This document shows, in pieces, positions 1 through 64,000 of a DNA stretch of 64,000 bases; the first letter of the stretch is position 1, and each line of letters begins with the position of its first letter. This DNA is from Nitrospirota bacterium (GTDB taxonomy: Bacteria > Nitrospirota > Thermodesulfovibrionia > Thermodesulfovibrionales > Dissulfurispiraceae): contig CAWBMP010000004.1 of NCBI GenBank assembly GCA_963790025.1, forward strand, positions 864,001 to 928,000, given 5' to 3'. The position numbers and the translations under genes were made by a program. The notes under the pieces were generated by a model. It was not told the origin of the DNA. It saw nothing but the letters and a program-made list of their open reading frames with translations, and searched no databases.

Positions 1-314
1 TGCGCCAACGGCTGGTTTCCCTTTAGAACATACGCAATAAGGAGACGGTTTTTCTCAAGAATGCTCAACTGGTGGCACTTCTGGCAGACCACGTCCCAGT
101 GCTTCCCTTTTTGCCATTCGTTATAGGCCTCCTTCATCAAGTGGCATGATGCGCAAAACCGCGGATCGTCCTCCGAATAGCTGTAGTAACGGTAACCGAC
201 AATGGCACTGAGAACAGCAACAGTTACGAATGCGGCCAGAACAACTCCCTTGAAATGTTCCAGTACGTTTTCGACCGCTTCATCAAGTTTTCTGCGTATT
301 TTATCAGAGGTCAT
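1..314 (-). CDS. NapC/NirT-like membrane-anchored multiheme cytochrome c (runs off the window edge)
   Basis: Not in the ORF track. Manual translation from ATG 314 gives MTSDKIRR...VVLAAFVTVAVLSAIVGY (TM)...DPRFCASCH...W...HWDVVCQKCH, with two CxxCH motifs; open to position 1. Confidence 0.8.
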   Translation of the reverse strand, partial: MTSDKIRRKLDEAVENVLEHFKGVVLAAFVTVAVLSAIVGYRYYSYSEDDPRFCASCHLMKEAYNEWQKGKHWDVVCQKCHQLSILEKNRLLIAYVLKGNQPLA

Positions 315-795
315 TGATTTGAGCGGCAATCTCCTTTAATAAACACACCGCTTGAGCTGCTATCCCCTCTCCCCTGCCGGTAAATCCCATACCTTCGTTG
401 GTCTTTGCCTTAATATTGATGCCCGGTGAGGGTATTCCTGCCGCAGCAAAAGATGCTTTCATTGAATCTATAAATGGAGCGAGTTTCGGTCTTTCTGCAA
501 TAACGACAGCGTCAACCCATGCAACTGCATAGCCGGAAGAACGCACGAGCTCCAAAATATGCCGCAAGAGCAGCATGCTTGAGGCATCTTTCCATCTTTC
601 GTCGGTATCAGGAAAATGCTTCCCTATGTCTCCGGCGCCAAGCGCGCCGATAAGCGCATCGATAACGGCATGGCAAAGGACATCTGCGTCGGAATGGCCA
701 AGCAGTCCTTTTTCAAAAGGGACATCCACACCGCCGATTGTCAGGCGCCTGCCTGCAACAAGCCGGTGAGAATCGTATCCAATGCCTATACGCAT
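304..795 (-). CDS. ispF: 2-C-methyl-D-erythritol 2,4-cyclodiphosphate synthase
   Basis: RIGIGYDSH, GHSDADV, GDIGKHFPD and KAKTNEGMGFTGRGEG motifs; follows ispD. Confidence 0.97.
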   Translation of the reverse strand: MRIGIGYDSHRLVAGRRLTIGGVDVPFEKGLLGHSDADVLCHAVIDALIGALGAGDIGKHFPDTDERWKDASSMLLLRHILELVRSSGYAVAWVDAVVIAERPKLAPFIDSMKASFAAAGIPSPGINIKAKTNEGMGFTGRGEGIAAQAVCLLKEIAAQINDL

Positions 796-1538
796 GATTT
801 CAAATACAGGGCCTCTGCAATATAGATATCTTCCAGCGTGGTGATTTTTAAATTCAAATATGAGCCCTCAATAACCTTTACGCGTCCCCCGTAATGCTCG
901 ATCAGAGCGGCATCGTCAGTTGCATAAAACCCTTCGGCACGGGCCCGCTCATGGGCATCTCTCAGCTTTACAGACCTGAAAGTCTGCGGCGTTTGTATAG
1001 CACGGAGCACCTGCCGGTCCAATGTCCTTTTCACTAAGCTGCCTTTTCCATTGCCGCCCAGTTTACAACCTTTAACAGTCTTTCCGCGTGGTTTCACCTC
1101 TTTTATTGTATCCTTCACAGGAACACCTGCAATAATACCGTCGACACCCCGCAGTCCCGATATGGTCGCCCTGATCAGCAAACTGTCCACAAGCGGCCTG
1201 GCGCCGTCATGGATAACGACTATAGAAGTACCTTCATCAAGGGCACTGAGCCCGTTATAAACGGAATCCTGCCGTTCCCGCCCCCCCGGCACAATGAGCC
1301 TGACTTTGGCAATTTTATAGTGTGCTACCAGTTCGGCAGCAGCCTTCAAATCCTCTTCCTTGACTACAGGGACAATCTCGCCGATCTCCTCAACCGCCTG
1401 GAGCGCCTGGAGCGCCCAGACAATGAGAGGTTTGCCCAAAAGCACATACATCGGCTTGTTTTCTCCAGTCCCGAAACGCCTGCCGAGTCCTGCGGCAGGA
1501 ACGATTGCAGCAATCTTATTTGTTTTATTTCTTTTCAT
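786..1538 (-). CDS. ispD: 2-C-methyl-D-erythritol 4-phosphate cytidylyltransferase
   Basis: AAGLGRR, GGRERQDSV, HDGARP, QTPQ, TDDA and KITT motifs. Confidence 0.96.
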   Translation of the reverse strand: MKRNKTNKIAAIVPAAGLGRRFGTGENKPMYVLLGKPLIVWALQALQAVEEIGEIVPVVKEEDLKAAAELVAHYKIAKVRLIVPGGRERQDSVYNGLSALDEGTSIVVIHDGARPLVDSLLIRATISGLRGVDGIIAGVPVKDTIKEVKPRGKTVKGCKLGGNGKGSLVKRTLDRQVLRAIQTPQTFRSVKLRDAHERARAEGFYATDDAALIEHYGGRVKVIEGSYLNLKITTLEDIYIAEALYLKSCV

Positions 1539-1569
1539 AGACGCTATAACGCCTTATGCTCAACGCGCT

Positions 1570-2556
1570 TTATTGTTCCTCTTCCTTTAACTTAGCAAAA
1601 ATCATTCTTCCGGCAGTTGTCTGCAAAACGCTCGTTACCACCACTTCTACATTCTTTCCAATAAGCTTTCTGGCATTTTCAATTACTACCATAGTCCCGT
1701 CATCCAGGTAAGCAACACCCTGGTTGTATTCCTTCCCCTCTTTGACTATGAAGAGGCCGAGGGTCTCTCCGGGGAGCACTACAGGCTTAAGCACATTTGC
1801 AAGCTCATTGATGTTCAGTACGGACACTCCCTGCAATTGCGCCACCTTGTTCAGGTTGAAATCATTGGTGATGATCTTGCCGTTCAGAAGCCGGGCCAGG
1901 GAAATGAGTTTGGCATCGACCTCTTTTATTTTCGGGAAATCCTCTTCTACAATCCTGACCTTTATGTTCGACATTTTCTGAATGCGGTGCAGAACGTCAA
2001 GGCCGCGCCTTCCCTTCGATCTCCTCATGGGATCAGGAGAATCCGCGATGTACTGAAGTTCCTGAAGTATAAACTGGGCGATAATGAACGTGCCCTCAAG
2101 AAAGCCTGCTTCGATGACCTCCGCTATTCGGCCGTCGATAATTACGCTGGTATCAAGGACCTTCAGTCCTTCTTCGAGTTCCTGTCCCTTGAACAGCCTC
2201 ATCGTCGCCGGGATGGTAAGATTTTTCCCCCTGTAAAGCCCCACAAAAAGACCTCCGTACCCAAGTATCGCACTCAGGGCAAACGCAGATACTGTCCAAT
2301 TCTCACCGACTATGATTGCGTGAAGTGGAAATAAAAGGAGGTTGGCGAATAAGAGCCCTATCACCAGGCCCAGAAGTCCTCCAAGCACTGACCCGAAAGA
2401 GACCTTGCTCAGCCTCATTTCTACAACTATAGTGATTAAACCCAGGACAAGACCGGTAACTAATCCCTGCGCAATAAAATCATATTTTAATCCGTAAAAA
2501 TATCCTGCCAACAAAAAGACCGCTAATGTGATAATCCGTGCAAGTAGCGTAGACAC
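1570..2556 (-). CDS. PIN/TRAM-domain membrane protein (YacL-like)
   Basis: N-terminal TM helices, [14 protein letters not shown] motif, [10 protein letters not shown], and C-terminal TRAM ([12 protein letters not shown]...QTTAGRMIF); usual position upstream of ispD. Confidence 0.92.
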
Positions 2557-2584
2557 ATGTTCTCACCTCCTTTCCATTGAAAAT

Positions 2585-2686
2585 CAGTAAGCAGTAAGCA
2601 GTAGGAAGTAGGCAGCAAAAGATTAAAGACTCAACTAATTTTTTTACTGCTTTACTGCTTACTGCTTATTGCCTACTGTTTACTGT
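2585..2686. repeat. Inverted array of degenerate heptamers (CAGTAAG)n ... (CTTACTG)n
   Basis: cagtaagcagtaagcagtaggaagtagg ... tactgctttactgcttactgcttattgcctactg, between degP-like and PIN/TRAM genes. Confidence 0.7.
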
Positions 2687-4141
2687 CTATTGCGGTGATA
2701 ATGCGACGTAAAACTTTTTACCGCTGCGATTAACGAACAGCAAGACAGTATCACTCGGCTTCACTTTGGCCGCAGCCTTGCTGAATTCATTCAGATTCGA
2801 TATCTTCTGCCTGTCAACCTCTTGCACGATGTCACCCTTTTTAAGACCGGCCTCTTCCGCAGGCGAGCCCGCTTCTATTTTGACCACAACTACTCCCTTC
2901 TCGTCCTTTTCAATACCAAGCTGCTTCATAACAGCTCGATTAAGGTCCATGGCTGCCATGCCGGAGAGGGCATTTCCGTCAGATTCCTGTTTCGAAGATG
3001 TGCTCAGTACTGTATCGCTGCCATCCGCCGGCAGTTCGACAATATGCACAGCAGCAGCCAGTATCTTATCTCTTCTCAACAATTTGATGCTGACCTGCGA
3101 ACCAATACTGCTTTGGGCCACAATATTTCTGAGGACACCCACATCTGCGACCTTTTTCCCGTCAAATTCAAGAATTATATCTCCCCTGACTATGCCGGCC
3201 ATTTGTGCGGGACTCCCTTGCGCAACGTCACTGACAAGGGCGCCTTCCGAGAGTTTAAGGCCAAACTTCTGCGCCAGCTCAGGCGTAAGTTCCTGGATAG
3301 TCACACCTATCCACCCGCGGAGCACCTTGCCCCTTTTCAACAGTTGGTCCATAACGAGGCGAACCATGTTACTCGGCACAGCAAATCCGATGCCCTGGTA
3401 ACCGCCTGTTTTGGAGAAAATTGCAGTATTTATTCCGATCAATTCGCCTTTTATATTCACCAGAGGGCCTCCCGAATTGCCGGGATTTATAGCGGCATCC
3501 GTCTGGATAAAATTCTCGTAATCGGCAATTCCGACATCAGCACGCCCGATAGCGCTTACGATGCCCATTGTAACTGTGTGACTCAATGCAAAAGGGTTGC
3601 CGATGGCAAGAACAAATTCACCTACCTGGAGTTTTTCGGAATCGCCCCATGGGATAACTGGCAGGTCTTTGGCATCGATTCGTATGACAGCAAGATCTGT
3701 TTTTGGATCGGACCCGATTATTTTTGCCCTGAAACTCCTCTTGTCAAAGAGGATCACCTTAATCTCATCCGACTGCTCAACCACGTGGTTATTCGTTACA
3801 ATATAGCCATCAGGAGAGGCGATAAGTCCTGAGCCCAAGCTTTGCTCTTTCCATTTTTTAGAGCGGTCATCAGGGAAGGGATACAGAAAATCAAAAAACT
3901 CGTCAAAGGGTGTCGGCTGCCGTTTAAGGGTCTTGATACTGGAAATATTGACAACCGCCGGCGAAACTGCCCTCACTATGTCGGCAAAACCACGAGAGGT
4001 CTCTGTAACTGAGCCGGACACGCTGGGAGTAAAAGGTCTATACGATGGAGCGGTGTTCTTGCTCAAGATATGGTAGGTAACGCCTCCCAGAAGGAATCCT
4101 ATCAGCAGAAGTACCGGTATCCAGAGAATTTGTTTCTTCAT
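2687..4141 (-). CDS. DegP/DegQ (HtrA) serine protease with two PDZ domains
   Basis: TNNHVV, QTDAAINPGNSGGPL and GIGFAVP motifs; two PDZ-like repeats. Confidence 0.95.
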   Translation of the reverse strand: MKKQILWIPVLLLIGFLLGGVTYHILSKNTAPSYRPFTPSVSGSVTETSRGFADIVRAVSPAVVNISSIKTLKRQPTPFDEFFDFLYPFPDDRSKKWKEQSLGSGLIASPDGYIVTNNHVVEQSDEIKVILFDKRSFRAKIIGSDPKTDLAVIRIDAKDLPVIPWGDSEKLQVGEFVLAIGNPFALSHTVTMGIVSAIGRADVGIADYENFIQTDAAINPGNSGGPLVNIKGELIGINTAIFSKTGGYQGIGFAVPSNMVRLVMDQLLKRGKVLRGWIGVTIQELTPELAQKFGLKLSEGALVSDVAQGSPAQMAGIVRGDIILEFDGKKVADVGVLRNIVAQSSIGSQVSIKLLRRDKILAAAVHIVELPADGSDTVLSTSSKQESDGNALSGMAAMDLNRAVMKQLGIEKDEKGVVVVKIEAGSPAEEAGLKKGDIVQEVDRQKISNLNEFSKAAAKVKPSDTVLLFVNRSGKKFYVALSPQ

Positions 4142-4146
4142 ATCTG

Positions 4147-6075
4147 TTATTTTAACATTAATCTTCTTATATCCCCAACCCGCAGGGTGATTTTTTTAGA
4201 GTCGAGATACTCAGCAAAAGGAAGGGCATATTTGCGAGTGGTGCCGAGCATGTCTCTGAATTCAGCAATGGACATTTCGCTTTTTCCGGCATAGAACTTC
4301 TTGAGCAAGCCGATCATTGTATCGTATCGCTCCTTGGTTATGAAGATAGAATCGTTGATTCTTACCAGCAAGTTCTCTTTGGTTAGGAGCATTAGAAGAT
4401 CATTGAGTTCTTTTTCCCTGATTGACAATTTCTGGGCAATCTCATTCTTGAGCGAGGGCTGAAAGCCCTCTTCACCGAGTGCAGTCAGTATCTTCTGCTT
4501 TGTCCCTTCGTCCACATTTGAGAGAGCAACGCTAAAGCCGGCAAGACGCACAATATCCTTGTCTGCCGTCAGGTCCTTTATCATGGCGACAAGACCGTCA
4601 AAGACCTTTTCATCCTCTTTCCGGCCAACCCTTACCCTGGCCCTCAACTCCTCCCTTGGCACCCCCTGTCTCAAAGGATTTTCCTTGTGAAAACAGCTAA
4701 TTTCGGACAATACAGCTTCCCTGAACTCATCAAAACTGTCTTTGTGGAAAAGAAGGTCATGACTTTTAACCAGGACCTTCTCCCTTAAAAGTTTTTCAAC
4801 AGCCGATCCTATTTCCTTGAGATTTCCCTGCACCCAACCGATAATCTCATCGGTGGAAACCCCTCTAAGCCGGGCACGCCTGACTTTCATTCCGATCTTG
4901 TCCTCAAGCGCTCCCTGCTTTAAAACCACAAGGTCATCCATACCAGCATTTCTTCTCCTCCGGACAGGAAAGGGATCAAGGATTTCACCGCCTCCGATTG
5001 TCTCCAGCGGCGAGAACCTGCGGATGATGTACCGGTCGCCGGAAAGCACTACTACAGGATCTTCAAGGCGGAACTGGCAGTAGCAGGAACCACCGGGTTT
5101 TACATCCCTGCCGGCCTCCCTGCTGTTGTAAATAATAATCCGCGCTATAGTCTCGGAGGTGCCTGTATAAAAATGAACGCGGTCCCTATTCTTGATTACA
5201 GGCGCATCCTTCAGCATTTGAAGTTCGGCATCGAGCGCCCGTGTAGGCAGAAGTTTATCGGAATCAACTACCACATCTCCCCTCTTGAGTAACTCCCGGT
5301 CCACGCCCTGGAGATTAATCCCTATCCTCTGTCCGGCATATGCCTTTTCGGTGCCCCTGCCGTGAGTTTGAAGCCCCCTCACCCTCGTCGCAATTTTCGA
5401 AGGGAGTATCTCTATGGGACTGTCCAGGGTCAGGGCCCCGGATAGGGCGGTCCCAGTAACCACTGTCCCGAATCCTTTTAGCGTAAAAACCCTGTCGATA
5501 GGCATTCTGAAAAGCCCTTCGGTAAGTTTGGGCTGCACTTTCAACGCAATCTCCCTGATCCGGTCTTTCAGAGTGTCGATATGCAGTCCCGTTTTTGCAG
5601 AAACCGGGATTATCTCAGCATGCTCGAGAAAAGTGCCTTTCACAAAACCCCGTATATCGTCAATCACAAGGCCCAGCCAGTCCTGCTCAACAAGGTCCGT
5701 CTTCGTTAGAGCGATGATCCCAGCCTTGATTTTCAGCAACTCACATATGGCAAGATGCTCCCTGCTCTGGGGCATTATTCCTTCATCGGCGGCTATTGCC
5801 ATCAGGAGAATATCAATGCCGCCGGCACCCGCCAGCATATTTTTAATAAGCCGTTCGTGGCCGGGAACATCCACAATTCCGACAGTGAGGCCGTCAGGGT
5901 AAACGAGACTGGCAAACCCGAGGTCGATGGTAATGCCACGCTCCTTCTCTTCTTTAAGCCTGTCGGGATCTATGCCGGTGAGCGCCTTTACAAGAGAACT
6001 CTTGCCGTGATCAATATGACCGGCTGTGCCGAGGACAATACTTTTGGAACTATGAACGACCGACAAATTCATCAA
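4147..6075 (-). CDS. selB: Selenocysteine-specific elongation factor
   Basis: [32 protein letters not shown]-terminal winged-helix end [20 protein letters not shown]. Confidence 0.96.
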
Positions 6076-6688
6076 AGCCCTTGAGTATTTTCAGGCCGAG
6101 TTCCTGGCTCTTTTCGGGATGGAACTGTGTTGCAAAGATGTTGTCTTTCCACACCATCGAGACAAAATCAACTCCGTAATCCGTCCGTGCCGCAACAACA
6201 CCGCCGTCTTCCGGTACAACATAAAATGAGTGAACAAAATAGAAATATGCATTATCCTGAATGCCGTTAAATATGGGCGGCTTTCTGAGCAGCCTCGCAT
6301 TATTCCACCCCATGTGGGGGATTTTCAAAGTGGTACTGTCTTCCGTCTTCTGTACGTCAAACCTGAACTTGACGACCCTCCCTCTGAAAACATCCATCCC
6401 CTTGCACAAACCGAACTCTTCCGATTCCGTGAATAGTATTTGCAGACCAAGACATATGCCGAGATAGGGTTTGCCTTTTCCAATTTCCCTCACAATACAG
6501 TCGAGGAGGCGCAAGTCATCGAGATTTTGCATACAGTCCTTGAAAGCGCCCACTCCCGGCAGCACAATACCCTTTGCGTCGGCAATGACCTTCGGGTCAG
6601 CAGTTATTCTGACATCAGCGCCGATTTTTATAAATGCCTTCTCGACACTCCTGATGTTTCCCATGCCATAATCAACAATAGCGATCAT
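6050..6688 (-). CDS. hisH: Imidazole glycerol phosphate synthase, glutaminase subunit
   Basis: DYGMGN, LPGVGAF, GICLGLQ, PHMGWN, YFVHSF and QFHPEKS motifs. Confidence 0.97.
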   Translation of the reverse strand: MIAIVDYGMGNIRSVEKAFIKIGADVRITADPKVIADAKGIVLPGVGAFKDCMQNLDDLRLLDCIVREIGKGKPYLGICLGLQILFTESEEFGLCKGMDVFRGRVVKFRFDVQKTEDSTTLKIPHMGWNNARLLRKPPIFNGIQDNAYFYFVHSFYVVPEDGGVVAARTDYGVDFVSMVWKDNIFATQFHPEKSQELGLKILKGFDEFVGRS

Positions 6689-6729
6689 TTTTGAATCTCC
6701 CCAGCAAGTAATTCACACAGTGGTTAATG

Positions 6730-6905
6730 TAGTGAACGATGTGTCTCTGGAGCGAATCGCGTGGTCTTGGTAACAGTTCTTGGCGAAGTGAGCGTTAAGC
6801 AGTCGCAATATCTGAGCCCAACGGGCGGGTTTTGCGACTGCAGCGAACAAGCCTTTAGAACTGTCAAGACGCAGCGTCTGAGCGGAAGAGATACATCGTT
6901 CACTA
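6730..6905. repeat. 176-bp nested imperfect inverted repeat (long hairpin)
   Basis: Arm pairs tagtgaacgatgtgtctct/agagatacatcgttcacta, gtcttggtaacagttct/agaactgtcaagac and gcagtcgcaa/ttgcgactgc. Confidence 0.75.
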
Positions 6906-6981
6906 AACTGTCCGGTTACAGAAAAAGCATCTGACCAACCTGTTTTTAAATTATAATACAATAAAATGGAGGGAACAGTAT

Positions 6982-8121
6982 ATGAATAATCCATTCCCGA
7001 TTAATAAAGAACGGCTGATAAATACCTTTATCGAACTCATCAAAGTCAACTCCCCATCGTTTGACGAACGAGCGATAGGAGAATTGCTTGCGGGGAAATT
7101 ACGCGGCGCCGGCTGCAGCGTAACCATGCAGGACTACGGCGACTCTTTTAATCTTATCGCTTTTAAGGAAGGTGTAACCCGTGCCGTACCTCCACTCATT
7201 TTGAGCGCGCACATGGATACAATAGAGCCTACCGAAGGCATCACGTTCTCAATTGAAGACAACATCATCAGGACAACGGGCCCAACAATTCTCGGTGCTG
7301 ACGACAAGAGCGCCATTGCCCAGATAATTGAAGCGCTTCTCGTCCTGCAGGAACAAGACATTCCTCACGGTCACATTGAAATTATCTTAACATCGGCAGA
7401 AGAAAAAGGACTCCACGGCGCAAGGAACCTTGATTTTGGCTCGATAAGGAGCAAACATGCCATAGTTCTGGATTCGAGCGGCAGCGTCGGCAGTCTGGTC
7501 GTCGCAGCCCCTACCCACATCACCTATGAAATCCTTATTGAAGGCAAATCGGCCCATGCCGGAATAGAGCCCGAGCGGGGCATTAATGCCATTCGGGTCG
7601 CCTCCCGCATTATTGCCGAAATCCCTGATGGAAGGATCGATCCCGAAACAACTGCAAACATAGGTATTATCAAAGGAGGAACAGCAACCAATGTTGTCCC
7701 TCAAGAGGTGGTCATAAAGGGAGAGGTGAGAGGACACAACGTTGAGAAAATTGAACAGACAAAAAACGTAATTTTTCAGACTGCCAGACACATTACCGAA
7801 CAGGATCATGCCGGGATTAACATAACGGAGCAGGAAGAATATGCTGCCTACACTATTAGCCGCGAGTCGCCCTTTCTACGTTATCTCGGCAGCATTTTTA
7901 AAAAATGTGCCTTATCGCCGACGCACACGGTTACAGGAGGGGGCTCGGATGCAAATATCTTCAACCAAAGAGGCATACAGGCTATCACTATCTCCACAGG
8001 CATGCAGAAAGTGCATTCAACGGATGAGTTTATACGCATCACAGACCTTTATAACGGCTGCCTCGTTGTTATCAATGCAATAGCAGACTTTGACAAATTT
8101 GGAGAAGCCGCCACTTCCTGA
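6982..8121 (+). CDS. M20B-family peptidase (peptidase T-like)
   Basis: SAHMDT, GADDK, AEEKG, HAG, GGGSDAN and VH motifs. Confidence 0.92.
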   Translation: MNNPFPINKERLINTFIELIKVNSPSFDERAIGELLAGKLRGAGCSVTMQDYGDSFNLIAFKEGVTRAVPPLILSAHMDTIEPTEGITFSIEDNIIRTTGPTILGADDKSAIAQIIEALLVLQEQDIPHGHIEIILTSAEEKGLHGARNLDFGSIRSKHAIVLDSSGSVGSLVVAAPTHITYEILIEGKSAHAGIEPERGINAIRVASRIIAEIPDGRIDPETTANIGIIKGGTATNVVPQEVVIKGEVRGHNVEKIEQTKNVIFQTARHITEQDHAGINITEQEEYAAYTISRESPFLRYLGSIFKKCALSPTHTVTGGGSDANIFNQRGIQAITISTGMQKVHSTDEFIRITDLYNGCLVVINAIADFDKFGEAATS

Positions 8122-8130
8122 CGCCGAAAT

Positions 8131-8586
8131 CTACCTCCTTTTGCACAGACTTCCGGGCGGCGGTTCGTTGATGATCGCCCAGAAACCACCTATCTGTTTA
8201 ATGGCGTCAACAAACTTGTGGAAATCGACCGGCTTTACAACGTAGGCACTTGTGCCGGACTTGTACCCCTCGACTATATCCTTTTCTTCACTGGATGAGG
8301 TGAGGATCACCACCGGTATGACCCTGAGCCTCTCGTCTGCCTTAACCTGCCTGAGAACTTCGAGGCCTCCCACCTTGGGAAGCTTAAGGTCGAGCAAAAC
8401 AACGGCGGGATTACCGTCAGTCCTGCCCGAAAACTTTCCGCGGCAGTAAAAGAAATCCAACGCTTCTTCCCCATCCCGGGCAACTACAATCTCATTGGCA
8501 AAATTGTTTGAAGCAAGGCTTGCAATGATAAGTTCTACATCGTATGGATCATCTTCGACCAGCAAAATACGTTTCAGTTTCGGCAT
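8131..8586 (-). CDS. Single-domain response regulator (Rcp1-like)
   Basis: LVEDD, LLDLKLP, VILTSS and YVVKP receiver motifs. Confidence 0.92.
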   Translation of the reverse strand: MPKLKRILLVEDDPYDVELIIASLASNNFANEIVVARDGEEALDFFYCRGKFSGRTDGNPAVVLLDLKLPKVGGLEVLRQVKADERLRVIPVVILTSSSEEKDIVEGYKSGTSAYVVKPVDFHKFVDAIKQIGGFWAIINEPPPGSLCKRR

Positions 8587-8753
8587 AATATTTCCTTTCT
8601 CTTAATTTAAAAGCCAGGGCAAAATGCTGCACCCCGCAGTGCATTTCTATCGCCGGTTCTTTTTTGGTCCATACTATACCCATATCATATATAAAGATAA
8701 AATACAACAAGGCGCACCCGAATTCCTTAAACGTGGGTTATACTAAAAAGACA

Positions 8754-10637
8754 ATGATACTGGACGGTCTCAATCCACAACAAAGAGAAGCAGTAGAGCA
8801 TTTTGGCTCACCCCTCCTGGTGCTTGCAGGGGCAGGTTCAGGCAAAACAAAGGTCATCACACATAAGATTGCCTGGCTTGTGAAGGAAAAAGGGATAAAG
8901 GCCGACAGGATTCTCGCCATCACTTTTACCAGGAAGGCCGCGCGTGAAATGCAGGAGAGGGTCGAGCATATCCTTGGAATCAGGCCTAAGTGGATTTCGA
9001 CATTCCACGCTTTTTGCGTGAGAGTGCTCCGGGAAAATATCGCCGACCTTGAGAGAAGTTTCGACAGGCGTTTTAATATTTACGACGAAAAAGACAGCCT
9101 GAAGGTGCTCAAGGATGTCCTTAGAAATCTGAATAGGGACATAAAGAATGCGGAAACTGCTAAGGCGATTATTTCTAAAGCAAAACAGGAATACAGGGAC
9201 AATATAACCGGCTACATTGCCGGGCTCCCCTACCCCGCATCAGCTTATGCCCAGGTGGCCGAAAAGTATCAGGCCGAACTGGAACAGAGCAATGCAATGG
9301 ACTACGATGATCTGATTTACTTCGTTGTTCACCTATTCATAAAAAAACCCGGCGTCAGAAAGCGATGGCAGGACCATTTTGACTATATACTTGTCGATGA
9401 ATACCAGGATACAAACAAGATCCAGTATTTGCTGATAAATCTCGTCGTAAGAGAGGCGGGGGCTGTTTGTGTCGTGGGTGATCCACAGCAATGCATCTAT
9501 ACATGGCGGGGAGCACACCCCATGAATATCATTAATTTTGCGGAGGACCATGGTGCACGCAAGACAAAGCTGGAAATAAACTACCGTTCTACAAAAAAGA
9601 TATTGGACATCGCCAACAAGATCATAGCCGGGGCCGACCGCATATGGGAGGGCAAGATCCTTGAACTCAGCACTGTAAAAAGCGACACGGGAGAAGTACG
9701 GTATATGAGGAATGACAGCGGTACTGCCGAATCATCGTCTATAGCAGAGAAAATCCGGACGCTTAGCAGGCAGGGGTACCGCTACTCGGATATTGCCATT
9801 CTCATGAGGATGTCATTTGTGTCGAGGGGGATAGAGCATGCCTTCATCAATTACGGCATCCCTTATGAAATTATAGGAGGGCCTGCATTCTATGACAGGG
9901 CGGAGATCAAAGATATGCTCTCCTATCTCCGCCTCATAACAAACAGAAAAGACAAGGCCGCCTTCTGGAGGATAATTAACGTGCCGCCCAGGTCTATAGG
10001 GGCGCAAACACTTCTTAAGGTTACGAGCAACTATGTAACGGACTGGATACAGGCACTCAAAGATACAAAACTGCCGGCAAGACAGCGTGCCCGGGCAGAC
10101 CATTTTATGACCGCTATTAAATCATACGGGGACAGTATCGAGGAAAAACCATATGCAGTACTGATGGAACTACTTCGAGATTTGGGATACACAGAATACC
10201 TTGCCGAGCATTACAAAGACGACTATGAGGACCGCAAAGGCAACATATCGGAACTGGCGAACGTCCTGAAAACAGTGGAAACAGAAGGGAAGCCTTTTTC
10301 AGAATTTCTGGAAGATACTATCCTTTCCTCAGACCAGGACAGGATCGGGAGTTCCGATTCGGTAAAAGTGATGACCATCCACGCCGCCAAGGGTCTGGAA
10401 TTTCCGGTTGTCTTTGTAATGGCCCTTGAGGAAGAGATATTCCCGTCGGGCCGGTCAATGGAAAACTCGGCCGCACTCGAAGAGGAGAGACGACTTTTTT
10501 ATGTAGCGGTAACCAGGGCAAAGGAAAGGCTTTATCTCAGCTCAGCAGAATACAGGATGCGGTTCGGCGACGCAATGTTCGCCCCGGAATCCCGGTATAT
10601 TGGTGAAATTAGGGAAGAATTAAGGGCTGGCAAATAA
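8754..10637 (+). CDS. UvrD/PcrA/Rep-family SF1 DNA helicase
   Basis: LNPQQ, AGAGSGKT, DEYQD, VGDPQQ, NYRS, TIHAAKGLEF and EERRLFYVAVTRAK. ATG 8754 preferred over the upstream TTG. Confidence 0.94.
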   Translation: MILDGLNPQQREAVEHFGSPLLVLAGAGSGKTKVITHKIAWLVKEKGIKADRILAITFTRKAAREMQERVEHILGIRPKWISTFHAFCVRVLRENIADLERSFDRRFNIYDEKDSLKVLKDVLRNLNRDIKNAETAKAIISKAKQEYRDNITGYIAGLPYPASAYAQVAEKYQAELEQSNAMDYDDLIYFVVHLFIKKPGVRKRWQDHFDYILVDEYQDTNKIQYLLINLVVREAGAVCVVGDPQQCIYTWRGAHPMNIINFAEDHGARKTKLEINYRSTKKILDIANKIIAGADRIWEGKILELSTVKSDTGEVRYMRNDSGTAESSSIAEKIRTLSRQGYRYSDIAILMRMSFVSRGIEHAFINYGIPYEIIGGPAFYDRAEIKDMLSYLRLITNRKDKAAFWRIINVPPRSIGAQTLLKVTSNYVTDWIQALKDTKLPARQRARADHFMTAIKSYGDSIEEKPYAVLMELLRDLGYTEYLAEHYKDDYEDRKGNISELANVLKTVETEGKPFSEFLEDTILSSDQDRIGSSDSVKVMTIHAAKGLEFPVVFVMALEEEIFPSGRSMENSAALEEERRLFYVAVTRAKERLYLSSAEYRMRFGDAMFAPESRYIGEIREELRAGK

Positions 10638-10807
10638 ATAACTTGTGCATTCAGGCGCTCAGATTTGGGTTAGATTTTATAACACTGCTTGACAGTGCTG
10701 ACAGTATCGGATAAAGGTTTATATAGGACTTGACCGTCCAGTGATTAGCTTGCTAAACTTGAGTCATAAAGGTAAGTTACAAATCCTGATATTAAAAGGA
10801 GTCTGCC

Positions 10808-11290
10808 ATGCCCAAGTTCAAGTGGATACTCGTTGCGGTTTTATTTCTGGTTGCGGTGCAACCGGGTTTCGCTGATGATAGATCTCAGGTTCAAGGTATA
10901 TGGAAACTGGTTTCCTACAAAGTCGAGATTCAAGCCACTGGCCAAAAAGAATCCCCCATGGGACAAAACCCGACTGGTTATGTGATTTTTACACCCGAGG
11001 GGAGGGTATTTTTTATCCTTGCGGCAGAAGGACGGAAACCGGCTAAAACCGTTCAGAATCGTGCCGACTTGCTGAACAGCCTAGTTGCATATACCGGTAC
11101 GTACAGCATGAAAGGAGATAAGTGGATTACAAAGGTCGAGGTTGCCTGGAATCCTGAATGGATCGGCACTGAACAAGAACGTTTTTTTAAGGTGGATCAG
11201 GACCAACTTCAAGTCTTCACTCCGTGGCGAGTTATGCCTAACTGGGCAGAAAAGGGGATGACCAGGAGCATTATTATCTTCGAACGATAG
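10808..11290 (+). CDS. Secreted lipocalin-like domain protein
   Basis: Signal peptide; GxWKLVS, G..IFT.EG and AYTGTY pattern. Confidence 0.7.
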   Translation: MPKFKWILVAVLFLVAVQPGFADDRSQVQGIWKLVSYKVEIQATGQKESPMGQNPTGYVIFTPEGRVFFILAAEGRKPAKTVQNRADLLNSLVAYTGTYSMKGDKWITKVEVAWNPEWIGTEQERFFKVDQDQLQVFTPWRVMPNWAEKGMTRSIIIFER

Positions 11291-11421
11291 CATTGACATA
11301 AAATTATGGCAATCTAACAAGGCCATCAAGCGGCCTGTCGGTACAACTTTGCTGTGAGCACATGTTAAAAAAAGGGCAGGTCTGTTATGCAGACCCGCCC
11401 CCTAGCACAACGCTCCGGTTT

Positions 11422-11877
11422 TTATGGAATCTTCGCAGTAATTCTTAATTTCAATTCGTTCATTTGAGTGGCCATTTTCTTGTGTTTCTTTTCATCTTCC
11501 AGTATAAGCCTCAGCATCTGGGTAACTATGGTGTCATGGCTTAATGCAATTGCTTTTGTAGCAGTGTCAATCGATTTCTTCTCAAGCGCGATATGTTTGT
11601 TCAGCAGAGATGAAACGCCTGCAAGGTCTTCCGGGGCAAGCACAAAACCCTGCTTGGTCAAACCATCTATAACCATCTGCAGGATAGATTTATGTTTTTC
11701 CGAATCGTTCTTGATCGCGGCAGTTAAAGTTCCAATGATCGGGTTCTTTGCCTTATTAAGGATTGCCGTGCAACTTCTTATTGTTTGGTCCTCGATGCTT
11801 ACCCAACTCTTGAGCAACCTGAGCAGTTCCCTGTCGATGGATGCCCTTTTTTCCGGAGTTACTTTTTGCAATGCCAT
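11422..11877 (-). CDS. Ferritin-like (rubrerythrin-like) four-helix-bundle protein
   Basis: Two E...ExxH-like halves (IEDQT...SEKH and LEKKS...DEKKH). Confidence 0.6.
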   Translation of the reverse strand: MALQKVTPEKRASIDRELLRLLKSWVSIEDQTIRSCTAILNKAKNPIIGTLTAAIKNDSEKHKSILQMVIDGLTKQGFVLAPEDLAGVSSLLNKHIALEKKSIDTATKAIALSHDTIVTQMLRLILEDEKKHKKMATQMNELKLRITAKIP

Positions 11878-12028
11878 ACTACCTCCTATAATAAAGAATT
11901 TATTTCCCGGACTATATATTCCGGGCTATGATGTTTCATTGAATTTACAGCTCCACATTGCCAAGCCCCTTCCGTTCGTTTTTTAACATTTTATCACGAA
12001 ACCATCCAAAATAACAGCCGCTATGGCG

Positions 12029-12283
12029 TTATTCGACCGCGGGCTCATCCTCGTCAGTCAGCGGACTGCCTTCATCCGGATTAGCCTCTATCTCGGCCAA
12101 AACTTTTTTAACTTGATCCTCTGCATTCCTCAGTCTTGTTTTGCAAAGCTTCACCAGAAAGGCCGCCCTTTTAATCTTCTCTGCAAGCATGTCTACATCG
12201 ATGTCTTCAGCTTCTATCTCACTGATTATCTGTTCCAGCTCCATCAAAGCCTGGGAGTAAGCGGCTTGTTTGCTCGCGCTCAT
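12029..12283 (-). CDS. xseB: Exodeoxyribonuclease VII small subunit
   Basis: YSQALMELEQII...C...L..AE pattern; follows xseA. Confidence 0.9.
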   Translation of the reverse strand: MSASKQAAYSQALMELEQIISEIEAEDIDVDMLAEKIKRAAFLVKLCKTRLRNAEDQVKKVLAEIEANPDEGSPLTDEDEPAVE

Positions 12284-13547
12284 GGCTCCTTGTCCCCCTT
12301 TGTGTTCTTATAACACTTACAATACTTCCTTTATAAAGCGTTGTATCTATCGCAACCCCATTCCCGACAAAAGAAGCATCTTTCAGGACTTTACCGTTGT
12401 GGCGGGTAATGCTATAGCCCCTTTTGAGCACGTTCACAGGGTCCAGAAGTCTCAGCGCCTGCTCCATCGTATTGAGTGTATGCGTCCCCCGTTGTAAGCG
12501 CTGTCTTGCAGCATTCCCCATGGTACTTTGAAGCAGGAGCAGCCTGTTGATCCGGCCCGAAAGCGCCTGTCCCGGGAGGTATACAAGATGCCGGGCAAGA
12601 GAATTCAGCTTGTGGCGGAAATCCTGCAGCAGCCTTCCGGCGTATATCCTGATTCTGTTGTCAAGGTCCATAACGTTATCTTCAAAACTTCTGAGTCCCG
12701 AGACAAGGAATTCAGCAACCGCTGTAGGTGTCTTCATTCTGGTATGGGCGACAATATCCGCAACCGTGTCATCTTTTTCATGGCCTATCCCGGTAATAAC
12801 CGGAAGAGGGCATCCGGCTATATGAGCTGAGAGCGCATAATCGTCAAAACAATTCAGATCGACAGCGGAACCCCCGCCCCTGATAATGGCCACAACATCA
12901 AACAAATGCCGGTATTTCCCGATCTTTTGTAATGCTGCAACAATAGACCCCACAGCATCCTGCCCCTGCACCAGTGCAGGGAAAAGAATATGGACAAACT
13001 TATAGCCGTATGGATTGGCATCGAGCTGGTTAAAGAAATCGCCATATCCCGCAGCCGTCGGGGACGATATGACCGCAATCCTCTGTGGAACTGCAGGCAG
13101 CAGCAGGCTTTTATTCAGTTCGAGAAGGCCCTCTTTCCTCAGCCTCTCGATGACCTCCTTCCTCTTTCGCGCCATCTCCCCGAGAGTATATGTGGGATCA
13201 ATGTCTCTGATATTGAGGCTCAACCCATAGACCTCATGGAAATTCACTGAAGCAAGGAACATAATTTTCATGCCAGGCCGCAGTGACTCATTCGTAGCGG
13301 ACTGGAATTTATGGCTGATTTTCCGGTACTCATAAACCCATATGGTGGCCTTGTTTTGCGCTATAGTTCTATCATCAGCCTTTTCCACCAGTTCAAGATA
13401 GCAGTGTCCCCTCTGGTTGGATTTAAGTTCGGCTATTTCAGCAGTGACCCAGCAGGCATCAGGAAAGACACTGCCGATGGCTGACTTGATGGCAGTATTC
13501 AGTTCGTAGAGACTGAAGGCGGCATTATTCATTGATACTTCTTTCAT
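12219..13547 (-). CDS. xseA: Exodeoxyribonuclease VII large subunit
   Basis: GHCY, VQG, IIRGGGS, ITGIGHE, TPTA and LKRGYS motifs. Confidence 0.95.
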   Translation of the reverse strand: MKEVSMNNAAFSLYELNTAIKSAIGSVFPDACWVTAEIAELKSNQRGHCYLELVEKADDRTIAQNKATIWVYEYRKISHKFQSATNESLRPGMKIMFLASVNFHEVYGLSLNIRDIDPTYTLGEMARKRKEVIERLRKEGLLELNKSLLLPAVPQRIAVISSPTAAGYGDFFNQLDANPYGYKFVHILFPALVQGQDAVGSIVAALQKIGKYRHLFDVVAIIRGGGSAVDLNCFDDYALSAHIAGCPLPVITGIGHEKDDTVADIVAHTRMKTPTAVAEFLVSGLRSFEDNVMDLDNRIRIYAGRLLQDFRHKLNSLARHLVYLPGQALSGRINRLLLLQSTMGNAARQRLQRGTHTLNTMEQALRLLDPVNVLKRGYSITRHNGKVLKDASFVGNGVAIDTTLYKGSIVSVIRTQRGTRSHEREQTSRLLPGFDGAGTDNQ

Positions 13548-13606
13548 TAAGTAATTATACTATAACCTGACGACAAAACTATTTAAGCACGAGGAGAGCG
13601 GTCGCG

Positions 13607-15277
13607 ATGGGCGCAGAAATCAATAAAGTAATCTACTCAATGGTAGGCGTCAGCAAGTATTATGATAAAAAGCCGGTATTAAAAGATATTTATCTCTCAT
13701 ATTTCTATGGCGCAAAAATAGGCGTCCTCGGACTCAACGGTTCGGGGAAAAGCTCGCTTTTACGCATTCTGGCGGGAGCGGACAAAGACTTTGGCGGAGA
13801 GACGGTCGTTTCACCCGGCTACACTATCGGCTTCCTTGAACAGGAGCCGGTCCTTGACGGGAACAAAACCGTACGTGACATTGTAGAGGAAGGCATCCAG
13901 GAAATTGTTACTGCGCTCAATGAATACAATGCAATTAACGAGAAATTCTCTGAACCCATGTCCGACGATGAGATGAACAAACTGATCGAGCGTCAGGGTA
14001 GTGTCCAGGAGAAACTTGATGCACTGGATGCATGGAACCTTGATTCACATCTGGAAATGGCAATGGATGCTTTACGCTGCCCTCCGGGAGATACTCTTGT
14101 AAAGGTGCTGTCTGGAGGTGAAAGGCGCCGAGTAGCACTCTGCAGACTTTTGCTGCAAAAACCCGACATACTCCTGCTTGATGAACCGACCAACCATCTT
14201 GATGCGGAATCGGTCGCCTGGCTTGAGCACCACCTCCAAAACTATGCCGGTACCATTATTGCCGTAACGCACGACCGCTATTTTCTCGATAACGTGGCAG
14301 AATGGATACTCGAACTGGACAGAGGACAAGGTATTCCATGGAAGGGGAATTATTCGTCATGGCTTGAGCAGAAAAAGAACAGGCTAGCCCTGGAAGAGAA
14401 AAGCGAAAGCGAGCGCCAGAAAACTCTCCAGCGGGAACTTGAATGGATCCGGATGTCTCCCAAGGGACGACATGCGAAATCAAAGGCACGCATAAATTCC
14501 TATGAGTCCCTTTTCGGCCAGGACAAGGAAAAACAGGAAAAGGAACTTGAGATTTATATACCGCCGGGACCGCGTTTGGGAGATACAGTCATCGAGGCGG
14601 AAAATCTGGGCAAGGCATACGGTGATCAGGTCCTTTTTGAAGGGATGTCTTTTTCCCTGCCTCCCGGTGGGATAGTAGGTATCATCGGCCCCAACGGGGC
14701 AGGGAAAACTACACTTTTTCGCATTATTACAGGACAGGAAAAACCCGATTCAGGAACAATCAAAATCGGTGAGACAGTAAAGCTGGGCTATGTTGACCAA
14801 AGCCGCGATTACCTCGATCCCGATAAGTCCATATGGGAGACAATTTCACATGGAGAAGATACCATCCAACTCGGCAAAAAACAGGTCAGCTCCCGCGGTT
14901 ATGTGGCGCGCTTCAATTTTTCCGGTTCAGACCAGCAGAAAAAAGTGGGCACGTTGTCAGGAGGAGAAAGAAACCGCGTTCACATGGCGAGTATGCTTAA
15001 GGACGGGGCGAATGTGCTGCTGCTTGATGAGCCGACTAATGATCTTGATGTGCATACCATGCGAGCTCTTGAGGAAGCATTGGAGATTTTTGCCGGGTGT
15101 TCGGTAGTAATAAGTCATGACCGATGGTTTCTCGACAGGATTGCAACACATATTCTATCATTCGAGGGAGACGGCAAGGTTGTGTGGTTCGAAGGAAATT
15201 ATACGGATTTCGAAAGTGCCGGAGGCGGAATCGAAGAAATGTGTAAAAAAAGAGTAAGGACCCGACTGACAAGATAG
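13607..15277 (+). CDS. ettA: ABC-F translational throttle ATPase EttA
   Basis: GAKIGVLGLNGSGKS, LSGGE twice, DEPTN twice, GNYSSWLEQK, ELEWIR and PRLG. Confidence 0.93.
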   Translation: MGAEINKVIYSMVGVSKYYDKKPVLKDIYLSYFYGAKIGVLGLNGSGKSSLLRILAGADKDFGGETVVSPGYTIGFLEQEPVLDGNKTVRDIVEEGIQEIVTALNEYNAINEKFSEPMSDDEMNKLIERQGSVQEKLDALDAWNLDSHLEMAMDALRCPPGDTLVKVLSGGERRRVALCRLLLQKPDILLLDEPTNHLDAESVAWLEHHLQNYAGTIIAVTHDRYFLDNVAEWILELDRGQGIPWKGNYSSWLEQKKNRLALEEKSESERQKTLQRELEWIRMSPKGRHAKSKARINSYESLFGQDKEKQEKELEIYIPPGPRLGDTVIEAENLGKAYGDQVLFEGMSFSLPPGGIVGIIGPNGAGKTTLFRIITGQEKPDSGTIKIGETVKLGYVDQSRDYLDPDKSIWETISHGEDTIQLGKKQVSSRGYVARFNFSGSDQQKKVGTLSGGERNRVHMASMLKDGANVLLLDEPTNDLDVHTMRALEEALEIFAGCSVVISHDRWFLDRIATHILSFEGDGKVVWFEGNYTDFESAGGGIEEMCKKRVRTRLTR

Positions 15278-15423
15278 AATAAATCATACTACGGGAAATA
15301 AGGGGGCTTCGGGAGTATGCCAAAACCCAAAGTTTTAGTCAAATAAGGTAAAATAATGCCATATTGTACGGTAATGGTGGGACCTCTTTTCCCATGATAC
15401 CGGAACAGGAAAGGATGGATGAA

Positions 15424-16398
15424 ATGATGTGGATGGCAAAAAAGCTTCTGGTTCTCGCAGTGCTTCTTTTAAGTATTCCTCTGCTTTGTATTGATGCAAG
15501 GGCGGATAAGAGGATATGTGTTCTCATGTCTACTGGAGTAGACCGCTATATGGAGACCCAAAAAGGCGTTATAGACCAGCTTGCGACTGACGGCTTTAAA
15601 GAGCCGTCAGTAAAGTACATAATAGAAAATGCATTGGGCAATAAAGCGAAAGCAGCACGATTGGCCCAGAAAATTAAGTCGGAAAAACCGGATTTGATTG
15701 TTGCTATAGGCACCATTGCTGCCGTGGAACTTGCAAAGGCTATTAAGGATACGCCGATAGTCTTTGCGATGGTTTATGACCCTGTGGCAGCAGGAATAGC
15801 CAGGGACTGGAATAGTTCGGGCAATAACACTACCGGCGTCAGTCCTTCAGTGCCAATGTCACTGATTTTTAAGACCCTTAAAGAGTTTGCTCAGGTGAAG
15901 AAGTTAGCGGTACTTTACACGCCCGGTGAAAAAAATTCAGAGACCCAACTACTGGATCTTCAAAATAATCGACCTGGCTCTCAACTCAGTATAGTCCCGG
16001 TCATTCTGGCTGATAGGGACGATGTGTCCCGGAAACTCCCAAAAGTAGCGCTTGAAGCAGATGCAATTTATCTCACGGGCAGCAGTATCGTCGATTCAAC
16101 AGTGCCGATGATCTTAGATATAGCGAATAAGGCAAAAGTGATTACAATCACGCACCTGGAAGATATAGTAGAAAGGGGGGCGCTTTTGGGGATATGCTCA
16201 AATTCATATATTGTTGGCCGGCTGGGGGGCAGGAAGGCAGGAAAAATTTTGAAGGGTGCAAAACCATCATCCATTCATATAGAACGGCTGATGCAGCTGG
16301 CACAGATGGAAGTGATCTTAAACCTGAAGACCGCAAAGAGAGGAGCATTTCAAATTCCACCCGATTTTATGAAAAAAGTGACAAGGACAATTGAATGA
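15424..16398 (+). CDS. ABC-type substrate-binding protein (ABC_sub_bind-like), no cognate permease nearby
   Basis: Signal peptide; PIVFAMVYDPV, SGNNTTGVS, GAKPSSI and NLKTA. Start codon uncertain. Confidence 0.85.
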   Translation: MMWMAKKLLVLAVLLLSIPLLCIDARADKRICVLMSTGVDRYMETQKGVIDQLATDGFKEPSVKYIIENALGNKAKAARLAQKIKSEKPDLIVAIGTIAAVELAKAIKDTPIVFAMVYDPVAAGIARDWNSSGNNTTGVSPSVPMSLIFKTLKEFAQVKKLAVLYTPGEKNSETQLLDLQNNRPGSQLSIVPVILADRDDVSRKLPKVALEADAIYLTGSSIVDSTVPMILDIANKAKVITITHLEDIVERGALLGICSNSYIVGRLGGRKAGKILKGAKPSSIHIERLMQLAQMEVILNLKTAKRGAFQIPPDFMKKVTRTIE

Positions 16399-16464
16399 AG
16401 CGGAAGACTGCTATCTTTTTTGGAAGATATTTACGGTTTTTATGCTTGCTCACCTGTCGATACA

Positions 16465-17421
16465 CTACTTCACAACTGTTGCCATGTGCAGCACCTGCAC
16501 CGGAATAGTTACACCGATTTTTTTTGCGGTCGTAATGTTGATCCGGATATGCAACCGTTCAGGACGACTGGAGGGTATCTCATTCGGTTTCTTTCCATCA
16601 AGAATAGCCAGCGTCTTGACAGCAGCCATTCTCCCTAATTCTTTGTAGTCCGGGCCTATTCCCATCAATGCCTTGAAATCACTTACCATTTCCGGGAGTG
16701 AGGCAACAGTAGGAATATGAAGTTCGTTAAGCCGCGGAATAATATCTTTCGCCCTGGACATGATAAAAGAATCAGCCGGAAAAAGCACTGCATCTACTTT
16801 TTCATTAAGAGCCTTCTGAACAGCAATGGGTATCGCCTTGTCGCTATCAACAGGAATAGGTATTAATGAATACTTAAAGTCATTCTGAGACATCAACACG
16901 TCGGTAAGCTGAACTGCTGCATTCGGCTCCTTCGGGTTATACATAAAGCCAAGGCGATCGATGTGCAACACCTTGCGCATAATGATAAAAAGGCTTTCTA
17001 TCGGAACGACATTGGAAACCCCCGTCACATTGTTGCCTGAATTTTGCCAACTCTTGATTAGTCCGACTTCGACCGGCCGGGAGACGGCGTTGTACACAAT
17101 AGGGGTGTTTTTGAAGTTATCTTTTAGTTCATCAGTTACTATTGTTCCAAATGCATACAATACCCCATATTTTCTTGGTTCGATGTCGTGGATGATTTTG
17201 GCCAGTTTATTCCTGTCTTGCTTTGCATCAAAAACAGCGAACTGGAAGGCATACTTATCGGATTTCTTCAACCTTTCCAGATATGCTGTTTCCGCGTCTG
17301 TCATCCCGCGCCACAGGATCAAGGCGACAGCCGCATGCTCTTTCGACCATGATGGAACAGCGCTTACTGCAGTCAGCATCACGGCAAAAAGCAAAACACA
17401 TAACCTTAGACGTGATTTCAT
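16465..17421 (-). CDS. ABC-type substrate-binding protein (paralog of 27361-28317)
   Basis: GGAGG RBS before ATG 17421; PIVYNAVSRPV, SGNNVTGVSN and GKKPNEIP. Confidence 0.85.
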   Translation of the reverse strand: MKSRLRLCVLLFAVMLTAVSAVPSWSKEHAAVALILWRGMTDAETAYLERLKKSDKYAFQFAVFDAKQDRNKLAKIIHDIEPRKYGVLYAFGTIVTDELKDNFKNTPIVYNAVSRPVEVGLIKSWQNSGNNVTGVSNVVPIESLFIIMRKVLHIDRLGFMYNPKEPNAAVQLTDVLMSQNDFKYSLIPIPVDSDKAIPIAVQKALNEKVDAVLFPADSFIMSRAKDIIPRLNELHIPTVASLPEMVSDFKALMGIGPDYKELGRMAAVKTLAILDGKKPNEIPSSRPERLHIRINITTAKKIGVTIPVQVLHMATVVK

Positions 17422-17493
17422 ACAGCCTCCACCGTATTTTGTCGACAATTGACCTGGGGCTTATCTGCTTCTTGTCTTTTCTTGCCCTGTGTC

Positions 17494-19017
17494 CTATGTC
17501 GTCTTGATCTCATTCTCACTAAGATACTTAAGCATAGCATCTACACAGTCTCGATCAAACTGGGTCCCGGCCATATTTTTGAGTTCCTTCACTGCACTGC
17601 CTATATCAAGCGCACGCCGATATGTCCTGTTCGAGGTCATCGCATCAAATGCATCTGCAACCGCCATAATCCGCGCTCCGATATGAATTTCTTCCGCTTT
17701 CAGTCCGTCGGGATATCCGGTGCCGTCATACCTCTCATGATGACTGCGCACAACCATTCCGACTTCCTGCAGGGAAGATATCGATCTCACGATGTAGCTG
17801 CTGATCTCCGGATGTTTTCTCATCTCGAGGACTTCCTCATGGGTCAGGATACCCGCCTTGAGCAGTATATCATCCCTGACCCCGATTTTTCCAATATCAT
17901 GAAGAATAGCAGCGTCCTTTAATAAGCGCATCATATCCTCACTGAGCTTTAAATACTTTGCAATACCAATAGAATAGTTCATAACGCGCATCGAGTGTCC
18001 TCTTGTATACTCATCTCTGGACTCGAGTGCCGCAATCAAAGCCTGCACCGTATCCAGGTAACTCTGTTCCAATTTCTGGAGGCTATACTGATTATTTACA
18101 GCAATGGATGCGGTATTGGTTATAAAGGATAGAATCTGCAAGTCCTGACTGCTGAATTCTGCATTATTGACCTTATTGGTCACGTTGATCACTCCGAGAG
18201 AAATATCGCCGGCGCAAAGTTCAGCACATATCAGAGGCGCACTGATAAAGGACTTGAACTCGGCGTTGAATTTGTTTTCTACCCAGGGAGTCTCATTAAT
18301 GTCCTGAACAAGCATGGGCTTTCTATCTTGCAGTACCCTGCCCGATACATTTTTTCCAAGGGGTATTCTTATCTGGGCAGCGATATCTTCAGAAATTCCC
18401 ACGCCGGCTTTGAAGACCAGTTCCCCCTCTTCGAGCAGTAAAATCGATATTCTCTCACATTGCAGAGACTTGCGGGTAAAATCTATTGTATGATCCAGAA
18501 TTTTCTCCATACTTTTGAGGGAATTCAGCAAGTTGGCAAATTCGTAGAGGGACAGGATAGTCCGGTTTTGGGTTTCTACGACATTTTTCATATGAAACTC
18601 ATTGAGCAGCCGTTTAAGGGTAACTACAAGATCATTATGATCGGTAATCGGCTTTGTCAAATATTTATCAAGCAGATTCTCATTAATTGCGAACACGGCC
18701 GACTCCATTCCCGCGTAACCTGTGAGGAGTACTCTCATGGATGAGGGTGTTATATCACTGGCCGCTTTCAGGAAATCAAGGCCCCGCATTTTCGGCATCA
18801 TCTGATCTGTTAAGAGAAGAGCAATATTTTGGTCCTGTTTCACCAGTTCCTTTATAGTTTCCAACGCCTCGAGGGGGTTATCAAGGAACAGAAGGTTGTA
18901 TTCGTGCCCATTTTGTAATTTGCCTGAAAGCAAAACCTTGAGTGAAGTCAGGAAGTCCCTGTCATCGTCCAGGCAGACGATGAAAGATTCGTGCTTGTCA
19001 TTGTAATCATTGCTCAT
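17494..19017 (-). CDS. REC-GAF-HD-GYP c-di-GMP phosphodiesterase
   Basis: N-terminal receiver (LDDD, TDQMMP, LTGY, KP), GAF (GVINVTNK), GHS.RV, HDIGK, HHERYDGTGYP and DAFDAM. Confidence 0.93.
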   Translation of the reverse strand: MSNDYNDKHESFIVCLDDDRDFLTSLKVLLSGKLQNGHEYNLLFLDNPLEALETIKELVKQDQNIALLLTDQMMPKMRGLDFLKAASDITPSSMRVLLTGYAGMESAVFAINENLLDKYLTKPITDHNDLVVTLKRLLNEFHMKNVVETQNRTILSLYEFANLLNSLKSMEKILDHTIDFTRKSLQCERISILLLEEGELVFKAGVGISEDIAAQIRIPLGKNVSGRVLQDRKPMLVQDINETPWVENKFNAEFKSFISAPLICAELCAGDISLGVINVTNKVNNAEFSSQDLQILSFITNTASIAVNNQYSLQKLEQSYLDTVQALIAALESRDEYTRGHSMRVMNYSIGIAKYLKLSEDMMRLLKDAAILHDIGKIGVRDDILLKAGILTHEEVLEMRKHPEISSYIVRSISSLQEVGMVVRSHHERYDGTGYPDGLKAEEIHIGARIMAVADAFDAMTSNRTYRRALDIGSAVKELKNMAGTQFDRDCVDAMLKYLSENEIKTT

Positions 19018-20560
19018 ATATTACATCCGAATATGAAAATTCTACCCTGTTTTTCCCCTCGGCCTTGGCCTTATACAAGGCCTTATCCGCCCTGGCAAGC
19101 AGTTTTTCCGGGCTGTCTCCGCAGCCTGGATTATATCGCGCCACCCCTATACTTACTGTCAGGCGAACTGAATCTGGAAATTCATGGTCCTGGACCCTGA
19201 CCCGGATCCGTTCAAAAAGACCCCCGATACTTCTTTCATCCCCGCCGCTTATAAGCAATGCAAATTCCTCGCCGCCAAAACGGGCAATGATATCGGACAT
19301 CCTGGCTGCCTTCTTGCACAACATGCCGAGTTCTGCCAAAACTTTATCACCCACCAGGTGCCCGTGAGTGTCATTAATCTCTTTGAAATCGTCTATATCA
19401 GTCATGGCTAAAAACAGCGGGGCCGCGGAGCGCTCGCTGTAAGAGCATTCCCGCTCCATAAGCGAATTTAGTATAAACTTATTATAAAGGCCTGTCAAAT
19501 TATCAAAAAGAGCAAGCTGCTGCGTCTTTTGATACAGCCGCGCATTCAGAATATTGATGCCCAGTATATTCCGTATGAGTGAAGCGGCATATTGTACGAC
19601 GTCCTTGTCCTCCATAGAAGTAATACTTCCCATATTGAGCACGCCTTTAGCCACTTCACACTTATTAATAATATCAGTGGAACCGCTTGCATCGCCCACA
19701 CTGAAAGGAATAATTATTAAAGACTTACCCAGAGATTCTTTATTCAGGAAATCATAAGGTGCCTGCGTGATTTCAGGTAAAACAATAATCCTGTCTTCTC
19801 GAAATGCACACATCATCGGACTTCTGGAATCGGTATCAATCGGTATCGTGTAACTTTCTTCCAGATAGTTGCTTCTTACCATGCACAGTGCGTTTTTCTC
19901 CTCGTCCAGAAGAAATAAAGATGCATACCGCGAATTGAAAATATCCGGTATTTTGGCAATAATAAGGTCCAGGACGTCATCCAGATCCAGTCTTTTAAAG
20001 CCCTGAGACAGATAAGCAATCCTTTCAGCTGCAGAGTGCATGTCCCTTATCCTTTCGTTTTTCAGCTCGAGTTCCTTCACATACTGCTCGATCTCCTTTT
20101 CTGCGCGCTCCTTCTCTTCGTAGAAATGAAAGGTTTTTGCCGCATTAATGATAAGTGTTGCAAAACTGTCATGGTCCTCTATAGGCTTTGCTACATAATA
20201 ATCGAGAATTTTGTTATTGATGGCATATCTGGCAGATTCGACAGATGCATAGCCCGTAAGCAATATTTTTACGGCATTGGGAACTATTACATTGGCCTTC
20301 TCGATTAACTCTATGCCCGTCATTGACGGCATCATCTGGTCACTGACAATTACTGCTATTTTTTCATCTTCTTCCTTAAGTTCCTGGATAAACGCCAGGC
20401 CCTCGTTTGCGTCATTTATCAAATGCCTATCGAGCTCCAAAAACTTAGAATTCGCAATGAGTCGATTGGATAATGCGATATTCAGAGAATTAAGAAAATC
20501 CTTGTCATCATCGATGAACAAGATATGATAAGGACAATTATTCAATTTTCCATCCTCCAT
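19007..20560 (-). CDS. REC-GAF-GGDEF diguanylate cyclase
   Basis: Receiver (IDDD, SDQMMP), DNLTGLYN, DIDDFKEINDTHGH, RxxD I-site (RMSD) and GGEEF. Start uncertain (20545-20566). Confidence 0.93.
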   Translation of the reverse strand: MEDGKLNNCPYHILFIDDDKDFLNSLNIALSNRLIANSKFLELDRHLINDANEGLAFIQELKEEDEKIAVIVSDQMMPSMTGIELIEKANVIVPNAVKILLTGYASVESARYAINNKILDYYVAKPIEDHDSFATLIINAAKTFHFYEEKERAEKEIEQYVKELELKNERIRDMHSAAERIAYLSQGFKRLDLDDVLDLIIAKIPDIFNSRYASLFLLDEEKNALCMVRSNYLEESYTIPIDTDSRSPMMCAFREDRIIVLPEITQAPYDFLNKESLGKSLIIIPFSVGDASGSTDIINKCEVAKGVLNMGSITSMEDKDVVQYAASLIRNILGINILNARLYQKTQQLALFDNLTGLYNKFILNSLMERECSYSERSAAPLFLAMTDIDDFKEINDTHGHLVGDKVLAELGMLCKKAARMSDIIARFGGEEFALLISGGDERSIGGLFERIRVRVQDHEFPDSVRLTVSIGVARYNPGCGDSPEKLLARADKALYKAKAEGKNRVEFSYSDVIYEQ

Positions 20561-22388
20561 TCCCATGTTCCCGCGGCAGCAAGACAGTAAATACGGTTTT
20601 CCCCGGAACACTGTCTACTGAAATACGCCCTTCATGTTTCTTGACAATGCCTGACACAATTGAAAGTCCGAGCCCGGTGCCCTTGCCGATTCCCTTTGTT
20701 GTGAAAAAAGGATCAAATAGTCTGGATACATTTTCTCCTGAGATACCGCTACCATTATCCATAACTTGGACACTTATCCATTCCCCTTGCTCCCTGGTCT
20801 CTATTCTTATCAAGCCCTTTTTGGCTTCCATATCGACCTCCTTTATTGCATCATATGAGTTGCTGATCAGATTCGTCCAGACCTGGCTGATTTCACTGGT
20901 GCATCGAATGAGCGGCAGCGGCCCCAGCTCTTTTTCCACTTTAACGTCATATTTAAGTTTGTTGTTCATAAGCAGGAGGACATTCTCAATATTTTCGTTA
21001 ATATCTATGGAAGCGATTTTATCCATATCGGTATAAGCATAATATTTCAAAGCCCTGACAATATCAGTGATCTTCTTTATGCTGGAGTCGCATATCTTAA
21101 TCCCCAAATTGATCGTGCCTATCGAGTCTGACAACTCCATTACCCAGGGTTGCTTGAGCAGGTCTTCGTATTGAGCCAATTTGCCTTTATCGAGAAGATT
21201 ATATTTCGCGAGAATGGCAGCTACTTCCCTTTTATTTTGCACGCCTGCCTCTGTGAGCCATTTACCGATCTCGCTGCTCTTCTTCCACTGCATTCCACTA
21301 TCCATATTGAATTCATTAATGGAAAATTCATCAACGAATGCACAAAACCTGGGCAATTCTTTTTCCGGTAGTCTGTGAATATTGATCAGCAAATCAGTGA
21401 TTTTCCTGGTTCGGTCTCGCAGGTCGCTTGCCACATTGGCGATCGCACCGGCAGGTGTATTGATTTCATGAGCAATCCCCGAGATCAGGACGCCAAGAGA
21501 AGCCATTTTCTCGTTGAGAACTAGTTGCGCCTGGGCATCTTTCAATTTGTTTTCCCTCAACAGAATCTTCTCCCGGGCTGAATGCAGTTCGTTGAAAGAA
21601 CTCTCAAGTCGTTCAGCCATCTCATTGAAGGACTCTGCAAGGAATCCGATCTCATTGTTTTCAGTGACGTTCGCACGGACTGACAGATCGCCCTTTCCGA
21701 GCTGCATCGCATTATCGGCCAATAGCTCAAGAGGCTTAGTCGCACGCTTTATGTTCCAGTAAAGCACAGCAAGCGTGAACAGGATGAAGATGACAAAGGT
21801 GATAAAAGAATAGAGCATCGTACCGAGGGCCTTATTATAGACCGAGTGCCTCGAAACCCCGATATTGATGCCGCCCACAACCCTCTGGTACAGTGGGTCT
21901 ATGACGGGAATAAATGTGTAGAAAGTGGAATATGTCGCGAATGTCTTCCGTACATTTTTTTTAATAAGGGAGCTGATATATTCCGGATAAAATAACTTAC
22001 CTTTTTCTGCCGTGGGGTAGCTGTACAGGACTTTGCAATTTTCATCCACCACATTGGCATAAATTACATCTTTATCTACTTTGACGTCCTTTTCCAGCTC
22101 TTTTTCTATCCCGTCCAGGGAGTTAATCTGCAAACGAAGGCTCAGCAGATCTTCGATAAAAATCTTCATATTACTCCCCGCAACATCTACCCTGGACTCT
22201 ATGAGTGAAAGATATTCATTGCTAAAACAATAAGTTGTAATCACTACGGCAATACATGTATTAATCAAAAGAACAACAGACAAAAATACGGTAAACTGAT
22301 GAGACATGCGGTTCTTTTTTGCCCTGCCATTTACCCGGGCATAAGACTTGTCTTCTGTAATTATCTGTTCTGTCGTTTCAGCCATCAT
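20538..22388 (-). CDS. Membrane sensor histidine kinase (periplasmic sensor-HAMP-HisKA-HATPase)
   Basis: Two TMs, HAMP (EIGFLAESFNEM), AHEINTP, QVWTNL, DNGSG and FFTTK..GTGLGL. Confidence 0.93.
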   Translation of the reverse strand: MMAETTEQIITEDKSYARVNGRAKKNRMSHQFTVFLSVVLLINTCIAVVITTYCFSNEYLSLIESRVDVAGSNMKIFIEDLLSLRLQINSLDGIEKELEKDVKVDKDVIYANVVDENCKVLYSYPTAEKGKLFYPEYISSLIKKNVRKTFATYSTFYTFIPVIDPLYQRVVGGINIGVSRHSVYNKALGTMLYSFITFVIFILFTLAVLYWNIKRATKPLELLADNAMQLGKGDLSVRANVTENNEIGFLAESFNEMAERLESSFNELHSAREKILLRENKLKDAQAQLVLNEKMASLGVLISGIAHEINTPAGAIANVASDLRDRTRKITDLLINIHRLPEKELPRFCAFVDEFSINEFNMDSGMQWKKSSEIGKWLTEAGVQNKREVAAILAKYNLLDKGKLAQYEDLLKQPWVMELSDSIGTINLGIKICDSSIKKITDIVRALKYYAYTDMDKIASIDINENIENVLLLMNNKLKYDVKVEKELGPLPLIRCTSEISQVWTNLISNSYDAIKEVDMEAKKGLIRIETREQGEWISVQVMDNGSGISGENVSRLFDPFFTTKGIGKGTGLGLSIVSGIVKKHEGRISVDSVPGKTVFTVLLPREHGNGGWKIE

Positions 22389-22498
22389 GTCACCGTAACT
22401 TTAATCATCCCTTCCTACTGCAAAATAGCCCTCTGCATCGTTACAATACGTTATCGGCGGAAAAAGCAATAAATTGAGCATGCGCCATCTGCCGGGGA

Positions 22499-24517
22499 TT
22501 ATTCGACTTTTCCGGCCCCGCAGGAAGGAAAGAACTTTTCAAAGATGCTTTCTATAGCTTCTTTTTTAACCGGCTTCGTAATATAATCATTTATTCCGGC
22601 AGCAAGCGAATTATTGACATCAACAGAGAGGGCATTGGCAGAAACGGCAATAATAGGGGCCTTTATACCGGACTTACGCATCTCCTGCGTTGCCTCAATC
22701 CCATCCATTTCAGGCATCTGAACATCCATGAGGATTATATCATAAGTTGTCTTCTTCACCATTTCAAGGGCCTCTCTGCCGTTTTGAGCCACATCCGGCC
22801 TGATGGAAAAAAAGGTCTGCAACATCGCTTGCGCCAAAAGGATATTAATCTCAACATCTTCAACAACAAGCACCTTCAAAGCACTGAACCTGTCTGCGGC
22901 AGCCTCCCACCGCCTCGAAGCTGTATCTTTTTTCGACGGCTTCTGAATGGTCCCCAGCACAAAACTGACATAAAACTTAGTCCCAACTCCCTCTTTACTA
23001 ATAACCTCTATATCACCACCCATCAACCTCACAAATGACCTTGACAGGTAAAGGCCAAGACCTGTCCCTCCGTATTTTGAGGAATGCATCTGTTTGAATG
23101 GAACAAAAAGATGATGCATCTTATCAGCCGGGATACCTCTGCCGGTATCCTCCACGCAAAATTTGAACACAGAGGTTCCGGAATAGATGCCGTCCTGGAC
23201 CACCATGGAAAGCTTTATAAAGCCTCTCTCCGTAAATTTTGCCGCATTGCCGAGAAGGTTCAGGAATACTTGTTTGATCCTCATCGGATCTCCCATTACA
23301 TGAAAATCCATTTCCGGGATATCGCTCAGAAATTCAACTGCCTTATTCAGTCTGGAAGAAATTGCCGTCATACATTCCATCAGGAGTTCCCTGAGATCAA
23401 AGGACTCTGTCTTCAGGTCCAATTGTCCGGCATCTATCTTCGAGACATCGAGCACATCGCAGATGAGAGAAAGGAGGTGATCTGCACTCTTCTGCGTATA
23501 TTGCAGCAACTGGCGCTGGTGTGCATCGAGTGAAGTGGTCGACAGGATATCGCCGAACCCTATGATTGAGTTCAGCGGCGTCCTGATTTCGTGGCTCATA
23601 GAGGCAAGAAAGCGCTTCTGCGATTCCAGCGCATGACGGAGATCCTCCGATACCTTAACGAGTTCCTCCGACTTCTGTTTCAAGTCCGCCTCGGCCCTGA
23701 TCCGTTCCGCCAGTTCCTCCTGCGTTTTCGTGTTCGCCTCTTCGAGCTGTTCGGCCATGAAGTTGAAAGACTGTGCGAGAGAGCCGATCTCATTGTTTTC
23801 GCAGACGTCCATGCGGACTGCCAGGTCGCCTTTTCCGAGTGACAGCGCCTTACCGGCCAATACCTCAAGCGGCTTTGTTTTGCGTTTTATGCTCCAGTAC
23901 AGCACCGAGAGCGTGACAAGAATGAAAGCTGCAAAGGTGAAAATAAGATAGCTAAGAGTCCTGGCGGCTTTATTATAAACGGATCGCTTTAAAATCCCTA
24001 TATTTAGACCGCCCACAACTTTCTTGCTCTGAGGGTCTCTGATAGGAATAAATGTATTATAAGAGGAATGCGTGGTGAATGTATTTTGAACTCCGCTTCT
24101 TAGAAGAGGAATAATTTCATCACCATGGAACATCAGACCTTTCTCTGCCTCAGGGAAGCTGTATATAATACGGCTCTTGTCATCCACCACATTTGCATAT
24201 AATGCATTCAGGTCGCCTGTGACATGCTTTTCGAGCTCTCTTGGAACTCCTTCCAATGAGCTGATAGGCAAGCCAAGATTTATGATATCTTCAATAAACG
24301 TTTTTAGATTGTTACCGGCAACTGCCACCCGGGATTGTATTAAAAAAAAATATTCATTCTTAATGTGAATACCCGCAATCGCCACGGCAACACATGTATT
24401 AATGAATAGGACAATGAACAAAAAAGTGATGAATTGATGAGACAGGCGACCCTTTTTCTTTTCCACACTTTTGGACTGAAGACCGGAATTCCCTTGCCGA
24501 GTCGTATGCTCTACCAT
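22499..24517 (-). CDS. Hybrid sensor histidine kinase with C-terminal receiver
   Basis: Two TMs, HAMP, SHEIRTPLN, NAAKFT, DTGRG, GTGLGL, and REC (MDVQMP). Confidence 0.94.
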   Translation of the reverse strand: MVEHTTRQGNSGLQSKSVEKKKGRLSHQFITFLFIVLFINTCVAVAIAGIHIKNEYFFLIQSRVAVAGNNLKTFIEDIINLGLPISSLEGVPRELEKHVTGDLNALYANVVDDKSRIIYSFPEAEKGLMFHGDEIIPLLRSGVQNTFTTHSSYNTFIPIRDPQSKKVVGGLNIGILKRSVYNKAARTLSYLIFTFAAFILVTLSVLYWSIKRKTKPLEVLAGKALSLGKGDLAVRMDVCENNEIGSLAQSFNFMAEQLEEANTKTQEELAERIRAEADLKQKSEELVKVSEDLRHALESQKRFLASMSHEIRTPLNSIIGFGDILSTTSLDAHQRQLLQYTQKSADHLLSLICDVLDVSKIDAGQLDLKTESFDLRELLMECMTAISSRLNKAVEFLSDIPEMDFHVMGDPMRIKQVFLNLLGNAAKFTERGFIKLSMVVQDGIYSGTSVFKFCVEDTGRGIPADKMHHLFVPFKQMHSSKYGGTGLGLYLSRSFVRLMGGDIEVISKEGVGTKFYVSFVLGTIQKPSKKDTASRRWEAAADRFSALKVLVVEDVEINILLAQAMLQTFFSIRPDVAQNGREALEMVKKTTYDIILMDVQMPEMDGIEATQEMRKSGIKAPIIAVSANALSVDVNNSLAAGINDYITKPVKKEAIESIFEKFFPSCGAGKVE

Positions 24518-24609
24518 CCTTCATACCTCATACCTGATTTTCTTTCAAAAAACTGGCAGAACAACCCGGAAATATATTTTGGAGTCCGGTCAATACAACA
24601 TCGCCGGGA

Positions 24610-25206
24610 TCATCCAAAAGACCCCCATTTATCCAAATCAACCGCTTCAGTCCTTGAAGAAATATAGTTTATGAGATTTTGGAGGAATCCCGTCAATAAT
24701 TCATCAGTTCTTACAAACTTAACACCTACATGAAGCACTTTATTCTCATCTCCAGACCGTGTCCAGCAAACTTTAACTTCAACAAAAATAGGCTGGACAA
24801 AGATTGGGAAATCAACCTCGACCACAAAACTTTGCCCTGGAAATACCTCTCTTGACTTTTCATCCGCTCTCACGAAAAAACCCATTCCGCCCTCACCCAG
24901 GTCAAGCAAGGGGACATGGCTTGACCGTTTAAGGAGAAATTCTGCCGGGGGAACTTCTGTATACATGACACGATAAAGAGGGGGCGACGAAGCTTGCAAA
25001 AGAGATTCAGGCAATGGCCGGAAGAAGCTGCTCTCACCTGCGAGTGCCCGCGCATGTTTCCGTTTCTGACGTAAAACCGGATCCGGCATAGTGAGCGTGG
25101 TTCCGCAAAAGGGGCACTTGCCTGTCTTGCCGGTCTCTTCAGTTTTGCTTCTAAGCACCTTACGGCATTTTTCGCAGCGAAAAGTGGTGATACTATCCAT
25201 GAGCAT
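24610..25206 (-). CDS. Zinc-ribbon + PilZ-like domain protein
   Basis: CEKC...CPFC N-terminus; RKHAR (RxxxR), DLGEGG (D-x-x-x-x-G-like), V.W and GVKF. Confidence 0.7.
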   Translation of the reverse strand: MLMDSITTFRCEKCRKVLRSKTEETGKTGKCPFCGTTLTMPDPVLRQKRKHARALAGESSFFRPLPESLLQASSPPLYRVMYTEVPPAEFLLKRSSHVPLLDLGEGGMGFFVRADEKSREVFPGQSFVVEVDFPIFVQPIFVEVKVCWTRSGDENKVLHVGVKFVRTDELLTGFLQNLINYISSRTEAVDLDKWGSFG

Positions 25207-25245
25207 TAACCCCTATTGCAAGGAAGATTTTTTCTTTCCGACATG

Positions 25246-26328
25246 TTAAACCATAAAACGTTTAATGTCGCCATCTAATTCCCTCGCTTTTTTCAGTTGA
25301 AGGGATATGTATGATTTCTTGAGAACGACTGCAATTTCCGAAGCAATCTTGCTTAATAGCTCCATGTCTTCCTCGGAAAAAGTCTGTCCATCCTTCCGGT
25401 TGTTAACGTTTATCACACCTATGACTTCACCTTGTGTAACGAGCGGGACGCTTAGCAGCGAGTTAGTACGGAAGTTTTCCTTGTTCTGGACAAGACTGCT
25501 AAGATGTTCCTCTGCAGACAGGTCCTTTATCAGCAAGGGTCGGGTCCCCATTGCAACATATCCTGAAATTCCTACGCCCAGGGGGATCTTGACCTTGCTG
25601 ATATCTACGTCAGGTATCCCTATTGTTTTTTTAATTTTCAGGTTCTTACGTTCCTCGTCCATAATCATCAGAGAACAGCGGTCAACCTGTAAATATTTCT
25701 CTATTAACTGCAGTACGGTTTCAAGGAGCTGATCTTCGTCCCTGATACTGCTGAGTTTGTTGCCAATTTCATAGAGCAGCTCAAGCGACCTTGCTTTCTC
25801 TTCCAGTTTCCGTTTTTCCACAAAGCTTTCAAAAAGGAAAGAGAGCTGGTCAAGGAAAACATTGATCAGTTCCATCGTGTCGTTATCCATAACGGTGTAT
25901 GCTTCACCGTACTCGCAGAGAAATAATCCAAGTATTTTGGAGAAAGACGAAATGGGAACAACCGCAATAAATACATCGTCAAATACGAAGGTCTTCTTTT
26001 CTGTCTGCACCGTTATGTTCTCCGAATGGGCCGCTTTGAGGCTGAATTCGCCCAATGACCGCAGATCACCTTGAAAAAAACCTCCTGCATACCTGTACGC
26101 CTGCTTTCCGGCCGCGGCACGAAATCGAAACCGTTCGGACTTCTCGTCAATCAAAAAAAGTGCTGTCTCCTCTGCGCCGGAAATCTTTTTAAAATGGCTG
26201 CATATTAATTCCTCTTTCTGTTCCCGGGATGCCTGGGCTACTATATTCATTAGTGTGCGATGATTGTCGCGAAAACCTTCCAGTCGTTTGATCAAACTTT
26301 CAGTTTTATTTTCGATATTGTTGTTCAT
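25246..26328 (-). CDS. Tandem GAF-domain protein with no output domain
   Basis: Clear C-terminal GAF (GISGYV, SLLSVPL, GVINVNNR, FSEED) and a degenerate N-terminal GAF. Confidence 0.8.
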   Translation of the reverse strand: MNNNIENKTESLIKRLEGFRDNHRTLMNIVAQASREQKEELICSHFKKISGAEETALFLIDEKSERFRFRAAAGKQAYRYAGGFFQGDLRSLGEFSLKAAHSENITVQTEKKTFVFDDVFIAVVPISSFSKILGLFLCEYGEAYTVMDNDTMELINVFLDQLSFLFESFVEKRKLEEKARSLELLYEIGNKLSSIRDEDQLLETVLQLIEKYLQVDRCSLMIMDEERKNLKIKKTIGIPDVDISKVKIPLGVGISGYVAMGTRPLLIKDLSAEEHLSSLVQNKENFRTNSLLSVPLVTQGEVIGVINVNNRKDGQTFSEEDMELLSKIASEIAVVLKKSYISLQLKKARELDGDIKRFMV

Positions 26329-26358
26329 GCTCCTTTTGGCTCCGTCACAAATTTAATT

Positions 26359-27324
26359 TTATAAACCCATAATATATTTCTGGGATAATGCCAGAATAAC
26401 GGGAATAGTTACAATCCCGAACAAAGTCCCTATGAGGACCATCGATGCAGCTATTCCGGGGCAATCATCAAATTTTTCGTTCAACAGAAAGCTGGTAATA
26501 GGTGCCGGCATGGCCGCCATGAGCATAATAACAGCCTCTGTTATTCTTGCATCCTTAAATAAAACAGCGTTATAGCCGGATGCAACCGGTGACCAGCCCA
26601 CTTGCCGATAAAAAAGAATAAGGCCAAAAGCAATTATCGGTCCCAGGAATACGCGCATGCTTGCTCCGGCCAGGCCATGTTTCAGATCCGCAAGTTTTGT
26701 CCGTTTGAGGGAATATCCGAGGCTTATGATAAGCAGGGGGATTGCCCCTTTTCCAAGGATATCGATCGCTTTACCGAGCATATCCAGATAAAATTTTGTA
26801 TTTTCCGGCACTCTTATCGGAGCCATGGCGACGATAAGGCCGGCCGCAGCCGCATAAACAAAGGGAATCTTGAAGAATTCTTTTATATCGGTTTTCTTGC
26901 TCACCATAAAAACACCCATCGTATAAAGAAACAATACATTTACGACATGGAATATGATGGCCTTGGACAACCCGTCCTTACCATAAAGGAATAATGCCAT
27001 GGGCAAAGCGATGTTCCCGGTGTTCATGAAAATAATCGGCAGATAGATGCCTCTTTGACGTAGTCCAGCAATCCTCATATAAAAATAAGTGATGATCATT
27101 AAAGAGAAAATCAGTATAATCACTGACGAGCCAAGCAGTATAAACTCATTGGCCTGGAATCTATGCTCGGCCAGGGAAGAATAAACCATACACGGAGAAA
27201 ATATATAATAAATCAGATTGGCGATGCTTTTCAGATCCAGTTTGGTATCCTTCTTGGAATAATAATAGCCCACGAAGGCAATAATAAAAGAGGGCAGTAC
27301 CGCTGCAAGTATATTCATTTTCAT
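26359..27324 (-). CDS. AEC (auxin efflux carrier) family permease
   Basis: About 10 TMs; FMNTGNIALP and MPAP motifs. Confidence 0.85.
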   Translation of the reverse strand: MKMNILAAVLPSFIIAFVGYYYSKKDTKLDLKSIANLIYYIFSPCMVYSSLAEHRFQANEFILLGSSVIILIFSLMIITYFYMRIAGLRQRGIYLPIIFMNTGNIALPMALFLYGKDGLSKAIIFHVVNVLFLYTMGVFMVSKKTDIKEFFKIPFVYAAAAGLIVAMAPIRVPENTKFYLDMLGKAIDILGKGAIPLLIISLGYSLKRTKLADLKHGLAGASMRVFLGPIIAFGLILFYRQVGWSPVASGYNAVLFKDARITEAVIMLMAAMPAPITSFLLNEKFDDCPGIAASMVLIGTLFGIVTIPVILALSQKYIMGL

Positions 27325-27360
27325 AAACTTAAATCCTTTTTCGTTAAGATGTTTTTTCCG

Positions 27361-28317
27361 TTACTTTACCACCGTCGCGATGCGCAATATCTGCACCGGC
27401 ACATTTACACCGATTTTTTTTGATGTCTTAAGGTTCACCCTGATATGCAACCGTTCGAGATGGCTGGTAGGTATGTCTTTCGGTTTCTTGCCATCGAGAA
27501 TAGCCAGAGTCTTATAAGCAGCCAGTTGTCCAAGTTCGGTGTAATCCGGTCCCACACCAATAAAGGCCCCGGGGTCTTCCACCAGATCAGGGAGTAAGGC
27601 AACAGTCGGAATTTTAAGATTGTTAAACTGTGTAACAATAATCTTCGCCTGGGACATTATAAGAGAATCCGCAGGAAGAAGCACTGCATCAACTTTTTCA
27701 TCAGCAAGCTTCTTTATAACGGCAGGTATTGCTTTAAAGTGCTCAATCGGAGCCGCAAACATGGTAAACTTATATGCCTTTTGAAGTTGCTGTGCCTCAG
27801 CGAGCTGAATGACCGAGTTGGGCTCTTCAGGGTTGTATAAAAAGCCAAGGCGGTTAATCCGCATTACCATGGAGATAGTATTAAGAATGCTGGCCATAGA
27901 AACCATATTGGAAACTCCTGTCACGTTGTTGCCTGAATGTTCCCAACTCTTAATGAGCCCGGCTTCGACCGGCCTGGCTACAGCATTGAACACAATGGGG
28001 GTGTCCTTGATCTTCTTTTTCAATTCAGCGGTCACGATAGTTCCAAATGCATAGATAAGCTTATATTTCTTATAATCAAGTTTATTGATGATCCTGTCCA
28101 GTTTACCCCTGTCCTGATTTGCATCAATAACTGTGAACCGGAACGCATAGTTACCGGACTCATTCAACTTGGCCTGATACCCTATTTCCCCTTCAGTCAT
28201 CCCTCGCCACAGTATCATGGCTATATCAACTGTCCCTTTGGACCATGCCAGAAAGGCGCTTGCTGCAAGAACTAATACGACAACAAGCACAGCAAGCAGT
28301 CTGGGGTATAATTTCAT
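27361..28317 (-). CDS. ABC-type substrate-binding protein (paralog of 16465-17421)
   Basis: ILWRGMT, YAFGTIVT, SGNNVTGVSN and ERLHIR shared with the paralog. Confidence 0.85.
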   Translation of the reverse strand: MKLYPRLLAVLVVVLVLAASAFLAWSKGTVDIAMILWRGMTEGEIGYQAKLNESGNYAFRFTVIDANQDRGKLDRIINKLDYKKYKLIYAFGTIVTAELKKKIKDTPIVFNAVARPVEAGLIKSWEHSGNNVTGVSNMVSMASILNTISMVMRINRLGFLYNPEEPNSVIQLAEAQQLQKAYKFTMFAAPIEHFKAIPAVIKKLADEKVDAVLLPADSLIMSQAKIIVTQFNNLKIPTVALLPDLVEDPGAFIGVGPDYTELGQLAAYKTLAILDGKKPKDIPTSHLERLHIRVNLKTSKKIGVNVPVQILRIATVVK

Positions 28318-28498
28318 GGCCCTCCTTCCGTGCTGTGAAAAGAACTGAAAACATGAATATAATAAAGAAATGAAAAGAATATTTCCACTATTTCATTATT
28401 TTATTATTTGATATCTTCCGTTTTGTCTGACGCGTCATGACATAAACAGGCTGCAGACTTCCATACCTGATTCTTAGTACAAAGTAAACATTTTTACT

Positions 28499-28687
28499 CT
28501 AAGCCCACTCCTTGCATTCGAAAGTACAACGGGCCTTTAATTTGACGCATTTGATATACAAGGTATTATTCTTTTTGTCATCCACAAAAGACGATGAGAG
28601 GCATTGAAGAGGGTCCTCACCACAGATTCCCTTCGCCTTCTCCTTCAGCCATTCTTCGGTCAAGTCATTGAGACTCTTATTTTCCAT
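28499..28687 (-). CDS. Small Cys-rich hypothetical protein (62 aa)
   Basis: GGGAGGGG RBS before the ATG; five Cys; same strand as neighbours. Confidence 0.5.
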   Translation of the reverse strand: MENKSLNDLTEEWLKEKAKGICGEDPLQCLSSSFVDDKKNNTLYIKCVKLKARCTFECKEWA

Positions 28688-28750
28688 AAGCCCCCCTCCC
28701 GCAGTAAAGACCTCACCACAGTATTTTTGTGGTTGAACACTTTAAAGCGG

Positions 28751-29359
28751 TCATTTTTCAGTAAGCTTCTTCAGGTCGTCGCAGGCATTCTGATTACCCA
28801 TATCGCACGCCTTTTTATAATCAGCCAACGCCTTCCTTATGAGAGCATACCCCCTCGAAGCATAAGCTTCCATAAAAGCCGGCCTTATTGAAAGCGCCTG
28901 GTTGAAATCCGCGACCGCGTCATCATATTGCTCTTTTCTGGAATAAGCAATACCGCGTACCTGATAGGCAGCGGCAAATCTGGGGCTCAGGGAAATGGCC
29001 TTTGTCTCGTCTTCTATCGCTTTGCCGTATAATTCTTTTCTGAAATAAGCAAGGCCCCGTTCATTGTACATATCGGGATCGTCGGATTTGATGAGAATAG
29101 CTTTATTCAAATCCTCGATCGCTTCATCGTATTTACCTAATTTGTTATAGGCCTTGCCGCGATAATAGTAAGGTTCCGGGACCTGAGGGACCAGGGAAAT
29201 TACCTTGCTGTATTCTTTAACGGCACTGGCGTATAGTCCATCATTGTAAAACCTGGTTGCGTCGTCAAAGATAGCTTGTGGATCAGCGCAGAGGATTGAT
29301 GCTGCACTGCAAACTATAAGCAGGGCTGCAGAGAACATCATCGCAAGTAATAGTTTCAT
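28751..29359 (-). CDS. Exported TPR protein
   Basis: Signal peptide; several canonical 34-aa TPRs; ADYKKACDMG cap. Confidence 0.88.
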   Translation of the reverse strand: MKLLLAMMFSAALLIVCSAASILCADPQAIFDDATRFYNDGLYASAVKEYSKVISLVPQVPEPYYYRGKAYNKLGKYDEAIEDLNKAILIKSDDPDMYNERGLAYFRKELYGKAIEDETKAISLSPRFAAAYQVRGIAYSRKEQYDDAVADFNQALSIRPAFMEAYASRGYALIRKALADYKKACDMGNQNACDDLKKLTEK

Positions 29360-29404
29360 GTCTTATTACCTCTTCTTTATTAATGCAATTTATATTACCT
29401 GATT

Positions 29405-30526
29405 TCACCAAAAAATGGTAAGTGGATGGGGTGAGGATTCTGTTGCAATGAGTGACAGGTATTCCTTCGCCAACGCCGGATAGAGCATCGGATTGAACAG
29501 AATGTTGGTCATGAAATAACATTCGTGAGTGCAATAACATTTTTTATCTGTTATTAAACGGATAACGCTCCTCGCTCCATCACTGCGCAACAGCCTTCGA
29601 ACGTCACCGTCATAGTCTCTCACATTTCCCAACTTTTGGTTAAGTATTTCGCATGGAAAGACATCTCCGCACTCGGTCAGCACAAGGTTCAGCCTTCCGG
29701 CGTAACAAGAAATAAGCCTTTTCTTTTCATGCACTGTCCTGTGTATCAGACGGCGCTGCACAATATCCTGGGCCGCTTTGATACGGGCTCCCCTGAACCG
29801 GTATCTTCTGGCGCAACTGTTCTTCAAATCGCTTTCGAGCCGGCCTATCGCACGATTGTAAAGCCCGATGTCGACATTCTTATAATGCCCGTTCATCAGA
29901 TCTCCGCGCACGAGTGAAATCGTATGGGTATTTATATGCTCCAGGTCCTTTACAAAATCGATTATCCCGTCCATGGCCCCCTGATTCTCCGAGCAGAACA
30001 CTGTATTGACACCGAGTTCGAAGTTCGGATACTGCGCAATAAGCTCTCCGAGCATCCTGTATGTCTGCATCGTTTTTTCAAAGCTGCCCGGCGTGTTGCG
30101 CAAGACGTCATGCGCTAGGCCCAGGCCGTCGATGGATAGCTTTACAGCAATTACGCTATTTTTGCAGCACTTCAGTATCTGCTCCGTCCTGGACCTGATG
30201 ACCGCAGGCAGCAGGCCGTTTGTAGGATAAAGCATTATGGCTGGTTTGTTGTTGCTGTAAAATACCCTGCTTATTTCGACAAGATCGTCCCTCAGGTAAA
30301 TTTCGCCACCCGAGAAAGCAAGCCACAGGAGGCTCCCCAGGGAGTGCGAAATTTTTTCAATTTCATTGAGATTGAGTTCCAAGTGAGAGTTCCATCGTTG
30401 CTTGCCTTTCAGATAGAAACAAAAAGGGCATTGTCCATTACATCTGCCGGTCAGAAAAAAAGTGAGATGAATCGGCCTGGTTTTCATGAATATCTGCCCG
30501 ATGTGCCGTGCCGGTGAGTACATCAT
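29405..30526 (-). CDS. Radical SAM protein with SPASM/twitch-like domain
   Basis: CNGQCPFC (CxxxCxxC), SGGE, and C-terminal CYAG...PCE...CYCTHEC. Confidence 0.88.
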   Translation of the reverse strand: MMYSPARHIGQIFMKTRPIHLTFFLTGRCNGQCPFCFYLKGKQRWNSHLELNLNEIEKISHSLGSLLWLAFSGGEIYLRDDLVEISRVFYSNNKPAIMLYPTNGLLPAVIRSRTEQILKCCKNSVIAVKLSIDGLGLAHDVLRNTPGSFEKTMQTYRMLGELIAQYPNFELGVNTVFCSENQGAMDGIIDFVKDLEHINTHTISLVRGDLMNGHYKNVDIGLYNRAIGRLESDLKNSCARRYRFRGARIKAAQDIVQRRLIHRTVHEKKRLISCYAGRLNLVLTECGDVFPCEILNQKLGNVRDYDGDVRRLLRSDGARSVIRLITDKKCYCTHECYFMTNILFNPMLYPALAKEYLSLIATESSPHPLTIFW

Positions 30527-31522
30527 TTATAATAACTTAAATTTACTCCTCAAATATTCTATAACACCAGCAGCCGTACCCGCCCATACGGGCGCAGGAT
30601 AGAGCAGCAGATAATATAGAGCTGCAAGCAGAGAGAACTGAAAACCCCTTGTTTTATAAAATTCAGCGAAAAGCCCCCGGCTTACAAGAAAAGCGAATCC
30701 AACAAAAACTGCCAGAAGGATAAGCCAGATCGTGGAGCCGGTCAGGGCGGAAAGAAGTGAACATGCCAGGCATGCCAGATAGACGATACCATTGATCTTA
30801 AGCTCTTTTGAAGCGGTGCCTGAATCGGTAAGCATATCTCTGTTCATAATCGAGTAGATGATCCAGTATCGCGACTTCCTGTAAGCGTTCAGTATGGACC
30901 GCTTCAACGTGAAATTGAATATATGACGGACCGTGATCTCAGGGTCCATTATCAGCCGGCAGCCTCCCCTATACAGCCGGTGACTGAAATCCACATCTTC
31001 GAGAATGGGCAGGAAGTCTTCTCTGAAGCCGCCCGACTTTCTGAATGTTTCAGCCCAAATTACCATTGCATGCGTTGCTATATAATCCGGTCTGCAGGTG
31101 TTTTTCATTTCCGAATAATGGATGAAAATCGACTGGAAAGTGCTGAAGAAGTTGTTATCATAAGGTATTCGGGTATAAGTGCCGCCGATTACAGTGTCGG
31201 CGCCGGCTTCGGTAATCGCTCTGTTTGCTAAAGACAGGGCATCAATTGATAACAGGCAGTCGGCGTCGGTAAAAAAGAGCACCTCCCCCATGCTGTGCAT
31301 CACCCCCGCGTTCCTTGCTTTTGCAGCGCCTCCATGCGTTTCAAGTTTTACAAGCCTGCAAGGAAACCGTTTTATGATCGCCACTGAATTGTCGCTCGAA
31401 CAGTCATCGATAACAACAACCTCAAAGTTCCCATAATCGGACGCAAAAGCCGCTTCCAGGCATTTGCCGATTGTAGAGCTTCCGTTATGGTTGGGGATGA
31501 TTATAGAGATGAACTTTTCCAC
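30527..31522 (-). CDS. GT2-family glycosyltransferase with C-terminal TM helices
   Basis: SIIIP, DDCSSD, ARNAG, DAD and EDVDF. Confidence 0.88.
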   Translation of the reverse strand: MEKFISIIIPNHNGSSTIGKCLEAAFASDYGNFEVVVIDDCSSDNSVAIIKRFPCRLVKLETHGGAAKARNAGVMHSMGEVLFFTDADCLLSIDALSLANRAITEAGADTVIGGTYTRIPYDNNFFSTFQSIFIHYSEMKNTCRPDYIATHAMVIWAETFRKSGGFREDFLPILEDVDFSHRLYRGGCRLIMDPEITVRHIFNFTLKRSILNAYRKSRYWIIYSIMNRDMLTDSGTASKELKINGIVYLACLACSLLSALTGSTIWLILLAVFVGFAFLVSRGLFAEFYKTRGFQFSLLAALYYLLLYPAPVWAGTAAGVIEYLRSKFKLL

Positions 31523-31646
31523 AGGCTGATATGAAATTAACGTATCACATCGGGCAGTAACCGGTCAATATGGACGGTAGTGGGCCACTGCCATATGGAC
31601 GGCAACATTGACATGTCCCGCATACTATTGTTATAAATAATATCCT

Positions 31647-32570
31647 ATGATTCAGAAAACTGAAAAAATATGGATGGACGGCAAATTGGTGCCGTGGGAA
31701 CAGGCGAACGTGCATATTATGACGCACACACTGCATTACGGCCTCGGGGCCTTCGAGGGTATCAGGTGTTACAACACGCCCAAAGGACCTGCCATCTTCA
31801 AATTGGATGAGCACATAAAAAGACTCTTCCAATCTGCACATATATTCCTTCTGAACATACCGTTCACGGAACAGGAAATCAGGAAAGCGGTAATCGAGAC
31901 GGTCAGGGCAAACAAACTCAAGGAATGCTATATACGGCCCCTGGTGTATATCGGTTACGGGGCTATGGGACTCTACCCGAAAGACAACCCGATATCCGTG
32001 GCTATTGCTGCATGGCCCTGGGGGGCCTATCTGGGTGAGGATGGTCTGGAGAACGGCATTCGGGTCAAAGTCTCTTCTTTCATCAGAAATCATGTGAACT
32101 CAAATATGTCGCGCGGCAAGATCTGCGGCTATTATGTCAATTCACAAATTGCCAAAAAGGAGGCAATTTCCTGCGGATATGATGAAGCTCTGCTCCTCGA
32201 TACCGAAGGCTATGTCTCCGAAGGCAGCGGTGAAAATATCTTCATTGTAAGGAACAATACTCTCAAGACAACGCCTCTGACCTCAATTCTGGAAGGTATT
32301 ACGCGTGACAGCATTCTGACATTTGCCGAAGAGATCGGCATAGAAACTGCCGAAACCCGTTTTACCCGTGATGAGGTCTATATTTCGGACGAGGCATTCT
32401 TTACCGGGACAGCGGCAGAGATTACTCCCATCCGTGAACTCGACGGCAGAATCATCGGAAATGGAAAAGCGGGCAAAATAACGAAGAAATTGCAGTCGGT
32501 CTTTTTTGATATTGTTAAGGGCAAAAATAAGAAATACCAATCGTGGCTTACCTATATAAAAAGCCAATAG
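31647..32570 (+). CDS. ilvE: Branched-chain amino acid aminotransferase
   Basis: LHYG..FEG, YIRP, EGSGEN, ILEGITR and GTAAEITP. Confidence 0.96.
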
Positions 32571-32593
32571 CTAAGAGTTAAAAGTTAAAAGTT

Positions 32594-32629
32594 AAAAAAA
32601 AAGGGCGACCTGAACAGTCGCCCTTTTTT
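32594..32629. terminator. Bidirectional intrinsic terminator
   Basis: A-run, gggcgac-loop-gtcgccc, T-run, between convergent ilvE and the cytochrome gene. Confidence 0.8.
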
Positions 32630-32680
32630 CGGCTTAAACTTTAGCTCTTAGCTATTGTCTCTTGGCTCTTAGCTTTTTTA

Positions 32681-33016
32681 CTATTTCTTGTGGCACTTTG
32701 TGCAGTTAGCCTTATCATTGGCGTCGAAAGACTTTGTGCCGTTATGGCAAGCGCCGCAAAACTTGCCTCCCTTAATGTCAGCCATGGTAATTTTGGCCGA
32801 TCCTTCCTTGCCCGGGCCCTTCATAGGGAAGAGCTTCGGGTTCACATGGCAGTCAGCGCATTTCAAGCCTTTATCGGCGTGAACTTTGCCTTGAAAAACA
32901 ACCTTTCCGGCATCACCACCCGCAAACTCAACAGTTTTTCCGGAAGGGACCGCCATTGCGCTGCCGACAAAAACAATGGCAACGATTACTACTAATAATG
33001 CTGAAAGATATCTCAT
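32681..33016 (-). CDS. Periplasmic triheme c7-type cytochrome
   Basis: Signal peptide; CADCH, CGACH and CTKCH; candidate His and Met distal ligands. Confidence 0.9.
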   Translation of the reverse strand: MRYLSALLVVIVAIVFVGSAMAVPSGKTVEFAGGDAGKVVFQGKVHADKGLKCADCHVNPKLFPMKGPGKEGSAKITMADIKGGKFCGACHNGTKSFDANDKANCTKCHKK

Positions 33017-33160
33017 TTCTTCACCCCCTTTCCTCCATTGTAAGCATTTAGTGTACCAAAATCAATGATTTTGATTATACAACAAAAAAAACTTTTCAAA
33101 AAGCATTTCCTTTCCCATTAGGGGAAAGGTCTTTGTTTTTGGGGAACTATAGCCTGGCTG

Positions 33161-33511
33161 CTATTTTTTATGGCACCTCGAACAATTTGCCTTGTCGTTC
33201 GCAGAAAAGGCAGCTTTCCCGTCATGACAGGCGCCACAAAGCTTCCCCTCGGACATCTCTTTCATGGACATCCGGCTGGGCGGACTCCCTGACTTCATGT
33301 TTGCAAACACCCGCGTATGACAGTCATGGCATCTAAATCCCTTTTTTTTATGCAAAGTTCCATCAAACACAACTCTGCCTTCCCCGCCGCCTTCCCATAC
33401 AACGGTCCTACCCGGGGCTATAGCAAAAGCGTTATTACAAAAAAATCCCGTCAGTGCAGTCAAAGCCATCACTGAAAATAGTGCATACCACCATCCTCTC
33501 CAGACTGTCAT
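33161..33511 (-). CDS. Periplasmic triheme c7-type cytochrome (tandem paralog)
   Basis: Signal peptide; CHDCH, CGACH and CSRCH. Confidence 0.88.
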
Positions 33512-34971
33512 GACAATTTCCTCTTCAGCAGGTCGCTCAGCAGTTGAGGATTTGCCTTGCCTTTGGTAGCTTTCATTACCTGGCCCACAAAAAAACCTAT
33601 AAGCTTTTCATCTCCGGACCTGAAACGCTCCAGCTCTTTTGTATGCTTAGACAGGACTTCATCTACTGCTTTCTCTATTGCGCCCTCGTCGCTTATCTGC
33701 ACCAGTCCTTTTTCCCTTACCACCGTATCTGCATCTTTGCCGCTCCTGAACATCTCTTCAAAAACCGTTTTTGCTATTTTCCCGCTTATTGTTCCGTTGT
33801 CGATAAGGCGGAGCATGCCTGCAAGCTGCGCGGGCTGCAATGGACACTCTTGAATTGACCTGCCGTCCTCGTTAAGCAGTCTCATCATGTCACCCATCAT
33901 CCAGTTAGACACCGCTTTGGGCTGTCCCCCCTCCCTGACTGCACTCTCGTACCAATCAGCGATTACTATTTCCGAAGTAAGCAGGTCTGCATCGTATCCA
34001 GGGAGATCGTATCGTGCCGCAAACCGTTCGCGCTTGGCATCGGGCAATTCCGGAAGACAGGCTTTTATCTCATCGATTGTTTCCGCTCCTATTGCCATAG
34101 GAACAAGATCCGGTTCCGGAAAGTAACGGTAGTCGTGAGCTTCTTCTTTTGACCTCATGGACAGAGTTATCCCGGCCCCTGCATCCCAAAGCCTTGTTTC
34201 CTGAATGACATTGCCGCCATCCTCAAGTATCTTTATCTGACGCTTTATCTCATATTCCAGCGCCCGCTCGACAAACCTGAAAGAATTCATGTTTTTAAGT
34301 TCAGCCTTGACCCCCAATGTCTGCTGCCCCGCGGGGCGAACAGACACATTGGCGTCGCATCTGAGGGAACCCTGCTCCATGTTACCGTCACATACCCCGA
34401 GATACCTGAGAATGCTTCTGATTTTCTTCATATACTCTGCAGCTTCTTTCGGACTTCTGATATCGGGCTCAGAAACGATTTCCATAAGTGGTACGCCTGC
34501 TCGGTTCAAATCAACAAAACTGTGACTTCCTTTTCCCTCATGGATATTTTTGCCCGCGTCATCTTCCATATGTATTCTGGTGATGCCGATTCTCCTCACC
34601 TCACCATCCACCAGGATTTCGATAAAGCCCCCTATACACAGCGGGAGTTCGTACTGACTTATCTGGTAACCTTTCGGAAGGTCGGGATAGAAGTAATTTT
34701 TCCTGGCAAACCTGCTGTAAGAGGCGATGCTGCAATGCATGGCAAGCCCGGTTTTAATTGCAAGATTAACCGCTTTTCGGTTAAGCACCGGAAGAACGCC
34801 AGGCATGCCGATGCAAACAGGGCATGTCTGCGTATTGGGTCCAGAGCCGAATTTGGTGGAACAGCCGCAAAACAGCTTTGAATCAGTCAGCATCTGGGCA
34901 TGAACTTCAAGCCCTATGACCGCCTCAAAGCGTTCAGCGTTCAGCGCACCGCGTTCAGCTTCCGACTTCAT
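33508..34971 (-). CDS. gatB: Asp/Glu-tRNA amidotransferase subunit B
   Basis: [30 protein letters not shown] and [13 protein letters not shown] overlaps the gatA stop (ATGA). Confidence 0.97.
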
Positions 34972-36422
34972 AACTGCGGTCTCCTGAGGTGCCAATCAGT
35001 ACTCTGCTCATATGCATAAGCAACCTTAAAAATGGCCTCTTCGTCAAAATGCCGTCCGATAATCTGGAGGCCGACCGGCAAGTTGGCATTTGTAAAACCG
35101 CAGGGTATGGACATTGCCGGAACACCCGCAAGATTTATTGAAATGGTGAAAATATCAGAGAGATACATCTGGAGAGGATCGGTTGCTTTCTCCCCGATTC
35201 TGAATGCGGCACTCGGCGAGGTGGGGGTAACAATTACATCCGCCTGCGTAAAGGCATTGTCGAAATCCTGCTTTATCAGTGTTCTTACTTGTTGGGCTTT
35301 CTTGTAATATGCATCGTAATAGCCGGCCGACAAGGCATAGGTGCCGAGCATTATCCGCCTTTTGACCTCAGAACCGAACCCCTCTGCACGCGTGTTCATG
35401 TACATATCGAGAAGATCTTTTCCTTCGGACCTATGGCCGTATTTGACACCGTCATACCGCGCGAGATTTGATGATGCCTCGGAGGTGGCAAGAATATAAT
35501 ACGAGGCAATTGCATAGCCGGTATGTGGAAGAGAGACTTCCACGATAACTGCTCCGAGCGATTCAAGCTTTTTTATAGCCGCACGTACCGCATTCTCTAC
35601 ATCTCTGTCCATTCCCTCGACAAAGTATTCCTTCGGGATGCCTATCTTTAGCCCATTGATGTCCCGGCCGAGCACCAGAGCAAAATCTGGTACGTCAACC
35701 GGCGCCGAAGTTGAATCGCGCGGATCATGGCCACCGATAACGTTCATCATAATAGCAGCATCAGTAACATTCTTGGTAATGGGTCCTATCTGATCGAGGG
35801 ACGATGCGAAGGCAACGAGTCCGTACCTCGACACACGGCCGTAAGTCGGTTTGAGACCGACTATCCCGCAGAGCGCTGCGGGCTGCCTTATCGAGCCCCC
35901 GGTGTCCGAACCAAGTGCAGCTATGCACTCGTCTGCGGCAACTGCGGCAGCGGAACCGCCGCTGCTGCCTCCTGGCACGCACTGCAGATTCCAGGGGTTT
36001 CTTGTAGTGTGAAATCGTGAATTTTCTGTAGAGGACCCCATAGCAAACTCATCAAGGTTCGTCTTACCAATCATAATATAGTTCTGCCCTGCCAGCCGTC
36101 CCGTAACAGTGCTCTCATAAGGTGGAATAAAATTATGAAGCATTTTGGAAGCGCAGGTGGTCAGTATTCCCTTAGTGCACATATTGTCTTTGACCGCAAC
36201 CGGAACGCCTGTGAGGAGGAACGCCTTACCGGACACAATGGCCTCTGCGGCGGCATCAGCCATCCTGTATGCATCATCCTGAGTGAGCGTTATGAACGCC
36301 CTGACACTGTCTTCAACCCTTTTGATGCATCCATAGGTATCATCAAGAATTTCCCTGGGCGTAATCTCCCGGTTGTCAAGCAACCTTCTCACGTCTGAAA
36401 TGGTGAGTTCGTTAAGCTTCAA
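34968..36422 (-). CDS. gatA: Asp/Glu-tRNA amidotransferase subunit A
   Basis: Amidase signature GGSSGGS...[12 protein letters not shown], and [10 protein letters not shown] start after GGAGG. No gatC adjacent. Confidence 0.97.
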
Positions 36423-36570
36423 AACAACGCCTCCCGAATATAACTCCAAGATAGTGTCAAAGCATCAAAGTGTCTTAGAATTCAAGGCTTTGATACTTTG
36501 ATGCCTCTATACTCTTAAATAAACAAACCAAAAGCTAATATTATCATTCTGATATAATATTTGCAAGGCT

Positions 36571-37500
36571 ATGAAAGAGATTATAAGGGTTTCCCAGTCC
36601 GGCCATTCACAAAGGCTCGATGTCTTTGCTGCTGATAACACCGGGACTACACGCTCCCAAATCCAGATATTGATTAAAGAAGGCAATGTCCTTGTTAATA
36701 ATATGAGAGCAAGTCCGGGTTACCGGTTACAACCGCGCGATATCATCGAAATAGTGCGCCCTGAACCGGCAACTGACGAACTCATACCCGAAGATATACC
36801 GATTAATATTCTCTATAGTGACGAGCACATTGCGGTAGTAGACAAGCAGCCAGGGATGGTCGTGTACCCATCAGCCGGCCACAAACAGGGCACGCTGCTT
36901 AATGCGCTGGCATACCACTTCAAAAAAATTGCTAGTATCGGAGGGCCTTTGCGCCCCGGCGTAGTCCACCGCCTAGATAAAGATACATCGGGCGTTATGG
37001 TCATAGCACTCGACGATCCGGCCTATTACGGCCTGGCCGACCAATTTAAAAACAGGACGATACAGCGGCGCTACCGTGCGATCATATACAACAACATAGT
37101 GAAAGACTCTGGAGAAATTGTTATGGAAATAGGACGCTGCACTTCTGACAGAAAGAAGATGTCTACGCGGACAAAGCATGGTAAAGAGGCAGTCACCCGA
37201 TGGAAGGTAATCAGCAGGTTCGGCGTAGCCACGTTAATCGAGGCAAAACTCGGCACTGGGAGGACCCACCAGATAAGGGTGCATTTTGCAGCAATAGGAC
37301 ATCCGGTGCTGGGCGATTCAACATACGGCAAAAAAACCTCAGTCGACGTAAAACATGGCCGGATTACTTTTCCACGTCAGATGCTCCATGCCGAACTGCT
37401 CGGTTTCACCCACCCCGTCACAGGACACTATATCGAATTTTCAAGCCCGCTGCCGGATGACATGCAGGACTGCATCGCAAAGCTTTCCGTTGCTTTCTGA
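36571..37500 (+). CDS. rluD: RluA/RluD-family pseudouridine synthase with S4 domain
   Basis: S4-like N-terminus; VHRLDKDTSG, TGRTHQIRVH and LHA. Confidence 0.88.
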   Translation: MKEIIRVSQSGHSQRLDVFAADNTGTTRSQIQILIKEGNVLVNNMRASPGYRLQPRDIIEIVRPEPATDELIPEDIPINILYSDEHIAVVDKQPGMVVYPSAGHKQGTLLNALAYHFKKIASIGGPLRPGVVHRLDKDTSGVMVIALDDPAYYGLADQFKNRTIQRRYRAIIYNNIVKDSGEIVMEIGRCTSDRKKMSTRTKHGKEAVTRWKVISRFGVATLIEAKLGTGRTHQIRVHFAAIGHPVLGDSTYGKKTSVDVKHGRITFPRQMLHAELLGFTHPVTGHYIEFSSPLPDDMQDCIAKLSVAF

Positions 37501-37680
37501 ATTAAAAGCGAGTTAAAAGATCCGTCAACTAATTATATCCGCCATGCCTGTTGCAATTAAGGGGATAAAGTTATAAAATTCATCACATGATCTTTCATCA
37601 TAAGCCGTAGCAACGAAGGATTTTTTGTTGACTGCTAAATAAGATTTTAAAAAAATTGTTACTGAGGACGGAGGTATGCC

Positions 37681-38490
37681 ATGGCTATAATTACCATTTC
37701 AAGAGGTTCGTACACCAGAGGGAAAGAAATAGCTGAAAAAGTCGCCAAGAGACTGGGTTATGAGTGTATTGCCAGGGAAGCTGTGATTGAAGCTTCCAAG
37801 GAATTTAATATACCCGAGGTCAAGCTGGTGAGGGCGCTTCACGATGCGCCATCTGTTTTGGACAGATTTTCTTATGGAAAAGAAAAATTCATAGCGTTCT
37901 ACCAGCTTGGGTTCCTGAAACATCTTCATAAAAACAACGTGGTTTACCATGGACTCGCAGGGCATTTCCTGCTCAAAGGGGTCTCTCATGTGCTCAAGAT
38001 CCGTATCATTGCCGATATGGAAGAGCGCGCTAAATTTGAGATGGAACGTGAAAAAATATCTGAGAAAGAAGCATACAGGCTTCTGAAGAACGATGATGAG
38101 GAAAGAAGAAAATGGAGCCAATATGTTCATGGAGTCGATACTAACGACCCTTCACTCTACGACCTTTTAATCAAGATTAGAAAAATAACTGTTGATGATG
38201 CCGTTGACATTATATGTCATACAGTCGGTCTTGAAGATTTCAAGACCACGAGACAGTCTCAGGCGGCATTTGACAATTTGCTCCTTGCTGCCAATGTTAA
38301 GGTTGCCATAATCGAGCAGGCCCCCGATGCTGAAGTTTTTGCCAAGGACGGTATTGTTCGTATCAAGACAAGCGCTACCGAGTATCGTGAAGATGCAGTT
38401 GTCGAAGCCCTAAAGCTGGCTGCCAAGAGTGTAGCCGGCGTTAGGGAAGTCGAAATATACGTCGTACCTGTATTGCCCTTTGGCGTTTGA
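37681..38490 (+). CDS. Cytidylate kinase-like family protein with C-terminal BON-like segment
   Basis: IITISRG..G.EIA..VAKRLGY, DD.ER and YDL.I. Confidence 0.8.
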   Translation: MAIITISRGSYTRGKEIAEKVAKRLGYECIAREAVIEASKEFNIPEVKLVRALHDAPSVLDRFSYGKEKFIAFYQLGFLKHLHKNNVVYHGLAGHFLLKGVSHVLKIRIIADMEERAKFEMEREKISEKEAYRLLKNDDEERRKWSQYVHGVDTNDPSLYDLLIKIRKITVDDAVDIICHTVGLEDFKTTRQSQAAFDNLLLAANVKVAIIEQAPDAEVFAKDGIVRIKTSATEYREDAVVEALKLAAKSVAGVREVEIYVVPVLPFGV

Positions 38491-38578
38491 CAGTTGTGCA
38501 GATCCTAAGCTTGGGCAATAATAGAGCGATATGTTAGAATATTTAGTAATACCTGCTAACTCATTGATTTTATTGCCT

Positions 38579-38652
38579 GCGCCCATAGCTCAGTTGGATA
38601 GAGCGACGGACTACGAATCCGCAGGTCGGGGGTTCGAATCCTCCTGGGCGCG
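38579..38652 (+). tRNA. tRNA-Arg(ACG), CCA not encoded
   Basis: GCGCCCA/TGGGCGC acceptor stem, CT-ACG-AA loop and GGTTCGAATCC T-arm. Confidence 0.96.
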
Positions 38653-38745
38653 TTTCTCACAGGCGCATTGATGTTATCTCACTCTTTTGTATCCATGATG
38701 CGAACGGCAACGATGGCATTTTTAACATAAGGAGCATCACCGGGC

Positions 38746-40077
38746 ATGTCCAGCGGGATACCGTTAAAGAAACTTACCGCTATCAAGATAGCCACTACCT
38801 ATGCGCTGATTGCCGGGCTATGGATACTGTTTTCCGATCGCTTAATAGCGGAACTCTACAGCAATATTGGTACACCTACCAAAGTAAGTATCTTTAAAGG
38901 CTGGTTCTTTATAGGTGTTACCTCCTGGTTGCTATATTTCTTAATACAGCGCAACATTGGGTTAATTCAAGGCTCCGAGAAAGCCCTTAAAGAGTCGATT
39001 GCCAGATTAGAAGATGAAAAAGCCAAGTCGGAGGCTATACTGGCAGCTATTGGAGACGGCATTTGCATTTTTGACACTGATTTTAAAATACTCTATCAGA
39101 ACCAGGCCCACCAGAATTTCCTCGGCAGTCATGCGGGTAAATATTGTTATAAGGCATATGCAGGGAATGACACCATCTGCGAAGGTTGCACGGTAAATAT
39201 GACTTCTCGAGACTGGGGGACCGGCGTAGTCGAACATTCCGTTCCGGCGGGTGATGGAATTAAGGATTTTGAAAGCGCTGTCTTCCCGCTCAAAGACTCC
39301 GCAGGCAAGATAGCTGCGGGGGTTGAGGTGGTCAGGGAAATAACCGCCCGCAAAAAAGCTGAGGGCGATTTACTCAGGACAAAAAAACTGGAATCAATAG
39401 GGGTCCTTGCCCGCGGCTTCTCTCATGATTTCAATAATCTGCTGACCGGCATTCTCGGCAATATTTCACTCGCAAAAACGTCCGTGTCACCCGAAGACAA
39501 CTTGTTCGGTTTTCTCACAAAGGCGGAAAATGCCTGTCTCCGTGCAGAGCATTTGACCAATCAATTGCACGCGATCGCAAAAAGCAGTGAGTCCAAAAAA
39601 AAGTCCCTCTCCATCAGCGGTCTCATAAAAGAGTCTTCAGCATTTGCGCTTAACGGCTCCGCAATCAAATGTACTTATCAGCTTCCCGATCATCTTTGGC
39701 CTGTCATGGTAGACGAAGGTCAGATTAGCCAGGCTATCTATAACATAGTAGCCAATGCCTGTGATGTTATGCACGGTAACGGGCACATTAAAATCGGTGC
39801 TGAGAATGTCGTTATCGGGTCCCATAACAGCTCCATGTTAAAGCGGGGCAACTACATCAGAATATCGATAGAGGACGAAGGCGCCGGCATCGAGAAAGAG
39901 CTGCTCCACAAAATATTCGATCCCTATTTTACTACTAAAGAGTTAAGCAGTGATACGGGGACGGGGCTAAGTCTGGCCGCGAGCTATTTCGCAGTTAAAA
40001 ATCACCAGGGCTATATTTTTGCCGAGTCAACAGTCGGGGAAGGTACCAACTTTTGCGTTTACCTGCCCTCCGCTTAA
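38746..40077 (+). CDS. Membrane PAS-domain sensor histidine kinase
   Basis: Two TMs, PAS-like domain, SHDFNNLL, NA.D, D.G.G and YFTTK...GTGL. Confidence 0.9.
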   Translation: MSSGIPLKKLTAIKIATTYALIAGLWILFSDRLIAELYSNIGTPTKVSIFKGWFFIGVTSWLLYFLIQRNIGLIQGSEKALKESIARLEDEKAKSEAILAAIGDGICIFDTDFKILYQNQAHQNFLGSHAGKYCYKAYAGNDTICEGCTVNMTSRDWGTGVVEHSVPAGDGIKDFESAVFPLKDSAGKIAAGVEVVREITARKKAEGDLLRTKKLESIGVLARGFSHDFNNLLTGILGNISLAKTSVSPEDNLFGFLTKAENACLRAEHLTNQLHAIAKSSESKKKSLSISGLIKESSAFALNGSAIKCTYQLPDHLWPVMVDEGQISQAIYNIVANACDVMHGNGHIKIGAENVVIGSHNSSMLKRGNYIRISIEDEGAGIEKELLHKIFDPYFTTKELSSDTGTGLSLAASYFAVKNHQGYIFAESTVGEGTNFCVYLPSA

Positions 40078-40101
40078 ACTAAAGCAATTCCGGGAGATCT
40101 T

Positions 40102-41469
40102 TTGTTTTCAGATGAGGGACGCATTAATCTGACCGCAGGAAATTTGTGGCTATCAATATGGCAGCTTTCATGGCCCATGATGCTCATCATGATCTTGAAC
40201 TTTTTAGTGGGGCTGACTGATGTTTACGTAGCTGGATTCATCAGTCCCGAGGTGCAGGCGGTTGTAGGCTTCGTCGGCCAGATATTTTTTCTCAACATTA
40301 TCATCGCAAATGCAATCAGTGTCGGCACTATTGCACTGCTTTCGCGCTCCATAGGAGCCGGCGATTTTGGAAGTGCGGTAAAAATTGCGAGGCAGTCGCT
40401 CATATTCGGTATTCTGGCTGCCGTAGTGCTGACTACGGCAGGTCTGGTTTTTTTCCGGGAAATAGCCTTTATTGCCGGATTTCCGGGAAATATTCAAGAA
40501 ATTGCCGGACGCTTCATCAGAATTTTTGCCCTGTCGCTAGGGCCGAATTATATCCTGATTATTTCTAACGCCGTATTTCGGGCAAGCGGTGAGGTCAAAA
40601 AAATCATGTTTACCATGTTCGTGGTAAGCGCCGTGAATATTGCGGGCAATTTCGTGTTTGTCTTCGGCATTCCGCCTTTTCCAAGGCTGGGGTATATTGG
40701 TATCGCTATCTCTACAGCGCTCGCTGTAACAGCGGGGATGACTATAAACTTCACTCTATTTGCCTTCAGCAGATGGCGTGCCATCTACCGGGCGCCGATG
40801 GCCCTCTCGGTCGACACTATCAGAAAGGTCATGAGTCTGAGCTGGCCGGCCGCTTTACTTCAGATCGCCTGGAATGCCGGTAGCATTGCTCTTTTCAACA
40901 TACTGGGAAGACTCGGCAGCGCAAGCATCACCGCGCTCGCTTCGCTAACGAACGGTCTCAGAATAGAAGCTATTATCTATCTCCCGGCATTTGCCCTGAA
41001 TATGGCTGCGGCAGTGATCATAGGGCAAAGCCTGGGGGCAAAAGACTTTGCCAGGGCGGAAGAGGCCGGATGGAAGATGGTTTCAGCCGGCATAGCTCTC
41101 GTCAGTGCAATGGCATTCATTATTTTCGTCCGGGCAGAAAACTTTGCGTCAATAATTACCAGCGACCCCTCCGTGCTAAAAGAAACCGCCCGATACCTGA
41201 GATTTAACATGGTATCCGAGCCCTTCATGGCATTAAGCGTAATACTGGGAGGAGGACTTCAGGGAGCAGGGGACACCAGGGGGACTATGAGAATAATTGT
41301 CTTAGCCATGTGGGTCATCAGGATTCCCCTGGCCGGTCTGCTTGCTCTTGTTTTCGGCTACGGGGCTTTGGGGGTCTGGACAGCAATGGTCACTTCCATG
41401 ATCATTCAAGGTATACTTATGGCATATAGATTTCATAACGGACTATGGAAAAAACTAACTCTTGAATAA
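40102..41469 (+). CDS. MATE-family efflux transporter
   Basis: About 12 TMs; FRASGE and LQGAGDT repeats. Confidence 0.9.
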   Translation: MFSDEGRINLTAGNLWLSIWQLSWPMMLIMILNFLVGLTDVYVAGFISPEVQAVVGFVGQIFFLNIIIANAISVGTIALLSRSIGAGDFGSAVKIARQSLIFGILAAVVLTTAGLVFFREIAFIAGFPGNIQEIAGRFIRIFALSLGPNYILIISNAVFRASGEVKKIMFTMFVVSAVNIAGNFVFVFGIPPFPRLGYIGIAISTALAVTAGMTINFTLFAFSRWRAIYRAPMALSVDTIRKVMSLSWPAALLQIAWNAGSIALFNILGRLGSASITALASLTNGLRIEAIIYLPAFALNMAAAVIIGQSLGAKDFARAEEAGWKMVSAGIALVSAMAFIIFVRAENFASIITSDPSVLKETARYLRFNMVSEPFMALSVILGGGLQGAGDTRGTMRIIVLAMWVIRIPLAGLLALVFGYGALGVWTAMVTSMIIQGILMAYRFHNGLWKKLTLE

Positions 41470-41489
41470 GCCTTTATAAAGGAGATAGC

Positions 41490-42728
41490 ATGCTGAAATT
41501 GTTTAATACCCTGGGGCGCAAGCTCGAACCGTTCAATCAACGCAAGACCGGGACGGTAACCATGTTCACCTGCGGACCTTCTGTTTACCAGAAGTCCCAT
41601 ATAGGGAATTTCAGGACCTTTTTATTCGAGGACATCCTTCTGCGGTATCTGGAATATCTGGGCTACACGGTGGAGAGAGGCATGAACTTTACCGACGTCG
41701 AAGACAAGGCGATTGCTGAAGCCAGAGGTCGAAAGACCGGCCTGAAACAGCTTACCGGGCAGAACATAAAAATCTTTCTGAAGGAAATGAAACTCCTTGC
41801 CATGAAGGTTCCCGATTTCCTGCCCAGGGCTTCGGAGAGCGTCGAGGAAGCTGCCGAAATCATAGAGCACCTTCTCAACCGCCATGTTGCCTACTGGCAC
41901 CAGGGGAGTGTCTATTTTGATCCACTGATGTTCCCCGGGTTCGGAAAGCTCTACGGGCTAGACATGTCACACTGGCCAAAGAAAAAAATACGTTTCCATA
42001 AGGACACATATCCGGGCATTCAGTGGAACCTCGGAGATTTTATTCTATGGCACGGTTATAAAGAGGGCGATGGCATTTACTGGGATACAAAAATAGGCAG
42101 GGGAAGACCATCCTGGAATATCCAGGACCCGAGCATGATCGTCAGATATTTCCATGAGACACTCTCGGTCTACTGTGGAGGCATCGATAACCTTTATCGT
42201 CACCACGATTACAACCTGGCCATACTCGAATCGCTAAAGGATGATCCAAGATACCGGTTCCGGCCCATGTCCAGGTTCTGGCTGCATTGCCATCATCTCC
42301 ACGTAAACGGCCGGAAGATGTCAAAGAGCAAGGGGAATATTCATTACATCGAAACGCTTCAGGCATTGGGCTATACGCCGTCTGAAATCCGGTTTTTCCT
42401 CATATACTGCCATTACCGCCGGACACTCAATTTCTCGGAGAGCGCCATTGCGGCTTCCGCTGAAAAGCTCAGGCGACTTAAAAAGACCATCGAGGCTTTA
42501 ACAAAGAAAATGCACAGCGGGCAGAAGAGTACCGACAGCGTCATGTCGCGTACCATAAAAAAACGCTTTGAAGATCATATGGATAACGACCTCGATGTCA
42601 GGCAGGCTTTTGATGAAGTATACAATACGGTTATTCAGATTGATCCGACCGCGACAGGATCCGGCGACGGTGCGGCTATTGTACTTGCGCTCAAAGAAGT
42701 GGATCAGGTACTGCAGGTGCTTTTCTAG
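41490..42728 (+). CDS. Divergent cysteinyl-tRNA synthetase-like protein
   Basis: CGPSVY, HIGN, NFTDVEDK, DFILW and KMSKS present, but GRPSWNIQDP replaces GRPGWHIECS; only 412 aa. Confidence 0.8.
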   Translation: MLKLFNTLGRKLEPFNQRKTGTVTMFTCGPSVYQKSHIGNFRTFLFEDILLRYLEYLGYTVERGMNFTDVEDKAIAEARGRKTGLKQLTGQNIKIFLKEMKLLAMKVPDFLPRASESVEEAAEIIEHLLNRHVAYWHQGSVYFDPLMFPGFGKLYGLDMSHWPKKKIRFHKDTYPGIQWNLGDFILWHGYKEGDGIYWDTKIGRGRPSWNIQDPSMIVRYFHETLSVYCGGIDNLYRHHDYNLAILESLKDDPRYRFRPMSRFWLHCHHLHVNGRKMSKSKGNIHYIETLQALGYTPSEIRFFLIYCHYRRTLNFSESAIAASAEKLRRLKKTIEALTKKMHSGQKSTDSVMSRTIKKRFEDHMDNDLDVRQAFDEVYNTVIQIDPTATGSGDGAAIVLALKEVDQVLQVLF

Positions 42729-42810
42729 ACCTTAATAAGCAGTGCGTGACAGGTTGCCGAGAAAAATTCATTGGCAACATGGCGTAGAATGTGGTATTTT
42801 ATAGGATATT

Positions 42811-42883
<73 letters not shown>

Positions 42884-42916
42884 CTTTGAATTTCAATAAG
42901 TTATGCCATTCCATTT

Positions 42917-43993
42917 TTACCCTGAAATCCCGACTGTAGCAGAATTGTAGCAGATTTCTTTTTTTACCATTCCGCCGTTCAGGGTATTGTCCAAAATATC
43001 TACTGCTTTTACTTTGTGACTCGGTGCAAGATGAGCATATCTCAATGTCATCTTGATATCCTTATGCCCTAACAATTCTTTGACCGTGGTAATATCCACC
43101 CCTGCCATAACAAGATGTGATGCGAAGGTATGCCGCAGGTCATGAAACCGGAAATCTTTAATGCCTCCTTTTCTACATGCTGTAGAAAAGCTGTTCTTAA
43201 CGTCCTTATACGGTCTTCCGGTTGCATTGTCAAAAAAGACATAAGGAATATCGAGTCTCCTCGGTACGCTCTGAAAAACAGCCTTTAGAGTAACGTTAAT
43301 TGGTATCTCCCTGCGCTCTCCGTTCTTTGTCCTATCCAGAAGGATAAAACCGTGTTTCAAATCGATGTGAGCATCCCATCTCAGAGAGAGTATTTCACCT
43401 TTACGGCACCCCGTATTCATAGCTGTTGTTACGATGGGCTTCAGATGCGTATCACATGCATCAAGAAGTCTTATGCATTCTTCTTGTGAGAGATACCGAA
43501 GGCGCTTGTTATTCTCAGGCAGAAGTTTTACCCTGCGTATGCTTTTCAGGGCCGCTTCATCAATCATGTTCCAGTCAAGGGCCTTGGTGAACATATGAGA
43601 AAGTGTAGCAAGCAAACGGTTGGCAGTAGAAGGTTTATTCCCCTTCTTCAGTCTTTCCGTTTGAAACTCTTCAACCGTGCTTGTGTTGAAGTATGCCAGA
43701 TCACAATTCATATACCGCCTTGCCAATTGTTTCACCATATACCCTTTAGAAGTTCTCCATGATCGTTGTCTGCCTTCAGCCCATGCAGAATACTTCTCTA
43801 CAAGCTCGTCAAAAATATGGTGCTGTTTAATCTGCGACTTGTCAGAGCAAGCACCTTCCTGCATGTCAACAAGCGTTTTAGCATAGACTTTTTCAGCAAG
43901 CTTTTTGTTATCCGTTTTTGTGGATAACTGAATTCTCTTGCAGTCCTGCGTTATTGTAAACCAGAAGATTTTACCTCGTCGGTAAAGTCCCAT
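42917..43993 (-). CDS. Tyrosine recombinase / integrase
   Basis: TGCRKGE (R), TK, HDLRH (HxxR), LGH and RYAH (Y) catalytic residues are intact. Confidence 0.96.
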   Translation of the reverse strand: MGLYRRGKIFWFTITQDCKRIQLSTKTDNKKLAEKVYAKTLVDMQEGACSDKSQIKQHHIFDELVEKYSAWAEGRQRSWRTSKGYMVKQLARRYMNCDLAYFNTSTVEEFQTERLKKGNKPSTANRLLATLSHMFTKALDWNMIDEAALKSIRRVKLLPENNKRLRYLSQEECIRLLDACDTHLKPIVTTAMNTGCRKGEILSLRWDAHIDLKHGFILLDRTKNGERREIPINVTLKAVFQSVPRRLDIPYVFFDNATGRPYKDVKNSFSTACRKGGIKDFRFHDLRHTFASHLVMAGVDITTVKELLGHKDIKMTLRYAHLAPSHKVKAVDILDNTLNGGMVKKEICYNSATVGISG

Positions 43994-43996
43994 AGG

Positions 43997-44221
43997 CTAC
44001 GATCCTCCTTTCTTGGGACTTCCGGTCTGGACAAGAGGATTATAACCTGACTGCGCCTGTATCTTGCAATCCTGTATCCATTGTTTGATGTCGTCGAGGT
44101 CGAACCGCAGGGAGCCGTTAAGCTTCATATGCGGTATCTGATTCAGTTCTGCCCATTGATATATGGTCTTTGTCTTTACGCCTATCATGTCCGAAAGTTT
44201 CTTTACGTCTACTATCTGCAT
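43997..44221 (-). CDS. Excisionase-like helix-turn-helix protein
   Basis: 74 aa; KTIYQW...IP...LRF...I..W pattern; directly upstream of int. Confidence 0.85.
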   Translation of the reverse strand: MQIVDVKKLSDMIGVKTKTIYQWAELNQIPHMKLNGSLRFDLDDIKQWIQDCKIQAQSGYNPLVQTGSPKKGGS

Positions 44222-44230
44222 GAATGCACT

Positions 44231-45037
44231 CTAAAATGGCTCTACAGCCTCATTAAGCCAGTTCTGAACACCGGCTATGTACTTATCCTTAATCTTTTCT
44301 ACGAGGGCATTATCACAGTATTTTTCCAGTTCAGCACGGAACTTCCTGTTGATGTATTTATAGAGCACTTGCAAAACCCCTGAATCGCCGTTAGTTTGAA
44401 AATCAAAAAACTGAAGTCTGTCATAGTGAGAAGCAAAGCTTTCCGGATTTGTTAAAATTTCCTGCAAGTTCTTTTTTACGCTTCTAATTTGAATCTCAAA
44501 CCTTGTGTGACTCTTTCCCGTGCCAAGAAGCTCTTTCTCATAATCTGTTATCTGGAATCCCTTTTTAAGACGAGATTTAATTTCCTGCGTCTTATCATAT
44601 ATCCTGATTTTCGGATCAGAACCCGCATATATAGTCCCCCTATAGAAACTGAGGCTAGTTGAACGGATATTCTTGACTCTCAACATAGAAAGGAGGGCAT
44701 CAATCGGAAAGTCCTCAATATCTACAGCTATATCCAGCCTTGATGTATTCAACTCCTGAATATTCAGACTCGAACTATTGAAAATGCAGAAAATATAAGA
44801 AAGCATGAAATCAGAGCAACTGAAATATTTAGGGTTAATATCTATCTTAGTAAAGGGGATATTTGCGTTCCGAGACTCTCCAAATTTATGAGGATAATAA
44901 AAGACTACCGCTCTATCCAGCCTACAGATAAATTTATAAATATGACTACGGGACGTGTCTTCAGTAATTGTTCCATGATTCTCTAGATATTCCCTGTCAG
45001 GGGGCCTATAAGTAGTGAGGCTTAATTTATCAATCAT
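44231..45037 (-). CDS. Rep_trans-superfamily rolling-circle replication initiator/relaxase
   Basis: Ordered motifs IDKL, SRLDIAVD, TIYAGS, RIYDK and RFEIQ. Confidence 0.75.
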   Translation of the reverse strand: MIDKLSLTTYRPPDREYLENHGTITEDTSRSHIYKFICRLDRAVVFYYPHKFGESRNANIPFTKIDINPKYFSCSDFMLSYIFCIFNSSSLNIQELNTSRLDIAVDIEDFPIDALLSMLRVKNIRSTSLSFYRGTIYAGSDPKIRIYDKTQEIKSRLKKGFQITDYEKELLGTGKSHTRFEIQIRSVKKNLQEILTNPESFASHYDRLQFFDFQTNGDSGVLQVLYKYINRKFRAELEKYCDNALVEKIKDKYIAGVQNWLNEAVEPF

Positions 45038-45176
45038 GAGTTAGTAACGTATTTGCTGGTGATTACACATATCCAGCAAATCCTCTGCGTGAGCTTCGGA
45101 GGCTACGCATGCTCTTGCTCCCCCGCTGTCCGCTGAGCAGCTCCGCTTTCCGCCATATATAGCAACTTTATCTATC

Positions 45177-45473
45177 CTATTTCTTACTTTCATTTCCAGT
45201 ATCCTTTCTCAGATCAAATTCCATACGATTAATCAAGTAATCCTCTACCTTTTGCTTTCTGATGAACCGTTTAATTTCAGATTTTGACATCGACTCCTTC
45301 TCTTCTTCTATGTCAGCCCGTCCTTTTGCTATACGGTCTTCTTGATCTGTAAAAGGGCCTAGACAGAGTGCTATTTGAGACCCAAAGAGCATACAGGGGC
45401 CTTCCTGTTTCCAGAAACAAGAATTGCACTTGCCTTGTGATGCCGATTGATCTATGCTTTCGTTTTCCAACAT
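45177..45473 (-). CDS. Hypothetical protein with Cys cluster
   Basis: 98-aa ORF with CNSC..C..C, co-oriented within the element. Confidence 0.55.
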   Translation of the reverse strand: MLENESIDQSASQGKCNSCFWKQEGPCMLFGSQIALCLGPFTDQEDRIAKGRADIEEEKESMSKSEIKRFIRKQKVEDYLINRMEFDLRKDTGNESKK

Positions 45474-45482
45474 AAGGTCATT

Positions 45483-45734
45483 TTAGGCGGAAAGATTGTT
45501 ATCCTTTTCTTGTTCTGGAATTTCAGCGCCGCACTTCAAGCAAAGATCATAATTCCCTGTATCATCTCCAAAGCCGGCCATAATTGGAGTATTACATCGA
45601 GGGCAACAGGGAAGGCCCAACTCCTTCAACTGTTCCGCAAATGCAGTATCATTCAGGCGTTCTGCATTCCTTTCCATGACTTTAAAAAAATCCTTTTCCT
45701 TATTCCGTCTTGCTATTCTTTCTGCTCGTGACAT
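45483..45734 (-). CDS. Small zinc-ribbon protein
   Basis: GGAGG RBS before ATG 45734; CPRC...CLKC. Confidence 0.6.
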   Translation of the reverse strand: MSRAERIARRNKEKDFFKVMERNAERLNDTAFAEQLKELGLPCCPRCNTPIMAGFGDDTGNYDLCLKCGAEIPEQEKDNNLSA

Positions 45735-45855
45735 ACAACACCTCCATAAAGTTATTTTTTGGCGAAGCGCCAAATAAAAAGCCGAGAATCTACGGAATAA
45801 TTCCGCAGAAACCCGGCTCTCTTGCCCCTAAAGGCCTATTAGCCCTATCTTAAGT

Positions 45856-46053
45856 TTATAATTCTATGTATTGCTTACAATAACGACATCGAATCAAATA
45901 AATATTCATTCCCCTGTCTATTTTCAAACCTCTAACAAGATAGAACACACAGTTGTCGTCCTCTCTGTCTATTTTTCTTATAATTTTTCCGCAATGAGGA
46001 CACGTACCGTTTGCATAAATCCTGAGATAAGTTTGAGTTGTCGTTTGTTCCAT
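45856..46053 (-). CDS. Small zinc-ribbon protein
   Basis: CPHC...CRYC, 65 aa. Confidence 0.6.
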   Translation of the reverse strand: MEQTTTQTYLRIYANGTCPHCGKIIRKIDREDDNCVFYLVRGLKIDRGMNIYLIRCRYCKQYIEL

Positions 46054-46087
46054 CGTTTATCAGACCCGCCTCTATAACTCATAACAA

Positions 46088-46399
46088 CTATGTTATCCGT
46101 CTATATTGCCTCTTCCCTTTCAATGTTAATTTATCCTTAATCTTATTTATTTTTTCATCTATTTTCATAGTTTTAGGTTTTAAATGCTTTCTTATTCTCG
46201 CCCTTAGTGCCGCGTCTTCAGGGGTTCTATTAAAAAGGTCGTCAAACTCCTTGTCGGTGAGCTCTCTTCCCTTTTTAAACTCCTCAAGGAATGCCTTGTA
46301 GTAAAAAGTAGCTACATCTGACAAAGAAAGTTCTTTAGGCATCTCCTGCAACTTATCATAAACATCTTCATCAATCGTCAGCGTGATTTTCTTTCTCAT
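46088..46399 (-). CDS. Ribbon-helix-helix (CopG-like) regulator
   Basis: MRKKITLTIDEDVYDKL...SLSD strand-helix-helix pattern; GGAGG RBS. Confidence 0.65.
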   Translation of the reverse strand: MRKKITLTIDEDVYDKLQEMPKELSLSDVATFYYKAFLEEFKKGRELTDKEFDDLFNRTPEDAALRARIRKHLKPKTMKIDEKINKIKDKLTLKGKRQYRRIT

Positions 46400-46420
46400 G
46401 CCATAGCCTCCATTTCTCAG

Positions 46421-46466
46421 CGTATACGTATACGTATACTTTATCAAAGGTTAAATAGCTTGTCAA
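46421..46466 (-). promoter_or_regulatory. Sigma70-type promoter with palindromic (GTATAC)x3 operator
   Basis: Minus strand: TTGACA, 17 bp ending in TGn, TAAAGT, then ATACGTATACGTATACG, GGAGG and ATG. Confidence 0.7.
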
Positions 46467-46539
46467 GAGTTTTTTTTGCATAATGGGTAGCAAAAATTCC
46501 GGAAACTCAGCTATGAGGCTGTCTGTCTAAAGGTGAAGC

Positions 46540-47373
46540 CTACGGGGAGTTGTTTTCTTTCGTCACATGTCTCACATAATCTTTGGACAAATATTTTTGC
46601 CAATTCGGAACTGCTAAAACGGGAGCCTTCTGTTCTGCATTACGATCCCATTCATGATCGGGGCTATACGGATAAAGACTGATATTATAGCTCTGAGCAC
46701 CATCAGATGCCTTAGTCTCTTTTATTGCGATAATATAAAGCTGGCTAAATTTATACCAATACACTTTCTTAGTACGAGATCCGGTATAAGAAATCACGGC
46801 TGCAACATAGAGCATCTTAGGTCTCGGATTTAGAGAGGATATCAAAGGGTGACAAGGTACACTCGCATCTTCCTGACCTGGGAATACGGTCTTTATATCT
46901 GGAAAATCGCCGTAAGCTTCCTTAAACCACTTGACGAAATCGATTTTACCTCTAATGTCGCTAGCAACCATATAATCAGTCTGCAAAATCGTAGCAGGCT
47001 CTTTGCCGACGTTAATAAATTGAAGATCACCACCACCAAACCACCCGCCTTCCGACTGATTAGGGGTAACAGATAGTTTATTAAGTTTAAGATACACGTA
47101 TGGCCGCTGTTCCAAATCAAATTTCGTGGATTCAATTGTATTCTGTGTACTCTGTATATCTACACTTCTTTTTAGTTGCATAGTCTGATAACCTAAGAAA
47201 AACAATGTCGGAATACCCACGATTGCAAGAAGAATCGAGCCAATAGCAGAATATTTCTCCGCATTTTGTTTTGTGATTCTCGTATATAAGAAAATAAGTG
47301 GGAGTACAACAAAACAGATAATGAGACCAGAAATTGATATTAACAACTTATAATTCGACCAGAACCCGCCCAT
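46540..47373 (-). CDS. Hypothetical cargo protein: two N-terminal TM helices plus a beta-rich soluble domain
   Basis: Hydrophobic segments followed by EQRPYV. The ORF could extend to TTG 47553. Confidence 0.7.
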   Translation of the reverse strand: MGGFWSNYKLLISISGLIICFVVLPLIFLYTRITKQNAEKYSAIGSILLAIVGIPTLFFLGYQTMQLKRSVDIQSTQNTIESTKFDLEQRPYVYLKLNKLSVTPNQSEGGWFGGGDLQFINVGKEPATILQTDYMVASDIRGKIDFVKWFKEAYGDFPDIKTVFPGQEDASVPCHPLISSLNPRPKMLYVAAVISYTGSRTKKVYWYKFSQLYIIAIKETKASDGAQSYNISLYPYSPDHEWDRNAEQKAPVLAVPNWQKYLSKDYVRHVTKENNSP

Positions 47374-47607
47374 ATTACTCGAAGACAAAAAGCCCCCCTT
47401 TTTGGCTCGAATTGTTCTACTTCTAATGTCCACAATCTTACCACAACAATACTCGCTTTTTACAGAAGAGGACTGATTAATCCAATTCCGCGTCTTCACT
47501 CCAACATCCCTAACAGTCGCGTATTTCCAATATATCTCTTGATATCTTTTCAACAGGTCAATCTTGGTATAAACTCGACATTGAAACTGTCTGCCTAATG
47601 GGGAAGC

Positions 47608-50511
47608 TTACGATATTTTCTTTGCAAGATCATTTTCTGAGAAACCATGCATTTCTAATCCTTTTTTATGCATCCAGATGACTTGGTTGTCTCCCTTCGC
47701 TATTTCGACGATATCATTGTAATCTATATAATCATTACATTTGGGACAATATATGCCCAGATCGCTAAGTCTTATCCTTAAGCCTATATCGCCTGTCAAA
47801 CACTTCCACGAATTTTCAAAGATTCCATTAAAATAGGCCGCAAATATTTCACGTTTACTTTTAAGTTCTTCTTCAAATTCAGATATTACTGCCAATTTTC
47901 TCAGACCTTTCTCTTGAACGTCATTAAGAAAATTACGTAGTCCATGAAAACCTAGATGTGAATGTTTTTTTGAAATAATTTGTCCATCTTCAGTTTGGGG
48001 GGATCTCGAAAATTCTACCTCGGGGTCTACCGTGCCGAGATGAGGGACTAAAAGCTGACACTTTAAATATTGTACAGAAATGCTTTTATCATAGCTTGTA
48101 TCGTTCGGCATCCCTATACACAACGGCCTTCCCTTGTACTGAAAAGGGTTATCTGCTTCATGCATTTCAAAAAGCAAGCCCGTCGAAAAGCCTTCGCTGA
48201 AGAGTTCCTTATGTTCCGCTTTCATTACTTTTAATATAAAATCAAAACCTTTTCGTTTTATAGAATCGCCATGATTTAAAATAATGACATCACTTAACGA
48301 TTTATGAAATGTGGTCCAACTCATAAATTTTGCCGCTGCTCCGCGGTTCATGAATAATACCAACCTCTGCGGCGCATAATCTATCTGGTAGCCTGTTTTC
48401 TTTTCAAGTTCTTCTCTTTTGGGATTGCCTTTCTCCGACTTATCCAAAAGATCGTTAAGTTCATAAATTAAAGTTAATACTGCTTCAAGGTCGTGCGTAT
48501 GGTCGAAATGTGCGTGTGTTAATATTATGGCATCAAGATCCCTCAGAGTGAACCCTTGCTCTATAAAATTATCAATAAATCCAATCCCAGGATCAATGAC
48601 GATTCCCTTACCGTTCCATGCTAAAAAATACCCTCCGCCTCTACTGCCTTCTTTGTAATACATCGATGGAGTATAAGAATTAAATTTCCTTAATATACAC
48701 AGAAACTTATCATCTTCCTTTAACGTCCGAGGGGCTAGTAGAAATTTCCAGAAATCTGATTGTTCCTTCTCTCTAATTCCAAATAGATCATTAAGTACTT
48801 CGGTTACCGTATCGACTGGTGATGATACCCTTATAGGTGTTTTCTCTATATCTGCAATTTTTTTGGTAATCCTTGATTCCCAGATATCAAAGTCTTTAAG
48901 TCTGTCGTCACCGCTCTCAAAATGCTTTTTAGCTTTATGAAACATGCCAAGTGATTCTCTAAATAGAGAAGCATCATTCTTCAATTCAGCCAAATTAAAC
49001 AAGGCATAACCACAGTTATAGTATGCTTGGTGATAATCCTCTTTATACTTCACAGCCAGGGCATATTTCTCAAAAGACTCCCTGAAAAGAGCCTCGTCAT
49101 TTCTTATCCTCGCAAGGGCTGATAATGCATTGCCCCAATTATTGTATGCTTTGTGATAATCCTCTTTATACTTCACAGCCAGGGCATATTTCTCAAAAGA
49201 CTCCCTGAAAAGAGCCTCGTCATTTCTTATCCTCGCAAGGGATGATAATCCAGTGCCCCAGTTATAGTATGCTTCGTGATCATCCTCTTTATACTTCACA
49301 GCCAGGGCATATTTCTCAAAAGACTCCCTGAAAAGAGCCTCGTCATTTCTTATCCTCGCAAGGGCTGATAATGCATTGCCCCAATTATTGTATGCTTGGT
49401 GATAATCCTCTTTATACTTCACAGCCAGGGCATATTTCTCAAAAGACTCCCTGAAAAGAGCCTCGTCATTTCTTATCCTCGCAAGGGCAAGTAATGCATT
49501 GCCCCAGTTATAGTATGCTTCGTGATAATCCTCTTTATACTTCACAGCCAGGGCATATTTCTCAAAAGACTCCCTGAAAAGAGCCTCGTCATTTCTTATC
49601 CTCGCAAGGGCTAGTAATGCATTGCCCCAATTATTGTATGCTTGGTGATAATCCTCTTTATACTTCACAGCCAGGGCATATTTCTCAAAAGACTCCCTGA
49701 AAAGAGCCTCGTCATTTCTTATCCTCGCAAGGTCTGATAATGCATTGCCCCAGTTATAGTATGCTTCGTGATAATCCTCTTTATACTTCACAGCCAGGGC
49801 ATATTTCTCAAAAGACTCCCTGAAAAGAGCCTCGTCATTTCTTATCCTCGCAAGGGCTAGTAATGCATTGCCCCAATTATTGTATGCTTGGTGATAATCC
49901 TCTTTATACTTCACAGCCAGGGCATATTTCTCAAAAGACTCCCTGAAAAGAGCCTCGTCATTTCTTATCCCCGCAAGGTCTGATAATGCATTGCCCCAAT
50001 TATTGTATGCTTGGTAATAATCCTCTTTATACTTCACAGCCAGGGCATATTTCTCAAAAGACTCCCTGAAAAGAGCCTCGTCATTTCTTATCCCCGCAAG
50101 GTCTGATAATGCATTGCCCCAATTATAGTATGCTTGGTGATAATCCTCTTTATACTTCACAGCCAGGGCATATTTCTCAAAAGACTCCCTGAAAAGAGCC
50201 TCGTCATTTCTTATCCCCGCAAGGTCTGATAATGCATTGCCCCAGTTATAGTATGCTTCGTGATAATCCTCTTTATACTTCACAGCCAGGGCATATTTCT
50301 CAAAAGACTCCCTGAAAAGAGCCTCGTCATTTCTTATCCCCGCAAGGTCTGATAATGCATTGCCCCAGTTATAGTATAAAACCGATTTGCTTTGGGCTGA
50401 TTTGGCCTCATCGGTCAAACTTTGAAAAAACTTGTTAGCATCTTCTAATTGACCCTTTTTCGCAAGGTCACGCGCTTTCTTAATCTGCGCTCGAAACTCT
50501 TTGTCTTGCAT
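47608..50511 (-). CDS. Tandem 41-aa TPR-like repeats fused to an MBL-fold metallo-hydrolase
   Basis: GAAGGAG RBS before ATG 50511; 11 plus 1 repeats; GGGYF, IVIDPG and THAHFDH (HxHxDH), later H/D residues and a C-terminal CPKC. Confidence 0.9.
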   Translation of the reverse strand: MQDKEFRAQIKKARDLAKKGQLEDANKFFQSLTDEAKSAQSKSVLYYNWGNALSDLAGIRNDEALFRESFEKYALAVKYKEDYHEAYYNWGNALSDLAGIRNDEALFRESFEKYALAVKYKEDYHQAYYNWGNALSDLAGIRNDEALFRESFEKYALAVKYKEDYYQAYNNWGNALSDLAGIRNDEALFRESFEKYALAVKYKEDYHQAYNNWGNALLALARIRNDEALFRESFEKYALAVKYKEDYHEAYYNWGNALSDLARIRNDEALFRESFEKYALAVKYKEDYHQAYNNWGNALLALARIRNDEALFRESFEKYALAVKYKEDYHEAYYNWGNALLALARIRNDEALFRESFEKYALAVKYKEDYHQAYNNWGNALSALARIRNDEALFRESFEKYALAVKYKEDDHEAYYNWGTGLSSLARIRNDEALFRESFEKYALAVKYKEDYHKAYNNWGNALSALARIRNDEALFRESFEKYALAVKYKEDYHQAYYNCGYALFNLAELKNDASLFRESLGMFHKAKKHFESGDDRLKDFDIWESRITKKIADIEKTPIRVSSPVDTVTEVLNDLFGIREKEQSDFWKFLLAPRTLKEDDKFLCILRKFNSYTPSMYYKEGSRGGGYFLAWNGKGIVIDPGIGFIDNFIEQGFTLRDLDAIILTHAHFDHTHDLEAVLTLIYELNDLLDKSEKGNPKREELEKKTGYQIDYAPQRLVLFMNRGAAAKFMSWTTFHKSLSDVIILNHGDSIKRKGFDFILKVMKAEHKELFSEGFSTGLLFEMHEADNPFQYKGRPLCIGMPNDTSYDKSISVQYLKCQLLVPHLGTVDPEVEFSRSPQTEDGQIISKKHSHLGFHGLRNFLNDVQEKGLRKLAVISEFEEELKSKREIFAAYFNGIFENSWKCLTGDIGLRIRLSDLGIYCPKCNDYIDYNDIVEIAKGDNQVIWMHKKGLEMHGFSENDLAKKIS
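49024..50376 (-). repeat. Coding tandem repeat, 11 x 123 bp (plus a degenerate 12th at ~48901-49023)
   Basis: Unit YYNWGNALSDLAGIRNDEALFRESFEKYALAVKYKEDYHEA; the 72-bp core appears identical in all 11 copies. Confidence 0.97.
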
Positions 50512-50756
50512 AAGCTCTCCTTCGCATATCGCCACCAAAAAGCTACATTACTATATCACAAAATACTAATGTCTATTAAAAAATCATGAACGTTTTGACG
50601 ATGGGAGACTGTAGTAAAATTGTAGCAGAACATATCGAAAAGGCGGTATCAGACAGAAAATACCGAACAATGCAGAAAGAAAATCTTTGTCATTAATTCA
50701 ATAAGATAGCTAATTGTCCAGACCAGAAGCCACTTTGTCTAAATTAACCCTGTAGC

Positions 50757-50804
50757 GAATGGCATTCAAGAGGTCGACGGTTCGATCCCGTTCAGCTCCA
50801 CTTT
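50757..50804 (+). repeat. att site: second copy of the tRNA-Ala 3' half
   Basis: Identical to 42840-42887. Confidence 0.95.
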
Positions 50805-50958
50805 AAACTTCTCATTCATTTGCTCGTCATTAACCCCTCCAGAAAGAATAAATAAAGAGGACAGTTCTTTTAATTGCTGTTTGTTATTAAATCGTTAAGT
50901 AATGGAAAGAGAGAGCCTAATTGCATTATAATTCAACTATGAGGAAAGGAGGTTCATT

Positions 50959-51156
50959 ATGTCTGTTAAAGATATGATCAAAAACGAGATCGATAAGCTG
51001 CCTGAGAATCTTCTTGCAGAGGTTTTTGACTTTATCCAATTTTTAGAAACTAAGAAAGAAAAAACTCTCCTCGCCAAGGCATCACAGGAACTTTCAAGTC
51101 TAGCATTTGAGAAAATATGGAATAATGACGAGGATGCAGTCTATGACAGCCTATGA
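50959..51156 (+). CDS. DUF2281-like putative antitoxin
   Basis: LPE.LLAEVFDFIQFL...W...ED..YD.L; AGGAGG RBS; overlaps the toxin start. Confidence 0.75.
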   Translation: MSVKDMIKNEIDKLPENLLAEVFDFIQFLETKKEKTLLAKASQELSSLAFEKIWNNDEDAVYDSL

Positions 51157-51337
51157 AAAGGGAGATGTTGTCCTTGTCCCTTTCCCCTTCAGCAACCAGA
51201 CCGATCTTAAGAAGCGTCCGGCAGTAATCATAAGCGCGAACTCCTATAACAATGCTTCCCATGATGCGGTCATTATGGCGATCACAAGCCAGATTGGAAA
51301 AACTATCGGCATCGGAGAATGCCTCATAACGAAATGA
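51143..51337 (+). pseudogene. PemK/MazF-family toxin, C-terminally truncated (64 aa)
   Basis: GDVVLVPFPFS...KKRPAVIIS...AITS, then an early TGA with no recognisable continuation. Confidence 0.75.
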
Positions 51338-51525
51338 CTCTTTCCACATTACGTCCCGGCCATGCTACTATAATCAGCTGATCGGACTATGCAGTTTTTA
51401 TGCAGTTCATATCTGCAAAGATATGCAAGAAAAGCAGTCCGTTCTTCTTCTGTGATACGCTGAAATGCAAGTATTTGCAAAGACTTGCCAGTATTTGAAA
51501 GGTAAGTCATTGAAAAAGAACATAC

Positions 51526-51570
51526 ATGGCATTCAAGAGGTCGACGGTTCGATCCCGTTCAGCTCCACCA
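51526..51570 (+). repeat. att site: third copy of the tRNA-Ala 3' half, ending in CCACCA
   Basis: atggcattcaagaggtcgacggttcgatcccgttcagctccacca. Confidence 0.93.
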
Positions 51571-51634
51571 TTTATTTTCAAGCACTTGCATGTCTTTAAA
51601 TCTCTCCTCCAACCGCCTGATTGTAAGGTTTTTG

Positions 51635-51724
51635 TTTAGTCGGTTTTCCTGACGGCACATTGTCCAGAATATCAACCGCCCTGGCCTAGTGCGCCGGTGC
51701 AAGATGAGACGCAAAGGTGCGTCT
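51635..51724 (-). pseudogene. Integrase C-terminal remnant with internal deletion
   Basis: Translates RRTFASHLAPAH*ARAVDILDNV; the intact int reads RHTFASHL...AHLAPSHKVKAVDILDN. Confidence 0.75.
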
Positions 51725-51830
51725 GGCCTGATATGCCTGTTACTGTTATAATAACTCTTCTCTTGATAATTTAATTTTTAGATGATATTCTAAACTGTAT
51801 GTTAAAAAAACAATTCCCTGTCGGCCTATT

Positions 51831-52298
51831 ATGGACGTAAGAGATAACACTTTCAATTTAAAGTGCGAGATGCTCAAGAAAACCAAGTGGGTGAGCGATT
51901 TCACATTGCAGGAGATTGAGGAGTTTGCCGACTACCTGCATATTGTAAATGCGATAAAGGATACACATATATTCAATGAGGGCGACGAAGACTCCTTCAT
52001 GTGTCTTATCGTAGAAGGCAGTATCTCAATAGTGAAAGAGGCTTACAGTGGCATGAAGAAGACCGTAACTATTCTGTACAACGGAACCTTCGGGGAGATG
52101 GCTCTCATCGACGGAAATCCCCGCTCCGCTTCCGCCTTAGCCGTTGAAAATAGCATCCTTCTGACGCTGAACAACTTGCATTTCAAGCAACTCCTTGCCA
52201 ATAGCCCGAACTTGGGAATAAAAATCCTGTTAAAACTATCACAGCTCATGAGCCAGCGGCTCCGCTCAACCACAGACATGCTGATTGATTACCTGTAG
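51831..52298 (+). CDS. Stand-alone cyclic nucleotide-binding domain protein, copy 1
   Basis: IFNEGD, FGEMALID..PRSASA; no HTH. Confidence 0.88.
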   Translation: MDVRDNTFNLKCEMLKKTKWVSDFTLQEIEEFADYLHIVNAIKDTHIFNEGDEDSFMCLIVEGSISIVKEAYSGMKKTVTILYNGTFGEMALIDGNPRSASALAVENSILLTLNNLHFKQLLANSPNLGIKILLKLSQLMSQRLRSTTDMLIDYL

Positions 52299-52364
52299 CA
52301 ACTGCCACTTCTTGCCTCTGAATGGGTCAGGCTTTTTAGGTTTCATAGATTTTTAAATTATAAA

Positions 52365-52396
52365 ACCCCTAAGTCAGGCTTACCTAACTTAGGGGT
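52365..52396. terminator. Hairpin between convergent genes
   Basis: acccctaagt...acttaggggt with A/T-rich flanks. Confidence 0.6.
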
Positions 52397-52497
52397 ATAT
52401 TTTTTTATTTTATAACATCCTTCAAAGATCACAGCTGTGCGTATTCCAAGCCACTGCCACATTTGTTTATTAAGCATTCAGTTACCTTAAGCTTTCA

Positions 52498-53418
52498 TTA
52501 ACCGTCTTTCTTAATAACAGCTATCAGTTCGTCTCTGACCTTCTCCCATTGATCTATGGGAACCTGACAGGTCCCGACAACTGCGTGGCCCCCTCCACCG
52601 TATTTGAGCATCAGAGATCCTACATTTGTTTTTGAGGTCCGGTTAATTATGCTGTGTCCGCAGGTAATTACCATGTTCTGTTTTTTAAACCCCCATATGA
52701 TTCTCATCGAAATATTCTGATCAGGGAACAGAACGTATTCCTTGAACCGGTTTCCGCAAAGAATTTCTTCTACATTGTGAAGATCGATAATCAGTACATT
52801 CCCATCCGCCTTGCTGTTTGCATTGATCATCGCTTCGTACGCTTTTTCCTGTTCATAATACCGTTTAATGCGTTCCTGCACATCCGGCTTGCTGAGAATC
52901 TCTTCCACATCCATTTCACGACAGTATTTTATCATGTCTTCCATGAGATTATAATTTGAGATCCTGTAGTCCCGATATCTTCCCAATCCTGTGCGGGGAT
53001 CCATTATAAATGAAAGCAATATCCAACCTTTCGGATTTGTAATGTCTTCTGCCGTCAAATTCCCGCTGTCACTCTTATCAACCGAAACCATCAATCCGTT
53101 TTCATCATATCTGGCAAATTTTGCAGCACCGCCATAATAATCGTATATGACTCTGGCACAACTGGGCGCAACTTCAGACTTGCCTTTAAATTCGAGTCTC
53201 GATTCCAGCCGTTCTTTTTCGCTGGAATGATGATCAAACCACAAACCGCAACCGGAGACATATGGAATGTTCGCAAGAACGTCATTTTTGGTAACAGTAA
53301 CCTTTCCGTCCTGAATATCCTTGGGGTGAACAAACGTATATTCATCCACCACACCAGCTTCCACGAGTAAAACCGCACACACAAGACCGTCGTAGTCCGA
53401 CCGGGTTAATAGCCTCAT
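52498..53418 (-). CDS. DHH-family phosphoesterase (often annotated exopolyphosphatase-like)
   Basis: TRSDYDG, WFDHH and GGGGH (DHHA1-like). Confidence 0.85.
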   Translation of the reverse strand: MRLLTRSDYDGLVCAVLLVEAGVVDEYTFVHPKDIQDGKVTVTKNDVLANIPYVSGCGLWFDHHSSEKERLESRLEFKGKSEVAPSCARVIYDYYGGAAKFARYDENGLMVSVDKSDSGNLTAEDITNPKGWILLSFIMDPRTGLGRYRDYRISNYNLMEDMIKYCREMDVEEILSKPDVQERIKRYYEQEKAYEAMINANSKADGNVLIIDLHNVEEILCGNRFKEYVLFPDQNISMRIIWGFKKQNMVITCGHSIINRTSKTNVGSLMLKYGGGGHAVVGTCQVPIDQWEKVRDELIAVIKKDG

Positions 53419-53997
53419 AATTTGATCCTCCTATAACAATTTGTCGTCAAGAACGCCAAAAGATCCGGCTGATCTTTACCCATAGCAAGCATCTATTTAT
53501 TTGCCCTGGACAGACTATAATCGGCAACCGCATGCCAGGTTTTCTCTACGAATTCTTCTGATATGGGTTCCATCTTACAAATCTCCCCGTTAGAACTTTT
53601 ATTCGAACCATCCATATTATACCTGATTTTGTGGCCCTGATAAATGAAAGGCACTTTGCCGACCTCATAAAGGGACCGGTAAACCCGTAAGCTTCCCCTC
53701 CAAGTAGACAGCATATAAGTAAAGCTTGCTGAAGCAGTGTGAATGCCATATTTACTGTAGTAAAAATGTAGCAGAACATATCGAGAGCACAAAAAATACC
53801 GAACATACCGAATGGTGAATGAGGTCATCCCTTAGTTATTGACATTCTCAATTAAAGAATTCCCTGAATATCAAATATCAATGTGTTTAACCCTAGCGAC
53901 CCTGATGACCCGTAATAATATCCCCACTCTTGATAATTTACTTTTCAGGTGATATTCTTAATAGTATGTTTAAAAAACAATTCCCTATCGGCCTATT

Positions 53998-54468
53998 ATG
54001 GACTTAAGAGGCGACGCTTTCTATCTAAAGTGCGAGATGCTCAAGAAAACCCAGTGGGCAAGCGACTTCACATTAGGTGAGATTGAACAGTTTGCCGACT
54101 ACCTGTTTGTTGTGCATGCGCTAAAGGATATGCCTGTTTTCAGTGAGGGCGACGAAGACGCCTTCATGTGTCTTATCGTAGAAGGCAGCATCTCCATAGT
54201 AAAAGAGGATTACAGCGGCATGAAGAAGACCATAACTACTCTGCACGACGGAAATACCTTCGGAGAGATAGCACTTATCGACGGAAGTCCCCGCTCCGCT
54301 TCCGCCATCGCCGTTGAAAATAGCACTCTTCTTACACTCCACAACATGTATTTCAAGCAACTCCTCGACAATAGCCCGAACCTGGGAATAAAGATCTTGT
54401 TCAAACTCGCACGGCTCATGAGCCAGAGGCTTCGCGTAACCACAGACATGCTGATTGATTACCTGTAG
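53998..54468 (+). CDS. Stand-alone cyclic nucleotide-binding domain protein, copy 2
   Basis: VFSEGD, FGEIALID..PRSASA; close paralog of 51831-52298. Confidence 0.88.
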   Translation: MDLRGDAFYLKCEMLKKTQWASDFTLGEIEQFADYLFVVHALKDMPVFSEGDEDAFMCLIVEGSISIVKEDYSGMKKTITTLHDGNTFGEIALIDGSPRSASAIAVENSTLLTLHNMYFKQLLDNSPNLGIKILFKLARLMSQRLRVTTDMLIDYL

Positions 54469-54496
54469 CAATCGTATGGCGCTCCGCTGTTACAGA

Positions 54497-54871
54497 TTAT
54501 ATTCTATCAATGCGTATCTTTTTAGCTCCCTGTGCTTTTTTTAGGACGGTCGGGTCCCCGTTAATTTTCCCTACAAGGTTCACCGCGCTTGCAGGCACGG
54601 GGTCGGGACCGCTGCTCATAGGTGTAGGGCCAAAGAATATGGCGAGTGCGTTGCCGGGAGGCCAGTAGCCTATATCTCCGGCCTTGACCTTGGTTGTTGC
54701 TGTTCCGTCCAGAGGCATTTTGACCGCTATTTCAAAATAAAACTCATCGCCCCATTCATTAGGGCATGTCACAATGGGCAGAGCTTCTGAAATAGCCTTT
54801 GCACAGGAGGTATCGAAGAGTTCAGCATCCACCCTGATGTTGTGAACGGCTATCCTGATTTTTTCAGACAT
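54497..54871 (-). CDS. Cyclophilin-like fold protein (TM1367-like)
   Basis: WGDEFYF, GDIGYWPPG.ALAIFFG.TP and PASAVN. Confidence 0.8.
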   Translation of the reverse strand: MSEKIRIAVHNIRVDAELFDTSCAKAISEALPIVTCPNEWGDEFYFEIAVKMPLDGTATTKVKAGDIGYWPPGNALAIFFGPTPMSSGPDPVPASAVNLVGKINGDPTVLKKAQGAKKIRIDRI

Positions 54872-54984
54872 TTCTGTTACTCCTCCTATCATATAATGAA
54901 ATTATAGCCTAAATAGGGTTGGCTGTGATAATATTCCATCCATTAACTGTAAGTCTTTGCGTGAAATTCTTATGGGAGGGGAAA

Positions 54985-56601
54985 ATGCAAAAAGAAAATG
55001 GGAAAGTGGCCTTATTATCTGTGTATCAAAAGACAGGCATCGTTGAGTTTGCCAAAGCGTTAGTGGGTCTCGGCTGGAGGATACTGGCTTCGGGAGGAAC
55101 AGCCAAATCAATATCTGAAGCAGGCATACCGGTCCAGGATGTGGCCTCACTCGTAGGCGGCCAGGCTATACTTGGGCATAGAGTTGTCACCCTGTCCCGG
55201 GAAGTGCATGCCGGGTTGCTGGCGAGAGAAACTGAAGAAGATGCAAAAGAGATGGAACAACTCGGGATTCCCTATATCGATCTGGTGTGCGTTGATCTAT
55301 ACCCGTTGTACGATGAAATCAAAAAGCCGGGAAGTACGTTAGAATCGGTAATCGAAAAAACTGATATCGGCGGACCGACCATGCTGCGTTCCGCGGCCAA
55401 GGGACGAAGAATTGTCATCTGCGACCCTGCCGATAGAAAATTAGTAATCGAATGGTTAAAAAAAGGTCAGCCGGATAAGGACAAAGTCATTACAAGGCTT
55501 TGCGCAAAGGCAGAATTTATAGTTTCCGAGTACTGCCTGGCTTCGGCAAGATATCATAGCGCCGGCGAACTTGACGGCTTGGTTGGGACCAAAATATTGA
55601 CTTGCAAATACGGCGAGAACGGCTACCAGACCCCCGCCGGGCTGCATAGCTGCGGGACAGACGACCACCTGGCATTGAACAGGTTTGAACAGGTTGCCGG
55701 AGATTCGCCAAGCTACAATAATCTTTGCGATATCGACCGGCTGCTGCAGACAGTTACTCATATTGCTGCCGCCTTTAAGTTCAACATGACAACTATGCCT
55801 AATATTGCGGTCGCAGTCAAGCATGGCAATCCTTGCGGGGCCTCGGTCGGGAAAAAAATAGACGATACTTTGAAAAAAATGATTGTTGGAGATAGGCGGG
55901 CTATTTTCGGCGGTCTGGTGATGACTAATTTTCATATCGGCGTCAAAGAAGCAAAAATTTTACTGACCTATCAGATGGATAAAGGAAAAAGACGTCTTCT
56001 CGACGGCATAATAGCGCCATCCTTCGATCATGAGGCAGTGAAGATGCTCGAACGAAAAGGAGACAAATGCCGGTTCATATCTAATTCAGCCCTGGCGCAT
56101 TTAGACCAAAGCAGTCTCGATCTTGCTCCTCGTTTCCGTTATGTGCGCGGCGGTTTCTTAAAACAGCCGAACTACTCGTTCGTGCCTGATCTTAATGCTA
56201 CCGAGTTGGAGAAGATGGGGAAAATAACGGACCGCGACTATTCCAACGTTCTGATAGCATGGGCCATCGGATCAACCAGTAACAGTAATACGGTTACCCT
56301 GGTAAAGGATGGATACCTTATCGGCAACGGTACCGGACAGCAGGACCGTGTAGGAGGTTGCAAGTTGGCCGTAAGTAGGGCTAAGGATGCAGGACATGAA
56401 ACAAAAGGGGCGGTTGCATATAGCGACAGTTTCTTCCCTTTTACAGACGGACCGGCAGTTTTGGCCAAGGCAGGCATAAAAACAATTTTCGCCTCCGGCG
56501 GGTCGGTCATGGACAAGGATGTCAAGGCTTTTTGTCTAAAAAAGAATATATCTTTGGTCCTTATTCCCGACAGAATCGGCCGCGGTTTTTTTGGTCACTA
56601 A
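54985..56601 (+). CDS. purH: Bifunctional AICAR transformylase/IMP cyclohydrolase (divergent)
   Basis: ALLSV..KTG, SGGT, DIGGPTMLRSAAK, YGEN, SYNN, KHGNPCG and SDSFFPF. Confidence 0.88.
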   Translation: MQKENGKVALLSVYQKTGIVEFAKALVGLGWRILASGGTAKSISEAGIPVQDVASLVGGQAILGHRVVTLSREVHAGLLARETEEDAKEMEQLGIPYIDLVCVDLYPLYDEIKKPGSTLESVIEKTDIGGPTMLRSAAKGRRIVICDPADRKLVIEWLKKGQPDKDKVITRLCAKAEFIVSEYCLASARYHSAGELDGLVGTKILTCKYGENGYQTPAGLHSCGTDDHLALNRFEQVAGDSPSYNNLCDIDRLLQTVTHIAAAFKFNMTTMPNIAVAVKHGNPCGASVGKKIDDTLKKMIVGDRRAIFGGLVMTNFHIGVKEAKILLTYQMDKGKRRLLDGIIAPSFDHEAVKMLERKGDKCRFISNSALAHLDQSSLDLAPRFRYVRGGFLKQPNYSFVPDLNATELEKMGKITDRDYSNVLIAWAIGSTSNSNTVTLVKDGYLIGNGTGQQDRVGGCKLAVSRAKDAGHETKGAVAYSDSFFPFTDGPAVLAKAGIKTIFASGGSVMDKDVKAFCLKKNISLVLIPDRIGRGFFGH

Positions 56602-56612
56602 TATTATGGGTT

Positions 56613-56645
56613 GCGGGGGTTATTTTATTTATATATAACCCCCGC
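56613..56645. terminator. Hairpin between convergent purH and YhcH-like gene
   Basis: gcgggggtta...taacccccgc. Confidence 0.6.
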
Positions 56646-56648
56646 CCT

Positions 56649-57119
56649 TTAACTTATGGCAACTTTTATCACTACCTTAAATACTTTAGACGGTGTTGTG
56701 ACGGCCAATCTTGGGGCATGACCGTCGTCGGGATAAAGTATAGCCAACTGGCCTGCCTGCAAGTAGACTGATGCAATTTGATTTTTGGGCGCCTTACCGA
56801 AAGAAATATCTCTTTCCACATTATATGCTTCAAGATCCGTCATCAGGGCGGCAGGGGCCCAGCCGATAATCTCTTCGCCGGACACGATATACTGAATGTC
56901 GATGTACTTTTGATGGCATTCGAATTTTGGAACATCCGCAATTACCGTCTCATAGCTTTGAAACAGAGCATAAACACTTTGTCCCTCGATTTCTACCTTG
57001 CCGTCAGTCCACCTATCAGGACTAAAGGTATCCAATCTCCGCAGGAAGTCAATCCCTTTATTCAGGGGGCCTGTCATTAAAACCTGCTGATCAATATGAT
57101 TAAGGTCGGTAGCAATCAT
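56649..57119 (-). CDS. YhcH/YjgK/YiaL-family protein
   Basis: FECHQKYIDIQY..G.E, P.D.H.P and KVVIKV. Confidence 0.88.
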   Translation of the reverse strand: MIATDLNHIDQQVLMTGPLNKGIDFLRRLDTFSPDRWTDGKVEIEGQSVYALFQSYETVIADVPKFECHQKYIDIQYIVSGEEIIGWAPAALMTDLEAYNVERDISFGKAPKNQIASVYLQAGQLAILYPDDGHAPRLAVTTPSKVFKVVIKVAIS

Positions 57120-57236
57120 CTTTTCTCCTTTTCCGTTTAAAAATAGTCGTGAGCAGACTTAATTGTATCAGGTGGAAATCTACGAGGTCAAGGATTGGAT
57201 TGTCAACAGTCAGATTGTTCTGGTATCATTTGGATC

Positions 57237-57638
57237 ATGACAAAAAAAGTGGTCTGCGCAGGAACATTTGATCATTTTCACCCCGGGCATAGAGACTTTC
57301 TCAAGCAAGCCCGGAGCTTGGGCGATGAGTTGACGGTAATCGTGGCGAGAGACGAGACTGTAAAAAGGATTAAAGGTTTTTTGCCCACCCATGATGAACA
57401 AATGAGAAAGCATAATGTCGAGGAGTCGGGCATACCGGAACTCGTGATTCTGGGAAATCTCGACACCGACCTCTTCCAGATCCTTCAGGAACTCAGGCCC
57501 GATATTATAGCGCTCGGCTATGACCAGCGAGTTTCCGAGGAGGAAATAGCAAAGAGGTTCCCCTCCTGCACAATAATAAGGCTCTGTTCATTTGAACCCG
57601 ACCATTACAAGTCATCCTTCTACCGCCAGAAAAGCTAG
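57237..57638 (+). CDS. Cytidylyltransferase-superfamily protein (archaeal-type FAD synthase RibL-like)
   Basis: GTFDHFHPGH (HxGH), VARD, PDIIALGYDQ and KSS. Confidence 0.75.
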   Translation: MTKKVVCAGTFDHFHPGHRDFLKQARSLGDELTVIVARDETVKRIKGFLPTHDEQMRKHNVEESGIPELVILGNLDTDLFQILQELRPDIIALGYDQRVSEEEIAKRFPSCTIIRLCSFEPDHYKSSFYRQKS

Positions 57639-57650
57639 CAGAAAATAAAA

Positions 57651-57675
57651 TGGGGATCCCGAAAGGGGATCCCCA
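57651..57675. terminator. Hairpin between convergent genes
   Basis: tggggatccc-gaaag-gggatcccca, preceded by an A-rich run. Confidence 0.7.
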
Positions 57676-57694
57676 AGGTAGTAAAGGTGTGAAA

Positions 57695-58048
57695 TTAAAT
57701 CTTTAAAGGATTAACAAAGAGAATAATAAGCACAACAACAAGCGCGTAAATAGCAAGAGACTCGATCATCGCAAGACCGATAATAAGGGTTGTGGTAATC
57801 TTGCCTGATGCACCGGGGTTCCTTGCGATACCTTCGGCTGCACCCTTTAAACCAAGACCCTGACCAATTGCTGCCCCGAAAGCGGCAATACCGATGGCAA
57901 GACCAAGGCCAAGCACTACAACGCCGTTGTACAACGGTTTTGCGCCTGCGGCTGCTGCAGGAGCGGCCTCTTCAGCAGCGAGTGCAAGAGGTGCAAACAC
58001 TGCGAGTGCAATAAGTACTATAAGAGTGAGAGAGATCAGCTTCTTCAT
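57695..58048 (-). CDS. atpE: F0 ATP synthase subunit c with N-terminal leader
   Basis: GQG...ARNP...[16 protein letters not shown] before ATG 58048. Confidence 0.95.
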
Positions 58049-58076
58049 TGTCCATTCCTCCTTTCTACGAGATAGT

Positions 58077-58757
58077 TTAATGTGCCTCTTCAACCGCACC
58101 TGCCAAATATAGGCAGGTAAGGAGAATAAACACATATGCCTGAATTACACTAACAAGCACGCCTAGTCCCAGAATAACGCAAGGCACTATAATCGGTGCC
58201 AGAATGCCCAGAATCACGAGAATCATATGCTTTGCTATCATGTTGCCAAAAAGCCTGACAGAAAGCGTTAAAGGGCGCACCAGGTGGCCTATGAGTTCAA
58301 TAAAAAACATGAGAATCATTAGCGGCAATGCAACAATGGATCTGACAGGTCCGAGAAAATGATATAAATACTTGGGCCCGTGGACTTTTATACCGTAATA
58401 ATGCGTGGCCAAAAATACCGGGATCGCCATTGAGGCGGTCATGTTGATATTGCTAGTCGGAGATTCAAACCCCGGGATGAGTCCCATTAAATTACAGAGC
58501 GCAATGTAGAGGAACAGAGTGCCGATAAGAGGATAAAACGTCCCGGCCCAGTGGTGGCCGATGGTCGAATTCGACAGGTCAAGCGAGAATTCAGCAGCCG
58601 ACTCCATCACATTCTGCAGCCCGGAAGGGACCAGAGTGATTTTGTTTCTCAATGCCAATGCGAGACCGATAAGAATGATCATCGCAAGCCAGGAATACGA
58701 GACATAAGGGGGTATAGAGGGCAATAACATTTCTAAAAATGGGGGTGTTTCATGCAT
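58077..58757 (-). CDS. atpB: F0 ATP synthase subunit a
   Basis: [19 protein letters not shown] and IQAYVF..L..Y. Confidence 0.95.
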
Positions 58758-59014
58758 ACTCTTCTCCTTCTGGCCTCCTTCTGCTAAATATACAGGCAGC
58801 CACTACGATATGGATTAGTACCGAATAAAAGATAAACGTAATGGCTATATTAAATTTAAAGCTATTTAAAAGTCAATGCTTAAAGCAGTTAAGTTTTTTA
58901 ATTCTGATATAAGATTTTGTAATTGAATAATAGGCTAAAGGGAAAAAAGGCAAATGTTTTTTTGTTCTGTATTTTGCCTTTAGCCCCGATTTTTTAGCCT
59001 TTTACCTTATTATT

Positions 59015-59878
59015 TTATAGTAACAGCATGGAACCCCTTGAGAGTCCAAGCTCTTTTGATACCACATCGCACTTTGCCTGTAAAAGGAAAAAGATTTCCT
59101 TACTCTCATTATTGCCGTCGCTGGGACCATGACAGTCCAGGGTCTCGAAATTGCCCTGACCCTTGCTTATAATAAAATCGGCCTCGCTGAACCTGCGGTT
59201 AAAATCCGGAGATGTCATGTCCAGAATCGTACCGATACAATCACACCCGTTATCAATAACCTCACATAGTTCCGTCAATCCGGCTTCAGCAGCATCCTTC
59301 GCTGTCGAGTCGTTCAGCACCGCAGAGCCTTTCACCACTGCCGTTACTTTTTTACCCAGAGCCAGCAGAACCTCGATCAGCAGCCTGTCAAAAACTATCT
59401 CTCCGGAGTTATCCAGGAGGTAAAACACGCTGTCATGCCTGTCCACCGCACGCCTTAACCGGTCGTAATGGTCTATGGTAATAGGATTGTTCAAAGCTCG
59501 TTCGACAGTGCCGCTAACGTCGACCGAACTGAATATGCCGAAATCGATAATATTGCCCGCTATGGCAAGGCGCGCGGCGGTCCAAAGGGGATCGCCGCTC
59601 TTAAGTACGAGCGTCCTGAGTTCAGGATAAAGGCTGAGCGCCGCCCGGTTGTATTCGGATTTTATATCCTTGAACGGGTCTTTTCCGAGGAGTTGCCGTA
59701 TCTTCCGGTGCATAAAGGTAGTCGAATACGCCGGTGATTTAGACATATCAGTCGCCCTTATTTCGTCAGTAACGCCCTTCAGCACTGCTGCTTGCAGCGC
59801 TTCGTCTTTTGTGCCGAGCCTGACCGCAATTAATGTCTGTTTGAAAAAACAGGGAAAGCAATCTATATGAACTTTCAT
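59015..59878 (-). CDS. DUF89/ARMT1-like damage-control phosphatase
   Basis: C.PC, GNIIDFG, DNSGE and KGQGNFETL. Confidence 0.88.
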   Translation of the reverse strand: MKVHIDCFPCFFKQTLIAVRLGTKDEALQAAVLKGVTDEIRATDMSKSPAYSTTFMHRKIRQLLGKDPFKDIKSEYNRAALSLYPELRTLVLKSGDPLWTAARLAIAGNIIDFGIFSSVDVSGTVERALNNPITIDHYDRLRRAVDRHDSVFYLLDNSGEIVFDRLLIEVLLALGKKVTAVVKGSAVLNDSTAKDAAEAGLTELCEVIDNGCDCIGTILDMTSPDFNRRFSEADFIISKGQGNFETLDCHGPSDGNNESKEIFFLLQAKCDVVSKELGLSRGSMLLL

Positions 59879-59916
59879 TGCCTTTAACCTTTAGCCCTTT
59901 GCCTCTTGCCCATGTT

Positions 59917-61188
59917 TTACCTGTTAAGTGCTCTGTCTGCAATATCTTTTCTATAGTGCATGCCCTCAAACTTTATCTGCACGGCCGCTTTATACGCTTG
60001 CTCTTTTGCCTCCTTTATGTCTCTGCCGGTAGCCGTAACCCCCAGCACCCTGCCGCCGCTGGTGACAATATCGCCGTCATTGAATGTTGTGCCTGCATGA
60101 AACACGAAAACATTCTCCACCCCGTTGGCCTTTTCGAGTCCGCTTATCACCTTTCCCTTCTCATATATCCCGGGGTACCCTCCTGAGGCGAGTACAACAC
60201 ACACCGCCGCATCTTTTTTCCATTCGACCTTTATATCGGAAAGCCGTTCGTCCGCTATTGCCAGTGCAATATCCACAAAGTCCGTATCAAGTCTCGCAAG
60301 CACCGGCTGTGTCTCGGGGTCGCCCAGCCGGCAATTGAACTCCAGCACCGACGGTTTCCCGTCCTTGATCATCAAGCCGGCATAGAGAATGCCTTTGTAT
60401 TTTATTCCATCTTCCCTGAGCCCGTCGATTGTCGGTTGCATGACCTTTTCCATTACGAGGGTTTCCAGTTCTCCGGTAAGAACAGGAGCAGGGCTGTAGG
60501 CCCCCATCCCACCTGTGTTGGGACCCTTGTCATCATCAAAAACCCGTTTATGGTCCTGAGAACTTACCATCGGCACTATGGTACTGCCGTCGGTAAACAC
60601 CATGAACGACGCCTCCTCGCCTTGCAGACATTCCTCGACAATTACCCTGTTGCCCGCATCGCCGAATTCCCTGTCTTTCATAATGCGCTTTAGCGCCAGG
60701 ACCGCCTCATCCGTCGTGGCGGCGACAATAACTCCCTTGCCCGCGGCAAGGCCGTCGGCTTTTATTACAATAGGGGTGCCTTTCATCCTGACATAATCTT
60801 CGGCATGAAGATACGATGAAAAAACTTTGTATTCGGCACTCGGAATACGGTGTCTCCTCATAAATTCCTTTGAGAAAACCTTGCTCGCTTCGAGTTGGGC
60901 AGCAGCCTTTGTGGGCCCGATTATCTTCCTCCCTTCCCTCTCAAAGACATCGACAATCCCCCTGGAGAGGGGCTCTTCAGGTCCGACTATGGTGAGGTCT
61001 ATCCACTCATATCTGACAAGGTCGACCAGTTCATCAAAATTATTGCTGCTGATACCTATACACTCGGCCATTTCAGCGATTCCGGCATTGCCGGGAGCAC
61101 AGTAGATCTTGTCCACATGTCTTGATTGAGCGAGCTTCCAGACAATCGCATGTTCCCTTCCTCCGCCACCTATAACAAGAACCTTCAT
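59917..61188 (-). CDS. purD: Phosphoribosylamine-glycine ligase
   Basis: GGGGREH, KADGLAAGKGV, GPNTGGMG, EFN.R.GDPE and GGRVL; ATG 61188. Confidence 0.97.
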   Translation of the reverse strand: MKVLVIGGGGREHAIVWKLAQSRHVDKIYCAPGNAGIAEMAECIGISSNNFDELVDLVRYEWIDLTIVGPEEPLSRGIVDVFEREGRKIIGPTKAAAQLEASKVFSKEFMRRHRIPSAEYKVFSSYLHAEDYVRMKGTPIVIKADGLAAGKGVIVAATTDEAVLALKRIMKDREFGDAGNRVIVEECLQGEEASFMVFTDGSTIVPMVSSQDHKRVFDDDKGPNTGGMGAYSPAPVLTGELETLVMEKVMQPTIDGLREDGIKYKGILYAGLMIKDGKPSVLEFNCRLGDPETQPVLARLDTDFVDIALAIADERLSDIKVEWKKDAAVCVVLASGGYPGIYEKGKVISGLEKANGVENVFVFHAGTTFNDGDIVTSGGRVLGVTATGRDIKEAKEQAYKAAVQIKFEGMHYRKDIADRALNR

Positions 61189-61204
61189 TTTCCCCTCCCA
61201 AAAA

Positions 61205-61330
61205 GAAGTCAGCAAACAGTAAGCAGTATGAAGCAAGCAGAAAAAAATTACAAAAGTGTCGTCATTCCCGCGTAGGCGGGAATCCATTCTTTCATAGAAT
61301 TTACTGCTTACTGCCTGCTGCTTACTTTTT
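61205..61330. repeat. REP/dRS3-like palindrome nested in an inverted heptamer array
   Basis: gtcattcccgcgtaggcgggaatcc at 61261-61285, flanked by cagtaagcagta... and ...tactgcttactg. Confidence 0.7.
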
Positions 61331-62014
61331 TTATAGAATTCCTTTTTCCCTGAGGCTTACATAACTGCCGTCTCCGATAATTATGTGATCAAGTACCTGT
61401 ATGCCTATAATTTCACCTGCGCTTTTAAGCCGCCCTGTAACAGCGATGTCATCGCGGCTCGGGGCTGGATCACCGCTGGGATGGTTATGCACAAAAATGA
61501 CAGAGGCGGCAGATTCTCTTATCGCCTCCTTGAAGGCCTCACGGGGATGGATAAGAGAACCGGTCAACGTCCCCTCGGAAACCTTATGCTCGCGCAAAAA
61601 CCTGTTTTTCGCGTCTAGCAGCACAGCAATGAACAGCTCTTTTTTAAGGTTTTTGAATAGCGGGGAGAAGTGTTCATGTATCGAATGGCTTGATGAGAAT
61701 ACCGGCTCACCGTCTGAGGATTCACCCATCAGACGCTTGCCCAGCTCAAATGCCGCTTTGATCTGGGCTATCTTGGCCGTCCCAAGTCCTTTTATAGAGG
61801 ATAGTTCCGCAGCAGAAGCGGCATGAATGCTTCTTAACGATTTGAACTTTTCAAGTAGCGCTATGGAGAGGTCCAATACTCCTTTCTCACCGCTGCCCGT
61901 CCTCAGGATGATGGCAAGCAGTTGTGCGTCAGAAAGGTTCCCGGCGCCGTATTTGATAAGTCGCTCTCTCGGACGCTCGTTCTCGGGCCAGCTTGTCATC
62001 TTCAGCTCCGGCAT
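61331..62014 (-). CDS. radC: RadC/JAB-domain protein
   Basis: RPRERL, HhH (IKGLG.AK), HPRE and HNHPSG..PS..D...LDH. Confidence 0.93.
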   Translation of the reverse strand: MPELKMTSWPENERPRERLIKYGAGNLSDAQLLAIILRTGSGEKGVLDLSIALLEKFKSLRSIHAASAAELSSIKGLGTAKIAQIKAAFELGKRLMGESSDGEPVFSSSHSIHEHFSPLFKNLKKELFIAVLLDAKNRFLREHKVSEGTLTGSLIHPREAFKEAIRESAASVIFVHNHPSGDPAPSRDDIAVTGRLKSAGEIIGIQVLDHIIIGDGSYVSLREKGIL

Positions 62015-62017
62015 TTT

Positions 62018-63982
62018 TTATTTCACCCGTGCACCCTGGAGCACGTCCCTGTCCAGGCCCAGCACCGACATCGTCCCGCCTTCGTCCGTGGCCGCAAGAA
62101 GCATACCCTGCGATTCTATGCCCATGAGCTTTGCGGGTTTCAGGTTTGCCACGACAACGATTTTTTTCCCGACAAGGTATTCAGGATCATATGCCTTTCC
62201 TATTCCCGCTACTATCTGTCTTTCTTCACCGGTATCTACTTTCAGTTTTATGAGTTTCTCCGATTTCTCTACCCGCTCTGCGCTGAGCACCAGCCCCACC
62301 TTGAGTTGTATCTTTACAAATTCTTCCATACCGATTAATTCGGTCGCCGCGGCTACACCCTGTTCAGTCACTTTAATTTTCTCCTTTGTCTTTTCCGCTT
62401 TCTGTTCCTTCTCTTCGGGTTTTTCGATCCTCGGGAAGAGATGCTCCCCTCTTGCGACCTTTATAGGGTATGCTGGTTTCCAGTCCCAATAGATAATAGT
62501 GCTTTGCCGGACTTCTTCAACCAATGATTGAAGTCCTAATTGCTTCCATATATTCTCTGCTGTCCAGGGCATAAAAGGATACAGCGAAAGAGCAGTCAAT
62601 CTCAATGCATTCCAAAGATTAGAAATAACTATCTTAAGTTCAGATGGATCGCTTTTGGCAAGCTTCCAGGGTTCCTTTTGCGCAATATGGTTATTAGCTT
62701 CACTGATGATATGCCAGATATTATCAAGGACCGCGTTGAACTGCAGCCGCTTCCAGTATTCCTCTTTACGTGCATTCAGACATGCATCACTGCACTGCCT
62801 TGAAAACTCGCCGTTCCCGCGCCCAACTTTATCATCCGCCTGCGGCAAATTGATATGCCCTCCAAAGTATTTTTCGGCCATGGTCAGAAACCTGCTGAGC
62901 AGGTTTCCCAGGTCGTTTGCCAGATCGGTATTTATACGCCGTATCAATGCATCTTCAGAGAAGTCACCATCAAGGCCGAATGACACCTCTCTGAAAAGAA
63001 AATATCTGAAGGCATCAACACCATATTTATCAGCCATATCATTAGGATCAACCACATTGCCCACGGACTTGGACATTTTCTTTCCATCGACGGTCCACCA
63101 GCCATGGGCAAAAATATTTCCGGGAAGGTCCATCCCCAATGCCATGAGCATAGTGGACCAATAGACTGCATGAGTGGTAAGGATATCCTTTCCCACCAGG
63201 TGGTGCGACGCCGGCCACCAGCTACCGGACGAGACAGGCGGAGCAAGGTATTGCGTTGCGGAAAAATAATTTACCAGTGCGTCGAACCAGACATATGTTA
63301 CGAAATTCTCGTCAAAAGGAAGGGGTATCCCCCAGGAAAGCCTGCTTTTCGGTCTTGATATGCAGAGGTCTCCAAGGGTATTGTTCTGGAGGAAGCCCAG
63401 CACCTCATTTTTGCGGGTATGCGGGAGTATATAATCAGGATGTACCTTATCGATATACTCGATCAATCTATCCTGATATTTTGACATAAGAAAGAAATAG
63501 TTCTCCTCGTATATCTGTTCAACAGGTCTGCCGCAATCGGGGCAGTTGCCTTCAATGAGATCTTTCTCGGTCCAGAACCGCTCGTCAGGAACACAGTACC
63601 ACCCTGAGTAGCTCCGCTTTTCAATTTCTCCGCGGTCATACAATATCTGCAGGAACTCCTGGACCGATTTTATATGCCTGGTATCGGTGGTACGTATAAA
63701 AGCGTCATTTGAGATGTTTAATTTGTGCCAGAGCAGCTTGAAATTCTGCACCATTATATCTGCATGCTCTTTGGGAGACTTGCCCCTCTCTGCCGCGGCC
63801 TTCTCAACCTTTTGCCCGTGCTCATCCGTGCCGGTCAGAAAAAATACCTCATCTCCTTTCAGGCGGTGATAGCGGGCAAGGATATCCGCCGCAATAGTAG
63901 TATATGCATGTCCAATATGAGGTATGTCGTTCACATAATAAATGGGCGTAGTAACATAAAAACTCTTGCCGCTTAAACTCAT
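62018..63982 (-). CDS. metG: Methionyl-tRNA synthetase with C-terminal tRNA-binding domain
   Basis: TTPIYY, HIGH, GTDEHG, YVWFDAL, KMSKS and NLKPAKLMG.ESQGM. Confidence 0.97.
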   Translation of the reverse strand: MSLSGKSFYVTTPIYYVNDIPHIGHAYTTIAADILARYHRLKGDEVFFLTGTDEHGQKVEKAAAERGKSPKEHADIMVQNFKLLWHKLNISNDAFIRTTDTRHIKSVQEFLQILYDRGEIEKRSYSGWYCVPDERFWTEKDLIEGNCPDCGRPVEQIYEENYFFLMSKYQDRLIEYIDKVHPDYILPHTRKNEVLGFLQNNTLGDLCISRPKSRLSWGIPLPFDENFVTYVWFDALVNYFSATQYLAPPVSSGSWWPASHHLVGKDILTTHAVYWSTMLMALGMDLPGNIFAHGWWTVDGKKMSKSVGNVVDPNDMADKYGVDAFRYFLFREVSFGLDGDFSEDALIRRINTDLANDLGNLLSRFLTMAEKYFGGHINLPQADDKVGRGNGEFSRQCSDACLNARKEEYWKRLQFNAVLDNIWHIISEANNHIAQKEPWKLAKSDPSELKIVISNLWNALRLTALSLYPFMPWTAENIWKQLGLQSLVEEVRQSTIIYWDWKPAYPIKVARGEHLFPRIEKPEEKEQKAEKTKEKIKVTEQGVAAATELIGMEEFVKIQLKVGLVLSAERVEKSEKLIKLKVDTGEERQIVAGIGKAYDPEYLVGKKIVVVANLKPAKLMGIESQGMLLAATDEGGTMSVLGLDRDVLQGARVK

Positions 63983-64000
63983 TTTTTGGAACCTCTCCTT

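Follow-up and report, generated by a model that had tools for sequence, protein, structure and literature searches.

The window analyzed here, the whole stretch of 64,000 nucleotides from a Nitrospirota bacterium, contains a 7.9-kb integrative element that has entered a tRNA-Ala(ggc) gene (42811-42884, forward strand). This integration target carries attL (42840-42894), and a copy of the 3' part of the tRNA, attR (50757..50811, forward strand, 96% over 55 nt), marks the end of the element. Past it, a third att copy (51524..51578, forward strand, 87%) closes a remnant module of 0.77 kb. A tyrosine integrase is encoded at 42917..43993 on the reverse strand (Phage_integrase, 1.9e-32; phrog_1, 1.2e-65), and beside it, near the tRNA, an HTH_17 excisionase-like protein (43997..44221, reverse strand). 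The G+C content falls from about 0.47 outside to 0.37-0.43 within the element, and the tRNA was the only match to Rfam. One gene of the reverse strand (47608..50511) takes up 2.9 kb of the 7.9 kb and is therefore the largest cargo. It codes for a TPR-like repeat array followed by an MBL-fold module, and we refer to it as TPR-MBL. That it would be the largest cargo of a tRNA-integrated element had been proposed in a preliminary description, and the tRNA-Ala, the 55-nt att repeats, the integrase, the excisionase and the low G+C confirm it. Downstream on the same strand, 46540..47553 codes for a protein with two hydrophobic helices and without family match, and no relative of it turned up next to MBL-gene homologues. 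The neighbors of TPR-MBL joined none of the 25 neighbor clusters listed. No protease family was detected among the genes of the element in Pfam, NCBIfam and PHROGs scans, and PADLOC, NCBIfam and PHROGs gave no system-level match for the TPR-MBL protein or the genes of the element. Just outside the att-bounded element two stand-alone cNMP-binding proteins are encoded.

The TPR-MBL gene starts at the ATG at 50511, with a Shine-Dalgarno sequence (AAGGAG) about 7 nt 5' of it, and codes for 967 aa plus the stop. The frame is open over 47608..50538 of the reverse strand, which would give 976 aa with a TTG start. A scan for promoters and terminators found sites no more numerous than in shuffled sequences. 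The full-length AlphaFold2 model (pLDDT 89.0, pTM 0.70) begins with capping helices (residues 1-41, 50389..50511, reverse strand as for all parts of the gene; helices 2-18 and 22-35), which are followed by the repeat array (residues 42-533, 48913..50388), made of 11 near-identical 41-aa two-helix units and a degenerate 12th. After a helical linker (residues ~534-600, 48712..48912) with low-confidence stretches comes the putative MBL phosphodiesterase module with its C-terminal beta-rich domain (residues ~601-967, 47611..48711), recognized by family-invariant residues, the model and Foldseek. The motif search located the metal-binding motif HAHFDH at residues 666-671 (48499..48516) and also GIVIDPG, and the Pfam matches were Lactamase_B (3.9e-10), Lactamase_B_2 (5.5e-7) and TPR_11 (1e-8). 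Thus the ~967-aa ORF with 11 near-identical helical repeats of 41 aa, as well as the IVIDPG and intact HxHxDH motifs, had been correctly described; judging from the sequence, so had the overall architecture of a repeat array joined to a catalytically intact MBL. Neither a Walker A motif ([AG]xxxxGK[ST]) nor, in Pfam or NCBIfam, any NTPase family was found in the protein. It lacks the P-loop NTPase of STAND/Avs receptors, as had been anticipated. The highest mean Kyte-Doolittle value over 19 residues was only 0.9, and therefore a membrane or signal segment is not indicated, in agreement with the earlier remark that there is no signal peptide.

Residues 558-579 and 609-625 of the full-length model have pLDDT values under 50, and the three helices of the linker reach 67-91 when the module is modeled alone. 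Because of these low-confidence stretches the orientation of the array with respect to the enzyme is undefined in the full-length model, so that gating of the MBL by the array is something that we purely infer. The best structural matches of the full-length model were OGT and SPINDLY, in which a TPR superhelix is also followed by a C-terminal enzyme. They suggest an alternative, in our opinion improbable, in which the protein would not be immune at all and the superhelix would feed a macromolecule to the enzyme as in O-GlcNAc transferase or SPINDLY. Its role would then be regulatory or housekeeping, e.g., in RNA processing or turnover, and its location in an element incidental. The low-G+C integrative element that carries the gene speaks against this proposal, to which we return with the gene neighborhoods.

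The repeats detected by Tandem Repeats Finder (period 123 nt, 11.1 copies, 49016-50377, 96% matches, 0% indels, score 2472) are in register, the 11 units covering residues 42-492 and the degenerate 12th residues 493-533. The predicted structure is a regular TPR-like superhelix of 12 units (pLDDT ~98, helices of 17-18 residues), and its best PDB matches were the TPR superhelices of OGT and SPINDLY and designed CTPR proteins. The mean pairwise DNA identity of units 2-11 (ten units, 410 aa) was 0.96, and the best three-unit identity of the protein 0.98. Such near-identical units point to an array that was expanded and homogenised recently, which would permit a fast retuning of the binding surface. 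The units differ on a single face of helix A only. Actually, all 13 variable nucleotide positions of units 2-11 fall within nt 1-49 of the 123, and nt 50-123 are invariant across all 11 units, a placement expected by chance with a probability of ~6e-6. Nine of the 10 variable codons alter the residue. The variable positions of the unit (3, 6, 10, 13, 14 and 17) follow the spacing of 3-4 residues of one helix-A face and coincide with the six positions of helix A at which entropy is highest in 1034 units of relatives. Besides, units two apart are more similar (0.972) than adjacent ones (0.959), i.e., two unit types alternate, so that part of the variation derives from the duplication of a two-unit block and not from selection. 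There is a parallel in fungal NLRs, for which PMC4986451 describes highly internally conserved TPR/ANK/WD repeats, the TPR motifs being mostly 42 aa long and the variable positions falling on the concave face. The near-identical units of TPR-MBL also reach the threshold used there for such repeats, at least 85% identity over at least 100 aa. The fungal receptors, unlike TPR-MBL, are eukaryotic and have a NOD NTPase, and the likeness is one of analogy, not membership.

Other proteins have the same 41-44-aa repeat type attached to SIR2, STAND-like and MinD-like domains. A search with residues 1-533, which hold the array, gave 1392 proteins at E<=1e-5, and among the 119 non-self matches listed 69 had SIR2_2 (counted from the Pfam columns), 5 had MinD/ParA-type domains and 4 AAA_16/ATPase_2; the MBL module was present in 0/119. 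The SIR2 parts match pAgo-associated, ThsA-type and PDC-S65 SIR2 models. Proteins with SIR2 and a 41-44-aa array, such as the 'SIR2 family protein' of Prevotella intermedia (P0379), share with TPR-MBL an array identity of 40-74% and have 6-16 units among the 45 listed. They differ in having SIR2 at the N-terminus and in the lack of the MBL module among the matches listed. By tblastn, the array matched nothing in phages and, among plasmids, only remote TPR proteins in 12 records.

The C-terminal part of the protein had been singled out by the motif NSYTP..GGGYF..IDPG, which turned out, by phmmer and alignments, to be the signature of a large family. The complete signature ([LA]R[RK][WF]NSYTP, GGGY, DPG, HxHxDH and, further on, His/Asp metal ligands, spread over ~400 aa) is found in TPR-MBL, which has all the invariant columns of an alignment of 19 sequences (A1), in agreement with a second alignment of 101 (A2). 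The family-invariant residues, in the numbering of P0002, are R89, S93, T95, P96, GGGY, D121-P-G, H147xH149xD151-H152, H248, D285, H305, H333 and E359. With phmmer, a threshold of E<=1e-30 gave 119 representatives and one of E<=1e-10 gave 1190; other MBL families may be present among the weaker matches of the second set. This MBL family is large, unnamed and without functional annotation or a PADLOC model of its own, and its members belong to archaea and bacteria of anoxic habitats. The N-terminal partner varies, being TPR in 103/119 and SIR2_2 in 3/119 of the matches listed (counts from Pfam columns). At least three units with 80% or more identity were found in 25 of 205 other members with an N-terminal extension. 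In most relatives the C-terminal beta-rich part is a CxxC..CxxC ribbon. The module was matched by tblastn in none of 50,697 phage records and none of 72,556 plasmids.

Modeling of the C-terminal part, a check suggested from the start, gave an MBL fold (module-only pLDDT 87.3) for which the top Foldseek matches were 8gyg, 1zkp, YhfI (E 1e-13), Apyc1 (7u2s/7u2r, 1e-11, more exactly 1.3e-11) and RNase Z, with PqqB (1.8e-9), yeast PDE1 and the cAMP-bound MBL 7e3w as further matches. Since the nearest folds are ElaC/RNase Z, YhfI and Apyc1, we take the module for a phosphodiesterase and not for a ComEC-like defence DNase. On the basis of model and sequence, it is predicted to be a di-metal MBL phosphodiesterase of the ElaC/RNase Z-YhfI-Apyc1 branch with all its metal ligands intact. 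Hence, of the initial proposal of an MBL nuclease or hydrolase, the MBL-fold enzyme stands; given an MBL of the RNase Z/YhfI/Apyc1 kind, a nuclease is only one option and a cyclic-nucleotide phosphodiesterase another. PMC12799240 describes trypsin-MBL nuclease-protease modules (HamM), in which the MBLs are ComEC-like DNases that are switched on by the trypsin-like protease fused next to them. In these antiphage systems an MBL-fold enzyme serves as a latent effector, a point of likeness with the proposed role of TPR-MBL. Kinship with the ComEC-like HamM was discarded, the nearest folds of the module being ElaC/YhfI/Apyc1 and the element having no protease gene.

RNase Z, the tRNA 3' endonuclease, provides the best NCBIfam matches and has a similar fold. 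Membership was rejected, the scores for TIGR02651/NF000805 being 30.4 bits against 416 and 24.3 against 293 (24-30 against curated cut-offs of 252-416 over the RNase Z matches), with alignments limited to the HxHxDH region. These matches can be read in favor of the substrate-recruiting enzyme, and the 30 bits against a cut-off of 416 weigh against it.

Judged by its fold, the module is in the same MBL branch as Apyc1, YhfI and the ElaC homologue 1zkp (E from 1e-11 to 1e-14, target-normalised TM 0.69-0.84), and it has the HxHxDH site in common with them. The identity, however, is only 10-14%, and the module is ~150 aa larger, with the RRWNSYTP strand, the helical N-terminal linker and the C-terminal beta-rich part. 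This neighborhood of folds, in which yeast PDE1 and 7e3w are included, is consistent with a second-messenger phosphodiesterase, an alternative that we judge unlikely. The MBL would hydrolyse cyclic mono- or oligonucleotides like Apyc1, YhfI and class II PDEs, the array would be a scaffold or regulator, and in a mobile element the protein would act in anti-defence, against the cyclic-nucleotide immunity of the host, or in rewired signaling. PF23023 (Anti-Pycsar_Apyc1) does appear in the precomputed Pfam lists of the family, that of TPR-MBL included, but hmmscan against Pfam gave no such match at E<=1 and phmmer against the Apyc1 chain 7u2s_A only E = 0.53. Apyc1 is compact (~250 aa) and phage-encoded, whereas the module has ~370-450 aa (~400 aa, including N- and C-terminal parts specific to the family and missing from Apyc1), is fused to a 533-aa array and is missing from the phage and plasmid records searched. 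In two split relatives (L006 and L012) a gene with HD-GYP (of c-di-GMP phosphodiesterase type) and TPR overlaps the MBL gene, again in line with second messengers. The two cNMP-binding proteins close to the element would fit as well, but their genes lie outside the att boundaries, and a clade of operons with DpdB, SNF2 and PbeAC (see below) points to DNA.

We have examined the neighborhoods of homologues in a set of 80 loci, the source genome of TPR-MBL not being among them. For fused homologues, strong PADLOC matches in near neighbors (+-2 genes) were compared with those of distal genes (6 or more genes away in the same loci). They were found in 21/148 near neighbors and 10/105 distal genes (Fisher p = 0.33), or, counting loci, in 17/48 near and 10/41 distal (p = 0.36). 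The difference is not significant and therefore we claim no enrichment in defence islands. After reading the Pfam matches, only ~9 of the 48 loci had near neighbors clearly of defence or mobile type. Many fused homologues are beside housekeeping genes (MetRS, fumarase, RtcB, DHQS, NusB), and in four Altiarchaeum genomes the gene is retained next to that of 3-dehydroquinate synthase II, as could be expected for the substrate-recruiting enzyme. Such an enzyme does not agree with a family that is patchy over archaea and bacteria, with neighborhoods conserved only in close relatives, nor with near-identical, recently expanded arrays and the swapping of effectors, which are unexpected in a housekeeping enzyme. 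Eleven stand-alone members form a clade in operons of DpdB-like, MBL and radical-SAM-like genes, also with SNF2/ZorD-like, GHKL, PbeA/PbeC or Mrr genes. In another locus (L009) the MBL-family gene comes after those of an HmaB-like methylase and a PLD-SNF2 helicase. The neighborhood check thus gave a mixed result, the DpdB-like/radical-SAM/SNF2 clade on one side and, on the other, a near-versus-distal p of 0.33 and many housekeeping neighbors. The tree places TPR-MBL together with two split forms that have a [REC]-HD-GYP-TPR gene upstream, in two-component operons, a placement that is unsure because the grouping is on a long branch.

Radical SAM genes are also found at +-1 and on the same strand in five loci (L030, L031, L055, L062, L079). 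The best NCBIfam matches were peptide maturases (PapB, geopeptide and SCIFF types) in L030, L062 and L006, and cofactor maturases in L031 and L055. In L075-L077 and L079 the family members (1071-1255 aa) accompany asparagine synthase and glycosyltransferase genes, in L075 additionally rSAM-SPASM, PqqD and methylase genes. Together with the fold match to PqqB, this could suggest an accessory enzyme acting with radical SAM/SPASM proteins on peptides or cofactors, as the MBL PqqB beside PqqE and PqqD, with the array holding the precursor peptide. We consider this very unlikely for TPR-MBL, as its element has no radical SAM gene, the adjacency is scattered on the tree without clustering (5 changes for 5 rows) and such genes are frequent among these anaerobes.

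The closest precedent comes from Avs7 and the NTPase-less Dsr1-type proteins, which, according to PMC13581612 and the preprint PMC12803255, have in common a TPR sensor with diverse effectors, MBL being named among the effector labels of the figure legend. Like Dsr1 as presented there, TPR-MBL is one polypeptide with a TPR-type sensor and an enzymatic effector, without STAND NTPase, and the swapping of effectors on a shared sensor and the horizontal spread are also similar. The order is the opposite, N-terminal effector and C-terminal sensor in Dsr1 and array (residues 42-533) before MBL (~601-967) here, and the effector of TPR-MBL, unlike those of Dsr1 in these sources, is RNase Z/Apyc1-like and without PADLOC match. 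The Avs7-type sensor is described as sharply bent and bilobed (PMC13581612), whereas the TPR-MBL array is a regular superhelix; the likeness is one of described architecture. That this is not a named system, as had been noted, was borne out: PADLOC-DB 2.0.0 gave only a spurious PrimPol match to the protein, with 0 stretches passing, PADLOC did not match the MBL part of 8 other family members, and the literature searched had no description of a TPR-MBL or a DndB/radical-SAM/MBL system.

Our tentative reading, to which we would give somewhat less than an even chance, is that TPR-MBL is a single-chain, NTPase-less sensor-effector carried as cargo by an integrative element, with a logic like that of Dsr1 and probably directed against viruses or mobile DNA. 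The inner groove of the array would bind a phage protein or peptide, or one that belongs to a competing mobile element, and binding would relieve the autoinhibition of the MBL module or drive its oligomerisation. The activated MBL might then cleave nucleic acid, RNA or tRNA 3' ends being the most likely substrate because of the RNase Z-like fold, and the resulting growth arrest would protect the element and the host population. This reading is plausible in view of the architecture with intact catalytic motifs, the location in a mobile element, the presence of the repeat type on varied enzymes, the variation of the N-terminal partner, the operon clade and the published precedent. Against this sensor-effector reading counts that the structural neighbors of the modeled enzyme are tRNA-processing or cyclic-nucleotide enzymes and not known defence DNases. 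The immune reading of the preliminary description is thus supported in part, by the shared repeat type, the variation on one face, the near-identical arrays and the operon clade, and weakened by the lack of significant enrichment in defence genes and by the housekeeping and HD-GYP contexts.

A wider proposal, possible but more doubtful, sees in the 41-44-aa array a recognition cassette, portable and quick to evolve, which prokaryotes would join to different enzymes: SIR2, STAND-like ATPases, MinD-like ATPases and, in TPR-MBL, a phosphodiesterase of the RNase Z/Apyc1 type. TPR-MBL would then be the first known case of an effector class that is new among immune receptors working without an NTPase. 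Its variable residues, all on one side of a helix, would resemble the specificity positions in other designer-like repeat proteins, and the same MBL family would also be the core of an undescribed DpdB-like/radical-SAM-like operon for DNA modification or restriction. If true, RNase Z-like phosphodiesterases would join the effectors gated by a bare repeat sensor without NTPase switch. Besides, this natural and near-idealised array, with only some six positions per unit differing, would suit the study of new sensor specificities. The DpdB-like/MBL/radical-SAM-like operon is a separate lead for the biology of DNA modification, and a single biochemical assay would annotate many genes of the family (119 representatives at E<=1e-30).

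The open reading frame at 47608-50538 (reverse strand) carries an ATG at 50511 preceded by an AAGGAG box, giving a product of 967 aa. Within it, Tandem Repeats Finder detected 11.1 copies of a 123-nt repeat (49016-50377; 96% matches, 0 indels). In the protein, a helical cap (first 41 residues) stands ahead of eleven 41-aa units in register (residues 42-492) and a degenerate twelfth unit (493-533), and a helical linker leads to the C-terminal domain, which bears GIVIDPG and HAHFDH. The Pfam matches were Lactamase_B, Lactamase_B_2 and TPR_11. No Walker A motif was found in a motif scan of the whole 967 aa, nor any hydrophobic segment by hydropathy over the full length. The preliminary description, an ORF of about 967 aa with 11 near-identical 41-aa repeats, IVIDPG and HxHxDH, lacking a STAND NTPase and a signal peptide and forming the largest cargo of a tRNA-integrated element, was confirmed at every checkable point.

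The integration target is a tRNA-Ala(ggc) gene (42811-42884). A 55-nt direct repeat, made of the last 45 nt of this gene plus 10 nt of flank, recurs at 50757-50811 (96% identity) and at 51524-51578 (87% identity). Beside the tRNA are genes for a tyrosine integrase and an excisionase-like HTH_17 protein, followed by small genes without family match, one for a 337-aa protein that contains two hydrophobic helices and, last and at the far end, the TPR-MBL gene. The att copies and this layout delimit an element of 7.9 kb, and by gene size the TPR-MBL gene is its largest cargo. The G+C is 0.37-0.43 within the element vs about 0.47 outside. The host belongs to the Nitrospirota; proteins named from Dissulfurispiraceae and Nitrospirae MAGs share 75-78% identity with the adjoining Cys-tRNA ligase. 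Just inside both ends lies a 23-nt direct repeat, 91% identical (42932-42954 and 50607-50629), that may provide arm-type integrase binding sites. The second and third att copies enclose a VapB-like antitoxin gene (50959-51156; 2.4e-6 in NCBIfam) and, overlapping it, a 64-codon ORF (51143-51337) without NCBIfam match, which resembles a MazF/PemK-type toxin cut to its N-terminal half. With these contents the 0.77-kb stretch (50802-51578) is the remnant of another insertion, and it suggests serial insertions at one tRNA-Ala site. Just beyond the element, in a low-G+C stretch, two genes code for stand-alone cNMP-binding-domain proteins of 155 and 156 aa (51831-52298 and 53998-54468, both forward), with unannotated 52498-53418 and 53493-53828 (both reverse) between them. 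The one of the two scanned with PADLOC, in which cNMP_binding is the sole Pfam family, matches the PycTIR and 'Effector TIR' models, presumably via their nucleotide-binding part.

With the C-terminal 448 aa as query against 1.84 billion representatives, 1650 matches passed E≤1e-3, of which 1190 reached E≤1e-10 and 119 E≤1e-30; the top matches other than the protein itself shared just 42-43% identity. Alignments of 19 and of 101 members both showed conservation of the signature strand LRRWNSYTP, of GGGY, DPG and HxHxDH, and of the SEFGEE and GDIGL motifs; later conserved His/Asp ligands are H248, D285, H305 and H333 (module numbering). A CxxC..CxxC ribbon ends most members, the window protein retaining the first pair only. 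The AlphaFold2 model of the module was confident (pLDDT 87.3, pTM 0.84), and its nearest solved folds were 8gyg (MBL-type arylsulfatase), 1zkp (ElaC homologue), YhfI and Apyc1, followed by RNase Z, PNGM-1, yeast PDE1 and a cAMP-bound MBL. The MBL fold proposed for this part stands, and the module belongs to its RNase Z/YhfI/Apyc1-type, phosphodiesterase branch. It differs in this from the MBL of trypsin-MBL defence modules, a ComEC-like DNase (PMC12799240). Membership of RNase Z itself was also rejected, the NCBIfam models matching far under their cut-offs. Apyc1, PDE1 and the cAMP-bound structure would fit a cyclic-nucleotide phosphodiesterase, and PF23023 (named Anti-Pycsar_Apyc1) is attached to the family in precomputed Pfam lists; our own Pfam scan gave no such match, and we consider this identity unlikely.

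The array varies in a restricted manner. Units 2-11 contain 13 variable nucleotide positions, all in nt 1-49 (chance of about 6e-6), while the other 74 nt of the 123-nt unit are the same in all eleven units. Nine of the 10 variable codons in units 2-11 are residue-changing. Unit positions 3, 6, 10, 13, 14 and 17 are spaced as one helix face, and the first helix of each unit spans residues 2-19 in the AlphaFold2 full-length model. In TPR superhelices it is helix A that lines the concave groove. Part of the variation reflects two-unit block duplication: unit types E-Y and Q-N take turns along the array, and units two apart are more alike than adjacent ones (lag-2 identity above lag-1). In full length the protein is modelled as a regular superhelix (array pLDDT about 98), similar to designed consensus TPR proteins and to the TPR parts of OGT and SPINDLY; the geometry of array to enzyme is undefined because linker confidence is low. 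Fungal NLRs, with highly internally conserved TPR motifs, mostly of 42 aa, and concave variable sites (PMC4986451), provide an analogy.

With residues 1-533 as query, 1392 proteins were retrieved at E≤1e-5, and all 119 non-self matches listed contained unit matches. Unit counts for 45 of these listed relatives ran from 6 to 16, with spacings mostly of 40-45 residues. The highest-entropy helix-A positions among 1034 relative units were 3, 6, 10, 13, 14 and 17, the very positions that vary in the window array. By hand count of Pfam domains, SIR2_2 was present in 69 of the 119 listed, AAA_16/ATPase_2 in 4 and MinD/ParA-type in 5. SIR2 occupies the N-terminal part of these proteins and is matched by models of the pAgo-associated, ThsA-type and PDC-S65 kinds. 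Proteins with SIR2 ahead of a C-terminal array of 40-45-aa TPR-like units form a large set (within relatives P0364-P0482), with examples in Prevotella intermedia, Vibrio vulnificus and Thiotrichales; in P0364-P0482 the PADLOC matches were confined to the SIR2 part. The MBL module appeared in 0 of the 119 listed, so that the window protein pairs two widespread modules in a rare way. At least three units at ≥80% identity were found in 25 of 205 other MBL-family members with an N-terminal extension, a count within this family only; these arrays repeat every 34 aa, and their sequences are specific to the lineage. The OGT-like array and the RNase Z-like fold would also fit a non-immune, substrate-recruiting RNA enzyme, a reading that we likewise consider unlikely.

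Among the 119 non-self matches listed for the MBL module, the N-terminal partners (hand count, Pfam columns) were TPR families in 103 and SIR2_2 in 3, with no N-terminal family in 13. One genome scan gave 80 loci, in 78 of which ORF calling and the module profile recovered the gene; the N-terminal extension was ≥150 aa in 60 of the 78 and <60 aa in 18, some of the latter cut by contig ends and three with C-terminal extensions. A FastTree phylogeny of 75 rows, built after four short ones were dropped, puts the window protein within a clade of support 99, its placement being unsure because of its long branch (1.58). The other members are TPR-fused genes of Altiarchaeum, of Methanobacteriota and one of Desulfobacteria, plus two split forms, L006 (981-4192) and L012 (8005-11035), where an upstream HD-GYP and TPR gene overlaps or abuts a stand-alone MBL gene. 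Both sit inside two-component operons; the L012 upstream gene adds a receiver (REC) domain, and its neighbours are histidine kinase, receiver and sigma-54-type genes.

Another clade (support 92, same tree) is formed by MBL genes in a DpdB-like context. In 12/12 loci of this cluster a DGQHR/DpdB-like gene lies directly upstream, on the same strand, of a stand-alone MBL gene, and in most a radical-SAM-like gene of about 460 aa without NCBIfam match lies downstream. Companions are SNF2/ZorD-like helicase, GHKL ATPase, PbeA/PbeC or Mrr genes. The conserved operon (L017, 5096-12638; also L026, L027, L045/L047, L051-L053, L057, L072, L074) has the appearance of a so far undescribed system for DNA modification or restriction; we found no description in the literature of it or of the MBL family. 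L045 and L047, on one contig (DAINAU010000004.1), hold identical DpdB-like/MBL/radical-SAM-like blocks about 26 kb apart. Very long members (L075-L077 and L079, 1071-1255 aa), whose N-terminal part has no Pfam match, cluster with genes for asparagine synthase and glycosyltransferase. L075-L077 have in common a squalene-cyclase-like repeat protein as well as a gene of DNA methylase type, which in L075 lies directly upstream; the L075 cluster (3036-12669) also contains rSAM-SPASM, PqqD and N6_N4 methylase genes. As a set, these genes are reminiscent of a cluster for a peptide natural product. Such contexts could cast the window protein as a radical-SAM pathway accessory, which we regard as highly improbable.

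Around 48 fused loci we scanned 148 neighbours within two genes (PADLOC, E≤1e-15) and obtained matches for 21/148 proteins at 17/48 loci, several of them due to generic genes by Pfam (cysteine desulfurase, GlgB, sigma-54 activator, HhH-GPD, receiver domains, RmuC). From the Pfam reading, about 9/48 loci have clearly defence- or mobile-type near neighbours: PARIS-like AriAB with integrase fragments, AbiEi/AbiEii, AbiZ-like, Uma2, YhcG-type PD-(D/E)XK, a methylase, a methylase with PLD-SNF2 helicase, a toxin-antitoxin pair and a reverse transcriptase. Of 105 control genes, taken from 41 of these loci at a distance of at least six genes (an imperfect control because they share the neighbourhoods), 10 had a match, and near and distal genes did not differ significantly (p = 0.33 by protein, 0.36 by locus). 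We make no claim of enrichment in defence islands.

There is a precedent for such an architecture. According to PMC13581612 (2026; preprint PMC12803255), the Avs7 TPR sensor also occurs in proteins without STAND NTPase, Dsr1 among them, with diverse effectors; the target sensed by Avs7 and Dsr1 is the phage major capsid protein, and MBL is among the effector labels of a figure legend (PMC13581612). The logic of a bare repeat sensor with a swappable enzyme is therefore already known. The window protein differs in its C-terminal effector, in its homogenised 41-aa array vs their bent bilobed sensor, and in its enzyme branch. The immune sensor-effector originally proposed is partly supported, by this precedent and by a repeat type shared with varied enzymes, but not by neighbour enrichment. 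Our tentative preference is that the window protein may be an NTPase-less sensor-effector for conflicts between element, host and phage, with an RNase Z-like phosphodiesterase output.
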